Below are positions 1-32,000 of a stretch of 32,000 nucleotides of DNA, piece after piece. Numbering within the stretch: the stretch's first letter is position 1; each line of letters opens with the position of its first letter. Both the position numbers and the translations under genes were made by a program. The notes below the pieces were generated by a model. It saw nothing but the letters and a program-made list of their open reading frames with translations. It had not been told where the DNA came from and did not search any database. This stretch comes from Tannockella kyphosi. Lineage in GTDB: Bacteria > Bacillota_I > Bacilli_A > Erysipelotrichales > Coprobacillaceae. The stretch covers positions 1,470,001 through 1,502,000 of the forward strand of contig NZ_CP088239.1 of NCBI RefSeq assembly GCF_021054785.1. The letters run 5' to 3'.

Positions 1-1740
<1,740 letters not shown>

Positions 1741-2059
1741 TATTGGTGTGTTGTACTTTCGTACACTTTTTTTGTTTTTTGTTTGCTTGAGTTACTATTT
1801 TTTTTGACTATTTATACGTTCGTATTTTTTGGTGTCTTTTTTAATAATAATCTTAGTTTTTCGACTTAAACTAGAAAGACCACAATTCTTAATTTATTAA
1901 TTATTCTGGTTTTAATCTTTCGATCTCTTTTTCTAATCTATTTCGCAATTTGTTATCCAGTTTTCAATGATCTCTTGAGTGAGAGTTTCACTCAAAACTA
2001 AACAGAAATTTTTCGAATTCACAACTTTGGTTACTACCTTGTTTTTTGTTTTACTCCTT
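1741..2059 (-). other. 16S-23S internal transcribed spacer without tRNA genes
   Basis: It lies between the 16S 3' end (2060) and the 23S 5' end (1740). It is AT/T-rich, and I saw no tRNA-like acceptor or T-arm sequence such as the GGGCTATAGCTCAG complement. Confidence 0.85.
1961..2008 (-). promoter_or_regulatory. Spacer copy of a boxA-like 15-mer (1961-1975) plus the 3' half of the 16S processing stem (1994-2008)
   Basis: ttttcaatgatctct at 1961-1975 is repeated exactly at 3686-3700. aaaactaaacagaaa at 1994-2008 is the perfect reverse complement of 3675-3689, so the two flank the 16S gene. The RNA reads CATTGAAAAC, similar to Firmicute boxA (CTTTGAAAAC). Confidence 0.6.
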
Positions 2060-3589
<1,530 letters not shown>

Positions 3590-3674
3590 TGTAAACAACT
3601 TCGTTGTTTTCTAGCTCTTTTGCTTTTGTTTTTTATCCTTTTGGATATTGACGTTGTGTTTTTAATTCTTAGTT

Positions 3675-3700
3675 TTTCTGTTTAGTTTTCAATGATCTCT
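3675..3700 (-). promoter_or_regulatory. rRNA leader: 5' half of the 16S processing stem (3675-3689) overlapping the boxA-like 15-mer (3686-3700)
   Basis: There is 15-bp perfect complementarity to 1994-2008 across the 16S gene, as expected for an RNase III-type processing stem. There is also an exact 15-nt direct repeat with 1961-1975. Confidence 0.6.
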
Positions 3701-3731
3701 CTTGTCGTCTTTTGTTTTTGCCGACTTGTTT

Positions 3732-3760
3732 ATAATACTTGATTCACTCTTTTTTGTCAA
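3732..3760 (-). promoter_or_regulatory. rRNA promoter, proximal (P2-like)
   Basis: The minus strand reads TTGACA (3760-3755), a 17-nt spacer, then TATTAT (3737-3732), about 140 nt upstream of the 16S 5' end. Confidence 0.6.
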
Positions 3761-3825
3761 TGACTTTTTGAACTTTTTTGAATTTCAATTCTCGTCGTTA
3801 TTTGTCTTTTCTCGAGTGCTCAGTT

Positions 3826-3854
3826 ATATTACCATGGACATCCCTACTTGTAAA
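3826..3854 (-). promoter_or_regulatory. rRNA promoter, distal (P1-like)
   Basis: The minus strand reads TTTACA (3854-3849), a 17-nt spacer, then TAATAT (3831-3826), with an A/T-rich upstream tract. It sits just downstream of the dtd stop codon. Confidence 0.5.
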
Positions 3855-3862
3855 GCATTTTG

Positions 3863-4312
3863 TTAAAAAAGTTTTTCACTATCTAAAACCACTGTGATTG
3901 GACCATCATTTATTAAGGATACTTTCATATCTCCACCAAAGACTCCTGTTTCCACATGAACACCTTTCATTACTAATTGTTCATTAAAGTAATCATATAA
4001 TGGTTTTGCAATCTCACCATTAGCCGCATCAATAAAACTTGGTCTTCTTCCTTTTTTACAATTAGCGTATAAAGTGAACTGAGAAATAGAAAGTATTTCA
4101 CCCTTTATATCTAATAAGGATAGATTAAGCTTCCCTTGATCATCTTCAAATATACGTAAATGAATTACTTTGTCCACCATTTTATCTATCAACTCTTTTG
4201 TATCACTTTGTGTAATACCCACCAATATCATAAAACCCTGCTTTATTTCCCCTACTATATTATTATCTACCTTCACACAGCTTTCACTAACTTTTTGAAT
4301 AACTAATTTCAT
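3863..4312 (-). CDS. dtd: D-aminoacyl-tRNA deacylase
   Basis: 149 aa. It has the typical Dtd N-terminus MKLVIQKV, the SQFTLYA motif and the C-terminal NDGPITV motif. Confidence 0.92.
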   Translation of the reverse strand: MKLVIQKVSESCVKVDNNIVGEIKQGFMILVGITQSDTKELIDKMVDKVIHLRIFEDDQGKLNLSLLDIKGEILSISQFTLYANCKKGRRPSFIDAANGEIAKPLYDYFNEQLVMKGVHVETGVFGGDMKVSLINDGPITVVLDSEKLF

Positions 4313-4388
4313 AACTGTTCCTCCTATTTTAAAATAATTTATGTTATACTAATTATACTTACTATATATAAAAAGAAAAGGAGAAAAT

Positions 4389-5660
4389 ATGTATACGACA
4401 CTCGCTCATAACATGCGCCCTACTACCATTCGTGAAATATTAGGTCAAGAACACCTTGTTTCAAAAGGTGCTCTATTACTAAAGATGGTAGAAACTAAAA
4501 GACCCTTTTCTACTATTTTCTATGGTCCACCTGGTTGTGGAAAAACAACTCTAGCTACTTGTCTAGCAAATGACTTAGGTATTCCTTATAAAATATTCAA
4601 CGCTTCTACTGGAAATAAGAAGGAAATGGATATTATTATTGAACAAGCAAAGGTTAGTGATGGTCTTTTTGTAATTATAGATGAGGTACATCGTTTAAAT
4701 AAGGATAAACAAGATCATTTATTACCACATATTGAAAATGGATTATTAGTAATAGCTGGTTGTACTACCGCCAACCCTTTTCATTCCATTAATCCTGCAA
4801 TTCGTTCTCGTTGTCATATTTTAGAAGTAAAGCCTCTAGAAGTGAACAACATAATAAAAGGACTAACTAATTCATTAACTAGTCCCAGAGGATTGAATAA
4901 TCTTTATAAAGCAGATGATGAAGTATTAGAAAAAATAGCTAATTACAGTGGTGGAGATATTCGTTATGCATATAACTGTTTAGAAGTATGTTCGATCACT
5001 GCAACAAATAATACTATTACAATGGATGATGTTATAAAATCCAACTTACAAGCAAATAGTCAATTTGACAAGGATGAAGATCAATATTACGATACTTTAA
5101 GTGGATTACAAAAATCAATCAGAGGAAGTGATGTAAATGGCGCAATGTATTATTTTGCTAAATTAATCGATGCTGGAGATATGGAATCTTTAGAAAGAAG
5201 ATTAGTTACTACTGCATATGAAGATATTGGTTTAGCCAATCCAAATGCATGCATGCGCACTGTGACTGCTTTTCAAGCAGCAAAGGTAATTGGTTTTCCA
5301 GAAGCACGCATCCCTATTGCTAGCGCTATTATTGATTTATGTTTATCACCTAAATCAAAATCTGGAGAAATAGCAATTGACTCCGCCTTACAAACATTAC
5401 GAACTCATCCCCTTCCTGCACCAAGATATTTACGACTTACACCCGTTGGTTTAGAAGAAGATGAAAAATATCAATACGACCGTCCAGAACTGTGGGAATA
5501 TATCCAATATCTACCAGACCCTATTGCTAATCAACAATTTTATGTTCCGTGGCTAACTAGTTCTTATGAAAAAGCATTGGCACAAAATTATGAACGTTTA
5601 TTGAAACATGGTCGCACAAACAATATAAAAGCACTTAATAACCAAAAGAAAAAAGCTTAA
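4389..5660 (+). CDS. rarA: Replication-associated recombination protein A (MgsA/RarA AAA+ ATPase)
   Basis: 423 aa with Walker A GPPGCGKTTLA and Walker B IIDEVHRLNK. The C-terminal MgsA-type helical domain is present (YYDTLSGLQKSIRGSD, LERRLVTTAYEDIGLANP). An RBS aaaggaga lies upstream of the ATG. Confidence 0.93.
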   Translation: MYTTLAHNMRPTTIREILGQEHLVSKGALLLKMVETKRPFSTIFYGPPGCGKTTLATCLANDLGIPYKIFNASTGNKKEMDIIIEQAKVSDGLFVIIDEVHRLNKDKQDHLLPHIENGLLVIAGCTTANPFHSINPAIRSRCHILEVKPLEVNNIIKGLTNSLTSPRGLNNLYKADDEVLEKIANYSGGDIRYAYNCLEVCSITATNNTITMDDVIKSNLQANSQFDKDEDQYYDTLSGLQKSIRGSDVNGAMYYFAKLIDAGDMESLERRLVTTAYEDIGLANPNACMRTVTAFQAAKVIGFPEARIPIASAIIDLCLSPKSKSGEIAIDSALQTLRTHPLPAPRYLRLTPVGLEEDEKYQYDRPELWEYIQYLPDPIANQQFYVPWLTSSYEKALAQNYERLLKHGRTNNIKALNNQKKKA

Positions 5661-5671
5661 TAGCTTTTTTT
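5649..5671. terminator. Weak bidirectional hairpin shared by the convergent rarA and Rrf2 genes
   Basis: aaaaaagct-taat-agctttttt forms an A/T-extended stem flanked by an A-run and a T-run, with the rarA TAA stop in the loop. Only the 4-bp agct core (2 G:C pairs) is G/C-containing, so termination efficiency is uncertain. Confidence 0.4.
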
Positions 5672-5767
5672 CTTTTCGTTATTAATAAGTTTATATTAAA
5701 ACAACAATATATTTTCCTTCCTTATATAAGTACCTACATCTATTTCTTATTTGGCGGGGGTCTTTTT

Positions 5768-6157
5768 TTATTTTTTTTCATTCGCAAGATCTTCCAAAGT
5801 AAAAGAATCTAAATAATCATATATCACATCCCTTAGACCTTGCCATAAATCAAATGATTCTAGTTCAGCATCATGATGCAAGTCCTCTAGTTTAACAGGA
5901 CTTAAATCACCTTCTACAACTTCTAATATTTCTGTAATCAAATAATCTTCTGCTGGTTTTATAAGACTATAACCACCCTTTACACCTCTTCGAGACACAA
6001 CCATTTTTGCTTTTGTTAATTTGGTTACTATGTGTTCTAGGTATTTTAGTGATATTTCCTCTTTGTCAGCAACATCTTTTAATGATACGCTTTTGTCTTC
6101 CCTGTGATTTGCTAGATGAATCATAAATCGCAAAGCATATCTACCTCTAGTAGACAT
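5768..6157 (-). CDS. Rrf2-family transcriptional regulator, cysteine-less (CymR-like rather than Fe-S IscR-like)
   Basis: It has the Rrf2 N-terminus MSTRGRYALRFMIHLA and a winged-helix region (ISLKYLEHIVTKLTKAKMVVSRRGVKGGYSL). I chose the ATG at 6157, which follows GGGAGGAT..AGGTGAAA, rather than the ORF-track start at 6205. The protein contains no Cys. Confidence 0.85.
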   Translation of the reverse strand: MSTRGRYALRFMIHLANHREDKSVSLKDVADKEEISLKYLEHIVTKLTKAKMVVSRRGVKGGYSLIKPAEDYLITEILEVVEGDLSPVKLEDLHHDAELESFDLWQGLRDVIYDYLDSFTLEDLANEKK

Positions 6158-6553
6158 TTTCACCTGATATCCTCCCTTATTGTCAAAGTATACTAAAGCC
6201 AACACTCACTACCAATAAACATGATGATAATTTCTATCATACAATAATTATATCAACCCCTCACTTATTTAATACCAATTATATTCGTATTTGAATTACT
6301 TATATTTTATACCCTTATTAAATGAAAACATATCCCTTTGGTTCGAAAGAATAGTTTACTTGTTTGAATTATCTATTGTATAAAAGTCACTTTTTACTCA
6401 TTTTAATAGCTAAATACAAAAAAACATTGATGAAATCATACTTTTTTTCAATCTTACACTTTTATTCATAAAAATAACGACTAATACTAATAAATTTCTT
6501 TATTTACATATTTTTATCTTATGTATCAAAAGTTGAAATTCATACCATAATCG

Positions 6554-6582
6554 TTGCATTTTATAACATGATTTTATATAAT
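6554..6582 (+). promoter_or_regulatory. Sigma-A-type promoter for the LytTR/histidine kinase operon
   Basis: TTGCAT (6554-6559), a 17-nt spacer, then TATAAT (6577-6582), 30 nt upstream of the ATG at 6613. Confidence 0.55.
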
Positions 6583-6612
6583 GGATAAACAAATTTAAAA
6601 GGAGTGATAACC

Positions 6613-7314
6613 ATGCATATTGCTATTTGTGACGATAACATCCAGGAAATAACTACTATTATCAGTTTACTTGATAACTACCAAATCAAACACAATCAAG
6701 AAATTACTTATGACGCCTTTGACAACGCTAAGACATTATTAAATTCGATATCAAAACATTCTTATGATCTATTACTTTTAGATATTGTCATGCCTGAAAT
6801 ATCAGGCATTGAAGTAGCTAGTAAAATTCGTGAATTTGATAAAGATATTCCTATTGTTTTTTTAACAATGTCTCCAGAGTTTGCTATAACAAGTTATCGC
6901 CTTCATGCAAAAGATTATTTACTAAAACCAGTGGATAAAAAATTGTTATTTGATATTTTAGACAGCCTGAAAGAAACAAAAGAAGACTTTATACTTATAA
7001 AATCAAATGATGCCATTAAACAAATAGTATTAAATGATATTGTTTATATTGAGGTAGTATCTCGTAAGGTTTGGATATATTTAAAAGATGGTACTACGAT
7101 GGTATCTCCTGGAACTTTATTTCAGTTAGAAGCTAAACTTTCGATGTATTGCCAATTCTACAAACCACATCGCTGTTATTTAATTAATTTTGAACATGTT
7201 ATAAAAATAGATAAAGAAGGTATTCACACAAGTATAAATACCATTATTCCTGTACCTCGTTCTAGTTTTGTAAAAACAAAAAATGATTACATGAATTATT
7301 TTATGACTAGGTGA
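6613..7314 (+). CDS. LytR/AlgR-family (LytTR DNA-binding domain) response regulator
   Basis: The receiver domain has IAICDD, LLLDIVMPEISG and a conserved K (LLKP). The C-terminal LytTR domain has IVYIEV..RKV.IYL and FYKPHRCYLINFEHV. An RBS aaaaggag lies 8 nt upstream of the ATG at 6613. Confidence 0.9.
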   Translation: MHIAICDDNIQEITTIISLLDNYQIKHNQEITYDAFDNAKTLLNSISKHSYDLLLLDIVMPEISGIEVASKIREFDKDIPIVFLTMSPEFAITSYRLHAKDYLLKPVDKKLLFDILDSLKETKEDFILIKSNDAIKQIVLNDIVYIEVVSRKVWIYLKDGTTMVSPGTLFQLEAKLSMYCQFYKPHRCYLINFEHVIKIDKEGIHTSINTIIPVPRSSFVKTKNDYMNYFMTR

Positions 7315-7319
7315 ATAAT

Positions 7320-9017
7320 ATGAAAAAATATATCAAGAACACTTATTATCCCTTCTATTCATTGCATTGTATTTTTAAGAAAAAAGAAAATGCATTTTTA
7401 ACAAAGCTTGTTAAAAGAAATAGTTTTATCATTATATTTGCAGCAATTTCAGCTATCTTCTTTCAAATAATTAATATTTCACGCGTTTTTTTCAGTGCAT
7501 CAAAACTATCTACATTAAACAACCGCATTTATTTTAGTTTCTATACTTCTTTATTGATTGTTTCTCTTCTTGTTTTTATTATTCATGTATCAAATAAAGC
7601 ATCTTATAAAAAGCTATATTTAACACAATATATAAGTGTTGTTTTTTATATCTATTGGAACTTATTATTAAACTCTTACAATATCACTAGAAACGCCTCA
7701 GGTTCCAGTACTATATTTATAAGCGCCTTTCTATTTTGTTCTGTATTAATGCGCTTTAAACTACAACATATTATCTTTTTACAGATAACATCTTTTTTAA
7801 GTTTTGTTTTCATTAATTTAGATTTTACAATTTATAATAGTTTCTTTGATTTAATGGTTATTGTTCTTTTTTCTAGTTTTTGTTCCATTGTTTTGTTTTT
7901 TCAAGAAGTACGTTCTTTGGAAAATGAAGATGAGTTAATGATAGTAAATGACTTACTTAAAAAAGAACAAGATAATCTGCGTTTAAGTTTAGAAAAATAT
8001 AATTATATCGTAAACAAAACCAATGTATTGAGTTTTGATTGGAACTTAGAAACTAATATTCTAACTCCTTCTAACAACTGTATTCAAGTGATAGGTCTTC
8101 CTAATTTTGTTTATAATCCCGGAGAAACATTACTTGCTACAAAGAAAATACATAAAGAAGATCGAAACACTTGTCTAGAATTGATCAAGCAATGCATTCA
8201 AACTTTATCTGCTCAATCCATGGATATCCGATTTTTACATGCTGATAATAAATATCATTGGTATCAATTACAACTTTTCGTACAAACAAATCAAAATAAT
8301 AAGCCAACTAGTATTACTGGTACCTTATTAAATATTGATGAACCTACCCGTATTATTAACAACCTCAATAAACAATTAACTACTCAGTTTGAAGGTTCTA
8401 AACAATATTTAGATCAGTTAAAAGATTCTCAAGAACAAACGAAAATATATCGTCACGATATGCGTCACTCTCTAGCATTAATTGAGCAACTTGCAGCTTC
8501 AGGTGATTTAGATAAACTTTGTTCTTATTTGTCACAAACGCACAATAATTTGAATTCTATTACACCTCATTGTTATTGTGAAAATAAAACTGTAAATTTA
8601 ATCCTTGTTTCTTTTGCATCAAAAGCAAAAGAATTAGATATTTTATTTGATACAAATGTCTCTTTACCTGAATTGATCGTACTTAGTGATGTTGAACTAT
8701 CTTCTCTATTGTTTAACCTTTTAGAAAATGCTATCATTGCAACCAGTAAGGTAGAACAAAAAAATAGATACATTAAAATAAAAGCAAACTATCATCTTGA
8801 AAAACTACTACTATTTGTAGAAAATAGTTTTGAAGGAACTGTTTCATTTGATAATGAGAACCTACCTATTACACCTAATAATAAAGAGGAACATGGGTTT
8901 GGTATAAAAAGTATTATTTCAATTGTTGAAAAGCATCAAGGTGTCTATTCATTTGAAACGATCGACTCTATCTTTTATGCTAAAGTCATGCTTTCCCCAA
9001 CAAAGAGCAACCCTTAG
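7320..9017 (+). CDS. Membrane sensor histidine kinase, HPK10 (AgrC/ComD-like GHKL) type with an internal PAS-like domain
   Basis: About 6 hydrophobic helices are followed by a coiled coil and a PAS-like block (LSFDWNLETN...IHKEDRN...YHWYQLQL). The H-box is YRHDMRHSL, the N-box is LLFNLLENAI and the G-box is HGFGIKSI. The ATG at 7320 follows AGGTGA, and the RR stop TGA (7312-7314) lies 5 nt upstream. Confidence 0.85.
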   Translation: MKKYIKNTYYPFYSLHCIFKKKENAFLTKLVKRNSFIIIFAAISAIFFQIINISRVFFSASKLSTLNNRIYFSFYTSLLIVSLLVFIIHVSNKASYKKLYLTQYISVVFYIYWNLLLNSYNITRNASGSSTIFISAFLFCSVLMRFKLQHIIFLQITSFLSFVFINLDFTIYNSFFDLMVIVLFSSFCSIVLFFQEVRSLENEDELMIVNDLLKKEQDNLRLSLEKYNYIVNKTNVLSFDWNLETNILTPSNNCIQVIGLPNFVYNPGETLLATKKIHKEDRNTCLELIKQCIQTLSAQSMDIRFLHADNKYHWYQLQLFVQTNQNNKPTSITGTLLNIDEPTRIINNLNKQLTTQFEGSKQYLDQLKDSQEQTKIYRHDMRHSLALIEQLAASGDLDKLCSYLSQTHNNLNSITPHCYCENKTVNLILVSFASKAKELDILFDTNVSLPELIVLSDVELSSLLFNLLENAIIATSKVEQKNRYIKIKANYHLEKLLLFVENSFEGTVSFDNENLPITPNNKEEHGFGIKSIISIVEKHQGVYSFETIDSIFYAKVMLSPTKSNP

Positions 9018-9028
9018 GATTGCTCTTT
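9002..9028. terminator. Hairpin spanning the overlapping stop codons of the convergent kinase and miaA genes
   Basis: aaagagcaa (9002-9010) pairs with ttgctcttt (9020-9028) around the 9-nt loop cccttagga, which holds both stop codons (TAG 9015-9017 on +, TAA 9016-9014 on -). T-rich sequence follows on both strands. Confidence 0.45.
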
Positions 9029-9934
9029 TATAATATACTGTTTTGCCTCTTTTATTGTTTGTTCAAAGTTTTCAATACAAATAGTAATCCAATACATTTC
9101 AAACTGATTTTTAAACCAAGTATATTGCCTCTTCGCTAAATTACGGGAATGTTGTTGAATTAAGGAAACTGTTTGTTCTAAAGATTGTTTATCTTCTATA
9201 TAGTCAAACCACTCCTTATACCCAATCCCTTTCATGCTTTGGTCTTCTCTTTGCATTCCAGCATCTATTAACTGTTCCACTTCTTTTTCTAGACCATTTT
9301 CCATCATAACATGTACCCGTTGGTCAATTCTTTGATACAAAACATCACGAGGTAATGTTAATCCAATAAAAAGTGCATTATACAAGCAAACATGTTCTTG
9401 TTTTTCATGATTTTCACTTTTCGTAATACCGGTTGTTTCAAATATTTCAATAGCTCGAACAATGCGACGTCGGTTATTTGGATGTAATTCTTTTGCACTA
9501 TTTTCATCAATGGTTTGTAGGTATTGATGTAATTGTTCATTTGAATATTCTTCAAACTTCTTAGTATAAGCTTCATGATCTGTTTCGCTTTCTTCGAAAG
9601 TATAATCATACAAAGCTGCTTTTATATACAAACCTGTTCCACCAACAATAATAGGAAGTTTCCCTCTAGAAGTGATATCTTGAATATAGAAACGAACTTG
9701 TTCCTGAAATTCTTTGACACTATAACTTTCTTTTGGATCTTTGATATCAATTAAATAGTGAACTATTCCCTGAGCTTCTTCTTTCGTTACTTTCGCAGTA
9801 CCAATATCCATAGTACGATATACTTGCATTGAATCACCACTAATTACTTCGCCATTAAATTCTTTGGCTAGCTCTACTCCTAGTTTTGTCTTACCAACAC
9901 TTGTTGGTCCTACAATTACGATTACTTTTTCCAT
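9014..9934 (-). CDS. miaA: tRNA dimethylallyltransferase
   Basis: 306 aa with the P-loop GPTSVGKT, SGDSMQVY, and the IVGGTGLY motif. The start ATG overlaps the mutL stop (TAATG). Confidence 0.93.
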   Translation of the reverse strand: MEKVIVIVGPTSVGKTKLGVELAKEFNGEVISGDSMQVYRTMDIGTAKVTKEEAQGIVHYLIDIKDPKESYSVKEFQEQVRFYIQDITSRGKLPIIVGGTGLYIKAALYDYTFEESETDHEAYTKKFEEYSNEQLHQYLQTIDENSAKELHPNNRRRIVRAIEIFETTGITKSENHEKQEHVCLYNALFIGLTLPRDVLYQRIDQRVHVMMENGLEKEVEQLIDAGMQREDQSMKGIGYKEWFDYIEDKQSLEQTVSLIQQHSRNLAKRQYTWFKNQFEMYWITICIENFEQTIKEAKQYIIKEQS

Positions 9935-11709
9935 TAAACCACCCTTTTAAATAACTTTTCTAGTTCATAAGCACTATATCGTATAAGTGTTGGTCTTCCA
10001 TGAGGACAAACATATGGATTATCACAACACATTAAATCATCTAACAATTGTTGCATAGCCATCAATGATAAATGAGAATTTCCTTTTAAAGAAGCTTTGC
10101 AACTAAGCATTGCAATCGCATCTTTTTGTAATTCTAATAAATCTACTTTGTTATGCTTGATAACTTGTTCTATCATAGATTCAATAAATAATAACTCATC
10201 GACATTCTTCATCCATACCGGTAACTGTTTTACAATAAAACTAGTCGTACCAAACATCTCTAAATAAATTCCAACATCATACAAATAATGTTTCTTCTCT
10301 TCAATTACTGCTATTTGACTGCTCGGATATTCTAAAACAATTGGCACTAACAAATCTTGTTTTCGAGTATCTTGTTTTTGATACATATCACAGAAATATT
10401 CATAATTAACTCTTTCTTTGGCAGCATGTTGGTCTACCAAATACAATGCATCCTCATCTTGAGCTACTATATACGTACCATGAACTTGTCCTTGGGCAAA
10501 TAACTTTTGTTTAAGTTTACGTTCTACCACTTCTTCTTTTACAAATTCTTTTATTTCTGTTGGTTTCTTTATTTCCTCTTGTCTATTACAAGTTTCACTT
10601 GGAATAGAGTCAACAGGTTCAATAGTTACAGAAGGTGTTGTTAGATATTCAAAATCAAATGATTGTTGAATATCTTTAAATTGAAATGTTGGCTTTTTTA
10701 TTTCTTCTTTTATTTCATAAGTTAAATCCTTTTGTTGTAATGCTTTCTGGAATCCCTCTAATAAAAGTTCCTTTAATTTATTTTCTTTAGAAAAACGAAC
10801 TTCCATTTTAGCAGGATGGACATTTACATCAACTAAATAAGGATCAATATCAATATTAATAAACGCTAATGGATAACGTTTATCAAATAAGTAACTTTTA
10901 TAAGTTTGCACAATCGCATCAATCGTCACTTGATTCTTTACAACACGATGATTTACTAAAGTAATAATATCTTTCTTACTAGCCCTAGTAATATCAATCT
11001 TTGATAAATAACCACTTATATGAAATTCTTCATCCTTAAAATCAACTGCTATCATATTCTTAGCGATAGATAAACCATATTGACTACTAATTACCTCTAA
11101 TATATTCCCACTACCATTACTTTGATAAATAGCTTTGTTATTATGTACCAGAGAAAAAGAAATACAAGGATAAGACAACGCTATTTTTTCAATATATGCT
11201 TGTATATGAGAAAACTCAACATTGGAAGATTTCATATATTTTAATCTTGCTGGCACATTTTGAAATAATCTTTCTACCTTAATACTTGTTCCAGTTTGTT
11301 GAAAACAAGTAGATACTTGAGAACATGTTCCATAATGATATTCCACCATCGTACCTTCACTACCTCTTGAAGTCTTTAATGTCATATGACAAATAGATGC
11401 AATAGAAGGCATTGCTTCTCCACGGAATCCTAAGGTTTGAATACAAAATAAATCTTCATCTTTTTTTATTTTACTTGTAGCATGTGGATAAAAGCACAGT
11501 TCTGCATCTTTTTTATCCATACCTTCTCCATTATCAATAACCCATATTGATTGAAGACCACCGTCTTCAATTAATATATCTATTTTTGTACTAGATGCAT
11601 CAATACTGTTTTCTACCAATTCTTTAACTACATTCATTGGTCTTTCGATTACTTCTCCAGCTGCTATCTTACTTGCAAGAACATCATCTAATTGTTTTAT
11701 TTTTGACAA
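9934..11709 (-). CDS. mutL: DNA mismatch repair endonuclease MutL
   Basis: 591 aa. The N-terminus has KIAAGEVIERP and GFRGEA (GHKL ATPase). The C-terminus has the endonuclease motif DQHAAKERVNYE and CPHGRP. The start codon is TTG (11709-11707), preceded by AGGTG. Confidence 0.95.
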   Translation of the reverse strand: MSKIKQLDDVLASKIAAGEVIERPMNVVKELVENSIDASSTKIDILIEDGGLQSIWVIDNGEGMDKKDAELCFYPHATSKIKKDEDLFCIQTLGFRGEAMPSIASICHMTLKTSRGSEGTMVEYHYGTCSQVSTCFQQTGTSIKVERLFQNVPARLKYMKSSNVEFSHIQAYIEKIALSYPCISFSLVHNNKAIYQSNGSGNILEVISSQYGLSIAKNMIAVDFKDEEFHISGYLSKIDITRASKKDIITLVNHRVVKNQVTIDAIVQTYKSYLFDKRYPLAFINIDIDPYLVDVNVHPAKMEVRFSKENKLKELLLEGFQKALQQKDLTYEIKEEIKKPTFQFKDIQQSFDFEYLTTPSVTIEPVDSIPSETCNRQEEIKKPTEIKEFVKEEVVERKLKQKLFAQGQVHGTYIVAQDEDALYLVDQHAAKERVNYEYFCDMYQKQDTRKQDLLVPIVLEYPSSQIAVIEEKKHYLYDVGIYLEMFGTTSFIVKQLPVWMKNVDELLFIESMIEQVIKHNKVDLLELQKDAIAMLSCKASLKGNSHLSLMAMQQLLDDLMCCDNPYVCPHGRPTLIRYSAYELEKLFKRVV

Positions 11710-11718
11710 AGTTTACAC

Positions 11719-14217
11719 CTACTTCCCAATCATTTTCTTTAATTCTATCAAAGTAGAAAGTGCATCTAATGGAGATAGAGCCATTGGATCTATCTGTTCT
11801 AATTGTTTTTCTATTTGACTTGTTTGTATTTCTATTATTGGTTGTTCTACCAATTTAACTTCAATATTGTTTGTTTCTAACATATTTAATAGTACATTTG
11901 CACGACTAATAATAGAGTCTGGTAATTTAGCTAATGAAGCAACATGAATACCATAAGACTTATTAGAACACCCTGGTAATACTTGGTATAAAAACACGAG
12001 TTTATCATTTTCAACGATTGCACTAGCATGGACATTTTCGATTCCTAGTCCTTGATCAGACAAGAAAGTTAATTCATGATAATGGGTTGAAAATAAAGTA
12101 ATACATTTTATCTTAGAAGCAATATGTTCTATCATTGCCTGTGCAATTGCCATTCCATCAAAAGTGGCAGTACCTCTACCTATTTCATCAAATAGAATAA
12201 GTGAGTTTTCTGTTGCAAAATTAAGTGCATTGTTAGCTTCTAACATCTCCACCATAAAAGTAGATTGACCAGCCACTAAATCATCACTCGCACCAATACG
12301 TGTAAAGACTTGATCAAAGATTGGTAATTTAGCACTAGTTGCAGGGACAAAGCAACCGATTTGTGCCATTATCACACTTAGTGCAACTTGTCGCATATAA
12401 GTTGATTTTCCACCCATATTTGGACCAGTTATTAATTGAACTGGTGTAAGTTGTTGAATAGAAACATCATTACTAACATAACGTCCCTTTTCCATTACTT
12501 TTTCTATAACGCCATGACGACCTTGTGTAATTTCAATTGTTTTTTGTTCATTAAAAATAGGGCGTACATAACTATTATCACTACTAATACAAGCCAATGA
12601 TTGATATACATCAATCATTGCTATTGTTTTGGCAATATCTTGTAATAGATGTACATCTTTTTTCAAGAATTCTCTTAATTCTTGGAAAATAGAGTATTCT
12701 AGCTTCATACTTTTATCTTGAGCATGAATAATTTTAGTTTCCATTTCTTTTAGTTCTGGAGTAATGAATCTTTCTGCATTGGATAAACTTTGTTTTCTTG
12801 TGTATTCAAATTCATCTTTTACAAAAGGAATATTTGCTTTCGTTACTTCAATATAGTATCCAAATACTCTATTATATCCCACTTTCAAACCTTTGATTCC
12901 AGTTCGTTCCCGTTCTTGTTGTTCAAATGTAGCTAACCAATTTTTTCCATGATTACGGATATAACGTAATTCATCCAATTCTTCATCAAAACCATCTTTA
13001 ATAAAAGATCCTTCTTTGATTGATAATGGTGGATTATCTATAATTGCATCATCAATAGCCTTTGTAATATAAGATACATCTATTAAACGAGTTGCAATTT
13101 CTTGAACATCATGATCAGGGATACTTAGTAATTGTTCTTTTATTTCAGGGATTGTTTTTAATGTATTTCCAATCCATTTCATATCACGAGCATTTAGATT
13201 ACCAAACGCTATTTTTGCAGATAAACGTTCTAAATCATATACCTCTTTTAGAACCTCTTTTAAACTTTCTCTTTGAATAAAGTGTAAATTTAAAATCTCA
13301 ACGATATCTAATCTTTTTTCTATTTCTGCTTTTTTTACTAAAGGTCTTTCAATCCATTGTTTTAGATATCTTGATCCCATTGCTGTTTTTGTTTGATCTA
13401 ATAACCAAAATAAACTACCATATTTCTCATTGTTTTTAGTATTTGTTGTTAATTCCAATGCTTTTTTCGTATATAAATCCATTGTTATATAAGCACTATG
13501 ATCAATTACTTCTATATTTTGTAAATGCGATAATTCTCTTTTTTGGGTATCTAATAAATAATTTAATAACAGATTACATACTTTATGTTGTTTTAAGTCA
13601 CTTAAATTATCAAATATTTTATCATATCCCGTTTGTGTTTCTTCTTTATCAAAACAAGAAACAACACAACTTCCAAAAGTTCTTTGTTGATTAGATAAAC
13701 AAACTACTTCTAAAACATTCATAGCTTGTAATTGATTAATTAAATTATGTTCATTTTTTTCAATATTAACAACTTTAAATTCTCCTGTTGTAATATCACA
13801 AAAAGATAAACAATATACAAAATCAAACTCATAAAATGCTGCAATAAAATTATTCTTTTTATTCGCTAATGAATCATCAAATATAGTACCTGGAGTTACA
13901 ATTTGAACTACTCCTCTTTCTACAATTCCTTTTCCAGGTTCACTTAATTGTTCTACTATTGCAACACGATGATTTAATTCAATCAAGCGTTGTATATATC
14001 CAGAAGCACTATGAAAAGGAACACCACACATCGGTACTCTTTCCTTTGCACCAGCATTTTTTCCAGTTAAAGCTATTTCTAATTCTTTTGATACAACCAA
14101 AGCATCATCAAAAAACATCTCATAAAAATCACCTAATCGAAACATTACAATATCATTAGGATGTTGTTCTTTGATTGATAAATATTGCATCATCATGGGA
14201 CTATATTTTGGCTTCAT
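11719..14217 (-). CDS. mutS: DNA mismatch repair protein MutS
   Basis: 832 aa with N-terminal MMQQYLSIK..FYEMFF (mismatch-binding domain), Walker A GPNMGGKSTYMRQ, DEIGRGT and STHYHEL. Confidence 0.96.
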   Translation of the reverse strand: MKPKYSPMMMQYLSIKEQHPNDIVMFRLGDFYEMFFDDALVVSKELEIALTGKNAGAKERVPMCGVPFHSASGYIQRLIELNHRVAIVEQLSEPGKGIVERGVVQIVTPGTIFDDSLANKKNNFIAAFYEFDFVYCLSFCDITTGEFKVVNIEKNEHNLINQLQAMNVLEVVCLSNQQRTFGSCVVSCFDKEETQTGYDKIFDNLSDLKQHKVCNLLLNYLLDTQKRELSHLQNIEVIDHSAYITMDLYTKKALELTTNTKNNEKYGSLFWLLDQTKTAMGSRYLKQWIERPLVKKAEIEKRLDIVEILNLHFIQRESLKEVLKEVYDLERLSAKIAFGNLNARDMKWIGNTLKTIPEIKEQLLSIPDHDVQEIATRLIDVSYITKAIDDAIIDNPPLSIKEGSFIKDGFDEELDELRYIRNHGKNWLATFEQQERERTGIKGLKVGYNRVFGYYIEVTKANIPFVKDEFEYTRKQSLSNAERFITPELKEMETKIIHAQDKSMKLEYSIFQELREFLKKDVHLLQDIAKTIAMIDVYQSLACISSDNSYVRPIFNEQKTIEITQGRHGVIEKVMEKGRYVSNDVSIQQLTPVQLITGPNMGGKSTYMRQVALSVIMAQIGCFVPATSAKLPIFDQVFTRIGASDDLVAGQSTFMVEMLEANNALNFATENSLILFDEIGRGTATFDGMAIAQAMIEHIASKIKCITLFSTHYHELTFLSDQGLGIENVHASAIVENDKLVFLYQVLPGCSNKSYGIHVASLAKLPDSIISRANVLLNMLETNNIEVKLVEQPIIEIQTSQIEKQLEQIDPMALSPLDALSTLIELKKMIGK

Positions 14218-14248
14218 TTCTTATTCTCCTACTACAAAATTCTTTACC

Positions 14249-14257
14249 ATTATAACA
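14249..14257 (-). promoter_or_regulatory. Extended -10 promoter element for mutS-mutL-miaA
   Basis: The minus strand reads TGTTATAAT (TGnTATAAT) immediately after the cotE terminator T-run, about 30 nt upstream of the mutS RBS AGGAG. Confidence 0.5.
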
Positions 14258-14262
14258 CAAAA

Positions 14263-14281
14263 GTAGGGCCTAAGGCCCTAC
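14263..14281 (-). terminator. Rho-independent terminator of cotE
   Basis: On the minus strand, GTAGGGCC-TTA-GGCCCTAC (8-bp GC-rich stem) is followed by TTTTGTGTT. It starts directly after the cotE TAA stop. Confidence 0.8.
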
Positions 14282-14779
14282 TTAATCAATAAAACTATCA
14301 TTTAATGAGACTAGGTTATCAATATCCCAAGTCTCTTCTTCTTGATGCACTTTAATACGTAAGGTTGCATCCCCTATTATTTGTACTAACATTTCTTTTT
14401 CAACTTCAATAACTAATTGATCATTCGCCAAACAAGCATCTACACACTTTGGTTCTAATGTACAAATAGCTTCTATCCCATCTTCATTATTAAAGATACG
14501 ATTTTCTTTTTTTATTACTTCCATATCCTCTTGATAAGATATTTGTGTTTTATATAAAGCACAATTTTTACCATCTTCATTACTGTACCAAACATGTAAA
14601 TCATAAACCCCGATCACTTGGGGAATCCCATTACTAATGGCAGCCTCATAACGATGACAACTTATCCAACATCCCAATATTTTAGTAACACCTTCTAATG
14701 AGAAGGTGTACTTTGTTTTGGTTCTTTTTTTGCCTTTTCCAATGATCGCACGAGTGATGATTTCTCGAATCTGATTCAT
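14282..14779 (-). CDS. cotE: Spore outer-coat morphogenetic protein CotE homologue
   Basis: Blocks match Bacillus subtilis CotE as I recall it: REIITRAIIGKGKK (Bs REIITKAVVAKGRK), ILGCWISCHRYEA (Bs ILGGWIINHKYDA), YDLHVWYS (Bs YDINVWYS), plus an acidic C-terminus. The position directly upstream of mutS matches Bacillus. The ATG at 14779 lies 6 nt after AGGTG. Confidence 0.85.
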   Translation of the reverse strand: MNQIREIITRAIIGKGKKRTKTKYTFSLEGVTKILGCWISCHRYEAAISNGIPQVIGVYDLHVWYSNEDGKNCALYKTQISYQEDMEVIKKENRIFNNEDGIEAICTLEPKCVDACLANDQLVIEVEKEMLVQIIGDATLRIKVHQEEETWDIDNLVSLNDSFID

Positions 14780-14826
14780 TTTATTCACCTCTAGTTATCA
14801 TATGAAAAAGTTTTAAAAAAATGACA

Positions 14827-15999
14827 CTATCTTGTAATACCTAGCTCTTTTGCTTTTTTAGCAACCGCATTACTTACCGCATCACTGACACGAGTATCTA
14901 AAGCAGCAGGTATAATATAATCTGCTTTTAATTCGTCTTCTTTTACTAAACTAGCTAAAGCATAAGATGCAGCTAACTTCATTTCTTCTGTTATTTTTTT
15001 AGCACGAACTGATAAAGCGCCTTTAAATAAACCCGGGAACGCTAATACATTATTAATTTGATTTGGGAAATCAGAACGTCCCGTTGCCATAATTGCAACC
15101 CCTGCATCAATAGCGTCTTGATAAGAAATTTCCGGTTCAGGATTTGCCATAGCAAATACAATTGGATTCTCTTGCATTCCTTGAACCATTTCTTTTGTTA
15201 ATACTCCCGGTGCTGAAACACCAATAAATACATCCGCTTCTTTTAAAGCTTCACTCATTGTCATTCGTTTATTTTGTTTATTTGTTATTTCCGTTAATTC
15301 TTTTGATAAGAAATCATATTTATCATTATCTTCTTTTAATAAAATACCATCAATATTAAAAGCATAAATTTCTTTAACACCTAAAGCATGTACCATTTTG
15401 ATAATCGAACTTCCTGCTGCTCCTGCACCAGATACTACAATTGTAATGTCTTCCATTTTTTTATTTACAACTTTTAAAGCATTTATTAATCCAGCACTAA
15501 CCACAATCGCAGTCCCATGTTGATCATCATGAAATACAGGAATATCTAACTCTTTAATTAATGTTCTTTCAATTTCCACACAACGAGGAGCACTAATATC
15601 CTCTAAATTAATCCCTCCAAAAGTTGGAGCTACTGCTTTACAAATTGAAATAATTTCTTGTGTATCTTGGGTATCTAAACATAGAGGAATTGCATCGATT
15701 CCAGCAAATTGTTTAAATAAAATAGCTTTCCCTTCCATTACAGGTAAACTTGCTTCTGGTCCAATATTACCCAATCCTAATACAGCACTACCATCACTAA
15801 TAACAGCAACACTATTTGATTTCCAAGTATATTGATAAGCCATTTCTTTGTTTTTTGCAATTTCCAGGCAAGGTTGCGCAACACCTGGTGTATACGCTAA
15901 AGATAAATCTTCACTTGAAGTTAAAGGAACCTTTAACTCTACTGATAACTTCCCTTTTGCTTTTTCATGCATTTCCAATGATTGTTTATATATATCCAT
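14827..15999 (-). CDS. NAD(P)-dependent malic enzyme (short, ~390-aa type)
   Basis: Motifs LSLAYTPGVA, VISDGSAVLGLGNIG, FHDDQHGTA and the Rossmann GAGAAG are present. An RBS aaggagaaaaga lies upstream of the ATG. Confidence 0.92.
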   Translation of the reverse strand: MDIYKQSLEMHEKAKGKLSVELKVPLTSSEDLSLAYTPGVAQPCLEIAKNKEMAYQYTWKSNSVAVISDGSAVLGLGNIGPEASLPVMEGKAILFKQFAGIDAIPLCLDTQDTQEIISICKAVAPTFGGINLEDISAPRCVEIERTLIKELDIPVFHDDQHGTAIVVSAGLINALKVVNKKMEDITIVVSGAGAAGSSIIKMVHALGVKEIYAFNIDGILLKEDNDKYDFLSKELTEITNKQNKRMTMSEALKEADVFIGVSAPGVLTKEMVQGMQENPIVFAMANPEPEISYQDAIDAGVAIMATGRSDFPNQINNVLAFPGLFKGALSVRAKKITEEMKLAASYALASLVKEDELKADYIIPAALDTRVSDAVSNAVAKKAKELGITR

Positions 16000-16009
16000 T
16001 CTTTTCTCC

Positions 16010-16945
16010 TTAAATTGTACAAACCATAACTGTCATTGTTCCATCTAGAACAAATTCTTTTTTATCAGCACATACGATACAATGACTACCAGCTTTTACT
16101 GCTTTTCCTTCTAATGTACCTTCTCCACTAACAACACTTACCATCATAAAAGGCATATCATTTTTAACTGTAGTAACTCCAGTAAGATCATATTTATCTA
16201 CTTGGAAATATTTTGTAGTAGTCATATGTGTTTTTGTTCCATTTTCAATTGATTCTGCTTTTAAATCATCTCCAGCAGTAGAAACATATGGTACATTGGT
16301 TACATCGATAGATTGACGAACATGTAATTCTCTTTCATTTCCTTTATCATCTACTCGATGATAATCATATACTCGATAGGTAATATCTGATGATTGTTGT
16401 GCTTCATAAATTAATGATCCACTACAAATGGCATGAATAGTCCCTGTTGGAATCGTAAAAAAATCCCCTTCTTTTACTGGAAAAGCATTTAACAGACTAT
16501 CATAATTATCATTTTCAATTGCTTCTACTAATTCTTCTTTCGTCTTAGCATGATGGCCCATTACCATCTTAGTTCCTTCATCTGCTCCCAGTACATACCA
16601 ACACTCTTCTTTTCCTAATGAATTTTCATGTTCTTTTGCATATTCATCATCTGGATGTACTTGAACAGATAAATCATTATTAGCGTCAATTATTTTTACT
16701 AACAAAGGAAATTGATCCCCTTCTAAATTTCCAAATAGCTCACGATGATCATTCCATAATTCTGATAATTTCTTACCAACAAATTCACCTTCACTAATAA
16801 CACAATCCCCATTTTTATGAGCTGATAAAGCCCAACATTCTCCTGTTTTATCACTAGGAATATTATAACCGTATACTTCTTTTAACTTACTTCCACCCCA
16901 AATCATTTCTTTAAATACTGGGTCCATCCATAAAATACCACTCAT
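16010..16945 (-). CDS. manA: Mannose-6-phosphate isomerase, class I (short Bacillus ManA/Pmi type)
   Basis: Motifs PVFKEMIWGG, LSVQVHPDDEYA, GKEECWYVL and IPTGTIHAI give the Q/H/E/H zinc ligand set. I chose the second ATG (16945) because AGGAGA is 6 nt upstream; the ORF-track start at 16951 has no spacer. Confidence 0.9.
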   Translation of the reverse strand: MSGILWMDPVFKEMIWGGSKLKEVYGYNIPSDKTGECWALSAHKNGDCVISEGEFVGKKLSELWNDHRELFGNLEGDQFPLLVKIIDANNDLSVQVHPDDEYAKEHENSLGKEECWYVLGADEGTKMVMGHHAKTKEELVEAIENDNYDSLLNAFPVKEGDFFTIPTGTIHAICSGSLIYEAQQSSDITYRVYDYHRVDDKGNERELHVRQSIDVTNVPYVSTAGDDLKAESIENGTKTHMTTTKYFQVDKYDLTGVTTVKNDMPFMMVSVVSGEGTLEGKAVKAGSHCIVCADKKEFVLDGTMTVMVCTI

Positions 16946-16961
16946 TTTCATTCTCCTTCTA

Positions 16962-18017
16962 CTAGTTTTTATTTACAACTATTATACCACGTTCCATTAA
17001 ATATTTGGTAGTAATTCCATGCCCTTTTATTAGTTTTTTTCCAAACGTACCATCATAGACAATATCTTTACCACAGCTTGGACTTTTCGATTTTAAAAGC
17101 ACTTCATTGATAGCGTTTTCTTGAATTATTTCAAAGCATTTTTTAGCTCCTTGAATAAATTCATACGTTTTATCTACCCCTAATTGATTTATTACTTTGT
17201 CTCCTTGTATTTCACAACTAATCCTTGGAATAGGTAACCCTCCAAGTACTTCAGGACATATACACAATAATCTATTCTTCTTTAAATCTTCCTCTATATC
17301 TTCCAAACCATTATCCTTACCATCATAACGACAACAATGACCCGCTAAACATGCACTAACTGCTTTTGTTGGTGTTTCTAACTGATTTACTAATTCAACC
17401 ATTTGACTAGGGTGACAAATCACTTCTCTTGCCCCTGCTTTTAAAAGTTCTGCCTGGCTACGAAATCCCCAAGTTACACCTATTCCATAAACACAACCAT
17501 AAAAACTAGTTAACATATCTACATCACTATCACCAACATACACAACTTCCCCATGCTTGCAAGATGCTTTCTTTCTGATTGTATCTATCATATAACTATT
17601 AGGTTTTCTAGGATATTCTTTGCTACTACCATACACTGCCATAAATGTATTACTAAATAAATGGTTCACAATTCTAGTAGCCAAATCATGTGGTTTATTT
17701 GTTGCAACAGCCAACAAATAACCTTGTTGTTTTAAATCTTCTAGCATTTTATAAATACCATCATAAACTACCGTTTTATCAAAACAATGCTCGTTATAAT
17801 ATTCAAAAAATAAAGACTTTGCTTCTTCTTTATATTCTTGTTTTTCTCCTAATGCCTTCTCTATCAAAACATCAACACCATTTCCAATAAATTGTTTATA
17901 GGCTTCATAAGGATGTGTTTCTAACCCAATACACTCCAATGCATAATTCACTGCATTTGCAAGATCATACAAAGAATCAATCAATGTTCCATCTAAATCA
18001 AAGATACATAACTTCAT
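16962..18017 (-). CDS. Fusion protein: HAD-superfamily phosphatase (Gph/PpaX-like) N-terminal, DUF523 (TudS-type 4Fe-4S desulfidase family) C-terminal
   Basis: HAD motifs FDLDGTLIDS, VATNKP and VGDSDVD are followed in the same frame by DUF523 signatures SACLAGHCCRYDG, CPEVLGGLPIPR and SPSCG. The ATG at 18017 lies 5 nt after AAGGAGGTG; the ORF-track start at 18089 lacks an RBS. Confidence 0.8.
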   Translation of the reverse strand: MKLCIFDLDGTLIDSLYDLANAVNYALECIGLETHPYEAYKQFIGNGVDVLIEKALGEKQEYKEEAKSLFFEYYNEHCFDKTVVYDGIYKMLEDLKQQGYLLAVATNKPHDLATRIVNHLFSNTFMAVYGSSKEYPRKPNSYMIDTIRKKASCKHGEVVYVGDSDVDMLTSFYGCVYGIGVTWGFRSQAELLKAGAREVICHPSQMVELVNQLETPTKAVSACLAGHCCRYDGKDNGLEDIEEDLKKNRLLCICPEVLGGLPIPRISCEIQGDKVINQLGVDKTYEFIQGAKKCFEIIQENAINEVLLKSKSPSCGKDIVYDGTFGKKLIKGHGITTKYLMERGIIVVNKN

Positions 18018-18120
18018 AGTGCCACCTCCTTTACCCATCATACTCTCACTTCTATCATCAAACAAGCTTCTTTTCTTTTTTTTATACATATGCTAGAATA
18101 AAGTATATGAGGTGAGGAAG

Positions 18121-18321
18121 ATGAACAAAAAGAGCACAATTTTCATGGAATTAGGGACTGTATTAGGGATGGCTATCGCATTAGTTTTCACCATTATTTT
18201 TGTCTATATCATTAAACAATATACAAATACTGTTCCTTTTCTATTTATTGGTTTTGCAATAATCGGAAGAGTCATTGGATATGGTTTAGATACTATTGTT
18301 AATAAATCAAATAATCATTAA
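18121..18321 (+). CDS. Small membrane protein, two predicted TM helices, function unknown
   Basis: 66 aa with hydrophobic stretches LGTVLGMAIALVFTIIFVYII and VPFLFIGFAIIGRVIGYGL. An RBS GAGGTGAGGA lies upstream of the ATG, and the gene is followed by a strong terminator. Confidence 0.55.
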   Translation: MNKKSTIFMELGTVLGMAIALVFTIIFVYIIKQYTNTVPFLFIGFAIIGRVIGYGLDTIVNKSNNH

Positions 18322-18323
18322 TG

Positions 18324-18350
18324 AAAAAAGCGGAAATTCCGCTTTTTTTT
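18324..18350. terminator. Bidirectional rho-independent terminator
   Basis: aaaaaagcgg-aaatt-ccgctttttttt has the stem flanked by an A-run and a T-run. It serves the small + strand gene and the convergent AKR genes. Confidence 0.8.
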
Positions 18351-18394
18351 CTCTCATTAATCTCAGGGAGGAGATAATGTGAGAAACAATTCAT

Positions 18395-19231
18395 TTATTC
18401 AAACAAGATATAATCACTATCCTTGTATGAACCACCACAGGTATCGATTGCATCGATAATTTCCATATCTTCTTGACTAATTATAAAGTCTAATTGAAGA
18501 TTTTCTATCATTCTATCTTTTGAAACACTTTTAGATAGTGGTAAAACATCATGTTGTAATGCATATTGAATACATAATTGAGATAAACTAACCCCATATT
18601 TATTAGGTATCTCTTGCAACTTATCACATTGGAATACCCGTCCATTTGCTAATGGACTGTATCCAACAACAACAATATTATGTTGTTTACAATATTCTCT
18701 TAATTCATTATGTAAACATGATGGATGAAATTCAATTTGATTTACCATTGGTAAAATCATAGCACTTTCCATAATTTCTTGCAAATGATGGATTTTAAAA
18801 TTACTAACACCAATTGATTTAATTCTTCCTGCATTGTATAAATCTTCCATCGCACGCCATGTTTCTTTATTAGATGCAATATAGGTATCATTACATCCTT
18901 TTGGTACAGGCCAATGAATTAAATATTGGTCCAAATAATCAACTCCTAAATCTTGACAAGTTTTCTCGAAAGCAGCTATTGTTTCATGATATCCTCTTAC
19001 TGAGTTCCATAATTTACTAGTAATAAAAATATCCTCTCTTTTTACACCACTTAACTGTATTCCTTGACCCACTTCTATTTCATTATCATACTTAGCGGCG
19101 CAATCCAAATGAGTAAAACCGCATTGCAATGCATCACACACTGCTTGTGATGTAACATTATTTTCTGCTTTCCAAGTACCAAAACCAATTTTTGGCATTT
19201 CTAATCCATTACTTAAAATAAATTTTTCCAT
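18395..19231 (-). CDS. Aldo-keto reductase (YvgN/YtbE / 2,5-diketo-D-gluconate reductase-like), paralogue 1
   Basis: 278 aa with the AKR catalytic tetrad context: HLDCAAKYDNE (D, Y), ITSKLWN (K) and LIHWP (H). VSNF and MVNQIEFHP are also present. Confidence 0.9.
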   Translation of the reverse strand: MEKFILSNGLEMPKIGFGTWKAENNVTSQAVCDALQCGFTHLDCAAKYDNEIEVGQGIQLSGVKREDIFITSKLWNSVRGYHETIAAFEKTCQDLGVDYLDQYLIHWPVPKGCNDTYIASNKETWRAMEDLYNAGRIKSIGVSNFKIHHLQEIMESAMILPMVNQIEFHPSCLHNELREYCKQHNIVVVGYSPLANGRVFQCDKLQEIPNKYGVSLSQLCIQYALQHDVLPLSKSVSKDRMIENLQLDFIISQEDMEIIDAIDTCGGSYKDSDYILFE

Positions 19232-19240
19232 TATATTACC

Positions 19241-20086
19241 TTAACTTTCATATGGGATATTATCACTGTCTTTTAAAGAACTTTCACAAGATGTGATAGC
19301 ATCAATTGCTTGCATGTCTTCATCACTAATAACAAAATCTAATTCTAAATTTTTCTTTATTCTCTCATTTGTTATGCTTTTTGCAAGAGGGATTACATCA
19401 TGTTGTATCGCATATTGAATACAAATTTGTGCTAAAGATACTCCATATTTTTCAGGAAATGGTTTTAATTCTTCACAACGGAATACTCTACCGTTTCCAA
19501 AAGGACTATATCCTGTAATTTGAATTCCTAATTTTTTACAGTATCCTCTTAATTCATGATGTAAACAAGAGGGATGGAATTCAATCTGATTTACCATCGG
19601 AACAATCTTAGCACTTTCCAACAATTCTTCTAAATGATGAATTTTAAAATTACTAACACCAATAGACTTAATTCTACCTGCTTCATACAAGTCTTCCATT
19701 GCTCGCCAAGTTTCTTTATTAGATTCAACATAGGTATCATTACACCCTTTTGGAACTGGCCAATGAATTAAATACTGATCTAAATAATCTACACCTAAAT
19801 CAGAACATGTTTTTTCAAATGCAGCAATAGTTTGATCATATCCTCTTGCATTATTCCATAATTTGCTAGTAATAAAAATATCTTCTCTTTTTACACCACT
19901 TTTTTTAATCCCTAATCCTACTTCTTTTTCATTTTTGTAAATTGCAGCTCCATCTACATGGCTATACCCACATTGTAAGGCATAACAAACAGATTCTACT
20001 GTCACTTCTGGTTTTTCACCTGGGCAACAAGAACCAAAGCCAGGAGCAGGCATTTCCAACCCATTTCTCAATTTAAACATTTTCAT
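19241..20086 (-). CDS. Aldo-keto reductase, paralogue 2
   Basis: It carries the same tetrad (HVDGAAIYKNE, ITSKLWN, LIHWP). The central block is near-identical to paralogue 1. The ATG at 20086 follows GGGAGAA, and the longer ORF-track start at 20113 would run into a terminator hairpin. Confidence 0.88.
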   Translation of the reverse strand: MKMFKLRNGLEMPAPGFGSCCPGEKPEVTVESVCYALQCGYSHVDGAAIYKNEKEVGLGIKKSGVKREDIFITSKLWNNARGYDQTIAAFEKTCSDLGVDYLDQYLIHWPVPKGCNDTYVESNKETWRAMEDLYEAGRIKSIGVSNFKIHHLEELLESAKIVPMVNQIEFHPSCLHHELRGYCKKLGIQITGYSPFGNGRVFRCEELKPFPEKYGVSLAQICIQYAIQHDVIPLAKSITNERIKKNLELDFVISDEDMQAIDAITSCESSLKDSDNIPYES

Positions 20087-20105
20087 AAATATTCTCCCAT
20101 ATTCC

Positions 20106-20136
20106 AAAAACAAGAGTGAATATGTTCTCTCTTGTT
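20106..20136 (-). terminator. Terminator-like hairpin between PMI-like gene A and the AKR genes
   Basis: On the minus strand, AACAAGAG-12 nt-CTCTTGTT is followed by TTTGG, giving an effective T-run of 5. It lies 30 nt downstream of the gene A stop and just upstream of the AKR2 RBS. Confidence 0.5.
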
Positions 20137-20165
20137 CTTGGTTTTATTTTATTTTGTCAAAAATA

Positions 20166-21926
20166 TTATTCGTAAGCATTTCCCATATCCATAAATACTT
20201 CTAGGATAGCTAATTCTTTTTCAGGCTTCCCTACTGGACGTACAACGAATTGTCCACAACTAGCAGGAACATATACCGCTTCTGCATATCGAATTGGCAT
20301 TGGTTCAAATGAACCATCCACACTTTCAATACTAGCTTCATCCCCTTCGACTAAGATCATTAATGTAACACGATCATTTGTTTCAAAGAATACACTTTTT
20401 GTAAACCAATAACGATCTACTGTTAATAATTCTAATTCCATTGTACCACTATGTTCTTTTCTCCAACCAGTTCCTCTAGCAATTTCAGAACGTTTAGAAA
20501 CTAAATGATCCATTACATATTTAGTTTGGAATTTTTCTTGAATTACTTGAGAACCACGTTCAATATTAATTGGTCTAGGTTTTCCATCTGCATCAATACG
20601 TCCCCAGTCCCATAATTTAAATGTTTGATATCCAATTGGGTTAATTTCTAGAACTACTGTATCTTTACCAGAACAGTGAATTGTTCCACTAGGAATAAAG
20701 ATATGATCATGAGTTTTCATAGGAATACGATTAATCCATTTTTCATCATCGAATTCACCAGTAACTTGAGCTTCCTTGAAAGCTTCTACTAATTCATCAA
20801 CATTCACTCCATCTTTTGTTCCTAAATATACTGATGAATCTTCTGTCGTATCCATCATATAATAACTTTCATAATGTCCAAAATGATTATTAAATACATC
20901 ATGAGAATAAGCAATATCTGGATGTACTTGTAAGCTTAAGTTTCCTCCACCCCAAGTATCTAAGAAGTCACATCCGATTGGGCAGTTATAGCCAAACCAG
21001 AAGAAGTTTTGATTTCCTAAGAATTCAATTGGTTGATAGTGATAAATATCTCTACCTACTACTCTAAATTCATTATCTCCAATTTTTGCTAACGCACTTT
21101 GATGATTTGTCCAACCATGCATACCCCATGCACTGTTATCATTTTCTAAACCACCACCTAATACATCTTGACACCAATGTCCACCCCAAATACCTCTATT
21201 AAAGAAAGTATCTAATTTAAATGGAGTTGATGCAAAAGTTCTTAATGTTTGACGATAATCTTCACCACTTGTCATTAATGGTTTTTCAATATCATCCCCA
21301 TCAATTACAAAATCCATATCTTCAAAAGATCTTCTTTTATGACGATCTAATAAAATTGATTCTACGAAATTAAATGTTTTTTCTTTTGTTAATGGATCTT
21401 CATCAGGATTGTCCATAGCCCAGTTTGTTAACTCTCCAAAATATCCACTTTTAACTCTTTGGATAGTGATATTGTTATAAACAAAGATATCACCTTTTGT
21501 AATAACAGCTGCTCCAACACCATAAACTACTGTTAAACCATCAAATCCTTCAATTTCAGCTTTTGTAGCTTCTACTTTTGCTTCATCGAAATATTCATCC
21601 ACATGCCCTAAAGCAAACACACCATTAATTCTATCGTCAGTAATATATGGACGATAAATTTTTTCTTGGAATTTTTCTTCACTAATTAAAACACTGTCAC
21701 TACAAATAACATGATCTGGATTTAATTTTTCTATCACTTCACTAATAATTTTTGCATTATCAATATCATAATAATAATCAATTACTAATACACATTTTCC
21801 TGCTTTTTCATCAATTTTACTTTTAATAACATCTCTAATTTCATCATACCCTGTCCAAGAAACTGTCCCAGGTACTGGTAAAACTGGATGTAATTCAAAA
21901 TTTCTTCTTTTTCTAGTCAATGTCAT
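20166..21926 (-). CDS. Two-domain protein A: unassigned ~230-aa N-terminal domain plus a type-I phosphomannose-isomerase-like cupin
   Basis: 586 aa. The C-terminal half aligns by eye to the local ManA: GIWGG, LSLQVHPD, GHYESYY and IPSGTIHCS, so the Q/H/E/H ligand set is kept. The N-terminal half has alternating beta/alpha-like segments (VLVIDYY, LTVVYGVGAA) with no motif I can name. An RBS GGAGGT lies 8 nt upstream of the ATG. Confidence 0.7.
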   Translation of the reverse strand: MTLTRKRRNFELHPVLPVPGTVSWTGYDEIRDVIKSKIDEKAGKCVLVIDYYYDIDNAKIISEVIEKLNPDHVICSDSVLISEEKFQEKIYRPYITDDRINGVFALGHVDEYFDEAKVEATKAEIEGFDGLTVVYGVGAAVITKGDIFVYNNITIQRVKSGYFGELTNWAMDNPDEDPLTKEKTFNFVESILLDRHKRRSFEDMDFVIDGDDIEKPLMTSGEDYRQTLRTFASTPFKLDTFFNRGIWGGHWCQDVLGGGLENDNSAWGMHGWTNHQSALAKIGDNEFRVVGRDIYHYQPIEFLGNQNFFWFGYNCPIGCDFLDTWGGGNLSLQVHPDIAYSHDVFNNHFGHYESYYMMDTTEDSSVYLGTKDGVNVDELVEAFKEAQVTGEFDDEKWINRIPMKTHDHIFIPSGTIHCSGKDTVVLEINPIGYQTFKLWDWGRIDADGKPRPINIERGSQVIQEKFQTKYVMDHLVSKRSEIARGTGWRKEHSGTMELELLTVDRYWFTKSVFFETNDRVTLMILVEGDEASIESVDGSFEPMPIRYAEAVYVPASCGQFVVRPVGKPEKELAILEVFMDMGNAYE

Positions 21927-21939
21927 ATATCATTACCTC

Positions 21940-23721
21940 CTAACAGTTTACATATACTTCTAGAACAGCTAATTCTTCACCAGCTGATTTTCCATAAGGA
22001 CGAATAGTGTATTGTCCTGCTGCAGGTGGTACAAAGACAGCTTCTGCATAGTGCATAATCATTGGTTCAAATTCACCGTCTAAACTTTCAAGAATTGCTT
22101 CTTCACCTTCAACTAATACATGAATCATGATGCAATCATTTGGATCAAAGTGAACTGCATTTTTAAACCAATATCTATTTACTTCCATTGGTGATTCAAA
22201 TGTATTTGTTCCACTTCTTTCTTTACGCCAACCATGTCCACAAGCAATTTCTTGTTTTTTAGAAATAAATTGATCTTTTATCATAGTAGTTTGGAATTCT
22301 TCTTGGATTACATTTTTACCATGATCAATATTAATTGGTCTAGGTTTTCCATCATAATCAAGACGACCCCAATCCCATAATTTAAATGTTGTAAATGAGA
22401 ATAAATCGATTTCTAATGTTAATGTATCTTTTGCAGAAGAATGAATAGTTCCTCCTGGGATAAAGATATGATCATGTTTTTTCATTGGGAAATTATTAAT
22501 CCATTTTTCATCATCAAACTCACCAGTAACTTGTGCTTCTTCAAAAGCTTCTACTAATTCATCTAATTTAACACCATCTTTTGTTCCTAAATATACAGAA
22601 CTGTTTTCACATGCATCTAACATGTAATAACTTTCATAATGACCCCATTTAGAGTTAAATTCTTCTTGTGCATAAGAGATAGTTGGATGAACTTGTAAAC
22701 TTAAGTTTTGACCACCCCAAGTATCTAAGAAATTCACATGTAAAGGACATCTGTATCCATATAGATACCAAATTTTACGTCCTAATGTTTCTTTTGGTGC
22801 GTATTGAACTAAATCTGTTGATGGGAATTCAAATAATGCATTATCTAACTGTGCCGCTACAGCTTGCCAATCTAAATAACCATGAACACCCCAAGCAGAG
22901 TTTTCTAAACCTTCTGCAACACCTAATACTTTTTGAGCCCAGTTACCACCCCAAACTCCAGCTAAGAAAATAGGGATAGGTTTGAATGGACTTGTTGCAA
23001 ATTTCATAACAACAGTATCAAACTGACTTTGTGTAAGCATAACTACATCATCATCTCTATTAAAGTCAACAATGTAATCACATTCTTTCATCATTTTTCT
23101 TTTATGTTTATCTTGAACTATACATTCAACAAATAACCAACGTTTTTCTTTTCTTAAATAATCTTCATCATAGTTTTTAGCACCCCAGTTATCCAAACCT
23201 TCTTTCCATTTATCTTTGATAGTTTGAGAACTGATATTACCGTAAACTAATACATCTGGATTGCACACTAAACTAGCAGCAACACCGTGCACTACAACTA
23301 AACCTTTTGCTTCTTCTATTTGTTTTTTAGTTGCTTCAATACATTCAGGATCTAAGAAATCTGCAATTGTTCCTACAATATACACCCCATTTACACGATC
23401 TTCTGTGATATATTGAGCAAATTTTTTAGATATAATACTTTCATCATATTTACAATCATCGCCATCAACAATAAGTGATGGAGATAATTTATTGGCAATT
23501 TCTTTTACCAAATTTTCATTAATACCATGATAATAGTCAATACAAACTACTACTTTTTCTTTGTTTAAAGACCCAATTTTCTTATTCAATTCTTCAACAA
23601 TTGCATCAATACCTTTTGTTGCAACAACTCCTGGTACTGCTTTTACTGGGTATTTATCAAAATTTGGAACTCTGTTTTCTACTTCGTACATTTTTCTAAC
23701 ATGACAATAAAATATTGTCAT
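21940..23721 (-). CDS. Two-domain protein B: paralogue of A (N-terminal unknown domain plus PMI-like cupin)
   Basis: 593 aa with GVWGG, LSLQVHPT, GHYESYY and IPGGTIHSS. Long blocks are identical to A (SSVYLGTKDGV, DELVEAF.EAQVTGEFDDEKWIN). The start is uncertain: ATG 23721 sits 2 nt after AAAGGAG, and ATG 23691 aligns better with the N-terminus of A. Confidence 0.7.
   Translation of the reverse strand: MTIFYCHVRKMYEVENRVPNFDKYPVKAVPGVVATKGIDAIVEELNKKIGSLNKEKVVVCIDYYHGINENLVKEIANKLSPSLIVDGDDCKYDESIISKKFAQYITEDRVNGVYIVGTIADFLDPECIEATKKQIEEAKGLVVVHGVAASLVCNPDVLVYGNISSQTIKDKWKEGLDNWGAKNYDEDYLRKEKRWLFVECIVQDKHKRKMMKECDYIVDFNRDDDVVMLTQSQFDTVVMKFATSPFKPIPIFLAGVWGGNWAQKVLGVAEGLENSAWGVHGYLDWQAVAAQLDNALFEFPSTDLVQYAPKETLGRKIWYLYGYRCPLHVNFLDTWGGQNLSLQVHPTISYAQEEFNSKWGHYESYYMLDACENSSVYLGTKDGVKLDELVEAFEEAQVTGEFDDEKWINNFPMKKHDHIFIPGGTIHSSAKDTLTLEIDLFSFTTFKLWDWGRLDYDGKPRPINIDHGKNVIQEEFQTTMIKDQFISKKQEIACGHGWRKERSGTNTFESPMEVNRYWFKNAVHFDPNDCIMIHVLVEGEEAILESLDGEFEPMIMHYAEAVFVPPAAGQYTIRPYGKSAGEELAVLEVYVNC
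23701..23721 (-). repeat. Perfect 9-3-9 inverted repeat covering the annotated start codon of PMI-like gene B
   Basis: On the minus strand, ATGACAATA-TTT-TATTGTCAT. The 5' arm begins with the ATG at 23721. Confidence 0.6.
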
Positions 23722-23746
23722 AACTCCTTTCCTACTTTTTTATAAT

Positions 23747-23779
23747 AAAAGGGTTACTAGAATCTAAAGTAACCCTTTT
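23747..23779 (-). terminator. Intra-locus terminator/attenuator-like hairpin between PTS IID and PMI-like gene B
   Basis: aaaagggttac (23747-23757) pairs with gtaaccctttt (23769-23779) around an 11-nt loop. On the minus strand the stem is followed by TTTTATTAT. Confidence 0.5.
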
Positions 23780-23790
23780 TTTGTTTTCTA

Positions 23791-24618
23791 CTAAATAATT
23801 CCTGCTACTGTACAAACAGTTGCGAATACTAATAAAGTTAAAATTAATTTAATTGCACTGAATTTTTTGTATTTCAATAAATAATATCCTACTAAAACTA
23901 AACACATAGGAATTAATTTAGGGAAAATTGCATCAAGTTGACTTTGAATGTTTACTGTATTAGTTTCACTAACGAATTCAGTAACAACATTGAAAGATAC
24001 GAAACTAGCAGTAATTGATCCTACTACTGTAAGACCTAGAACAGATAAAGCTTCTTGGATCTTTGCCATTTTCTTTCCTAATAAATCTTTAGCAGCATCA
24101 CGTCCAATTTGATATCCTTGAGTGAAGAATATTCTAGACATAACTAAACATGAACCAAAATACATTACGATTGCGAAGATTGCTCCAAGTGGGCTACCTC
24201 CAGCAGCTAAACCGATACCAATACTTAATGCGATAGGAGTAATAGTTCCTTGGATAACTGCATCACCGATACCAGCTAAAGGTCCCATTAAACCAACTTT
24301 AATATTATTTACAAATTCGTCTGAAATGTCAGCACCTTTTGCAATTTCTTCTTCTACAGAAGCTACGATACCATTTGTGATTGAACCAAAAATTGGATTT
24401 GTATTATAGAATACTGAATGACGTTTCATTGCAGCAACCATTTTTTCTGGATCATCACTGTAATATTTTTCAAAAATTGGTAACATTGATAATAAGAAAC
24501 CTGGTTGTTGTAAACGTTCAAACCCGAATACACCTAAGTTATATTTGTACCAGAAGTACCAAACCTTATCAAGATCTTTTTTTGTTAAAGGTTCTACTAC
24601 TTTTTCTGTTGAACTCAT
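23791..24618 (-). CDS. PTS mannose-family EIID component
   Basis: 275 aa with the typical IID N-terminus (LTKKDLDKVWY..FERLQQPGFLLSMLP) followed by membrane segments. The start ATG overlaps the IIC stop (ATGA). Confidence 0.9.
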   Translation of the reverse strand: MSSTEKVVEPLTKKDLDKVWYFWYKYNLGVFGFERLQQPGFLLSMLPIFEKYYSDDPEKMVAAMKRHSVFYNTNPIFGSITNGIVASVEEEIAKGADISDEFVNNIKVGLMGPLAGIGDAVIQGTITPIALSIGIGLAAGGSPLGAIFAIVMYFGSCLVMSRIFFTQGYQIGRDAAKDLLGKKMAKIQEALSVLGLTVVGSITASFVSFNVVTEFVSETNTVNIQSQLDAIFPKLIPMCLVLVGYYLLKYKKFSAIKLILTLLVFATVCTVAGII

Positions 24619-25415
24619 AATAATTCATCCTCCTCATCTACTGTCCCAACTGATTGACTACCAGATTCAGCAGTGAACATATAATACATAACAGCTAAAC
24701 AAGTACCGATTACTGCTACAGCAGTCATGTCTAACCCTAAATATCCTATACATACGATACCTAAAACATAATAAATAATGAATTTTGTTTCTTTTAATGT
24801 ATAAGTTAACAAGATTGAAACCCCAACAACTGGTAAGATACCACCTAAGTTACCTGCAATATCTAATACTAATTGAGGTACAGCAGCTAAGAAATCAGCA
24901 GCGAATGCATTTCCTAACATTACAGTTGTGAAAGTTAAACCAAAACGAACAACAAAGCTTGTCACAATTGGTAACACTTTGTAAGTGAATTTTAATTTTT
25001 TAACATCATTTGCTTCAATACATTTATCACCTAAGTTATAGAATACAGAACAGAATACTTCATAAGCTGTAAATACTGCAGCTCCTAATACCCCAATTGT
25101 TGCTGCTAAAGCAACTGCAACTTCCGCATCTGCCCCAGCAATCATTGCAAGTGCAATTGATGGATAAGAAACGAATGCCATATCTGCTACAGCTACCCCA
25201 CCAATTAACGCATTTCCTAAATACATTGCTTGGATTGCAGCTCCGATGATAGCACCAGTAGCCATATCTCCTAAAATAATACCAACGATAACCCCACCAA
25301 CTAATGGTTTTGATAAACAGTCTGCCCAGATAATCCCAAATGGTTGAGGGTTTTCTACTGAACCAAACCAACATGCGATACCTATTAACGCGGCTTGTAA
25401 TACACTAACTTCCAT
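24615..25415 (-). CDS. PTS mannose-family EIIC component
   Basis: 266 aa, highly hydrophobic, with an IIC-Man-like N-terminus (LQAALIGIACWF). An RBS GAAGGAGG lies upstream, and the gene starts 2 nt after the IIB stop. Confidence 0.9.
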   Translation of the reverse strand: MEVSVLQAALIGIACWFGSVENPQPFGIIWADCLSKPLVGGVIVGIILGDMATGAIIGAAIQAMYLGNALIGGVAVADMAFVSYPSIALAMIAGADAEVAVALAATIGVLGAAVFTAYEVFCSVFYNLGDKCIEANDVKKLKFTYKVLPIVTSFVVRFGLTFTTVMLGNAFAADFLAAVPQLVLDIAGNLGGILPVVGVSILLTYTLKETKFIIYYVLGIVCIGYLGLDMTAVAVIGTCLAVMYYMFTAESGSQSVGTVDEEDELL

Positions 25416-25417
25416 GT

Positions 25418-25921
25418 TTATTTTCCTCCTTCATAAACTTTCTTGGCTTCCGCCCAATTTAATCCTTTTTCATCTGGAGTTAATTTGAATTTTAATTCAA
25501 TGTTTTGTGAATCCAGATATTCACAATATTCTACATCTTTCTCTGAAAGGTAAACATTATTATATGCACGTATAGTATTAGGCGCTTTACTTGCAGTACC
25601 GAAAATAATTTCATTACCGAAGTCTACCCCTCTTTTTTTAAGTTCATATAATTGTTCCACTTTTTTTGCAACTAGATAATAATTCTTTTTACCTTCAATA
25701 GCTTTCGGTATTTTTTCTACCGCTTCGTCTACACCAAAGATATAAACTTTCTTTCCTAACGCATTACCAGCTTCAGTAAATATTTCTGTTAAGAAACTGT
25801 CTTCGAAAAACTTATCATCTACAACTAAGATGATTGCATCTCCAACACGAACCTTTGTCCATAAAACAACTACTTGTCCATGGATTAAACGGTCGTCAAT
25901 TCGTACTAAACTAAGTGCCAT
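25418..25921 (-). CDS. PTS mannose-family EIIB component
   Basis: 167 aa. The signature LVRIDDRLIHGQV contains the phosphorylatable His. Confidence 0.92.
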   Translation of the reverse strand: MALSLVRIDDRLIHGQVVVLWTKVRVGDAIILVVDDKFFEDSFLTEIFTEAGNALGKKVYIFGVDEAVEKIPKAIEGKKNYYLVAKKVEQLYELKKRGVDFGNEIIFGTASKAPNTIRAYNNVYLSEKDVEYCEYLDSQNIELKFKLTPDEKGLNWAEAKKVYEGGK

Positions 25922-25960
25922 TATAACGCCTCCTTTTCATGATATACCTGAATCATGATC

Positions 25961-26350
25961 TTACAATTTTTTTACTGCAGTTTTACCAGTTTCCATAGCT
26001 TGGTTTACCAAATCTTCCGTACTCATATCTGTTTGTGAGAAAATCGCCAATTCAATTACCATTGCTAGGTTCATTCCCGCAACTACCGCATAGTCAACTT
26101 CATGTTTACGTATATAACGGAAACATTCGTTGTACGGTGTAGCGTTTGGTATGTCAGTAACAATAATTATTTCGTCAAATGTTTCATTCATTTTTGAAAT
26201 TTTATCTTCTAACGCAGCTCGAAAGCTTTCTACACCATCTTCGCCTAGAGATATGGTATCCACCACTTCTTGGGGTCCCATAATCATTTCTAAACTGTCT
26301 TTCACTCCTACACACATTGTAGAATGACTCACTAATAAAATCCCTCTCAT
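25961..26350 (-). CDS. PTS mannose-family EIIA component
   Basis: 129 aa. The N-terminus ILLVSHSTM carries the His-9-type phosphorylation site, and the fold pattern is EIIA-Man (IIVTDIPNATP). An RBS GAAAGGAGA lies upstream. Confidence 0.85.
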   Translation of the reverse strand: MRGILLVSHSTMCVGVKDSLEMIMGPQEVVDTISLGEDGVESFRAALEDKISKMNETFDEIIIVTDIPNATPYNECFRYIRKHEVDYAVVAGMNLAMVIELAIFSQTDMSTEDLVNQAMETGKTAVKKL

Positions 26351-26420
26351 AGATTCTCCTTTCTAACCTCCCAATTAATGAAAAGATTGTGATGACCAAC
26401 AAACATCAATACATCATGTT

Positions 26421-26444
26421 GTTGTAATGTAGTAACATTACAAC
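26421..26444. promoter_or_regulatory. Perfect 10-4-10 palindrome, candidate operator of the adjacent GntR/HutC regulator
   Basis: gttgtaatgt-agta-acattacaac has a central GT-N4-AC core as in GntR-family sites. It starts 2 nt downstream of the -10 box and so covers the predicted transcription start. Confidence 0.6.
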
Positions 26445-26445
26445 T

Positions 26446-26473
26446 ATTATAGCACATATGTAAGCGGTGTCAA
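26446..26473 (-). promoter_or_regulatory. Near-consensus sigma-A promoter of the PTS locus
   Basis: The minus strand reads TTGACA (26473-26468), a 16-nt spacer, then TGcTATAAT (extended -10, TATAAT at 26451-26446). Confidence 0.7.
26458..26472. promoter_or_regulatory. Catabolite-responsive element (cre, CcpA site)
   Basis: atgtaagcggtgtca fits WTGNAANCGNWNNCW at every constrained position. It overlaps the -35 box and the spacer. Confidence 0.6.
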
Positions 26474-26535
26474 TCATGTTTTCATTAATTTATGTACTTT
26501 TTGTGAATTTTTTATAATGACTTTTTATCTTGTCG

Positions 26536-26585
26536 CAAAATAAAAAAGAGGTTCTATTTTATGTATAACATAAAATAGAATCTCT
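26536..26585 (-). terminator. Rho-independent terminator of the GntR/HutC gene
   Basis: 17-nt arms (26547-26563 and 26569-26585) have one non-Watson-Crick position and a 5-nt loop. On the minus strand the stem is followed by TTTTTTATTTT. Confidence 0.8.
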
Positions 26586-26613
26586 TTCTCTGTTTTCGTC
26601 CTATAAAACTAGA

Positions 26614-27360
26614 TTATAATAAATTGATTTTTAACTCATAATCATTTGCAAGATATTTTGAAGCATTGTATTCTACTGGAAAACCTTTACTAAAAGCTTT
26701 TCTTTTTCTTTCTATTACCGCAAAAGATTCTTCTAATTGAAAATAGTCATGTTCCTTTTCAGTTGCAACATGCGCCGAAATAACTTCATTTACCGCATCA
26801 ACACGATATCCCTTTTCTTCTAACATATCATATAATGACCCTTTAAAATCTTCTACTGTACAATGAATTTTAGGATTTAAGTAAGATTCAGAATGGGTAA
26901 CTACCAAATTATCTACAAGATGTTGTCTAATCATAAAAATACATTTCATACTAACCGTAATTCCAAAGAAATCTCTTATTTCAGCAGGAGGTAAAGCATA
27001 TTCAAGTTTTACTAATTTACGTTCTTGATTATCATTATTTTCTTTTACTCCTAAATAACTAGATTGTAAAGAAGTACTAATTAAATTATCATTTCTTATA
27101 ACGACTGTACCAATCCCTCGTTCTCTAGACACTAACCCCTTAACAAAAAGTCTATCCAACGCTTTACGGACAGTTACTCTAGAGACCTCGTATTTCTCGA
27201 CCAATTCTTTTTCACTAGGAATTAAATCGCCTTGTTTATAAACTTTATTTAAAATATCCGCTTCTATTATATCGTACAATTGGCTCCATAATGGTTTTTC
27301 ACCTGCACCTTGAATAAGTCTCACAATAATCCCTACTTTCTTTTCACTTTCAATTCTCAT
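26614..27360 (-). CDS. GntR-family transcriptional regulator, HutC subfamily (wHTH plus UTRA effector domain)
   Basis: The N-terminal wHTH reads PLWSQLYDIIEADI..GDLIPSEKELVEKYEVSRVTVRKALDRL. The C-terminal ~150 aa is UTRA-like. The start is uncertain: ATG 27360 lacks an RBS, and the alternative GTG 27324 follows TAGGGA. Confidence 0.85.
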   Translation of the reverse strand: MRIESEKKVGIIVRLIQGAGEKPLWSQLYDIIEADILNKVYKQGDLIPSEKELVEKYEVSRVTVRKALDRLFVKGLVSRERGIGTVVIRNDNLISTSLQSSYLGVKENNDNQERKLVKLEYALPPAEIRDFFGITVSMKCIFMIRQHLVDNLVVTHSESYLNPKIHCTVEDFKGSLYDMLEEKGYRVDAVNEVISAHVATEKEHDYFQLEESFAVIERKRKAFSKGFPVEYNASKYLANDYELKINLL

Positions 27361-27514
27361 TATAAGCTTTTTTCAAATTTTGTAAATGAATTTCCTTTTA
27401 TAATACTAATCTTTTTCTTTATTATTTTCTTTTTTTAAAAAAGTCATACTATTTACAATCACTGAACTATAATATTAAAAAGAAACTGATTTGACAGTTA
27501 AGGGAGAAAAGAAC

Positions 27515-28141
27515 ATGAAAGTATTACTAATGAATGGAAGTTGTAATAAAAATGGTTGTACCAATCGAGCTCTTGAAGAATTTTCTAGTGTCTTACATCA
27601 AAATAATATTGAAACAGAAATCTATCATATTCCAAGTACTCCGATTAAAGATTGTATAGGTTGTGGAGGCTGTAAAGCGAAAGCAAACGGTTGCGTTTTT
27701 AAAGATGATGGGGTCAATGACTTTATTGAAAAAGCAAAAGGATCAGATGCGATTGTTTTAGGAAGCCCTGTTTATTATGCACATCCTAGTGGACGTATTT
27801 TGTCATTTTTAGACCGAGCTTTCTTTGCTGGAGGAAGTGCTTTTATGCATAAACCAGGTTTCGCCTTGGTTTCTGCTAGGCGTGCTGGAACCAGCTCTTC
27901 TTTGGACGTTTTACATAAATATTTTTCAATTGCACAAATGCCAATTGTTTCTTCAAGTTATTGGAATATGGTGCATGGCAACACACCCCAAGAAGTGGAA
28001 CAAGATTTAGAAGGGTTACAAATCATTCGTCATGGCGCTAGTAACATGGTTTGGTTGCTATCTTGTATTGAACTAGGAAAGCAAAATAATATTATTGCTC
28101 CAAATAACAAAAAAACGAATAAAACTAATTTTATTCGTTAA
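27515..28141 (+). CDS. Flavodoxin-like NAD(P)H-dependent FMN reductase family protein with an Isf-type cysteine motif (iron-sulfur flavoprotein-like)
   Basis: It has MKVLLMNGS..., the compact motif CIGCGGCKAKANGC (C-X2-C-X2-C-X6-C) and the flavodoxin-like GSPVYY. The ATG at 27515 follows AAGGGAGAA. Confidence 0.75.
   Translation: MKVLLMNGSCNKNGCTNRALEEFSSVLHQNNIETEIYHIPSTPIKDCIGCGGCKAKANGCVFKDDGVNDFIEKAKGSDAIVLGSPVYYAHPSGRILSFLDRAFFAGGSAFMHKPGFALVSARRAGTSSSLDVLHKYFSIAQMPIVSSSYWNMVHGNTPQEVEQDLEGLQIIRHGASNMVWLLSCIELGKQNNIIAPNNKKTNKTNFIR
28114..28139 (-). terminator. Terminator of the carboxypeptidase gene, embedded in the 3' coding end of the convergent flavoprotein gene
   Basis: aacgaataaaa (28114-28124) pairs with ttttattcgtt (28129-28139) around the loop ctaa. 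On the minus strand it is followed by TTTTTGTTATTT. Confidence 0.55.
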
Positions 28142-29367
28142 TATCTTCTTAAATACATTTTTTTATATTTGTTATAATAGCGAATACCGAAGCATATCCC
28201 TATCAAGATTAAAACAACACATAGCGCAATAAATAATGGACTTCCAAATAAGAGTGTCGTGATGCTTAATTCTATATTTTGAGTACTAATAACCTCTTTT
28301 TCATAAAGCACTATTCCTTGATAACTACAAGTAATGGTACCAATTGACTCTCCTTCTTCAATAGGAGCACTTAATTGATCAAAGTCATAAGTTATGCTTA
28401 ATTCTTCATAATCAAAATCAATAGGTAGAAAAGCAATAACTTCTTGATCAATAAATACATCAAACATCATATCATCAACTGCATTTTCAACAAAAATCGA
28501 ATCAACAAGATCATCTACTTGATAAACAACAGTATCTTGATATTCTACTTCTAAGTAATCAATAATAGTATTAGTTGATACAACGGGTGCACCACTAACG
28601 GTCGTATCCGCTTTTGCTGTTACAACAATAACTTCTCTTCCATTAACATCTACTAAAGAAGCCAAACAAGATTGTGCTTCATCCGTATAACCTGATTTAC
28701 ATCCGATAATACGGCTAGTATCATATCCATAAAGATCAGAATAGTAGACACCTCCACTTACCCAACTATGAGTTTCATTACTTGTAGCATAAGAACGTGT
28801 ACTAAACACTTCTAAAAATGTTTCATTTTCTATTGCACTCTGCAATATAACCGCAATATCATAAGCAGTTGAATAATGATTTTCATCATGAATTCCCGTT
28901 AAATTAGTAAAATTTGTATTTTCCAAACCAAGATCAGCAACATATTCATTCATAGCTTCCACCATTGCTTCTATACTTCCAAATAAGTTATAAGCTAGTG
29001 CTTGACATGCATCTGCACCCGAAGGGAGGATTACTCCATATAACAAATCTTTATATGTTGTAACTTCTCCTACATAATACCATGCTGCAGAAGCGCCAGT
29101 TTCCCATATCCCATCCAAATCCGCATCGCTAATAACAACTGTTTCATCCAAATCTTCAATTGCATTAATTGCCACAATAGCAGTCACAATCTTTGTCATA
29201 CTAGCAGGATACATCATCTCTTGATCCTCTTTTTGATAAAGTATCAAACCTGTTTCCTTGTCAATTGCAACAGCATATTCGCTAATTACTTCTAACGCTG
29301 ATACTGGCACGATACTACTTAATAGGATCATTACTATTAAAAATGTGTTTATAATCTTTCTTTTCAT
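28138..29367 (-). CDS. D-alanyl-D-alanine carboxypeptidase (peptidase S11, PBP5-like) with N-terminal signal sequence and C-terminal membrane anchor
   Basis: 409 aa with the SxxK motif PASMTKIV, the KTG-type motif CKSGYT, a PBP5 C-terminal-like block (APIEEGESIGTI) and a terminal TM helix (LFIALCVVLILIGICFGI). Confidence 0.85.
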   Translation of the reverse strand: MKRKIINTFLIVMILLSSIVPVSALEVISEYAVAIDKETGLILYQKEDQEMMYPASMTKIVTAIVAINAIEDLDETVVISDADLDGIWETGASAAWYYVGEVTTYKDLLYGVILPSGADACQALAYNLFGSIEAMVEAMNEYVADLGLENTNFTNLTGIHDENHYSTAYDIAVILQSAIENETFLEVFSTRSYATSNETHSWVSGGVYYSDLYGYDTSRIIGCKSGYTDEAQSCLASLVDVNGREVIVVTAKADTTVSGAPVVSTNTIIDYLEVEYQDTVVYQVDDLVDSIFVENAVDDMMFDVFIDQEVIAFLPIDFDYEELSITYDFDQLSAPIEEGESIGTITCSYQGIVLYEKEVISTQNIELSITTLLFGSPLFIALCVVLILIGICFGIRYYNKYKKMYLRRY

Positions 29368-29368
29368 T

Positions 29369-30241
29369 TTATTCCCTCTTTAAAAATTGTAACTTTGTTT
29401 CTGAAACAACAATAGCCATAAAAATAACTAGAAACCCTATAGCTATTCTACTTGTAATCACTTCATTATACAATAGTACAGAGAAAAAAACTCCAAAAAC
29501 TGACTCCAAACTAAGCAACAATGAGGCACGACAAGGCTCTACCACATCTTGTCCCATATTTTGCAACAATAAGGAAACCATTGTAGCAAAAAAAGCTAAA
29601 TATAAAACCTGTAACCAAACACTTCCTTGAATACTTGTAACAATAGTAATATCCTCAAAACCTAGTGCTACAACAAAAGCACAAATAGCACAACTACCAA
29701 ATTGCATTAACGTTAAAGCAAAAGGATTTACTATTTTAGTATACTTTCGAATTAGGATAATATGTAACGCATAGAAAAATCCCCCGATTATCGTTAAAAA
29801 ATCACCCATTCCAATTGTCATATCCCCTTGCAACGACACAAACCCAATTCCGACCATGCACAAAAATGCAGCTAAGAAGTTATATACATCCGGTCTTTCT
29901 TTATAAAAGACCCATGATAAAAATGGCACTATTGCACAATAGACAGCTGTTAAAAAAGCATTCTTACCTGGTGTTGTTAAAGATAAACCTACTGTTTGAA
30001 TATAATAAGCTAAAAACAAACAAACACCTGTAATAAAACCTGCAGCCCATTGTTGTTTTGATAGATTACGAACATGCTTGCCAAATATAACAAGCATAAA
30101 TAATGTTGCTAATGTAAAACGTACTGCAATTAGTGATGCTGGTGTTAAAAAATCAACCGCATTTTTCATCACTATAAAAGAACTCCCCCATATTAATGCT
30201 GCTCCAAATAAAGCGCATTGTCCTAAAAATGAATTTTTCAT
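29369..30241 (-). CDS. DMT-superfamily (EamA-like) transporter
   Basis: 290 aa with about 10 hydrophobic helices in two EamA-like halves. The N-terminus GAALIWGSSFIVMK is typical. Confidence 0.8.
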   Translation of the reverse strand: MKNSFLGQCALFGAALIWGSSFIVMKNAVDFLTPASLIAVRFTLATLFMLVIFGKHVRNLSKQQWAAGFITGVCLFLAYYIQTVGLSLTTPGKNAFLTAVYCAIVPFLSWVFYKERPDVYNFLAAFLCMVGIGFVSLQGDMTIGMGDFLTIIGGFFYALHIILIRKYTKIVNPFALTLMQFGSCAICAFVVALGFEDITIVTSIQGSVWLQVLYLAFFATMVSLLLQNMGQDVVEPCRASLLLSLESVFGVFFSVLLYNEVITSRIAIGFLVIFMAIVVSETKLQFLKRE

Positions 30242-30257
30242 ATCTCCCTCTCTAAAA

Positions 30258-30283
30258 ATAAAGGATACGTACGTATCCTTTAT
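30258..30283 (-). terminator. Rho-independent terminator of ileS
   Basis: ataaaggatacgtacgtatcctttat is a perfect 26-nt palindrome. On the minus strand it is followed by TTTTTAGAG, and it overlaps the ileS stop codon (30282-30280). Confidence 0.75.
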
Positions 30284-32000
30284 TTTACTACCTCATGGCA
30301 ACGATGACATACACCATCTTCCATTTCTTCTGCTTCAAAATAATTCCAACAACGTGGACATTTATGTCCATCCATTTTTTCTACTAAGATATAACTTGTA
30401 TCAAATTCTTCTAATGATGTATCTGATACTAATTCTACTTTCGAAACAATGAAATAACGAGCTAAATCTTTTTCTAAAGCACTCATATCTTGGTATTCTT
30501 CTTTTAAACAAAGTTTTACTTTTGCTTCTAAAGATGAACCAATTACTTTTTCATTACGTAGTGTTTCAATTGATTTTAAAACATCTTTTCTTAATTCTAA
30601 GAAACGATCAAAATATGTTTCAATAGTTTCTTTGTCTTCTACTGTAATACGTGCTGGTAAATCTTCTAAGAAAATAGATTCTTCTTTTTCGTTATCACAA
30701 TGGAAATGATCATGTAATTCTTCACTTGTAAATACTAATACTGGTGATAATAATTTCATAAATGCTTTTGCATGATGATATAATACTGTTTGCACTTCTC
30801 TTCTTCTAGGAGAATTAGCTGCTTCAATATATAAAATATCTTTTGTAAAGTCCATATAGAATGCACTTAATACATTTGAGAAATAATTAATAATTGTTTG
30901 TGTTGATTCAGCAAAATCAAAGTTTTCATAAGCATTATGATAATCTTCAATTACTTTATCTAATTTAATCATCATATATTTATCAACATCACTTAAAGAT
31001 TCTACACTTACTAAATCAGTTTCACTAAAATCATTTAAGTTCCCTAATACAAAACGCATAGTATTACGGATTTTACGATAACTTTCTGCTACTTGTTTCA
31101 TAATATCATCAGAAATACGTACATCTGACTGATAAGCACATGATGTAGCCCATAAACGTACAATATCAGCACCATATTGTTTTACTAGTTTTAAAGGATC
31201 TACTGTATTTCCTAAAGACTTAGACATCTTATTTCCTTTTCCATCTAAGACAAATCCATGAGAAAGAACTGTTTTATATGGTGCAAGTCCATAACAAGCT
31301 ACCCCTATAATTAAAGAAGAGTTGAACCAACCACGATATTGATCACTACCTTCAAAATATAAATCTACTGGATATTCAAACCCTCTTTCTTTCATACATC
31401 CTGTATGACTTGAACCAGAATCAAACCAAACATCCATAATATCTGTTTCTTTTTTATAAATACCATTAGGAGATAATTCATTCGTATAACCTTCTGGTAA
31501 TAAATCTAATACATCTCTTTCAAACCAAACATTTGATCCAAATTCTCTAAATAACTTAGAAATATGATCGAATACTTCTTTTTCAACAATTGGACTTCCA
31601 TCTTCTAAATAAATAATAGGAATTGGAACTCCCCAAGTTCTTTGTCTTGAAATACACCAATCACCACGATCTTTAATCATATTATAAATACGAACATGTC
31701 CCCATTGGTTAACCCATTTTACTTGGTCAATTTGATTTAAGATTTGTTCTCTAATTTTATCTACTGAACAGAACCATTGTGCTGTAGCACGGAAGATAAC
31801 TGGTTTTTTAGTACGCCAATCATGTGGATAACTATGTTTGATCCATTCCATTTTTAATAAAGCACCTAATTCATCTAACGTTACCGCTACTGTTTTATTT
31901 GCAGTATCAACATGTTGACCAGCCAAGAATTCACCAGCTTCAGCCATTAAGTTTCCTTGTTCATCAACAGGACATAGTGGCTCTAAACCATACTTCATCC
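30280..32000 (-). CDS. ileS: Isoleucine--tRNA ligase, C-terminal ~572 aa; the N-terminus lies beyond the right window edge
   Basis: It has the KMSKS motif (GNKMSKSLGN), class-I anticodon-binding region blocks and the C-terminal zinc finger CPRCWNYF....CHRCHEVV. Confidence 0.95.
   Translation of the reverse strand, partial: MKYGLEPLCPVDEQGNLMAEAGEFLAGQHVDTANKTVAVTLDELGALLKMEWIKHSYPHDWRTKKPVIFRATAQWFCSVDKIREQILNQIDQVKWVNQWGHVRIYNMIKDRGDWCISRQRTWGVPIPIIYLEDGSPIVEKEVFDHISKLFREFGSNVWFERDVLDLLPEGYTNELSPNGIYKKETDIMDVWFDSGSSHTGCMKERGFEYPVDLYFEGSDQYRGWFNSSLIIGVACYGLAPYKTVLSHGFVLDGKGNKMSKSLGNTVDPLKLVKQYGADIVRLWATSCAYQSDVRISDDIMKQVAESYRKIRNTMRFVLGNLNDFSETDLVSVESLSDVDKYMMIKLDKVIEDYHNAYENFDFAESTQTIINYFSNVLSAFYMDFTKDILYIEAANSPRRREVQTVLYHHAKAFMKLLSPVLVFTSEELHDHFHCDNEKEESIFLEDLPARITVEDKETIETYFDRFLELRKDVLKSIETLRNEKVIGSSLEAKVKLCLKEEYQDMSALEKDLARYFIVSKVELVSDTSLEEFDTSYILVEKMDGHKCPRCWNYFEAEEMEDGVCHRCHEVVK

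Follow-up and report, generated by a model that had tools for sequence, protein, structure and literature searches.

The best-described systems that resemble the locus examined here each share only part of its content. The sorbose operon (sorFBAM) of Klebsiella and L. casei, like our locus, combines a mannose-family PTS with a reductase acting on a phosphorylated sugar and a dedicated repressor. However, our locus carries aldo-keto reductases (AKRs) and PMI-type isomerases in place of the sorbose enzymes. Neither an MDR-type sorbose-1-P reductase nor an SDR-type glucitol-6-P dehydrogenase is present at the locus, and we rejected its assignment as a sorbose operon. The mngRAB system of E. coli (mannosylglycerate PTS and GH38 phospho-alpha-mannosidase) has a GntR/UTRA repressor like the one found here, and its PTS yields mannose-6-P. 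That PTS belongs to the fructose family and is accompanied by GH38, whereas our stretch of DNA carries a mannose-family PTS and no GH38 gene. The ribitol operon of L. casei, which reportedly uses a mannose-type PTS for a polyol, provides a precedent for a mannose-family PTS that feeds a short pathway of redox and isomerase steps. However, none of its three enzymes (ribitol-5-P dehydrogenase, epimerase, and phosphoketolase) is encoded in our stretch.

An earlier examination of the letters alone (hereafter the sequence-only reading) recognized no characterized route with the gene content of this locus. Full-text literature searches agree, in that they yielded no characterized operon combining a PTS, long PMIs, and AKRs.

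Layout, transcription and PTS of the locus

The locus lies on the minus strand of a 32 kb stretch of Tannockella kyphosi DNA (the window). All nine of its ORFs were found at the coordinates given earlier, and they bear out the proposed content of a HutC/GntR-UTRA regulator, mannose-family PTS components IIA to IID, two PMI-like paralogs of about 590 aa, and two AKRs. The features are as follows.

26614..27360, minus: HutC-subfamily GntR regulator, HTH plus UTRA effector domain (PF00392 5.5e-20; PF07702 3.6e-19)
26534..26598, minus: terminator hairpin ending the regulator transcription unit (31-nt arms, 81% complementary, then a T run)
26446..26473, minus: operon promoter, TTGACA-16-TGnTATAAT, extended TG (12/12 consensus matches)
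26459..26472: candidate cre (CcpA) box over the -35 hexamer (exact match to TGWAANCGNTNWCA; putative function)
26421..26444: candidate HutC operator, perfect palindrome GTTGTAATGT-N4-ACATTACAAC (putative binding site)
25961..26350, minus: PTS EIIA, mannose family (PF03610 7.9e-19)
25418..25921, minus: PTS EIIB, mannose family (PF03830 7.6e-30)
24615..25415, minus: PTS EIIC, mannose family (PF03609 3.6e-49)
23791..24618, minus: PTS EIID, mannose family (PF03613 1.7e-83)
23747..23779, minus: terminator-like hairpin in the gap between IID and long PMI A (12-bp stem then UUUUAUUAU; -15.1 kcal/mol, z = -2.4)
21940..23721, minus: long PMI A, 593 aa (N-domain, residues 1-244; PMI bicupin, residues 245-593)
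20166..21926, minus: long PMI B, 586 aa, paralog of A (49% identity over the full length)
20104..20141, minus: terminator-like hairpin in the gap between long PMI B and AKR2 (-19.6 kcal/mol, z = -4.5)
19241..20086, minus: AKR2, 281 aa from ATG 20086 (PF00248 4e-48)
18395..19231, minus: AKR1, 278 aa (PF00248 8.5e-50)
18317..18361: bidirectional terminator 3' of AKR1 (fold -16.6 kcal/mol, z = -4.7)
16010..16951, minus: canonical short class I PMI (ManA), a separate transcription unit (TIGR00218 209 bits, cut-off 116)

The tight spacing described earlier is exact: IIC runs 4 nt into IID (24615-24618), and gaps of 2, 13, and 9 nt separate IIB from IIC, long PMI A from B, and AKR2 from AKR1. AKR2 most likely starts at ATG 20086 rather than at TTG 20113; a GGGAGA ribosome-binding site is visible for this ATG, and the NCBI model is also 281 aa long. 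The strong bidirectional terminator that the sequence-only reading placed at the end of the locus is supported by its folding energy, and it serves both AKR1 and a convergent ORF for a 69-aa membrane protein (18112-18321, plus strand). An FMN reductase gene also flanks the locus.

The regulator, immediately upstream, has its own terminator, as had been noticed, and forms its own transcription unit. The promoter is followed by eight genes rather than by the nine originally counted. This promoter scored best in the 12.5 kb scanned. The cre box is the sole exact match in 32 kb (0.10 expected by chance), and the palindrome, whose 10-bp arms lie immediately 3' of the -10 hexamer, is unique in the window (0.01 expected by chance). 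Together, the perfect sigma-70 promoter, the exact cre box, and the perfect palindrome point to an inducible catabolic operon, and the locus is a repressor-controlled sugar-import operon. The HutC regulator would repress at the palindrome over the transcription start until a phosphorylated intermediate lifts repression, and CcpA would repress at the cre box. Because two internal hairpins resemble terminators, a single transcript for all eight genes is only putative, and these hairpins may uncouple the AKRs from the PTS.

Both the GntR winged HTH and the UTRA domain are present in the regulator, which places it in the HutC subfamily, and it falls below every NCBIfam equivalog cut-off. The mannose-family PTS (TC 4.A.6) is complete, with IIA, IIB, IIC, and IID all exceeding Pfam gathering scores. 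EIIA carries His9 in a VSHS motif, where IIA-Man of E. coli has its phosphorylated His. EIIB carries a RIDDRLIHGQV motif with a phosphorylatable His14, the motif positions being those of E. coli ManX. No substrate-specific subfamily (Man, Aga, Gam, Sor, or others) can be assigned to the PTS, which scores far under all NCBIfam equivalog cut-offs. The best match of EIIC is AgaW-like (107 bits, cut-off 300), and EIID scores 184 bits as a galactosamine IID (cut-off 400) and 163 bits as a mannose IID (cut-off 365).

Fold and active site of the long PMI proteins

The two long proteins had been labeled PMI-cupins, and this label is right for the fold but not for family membership. Neither protein matches Pfam even at E = 10 (PF20511 and PF21621 included), and against TIGR00218 they score 25.3 and 20.8 bits where the cut-off is 116. 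However, the C-terminal 350 aa have the same bicupin fold as the type I PMIs of B. subtilis (1QWR), Salmonella, and Candida, with Foldseek matches to 1qwr at E = 2e-22 to 5e-23 and target TM of 0.83-0.86. Long PMI A, which shows 100% identity to a T. kyphosi protein, has an AF2 model with pLDDT 94 and matches 1qwr at TM 0.86.

The Gln/His/Glu/His zinc ligands of type I PMIs are shared, with Q343, H345, E363, and H427 aligning to the 1qwr motifs. Across 129 members of the long PMI family these four ligands are invariant, and E437 and K447 are retained in no fewer than 97%. A Glu equivalent to the proposed catalytic Glu is kept, and Lys447 supplies a basic residue where type I PMIs have the phosphate-binding Arg. 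In contrast, the catalytic Lys that type I PMIs carry before the zinc-ligand Glu is replaced at position 361, two residues before that Glu, by His in one clade of the family (clade S, which includes both window copies) and by Gln in the other (clade M). We take the corresponding Salmonella residues to be K132 (this Lys) and R274 (the phosphate-binding Arg), with roles as in published PMI structures. The K132-equivalent Lys and the R274-equivalent Arg are both absent from the long PMIs, whereas the short PMI found inside related cassettes retains the canonical Lys at the position equivalent to 361.

The long PMIs are also twice the length of type I PMIs, owing to an additional N-terminal domain of 240 aa that resembles P-loop kinases (PanK, NRK1; TM 0.45-0.55, E = 3e-6). 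The Walker A motif GxxxxGK[ST] is absent from this domain, in which the segment after strand 1 reads D62-Y-Y-H-G66-x-N-E and lacks GK[ST]. The model thus suggests a degenerate kinase-like domain that lacks a P-loop. The identity of the substrate would also explain why such a domain is fused to a cupin isomerase.

Two clades and a recurring cassette

Members of the long PMI family number in the thousands and are spread over Bacillota, Enterobacterales, Vibrionaceae, Bacteroidota, and other groups. Databases label this large set, for which there is no Pfam model, uniformly as class I mannose-6-phosphate isomerase, and no characterized member was found in the literature. Clade M genes neighbor alpha-mannosidases, ROK kinases, and PF06560 cupins (GH38 in 11-14 loci, GH92 in 9, ROK in 24-28), and they also occur in loci of the mngRAB type with an MngA/MngB-like PTS and GH38. 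Such contexts would yield mannose-6-P, and gene context supports conversion of M6P to F6P for clade M only.

Clade S, in contrast, is found beside canonical short PMIs, AKR or MtlD-like redox enzymes, HAD phosphatases, and DERA-type aldolases. A short PMI is encoded alongside in 11 of 14 clade S loci but in only 1 of 73 clade M loci; the corresponding counts are 5/14 and 0/73 for an AKR and 5/14 and 1/73 for a DERA-type aldolase. Half of the clade S loci (7/14) carry at least two long PMIs, compared with 0/73 for clade M. The residue switches of clade S include Q361 to His, and the conserved charges of clade M at R165, R173, D253, E285, and R320 are lost. The division of the family between a mannoside-linked clade and one that is almost always located beside a canonical PMI suggests that many of its annotations over-transfer function. 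This near-constant company of a short PMI also makes it plausible that clade S catalyzes a reaction besides plain M6P-to-F6P conversion.

These findings bear on a simpler explanation, in which this is an ordinary mannose (or glucose/fructose) PTS operon with redundant M6P isomerases and an AKR pair that is merely co-located for detoxification of aldehydes such as methylglyoxal. The M6P isomerase activity that clade M contexts imply for the family and the intact zinc site of the long PMIs agree with this explanation, as does the hairpin between the PMIs and the AKRs. However, redundancy poorly explains why clade S almost always accompanies a canonical short PMI, often with 2-4 PMI-type genes per operon, and the loss of the five clade M charges is likewise not expected. 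We consider the ordinary operon unlikely, although it deserves serious attention.

The combination of a PTS, two long PMIs, a GntR/UTRA regulator, and an AKR is present in Tannockella, in a Massilimicrobiota/mouse-gut group, and in a Pelolinea MAG (Chloroflexota). Since this set recurs in independent lineages with altered gene order, its clustering exceeds chance. The A-type and B-type long PMIs form two separate conserved lineages. Long PMIs of clades M and S alike occur with one and the same PTS subfamily (IID 41-47% identical), and some clade S pairs are found with a GntR regulator alone and without a PTS.

Cassettes in relatives additionally keep a short PMI subfamily, a Cof-type HAD, and a DERA-type aldolase, partners that were missing from the original list. 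None of these three cassette-type genes lies within the 32 kb window, and thus the pathway here may be incomplete or different. The ManA encoded in the window shares only 31-36% identity with the short PMIs of related cassettes, which makes its linkage to the operon uncertain.

Aldo-keto reductases and candidate substrates

Both AKRs match PF00248, and AKR1 carries the catalytic tetrad D43, Y48, K73, and H106 in the motifs LDCAAKY, TSKLW, and LIHWP. The best sequence and structural matches of the pair are B. subtilis YvgN and YtbE (AKR5G glyoxal/methylglyoxal reductases) and E. coli DkgA, with YvgN the best PDB match of AKR1 (3e-74). The window enzymes differ in forming a tandem duplicate at the 3' end of a PTS operon and in scoring under the DkgA cut-off. 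Assignment as DkgA (215 and 202 bits, cut-off 425) or DkgB (163 and 154 bits, cut-off 327) was rejected on the NCBIfam equivalogs. By sequence, they are generic AKR5G/YvgN-like enzymes.

AKR1 and AKR2 are 70% identical and form a recent duplicate pair. Their identity to the AKRs of related cassettes (46%) is no closer than that to B. subtilis YvgN, and the closest homologs of the pair (63-66%; Fusobacterium and others) are isolated genes of the detoxification type, next to genes for MarR and FMN reductase or in unrelated settings. This weakens the proposal that the AKRs are dedicated pathway partners. It also favors the ordinary operon with detoxifying AKRs, as does the FMN reductase gene at the flank of the window locus. 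However, YvgN-like AKRs have joined the cassette in at least three lineages, apparently repeatedly, which counts against that explanation. The suggestion of an undescribed pathway therefore stands in part: there is no characterized counterpart or family model, and the context of clade S is distinct, but the AKRs are generic and the context of the family at large suggests mannose-6-P chemistry.

In our preferred model, to which we assign a probability of roughly 40%, an inducible catabolic operon serves the use of a mannose-related hexose or perhaps a hexitol; the sugar handled is probably related to mannose or mannitol. Gene content, folds, the metal site, cassette conservation, and the contrast in context between the two clades are direct results, whereas we infer what class of substrate is used, in what order the steps run, what the AKRs do, and where the regulators bind. 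The substrate would be imported and phosphorylated by the mannose-family PTS. The clade S long PMIs would then catalyze zinc-dependent aldose-ketose isomerization of the resulting sugar phosphate, a step akin but probably not identical to the conversion of mannose-6-P to fructose-6-P. A canonical short PMI, located in the cassette in relatives and perhaps represented here by the nearby ManA, would complete entry into glycolysis. The YvgN-like AKRs might serve as accessory NADPH-dependent carbonyl reductases for an aldehyde form or by-product of the pathway.

A more far-reaching possibility, which we regard as doubtful, is a new PTS-dependent pathway in which clade S long PMIs perform an undescribed isomerization and work alongside a dedicated short PMI, HAD phosphatases, a DERA-type aldolase, and either an AKR or an MtlD-like redox enzyme. 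Its substrate would be a non-standard hexose, hexitol, or heptose, for instance a Maillard sugar of the deoxy or dicarbonyl kind, a polyol derivative from seaweed, or a manno-heptose, and the N-domain might be a sugar-phosphate-binding or regulatory module. In gut anaerobes, among them symbionts of fish that feed on seaweed, clade S cassettes may encode a carbohydrate route that has yet to be described.

Pairing of an AKR with a PMI is known from the mannitol pathway of celery, which the locus resembles. A hexitol route is therefore conceivable, for which the mannose-type ribitol PTS of L. casei offers a precedent. Mannitol or sorbitol would enter through the PTS as the hexitol phosphate, the AKRs would act as hexitol-phosphate dehydrogenases that form M6P or G6P (the reverse of the plant mannose-6-P and aldose-6-P reductases), and the long PMIs would yield F6P. 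Clade S long PMIs are also found in polyol-type cassettes, where a galactitol-family PTS is encoded together with an MtlD-like dehydrogenase and an MtlR-like regulator. In addition, T. kyphosi originates from the gut of a seaweed-eating fish and is reported to use mannitol (PMC11333855). However, the window AKRs are AKR5G-like rather than of the plant AKR2 type, NADP+ oxidation of a polyol to an aldose is thermodynamically unfavorable, and relatives with the same cassette inhabit mouse and human guts. This route is improbable in our estimation.

The oxidized or dicarbonyl sugar suggested by the sequence-only reading can be made specific as 3-deoxyglucosone or glucosone, which would be imported, reduced by an AKR, and isomerized by the PMI-type enzymes, after which the DERA-type aldolase of relatives would release glyceraldehyde-3-P and a small carbonyl compound. 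Such an aldolase is located within or adjoining the cassette in four arrangements, the AKRs are of the methylglyoxal-reductase type, and HAD phosphatases could act as safety valves. On chemical reasoning, 3-deoxyfructose-6-P and deoxyribose-5-P have the same D-erythro tail. The basis for this route is nevertheless chemical plausibility alone: the DERA gene is absent from the window, the aldolase is missing from type II cassettes, and neither a dehydratase nor any other deoxy-sugar-specific gene is present. We view it as distinctly improbable.

The co-occurrence of PMI, AKR, and HAD genes in related cassettes would also suit fermentative mannitol production as an electron sink, in which F6P is converted to M6P by a PMI, to mannitol-1-P by an AKR, and to mannitol by a HAD phosphatase. 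This function is highly improbable, because the cre box, repressor operator, and dedicated uptake PTS are features typical of catabolic operons. Moreover, the Cof-type HAD is absent from the window, and T. kyphosi consumes mannitol.

The operon and its control region

The locus is a sugar operon with a PTS, centred on an uncharacterised family of two-domain isomerases. It includes the following genes.

26614-27360, minus strand: HutC regulator
23791-26350, minus strand: mannose-family PTS, components IIA to IID
21940-23721, minus strand: long PMI A (593 aa), a PMI-like protein
20166-21926, minus strand: long PMI B (586 aa), its paralog
19241-20086, minus strand: aldo-keto reductase AKR2
18395-19231, minus strand: aldo-keto reductase AKR1

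All ORFs claimed by the sequence-only reading were recovered on the minus strand with unchanged coordinates and spacings, and Pfam bears out its GntR plus UTRA regulator, full mannose-family PTS (PF03610, PF03830, PF03609, PF03613) and two aldo-keto reductases (both PF00248). None of the PTS components in the window reaches a substrate-specific NCBIfam cut-off; the highest-scoring models, of galactosamine/GalNAc type, are matched below half of their thresholds. Neither long PMI A nor long PMI B hits a Pfam family, even with E = 10, and their TIGR00218 scores of 21-25 bits fall short of the cut-off of 116. The most likely start of AKR2 is the ATG at 20086, which has a GGGAGA ribosome-binding site and gives the 281-aa protein that NCBI also models.

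The following elements are predicted upstream of the PTS genes.

26473-26446, minus strand: sigma-70 promoter with extended TG, 12/12 consensus matches
26459-26472: candidate cre box over the -35 hexamer, exact cre consensus and the sole one in 32 kb (0.10 expected by chance)
26421-26444: perfect palindrome GTTGTAATGT-N4-ACATTACAAC downstream of the -10 hexamer (0.01 expected)

We infer that the palindrome is the HutC operator. Together with the uptake system, these control signals mark the locus as a putative catabolic operon. The predicted cre box and operator also speak against a biosynthetic operon for mannitol production, which is highly improbable. An Rfam search of 15500-28500 revealed no riboswitch or leader RNA.

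The sequence-only reading had placed a separate terminator after the regulator gene and a bidirectional one at the end of the locus. Both are present, the first as a hairpin and the second as a strong fold 3' of AKR1 (-16.6 kcal/mol, z = -4.7). Because terminator-like hairpins also follow IID (23747-23779, -15.1 kcal/mol) and long PMI B (20104-20141, -19.6 kcal/mol, z = -4.5), it is plausible, though not certain, that the PTS, isomerase and AKR blocks share one transcript. A convergent ORF for a predicted 69-aa membrane protein (18112-18321, plus strand) is located between the AKR terminator and a HAD fusion gene and uses this bidirectional terminator as well.

Two branches of the long PMI family

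Aligned end to end, long PMI A and B share 49% identity. In an AlphaFold model generated from 54 homologs (pLDDT 94), residues 245-593 (numbering of long PMI A) superpose on B. subtilis PMI 1QWR with TM 0.83-0.86, and also on the Salmonella and Candida PMIs. Conservation among 129 family members is at least 97% for the Zn ligands Q343, H345, E363 and H427, for residue E437 and for the segment T445-x-K447-L-x-D-W-x-R453, which aligns with the PMI phosphate-binding region. Two residues before the Zn-ligand Glu, where canonical PMIs carry a Lys, clade S long PMIs have His and clade M long PMIs have Gln. The Lys is kept in the window ManA, a canonical short class I PMI, and in the short PMI of related cassettes.

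When modelled alone (pLDDT 90), the first 244 residues weakly resemble P-loop kinases (TM 0.45-0.55, E = 3e-6), with likenesses to type I pantothenate kinase, NRK1, UMP/CMP kinase and the 'fructose transport system kinase' 3C8U. An active P-loop kinase was rejected since the Walker A motif is absent, its position reading D-Y-Y-H-G-x-N-E. Thus, the N-domain is predicted to be a degenerate kinase-like domain.

The query long PMI matches more than 5,400 clusters at 90% identity. A genome scan returned at least 600 pattern-matching stretches, and 595 of those listed encode a relative of the query; these come from Bacillota, Enterobacterales, Vibrio, Aeromonas, Bacteroidota, Spirochaetota and Chloroflexota. 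A metagenome scan with one protein gave five loci, all with an arrangement already known. A neighbour-joining tree of 129 sequences, rooted at the midpoint, separates 78 sequences (clade M) from the other 51 (clade S, including both window copies), and the gene contexts of the two clades scarcely overlap.

Neighbours of long PMI genes in 14 clade S loci and 73 clade M loci
Feature; clade S; clade M
ROK kinase; 0/14; 24/73
PF06560 cupin, ~188 aa; 0/14; 28/73
PF06560 cupin, ~268 aa; 0/14; 24/73
GH38; 0/14; 14/73
GH92; 0/14; 9/73
SusC; 0/14; 8/73
LacI regulator; 0/14; 19/73
Short PMI; 11/14; 1/73
YvgN-like AKR; 5/14; 0/73
DERA-type aldolase; 5/14; 1/73
Two or more long PMIs in locus; 7/14; 0/73

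Clade M also includes loci with an MngA/MngB-like PTS and GH38, and mannose-6-P is therefore the expected intermediate in clade M settings. This wider-family context ties the long PMIs to mannose-6-P chemistry. The residues R165, R173, D253, E285, N286, R320, T360 and Q361 are at least 95% conserved in clade M but are lost or changed in clade S, where N356, G360, H361 and D455 are fixed instead. Because these clade-S changes are close to the active site, PMI-type genes are multiplied, and a canonical short PMI is alongside in 11/14 loci, we argue that the window long PMIs probably catalyse a reaction related to, but distinct from, the conversion of mannose-6-P to fructose-6-P. An ordinary mannose operon with the AKRs as bystanders would share the family context, but sits less easily with these differences and appears somewhat unlikely.

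In Enterobacterales (loci L034, L041, L050, L055, L060 and L078), a LacI regulator, a long PMI, a mannose-family PTS IIA-IID and two PF06560 cupins of the 'glucose-6-P isomerase' type (about 188 and 268 aa) form a cassette inserted between dapB/carAB and ispH. This cupin-type isomerase trio recurs in Clostridia and Bacteroidota, where the PTS is replaced by a ROK kinase and an MFS transporter.

Clade S cassettes and the reduced window locus

Recurring gene sets surround clade S long PMIs in other genomes. The type I cassette carries a GntR/UTRA regulator along with a mannose-family PTS, a Cof-type HAD and a DERA-type aldolase; its isomerases are one or two long PMIs plus a short PMI of a distinct subfamily. 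An AKR and an unknown 320-aa protein each occur in some loci only. The latter (about 310-320 aa, with predicted membrane segments and no Pfam match) lies between IID and the Cof-type HAD (L009 8910-9881; L011 about 14334; L093 13051-13974). Gene order varies among a mouse-gut MAG, Massilimicrobiota, Coprobacillus, an unclassified Bacillota MAG and a Pelolinea MAG. The neighbourhood conservation that the earlier reading proposed as a check is borne out in content: the PTS, long PMI(s) and GntR/UTRA regulator recur together in varying order, with an AKR in some loci.

The type II cassette (L005, L010, L094 and L095, about 6-15 kb in each locus) combines the short PMI subfamily of type I with a clade S long PMI, an MtlD-like dehydrogenase and a GNAT acetyltransferase; its PTS genes are galactitol-family IIB and IIC plus EIIA_2, its regulator is an MtlR-like PRD protein, and EI and HPr sometimes come after it. 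This cassette resembles a polyol operon, but one with a product other than plain fructose-6-P. A comparable hexitol route for the window, with the AKRs serving as hexitol-phosphate dehydrogenases, is quite unlikely.

The window locus is a reduced type I cassette: beside its two AKRs it has the regulator, the PTS and the A/B pair; a cassette-type short PMI, Cof-type HAD and aldolase are absent within the 32-kb window. A route for deoxy or dicarbonyl sugars that finishes with DERA-type cleavage, for which the type I aldolase would be suited, has only a slim chance of applying here. Just downstream, a separate transcription unit carries two genes.

16962-18089, minus strand: fusion of HAD_2 (residues 28-194) and PF04463 '2-thiouracil desulfurase' DUF523 (residues 244-373), directly upstream of ManA
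16010-16951, minus strand: ManA (TIGR00218, 209 bits)

Orthology of ManA with the cassette short PMI is not supported, because their identity is 31-36% compared with 47-76% among cassette short PMIs. The fusion was likewise rejected as the counterpart of the aldolase-adjacent HAD of relatives (22% identity).

Some clade S long PMIs, as an A/B pair or singly, are accompanied by only a divergent GntR/UTRA regulator, with no PTS nearby (L004 8001-12388; L092 2784-5379). Thus, isomerase and regulator may be the ancestral core of the module.

Aldo-keto reductases and the favoured pathway

AKR1 and AKR2 are 70% identical, and structurally they come closest to B. subtilis YvgN and YtbE. Cassette AKRs in other lineages share 52-71% identity among themselves, and the window AKRs are 42-47% identical to them, no closer than to YvgN. 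Orthology was rejected on this basis (46%, equal to the value with YvgN), which makes independent recruitment of the window AKRs more likely. The nearest homologs of AKR1 (63-66%, e.g. Fusobacterium) are single genes beside MarR and FMN reductase genes, or are in unrelated neighbourhoods. Given these identities and contexts, the AKR link is real only at the level of a YvgN-type AKR repeatedly attached to the cassette. The window enzymes are themselves generic and may have a role in detoxification.

We favor, with a probability of roughly 0.4, a pathway in which a mannose-related hexose or hexitol phosphate would be processed by the operon's enzymes, with the AKRs in an accessory carbonyl-reduction role. 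This preference derives from the predicted catabolic control, the mannose-6-P family context and the clade S differences. Literature searches on PMI/AKR/PTS/GntR combinations, cupin PGI in Salmonella, bacterial mannose-6-P reductase, and anhydrofructose or anhydromannitol with PTS yielded no characterised counterpart, and no characterised operon matching the locus was found. Of the sequence-only reading, the structural observation holds and the proposal of an undescribed pathway has partial support, weakened by reductases of generic YvgN type; its oxidised or dicarbonyl substrate is a speculative suggestion.

An NADPH-dependent FMN reductase gene (PF03358; 27491-28141, plus strand) is divergent from the HutC gene. 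In Fusobacterium (L096; L097 5402-7837), the closest AKR1 homolog adjoins FMN reductase and a MarR regulator. By analogy, AKR plus FMN reductase hints at an electrophile-detoxification pairing.

Elsewhere, the window start is GC-rich because two rRNA genes occupy the minus strand of 1-3586: a complete 16S gene (2062-3586) and, truncated by the window edge, the 5' part of a 23S gene (1-1740). At 6604-9017 (plus strand), the gene for a LytTR-type response regulator shares 4 nt with that for a large multi-pass membrane protein resembling a histidine kinase; the pair is unrelated to the sugar locus.

Follow-up and report, generated by a model that had tools for sequence, protein, structure and literature searches.

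Two adjacent genes of Tannockella kyphosi, referred to here as A and B, encode long-form relatives of class I mannose-6-phosphate isomerase (PMI) in which a metal-binding bicupin follows a domain with a predicted kinase fold. The window, the whole stretch of 32,000 nucleotides that was analyzed, contains both genes, and all features whose coordinates are given below lie on its minus strand. The long form is a widespread, biochemically uncharacterized relative of mannose-6-phosphate isomerase, and a literature search found no paper on a long-form enzyme. About 40% of this protein of ~585 amino acids is a domain described by no family database, and the presumed proton-shuttle residue of characterized type I PMIs is missing from its active site. 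On balance, A and B appear to be metal-dependent isomerases of differing specificity that belong to the GHxE branch of the long-form class I PMIs, with the kinase-derived domain serving as a module that does not carry out phosphotransfer.

The tandem gene pair

The two paralogues arose by an old duplication. Both open reading frames are intact and lie where the initial annotation had placed them: A occupies 20166-21926 (586 amino acids) and B occupies 21940-23721 (593 amino acids). Over 575 aligned residues the two proteins share 49% identity, with 58% in the C-terminal part and 36% in the N-terminal part. Massilimicrobiota has an orthologous pair in the order B then A (69% and 66% identity), as does another metagenomic contig (60% and 62%), so the duplication is old, and the divergence proposed earlier is borne out. 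The true start of B may be Met11 at 23691, because the N-termini of the family open with MYE..R.PNF, which corresponds to residue 11 of B.

The pair could form an obligate hetero-oligomer, for example a catalytic subunit with a regulatory one or a composite active site, but this is quite improbable. The B-then-A order is kept in three genera with gaps of only 10-13 bp, and one contig (L007) keeps the pair with just a GntR gene, and no PTS, in the vicinity. Against this, every conserved catalytic and N-domain residue is kept in both copies. Most members of the family are single-copy, and more than one long form is present in only four of 85 loci. The positions that discriminate the A and B clades cluster next to active-site motifs, which fits differing specificities.

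The C-terminal bicupin and its active site

The C-terminal part of A and B is a type I PMI bicupin that retains the four metal ligands. This region (20166-21221 in A, 21940-22986 in B) comprises ~350 residues and is homologous to the short ManA encoded nearby and to the B. subtilis PMI (PDB 1QWR). A is 25% identical to ManA over 329 columns (E 4e-20), phmmer matches A to 1QWR with an E value of 5.7e-14, and a 56-sequence family profile matches the same structure at 1.8e-23. The AF2 model of full-length A has the bicupin fold of the 1QWR/1PMI type. Its best Foldseek match is 1QWR (E 2e-22, target TM 0.85), and the next are 1ZX5, 2WFP, and 1PMI. The blocks IWGG, LSLQVHP, GHYESYY, and IPSGTIH are in register across every alignment made, which agrees with the original alignment of both proteins to ManA by eye. 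The metal-ligand equivalents Q333, H335, E353, and H417 (A numbering) are 93-99% conserved among 74 diverse long forms, and the equivalent of Glu264 is also retained. Aligned to A by BLAST, B has Q343, H345, H361, E363, H416, H418, and H427 at the corresponding sites. Neither protein reaches the curated PMI thresholds: A and B have no Pfam match at E<=0.1, PF20511 and PF21621 included, and their TIGR00218 scores of 25.3 and 20.8 bits, respectively, are below the cut-off of 116.2 bits.

Around these ligands the active site has been remodeled. For Bacillus PMI, a Lys two residues ahead of the Glu ligand has been suggested to shuttle the proton from C2 to C1 (PMC4718643). This residue is Lys116 in BaM6PI and Lys132 in S. 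typhimurium PMI, while A and B have His351 and His361 there. Lys is found at this position in all ten short forms and in none of the 74 aligned long forms, which have His (51 sequences) or Gln (21 sequences). Long forms have Asp or Asn in place of K86, and H406 and H408 (A numbering) are near-invariant and specific to them. The description of A and B as catalytically intact is thus correct only in part, and the lost Lys could mean other chemistry or a non-catalytic role. At the phosphate-binding position the change is conservative: Arg in ten of ten short forms is replaced by Lys in 69 of the 74 long forms (Lys437 in A). We take this position to be that of Arg274 in S. typhimurium, going by the S. 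typhimurium/E. coli ManA sequence.

The N-terminal domain

The N-terminal domain is predicted to have a P-loop kinase fold that lacks the P-loop. The domain covers 21222-21926 in A (residues 1-235) and 22987-23721 in B (approximately residues 1-245). It had been regarded as unassignable to any family, and this is correct for sequence searches. The N-terminal ~230 residues have no match in Pfam (E<=10), NCBIfam, or PDB sequences. A profile of the domain found nothing among PDB sequences, none of 36 N-domains matched PF00485 or PanK at E<=10, and hhalign gave a probability of 0.3% for a relationship to E. coli Udk. NTP_transferase was not found in A or B, nor was any other Pfam family.

The fold, on the other hand, can be assigned from the predicted structure. 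Structure prediction and a fold search of residues 1-235 had been advised in the initial annotation, and they gave a confident AF2 model for A (pLDDT 92) with kinase matches in Foldseek: PanK at 1.1e-5, NRK1 at 2.8e-4, and PRK at 5.4e-3, with TM scores of ~0.45-0.55. All of the top 25 matches are PanK, NRK1, TTM1-kinase, or PRK, and a genuine uridine kinase retrieves the same families by sequence. The model therefore suggests a fold of the PanK/NRK/uridine kinase/PRK type, at a TM of only ~0.5 and without support from sequence profiles. Where the Walker A motif GxxxxGK[ST] would be expected after strand 1, A has DYYYDIDN, and the family pattern is D/E-Y-Y-H/Y-G-V-D/N-E. None of the 89 long forms taken from the retrieved loci has a Walker A motif. 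The only Walker A match in the 74-sequence alignment, GMLAVGKT in P0065, is elsewhere in the N-domain and outside the strand-1 loop.

The conserved polar residues of the domain are D50, D98, D146, N168, N173, K181, K183, K197, and D205. Judging from predicted secondary structure, they would lie on loops or helices following beta-strands, which are the ligand sites of P-loop kinases. The domain could therefore supply a second catalytic activity, such as non-nucleotide phosphotransfer, phosphatase or mutase chemistry at Asp50, or sugar ring opening, and make the protein bifunctional. The placement of these acidic and basic residues is compatible with this, as is an Asp or Glu at position 50, where strand 1 ends and a P-loop would be expected. 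Such an activity is nonetheless very improbable: Walker A is missing, there is no recognizable HAD or other catalytic motif, phosphorylation always comes from a partner (PTS or ROK), and genes for dedicated HAD phosphatases are present in the neighborhood.

The two domains probably have a fixed arrangement. This is implied by the full-length AF2 model (pLDDT 93.9, pTM 0.93), and in the models the C-terminal domain must be present for residues 10-25 to form a strand and be predicted with more confidence. The N-domain was found nowhere but at the N-terminus of long PMIs, and only 353 clusters match it. One short match that was checked (P0162) is truncated by the end of its contig.

The PTS-isomerase operon

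A and B belong to an eight-gene operon that begins with a mannose-family PTS. The order is EIIA, EIIB, EIIC, EIID, B, A, and two aldo/keto reductases (AKRs), so B is fifth and A is sixth. It has the features of a mannose-family PTS catabolic operon with a GntR-UTRA regulator, with Pfam matches for all five proteins concerned. The PTS components are EIIA (25961-26350; EIIA-man, 7.9e-19), EIIB of the sorbose/mannose family (25418-25921; PTSIIB_sorb, 7.6e-30), EIIC (24615-25415; EII-Sor, 3.6e-49), and EIID (23791-24618; EIID-AGA, 1.7e-83). The first reductase (19241-20113; Aldo_ket_red, 4e-48) probably starts at an internal ATG, giving MKMFKL.... The second (18395-19231; Aldo_ket_red, 8.5e-50) is a tandem duplicate with 70% identity to the first, and it is the last gene of the operon. 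Directly upstream of the operon is a regulator of the GntR/HutC type (26614-27360) with a GntR helix-turn-helix (Pfam GntR, 5.5e-20) and a UTRA effector domain (3.6e-19). In 39 of the 85 related loci, a GntR gene is no more than 10 kb from the long PMI.

The stretch 26473-18324 has a single strong promoter at one end and a terminator at the other. The promoter (26446-26473) is of the sigma-70 type, TTGACA-16-TATAAT with an extended TG; it matches the consensus at 12 of 12 positions and is the best site of an 11.8-kb scan. Right after the -10 box is a perfect 9-bp inverted repeat, GTTGTAATG-N6-CATTACAAC (26421-26444), which is a candidate GntR operator. The regulator gene has its own probable terminator at 26545-26587, where a long AT-rich hairpin with a 20-pair stem and then a T run come after the stop codon; on the minus strand the hairpin is followed by TTTTATTTTG. 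Inspection also revealed a hairpin with a T run between EIID and B, GGGTTACT-N8-AGTAACCC (23747-23775), which was not flagged by the consensus scanner and is a possible partial terminator or mRNA-processing element. The operon ends at a Rho-independent terminator, AAAAAAAAGCGGAATTTCCGCTTTTTT (18324-18350). This terminator is bidirectional, serving a convergent small ORF as well.

The canonical short class I PMI is encoded in a separate downstream transcription unit (16010-16951; Pfam PMI_typeI_cat and MPI_cupin_dom). This ManA has 313 amino acids, or 311 from its second Met. It scores 209 bits against TIGR00218, matches 1QWR at 5.8e-92, and still has both the Gln and the catalytic Lys.

Distribution and subfamilies

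The long form is not rare but makes up a very large family. It is present in at least 599 species-level genomes, with members in Bacillota, Enterobacterales, Vibrionaceae, Bacteroidota, Deinococcota, and Listeria monocytogenes, and databases label it "class I mannose-6-phosphate isomerase". The occurrence of three PMI-type cupins in under 8 kb, first thought unusual, turned out to be normal for such loci; one related contig has three long and four short PMI copies.

The family splits into two subfamilies, TQxE and GHxE, and A and B are GHxE members. Neighbors of TQxE genes include ROK kinases, alpha-mannosidases (GH38/GH92), PTS genes, sugar porters, and cupin-type phosphoglucose isomerase (PGI), which is the most frequent of all (31 of 85 loci). 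Neighbors of GHxE genes are short PMIs, AKRs, HAD phosphatases, and DeoC aldolases. A canonical short PMI is found within 10 kb in nine of the 11 GHxE loci, no ROK kinase or alpha-mannosidase is near the long form in any of the 11, and cupin-type PGI is absent from them, the present window included. Across the 85 loci, a PTS is present in 32 and a ROK kinase and/or alpha-mannosidase in another 32, never both. In Flammeovirga a ROK kinase, the N-domain, and the PMI are fused in one protein, which is encoded next to an MFS porter and a GH92 enzyme. The PTS or ROK/alpha-mannosidase genes in the loci and the Flammeovirga fusion suggest that phosphorylation is supplied by another protein.

The TQxE subfamily probably consists of true PMIs, but its mannose-linked context is not transferable to A and B. 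Because of the GHxE neighbors, the substrate of this subfamily is probably not simply mannose-6-phosphate, and the earlier idea that A and B act on non-mannose sugar phosphates is favored. GHxE members, including A and B, may be misannotated.

The database annotation would be correct if A and B were ordinary mannose-6-phosphate isomerases, isozymes redundant with ManA in which the N-domain is only a structural or oligomerization appendage. The retention of the four metal ligands, of the Glu264 equivalent, and of a basic residue at the Arg274 position would agree with this, and so would the mannose family of the operon PTS and the mannose-related neighbors of the TQxE relatives, one of which is fused to a ROK kinase. 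This explanation is rather unlikely, since further PMIs, a third and a fourth, would be superfluous in GHxE loci, which mostly have short PMIs already and never ROK kinases or alpha-mannosidases. Also, the catalytic Lys is replaced, the differences between the A and B clades are concentrated near the active site, and the N-domain has conserved charged residues, unlike a purely structural appendage.

Proposed function

If A and B are GHxE isomerases of differing specificity, the PTS would deliver a hexose or related sugar in phosphorylated form. B and A would then carry out metal-dependent aldose-ketose isomerizations with His, not Lys, as the proton shuttle, either successively or in parallel. 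The product would join the Man-6-P/Fru-6-P pool, to be handled from there by the canonical short ManA. The kinase-derived domain would transfer no phosphate but would be a built-in module that binds the sugar phosphate, forms a lid, or exerts allosteric control.

More tentatively, the long form may be a distinct type of enzyme and not a PMI with an added domain. In it, the P-loop-less kinase-derived domain would give a second conserved ligand site to a His-rich, Lys-less metal center, and the GHxE members would act on a sugar or polyol phosphate delivered by the PTS; we consider this rather unlikely. One possibility for such an enzyme is a two-isomerase relay from rare hexose or hexitol phosphates to Man-6-P/Fru-6-P, with A and B successive or heteromeric. 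The P-loop-less kinase fold and the two subfamilies with their mutually exclusive neighborhoods give rise to testable hypotheses about sugar catabolism in gut and marine bacteria.

Comparison with known systems

The long form combines features of several known enzymes. Its N-domain is predicted to share the three-layer alpha/beta fold and the order of secondary structure elements with type I PanK, NRK, uridine kinase, and PRK; these P-loop kinases have Walker A, while the N-domain lacks both this motif and a Pfam PRK or PanK match. The type II bifunctional PMI/GDP-mannose pyrophosphorylase also joins a PMI cupin to an N-terminal alpha/beta domain. However, that domain is an active nucleotidyltransferase, to which A and B have no match, and the cupin is of a different PMI class. 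Cupin-type PGI (PF06560) is, like PMI, a metal-dependent cupin hexose-6-phosphate isomerase, but it is a single small cupin of 190-270 amino acids from a different family.

The enterobacterial and eukaryotic type I PMIs (S. typhimurium 2WFP/3H1M, C. albicans 1PMI) resemble the long form in having an extra domain beside the catalytic cupin. In those enzymes it is an inserted helical domain, whereas in the long form it is the N-terminal kinase fold. The S. typhimurium ligands Q97, H99, E134, and H255 are the same as those of the long form, while K86 and K132 are kept in the enterobacterial and eukaryotic enzymes and lost in the long form.

The short Bacillus-type class I PMIs (B. subtilis YvyI of PDB 1QWR, B. 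amyloliquefaciens BaM6PI, and the ManA of the window) share the bicupin fold of the long form. Both have WGG, LSxQVHP with the Gln and His ligands, the Glu, the second His ligand, a conserved Glu after the last ligand, and the phosphate-side motif D-x-x-R. Unlike these enzymes, the long form has the additional N-terminal domain, a two-residue TWGG insertion, and the new residues His406 and His408, and it replaces the catalytic Lys with His or Gln, the Lys of LxKxLD with Asp or Asn, and the Arg with Lys437.

Tandem PMI-like paralogs and their operon

The window contains two neighboring minus-strand genes encoding long forms of PMI, in which an N-terminal domain of about 230 residues (N-domain) precedes a C-terminal PMI-type bicupin. 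ORF B (21940-23721, 593 aa) comes first, and a 13-bp gap separates it from ORF A (20166-21926, 586 aa). Full-length identity between the two proteins is 49%, with 36% for residues 1-235 and 58% for the rest of the sequence (A numbering is used unless stated). Both have 100% matches in Tannockella kyphosi (Erysipelotrichaceae), the source of the window. The C-terminal ~350 residues of A are related to the short ManA encoded at 16010-16951 (E 4e-20, 25% identity) and to the PMI of B. subtilis (PDB 1QWR), with E-values of 5.7e-14 from phmmer and 1.8e-23 from the family profile. The initial annotation had described tandem PMI-like paralogs here; both ORFs are present, their homology to ManA and 1QWR is far beyond chance, and the listed motifs are in register in the alignments. 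It had also proposed an old duplication, and this is upheld by the A/B identity and by orthologous pairs in other genera, which rule out an assembly artifact or a recent duplication.

The true start of B is ambiguous. In the stretch 23701-23721 (minus strand), a perfect palindrome, ATGACAATA-TTT-TATTGTCAT, encloses the annotated ATG, which has its Shine-Dalgarno sequence a mere 2 nt upstream. The equivalent of B Met11 (ATG at 23691, minus strand) is where the N-termini of the family begin, and there is no obvious Shine-Dalgarno sequence there.

The long PMI genes belong to an operon with a transporter. Upstream on the same strand, Pfam identifies a GntR/UTRA regulator and four mannose-family PTS components, and downstream of A are two aldo/keto reductases (AKRs; 18395-20113, minus strand). 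The AKRs share 70% identity and are a tandem duplicate, where related loci have a single AKR; with B/A and AKR1/AKR2, the operon thus holds two pairs of duplicated enzymes. A sequence scan found a perfect TTGACA-16-TGnTATAAT promoter (26473-26446, minus strand), directly followed by a perfect 9-bp inverted repeat that is a candidate operator (26444-26421, minus strand). After the second AKR, a GC hairpin flanked by A and T tracts (18350-18324, minus strand) forms a terminator that closes the unit. The promoter, terminator, and gene order define one eight-gene operon: IIA, IIB, IIC, IID, B, A, AKR, AKR. The sequence of the IID-B gap contains a hairpin and T run resembling a terminator (23775-23747, minus strand), which could lower enzyme expression relative to the transporter. 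A small convergent ORF (18112-18321, plus strand) encodes a hydrophobic protein of 69 aa, has a good Shine-Dalgarno sequence, and shares a bidirectional terminator with the operon.

A separate unit downstream encodes a HAD-DUF523 fusion, the canonical ManA, and malic enzyme. The fusion, directly upstream of ManA (16962-18089, minus strand), joins a HAD phosphatase (HAD_2) to DUF523 / 2-thiouracil desulfurase. Elsewhere in the window, an rRNA operon at 1-3586 (minus strand), with a complete 16S (2062-3586) and the 5' 1,740 nt of 23S (1-1740), explains why the first 4 kb are GC-rich. mutS followed by a homolog of CotE, the outer spore coat protein E (11719-14788, minus strand), indicates sporulation capacity of this Erysipelotrichaceae genome.

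The cupin active site

The alignments show that the metal ligands of the long forms are kept, while the remainder of the predicted active site is remodeled. The AlphaFold full-length model, built from a 56-sequence alignment, has a pLDDT of 93.9 and a pTM of 0.93. Its C-terminal part matches 1QWR (Foldseek E 2e-22, target TM 0.85), followed by 1ZX5 and the PMIs of S. typhimurium and C. albicans; a Foldseek search with the full-length model found no solved structure spanning the whole long form. The Gln/His/Glu/His ligand positions are Q333, H335, E353, and H417, conserved at 93-99% across a diverse set of 74 long forms. In the Bacillus enzyme, Gln98, Lys116, and Glu118 are described as catalytic, with the lysine proposed to carry the proton from C2 to C1 (PMC4718643). 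His351 pairs with this lysine in every alignment made. In the same set of 74, 51 sequences have His here, 21 have Gln, and none has Lys, while all ten short PMIs from the same loci have Lys. The proteins had been called catalytically intact, and this is true of the metal site only, since the proposed acid/base residue has been replaced.

Other positions have changed as well. In the LxKxLD motif, the long forms have Asp or Asn instead of Lys (K86 of S. typhimurium PMI, alignment register confirmed). His406 and His408, which are near-invariant, stand in place of Gly and Phe. Lys437 is the residue at the basic position of the short-form YRVYDY motif, which we take from the S. typhimurium/E. coli ManA sequence to be Arg274 of S. 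typhimurium PMI. Neither A nor B reaches the curated PMI thresholds. The structure commonly used as a reference for short PMIs is itself atypical, since the B. subtilis "PMI" of 1QWR has Lys instead of the ligand Gln and was inactive until the K96Q mutation (PMC4718643).

The N-terminal domain

The N-domain belongs to no sequence family that could be found, as the initial annotation had stated, but it has a recognizable predicted fold. It has no match in Pfam at E<=10 (36 members scanned), and profile searches of NCBIfam and PDB sequences were also negative. A phmmer search of 1.84 billion representatives gave only 353 clusters, every one with the domain at the N-terminus; full-length members have 560-640 aa. 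Matches of 230-260 aa were considered as stand-alone N-domain proteins; the one checked, P0162, is truncated where its contig ends. No extra Pfam domains were found in the longest relatives (P0156, P0252, P0135, P0052, and P0187).

The isolated N-domain model has a pLDDT of 92, and its best Foldseek neighbor is type I pantothenate kinase (E 1.1e-5), followed by nicotinamide riboside kinase 1, the TTM1 kinase module, phosphoribulokinase, and then other NMP kinases. The same set of families is retrieved by a genuine uridine kinase in a sequence search. The fold is therefore predicted to be P-loop-kinase-like. This link holds at the fold level only, since hhalign of the N-domain against E. coli Udk gives a probability of 0.3%; like the Pfam and PDB searches, it showed no link at the sequence level. 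The Udk query was validated as a uridine kinase, and the 1,555 neighbor ORFs contained only one genuine uridine kinase, insufficient for a comparison profile.

None of the 89 long forms in the fetched loci has a Walker A motif, and the loop after strand 1 reads D/E-Y-Y-H/Y-G-V-D/N-E. The conserved residues of the domain (G102, G136, N168, D98, D146, Y150, N173, K181, K183, K197, and D205) are placed by the predicted secondary structure on loops and helices after strands, at the ligand-binding positions of kinases. Residues 10-25 are ordered in the full-length model and not in the isolated one, which together with the pTM indicates that A would be a rigid two-domain unit.

Distribution and gene neighborhoods

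Long forms are widespread. Long-form-specific patterns match at least 599 species-level genomes; among the matches listed are Bacillota, Enterobacterales, Vibrio, Aeromonas, Bacteroidota, and Spirochaetota, as well as other groups. Listeria monocytogenes, Parabacteroides distasonis, Deinococcus, and Hymenobacter came from tblastn. The long form is missing from all 5,426 E. coli genomes searched, so there is no homolog there with curated context. ORFs were called in 85 loci, and the neighbors were clustered and recurrent clusters annotated with Pfam. A mannose-family PTS is found in 32 loci and a ROK kinase and/or GH38/GH92 alpha-mannosidase in 32 others, with no locus having both contexts. Other recurrent neighbors are GntR (39 loci), cupin-type PGI (31), and LacI (22). 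The gene order in P. distasonis is long PMI, ROK, GH92, MFS, GH38. In Flammeovirga a single 886-aa protein combines ROK, N-domain, and PMI, next to a sugar porter and GH92; the F. kamogawensis p1 fusion (5011-7671 of contig L095) is annotated merely as "ROK family protein".

These neighborhoods bear on whether the N-domain is a sugar kinase. A PTS or ROK partner, including the ROK fusion, is present in 64 of the 85 loci, so phosphorylation is supplied by a partner in most loci. This argues against a kinase role, which was rejected on these grounds and on the absence of Walker A.

According to the residue that stands in place of the lost Lys, the long forms fall into two subfamilies, TQxE and GHxE, named by the motif around the Glu ligand. 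TQxE includes the Listeria and P. distasonis proteins, and GHxE includes A and B. Features within 10 kb were compared for 73 TQxE loci and 11 GHxE loci including the window, of which L005, L006, and L011 are near-identical copies, leaving about 8 or 9 independent GHxE loci. Cupin PGI (31/73), ROK kinase (27/73), and GH38/GH92 alpha-mannosidase (19/73) are found near TQxE genes and near none of the 11 GHxE genes. Short PMI shows the opposite pattern (0/73 versus 9/11), and GHxE loci more often have mannose-family PTS (25/73 versus 7/11), AKR (3/73 versus 6/11), HAD phosphatase (4/73 versus 6/11), DeoC aldolase (1/73 versus 5/11), and Mannitol_dh (2/73 versus 3/11). TQxE members are plausibly PMIs of mannose and mannoside pathways. 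GHxE members lie beside canonical PMIs, and their predicted substrate is probably something else upstream of Man-6-P/Fru-6-P.

Further GHxE contigs have one of two architectures. The first consists of a Gat-type PTS, short PMI, long PMI, and a Mannitol_dh-type dehydrogenase, and the second of a Man-type PTS, HAD, DeoC, and AKR together with one to three long and one to four short PMIs. An extreme expansion of PMI-type isomerases is seen in contig L008 (GCA_036720495.1), where positions 1-18060 encode three long PMIs (589, 592, and 593 aa) and four short PMI-like cupins, along with AKR, DeoC, HAD, and GntR within the same 18 kb. A protein of 307-324 aa with predicted membrane segments and no Pfam match recurs directly after PTS IID in Man-type GHxE loci (L005 12348-13307; L006 8186-9157; L008 4075-5049; L010 8910-9881; L093 14051-14974) and is absent from the window.

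The B-then-A pair is conserved in other genera. Orthologs are 69% and 66% identical in Massilimicrobiota and 60% and 62% in contig L007, and they occur in fragments in Coprobacillus. The Massilimicrobiota pair has the same kinds of neighbors (AKR, PTS, HAD, short PMI, GntR, and DeoC). Of 33 positions separating the A and B clades, only five are in the N-domain; clusters at 306-320, 337, 349, 418, and 425-434 adjoin the LDTWGG/QVHP, HxE, and GTIH motifs. This location beside active-site motifs suggests divergent specificity of A and B more than redundancy. The two proteins may also form a heteromer.

Proposed function and relation to known enzymes

The long forms are a widespread enzyme family that is consistently annotated yet partly mis-described. 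No paper on a characterized long form was found. For lmo2143, probably the Listeria homolog from its gene neighborhood, the literature search gave transcriptomic studies only, and a paper on Gilliamella manA gives neither gene length nor family. Some sulfoquinovose isomerases are PMI-like cupins; nothing was found in the literature along this lead.

The best-supported reading is that A and B would be metal-dependent aldose-ketose isomerases of sugar phosphates, acting on the product of the co-transcribed PTS. His would probably serve as the proton shuttle, and the P-loop-less, kinase-derived domain would be built in as a module for binding, for regulation, or as a lid. The closest relatives of the cupin are the short Bacillus-type PMIs, but their catalytic Lys is missing from the long forms. 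Similarly, the PanK/NRK/UK/PRK kinases are the closest relatives of the N-domain fold, but the long forms lack their Walker A loop.
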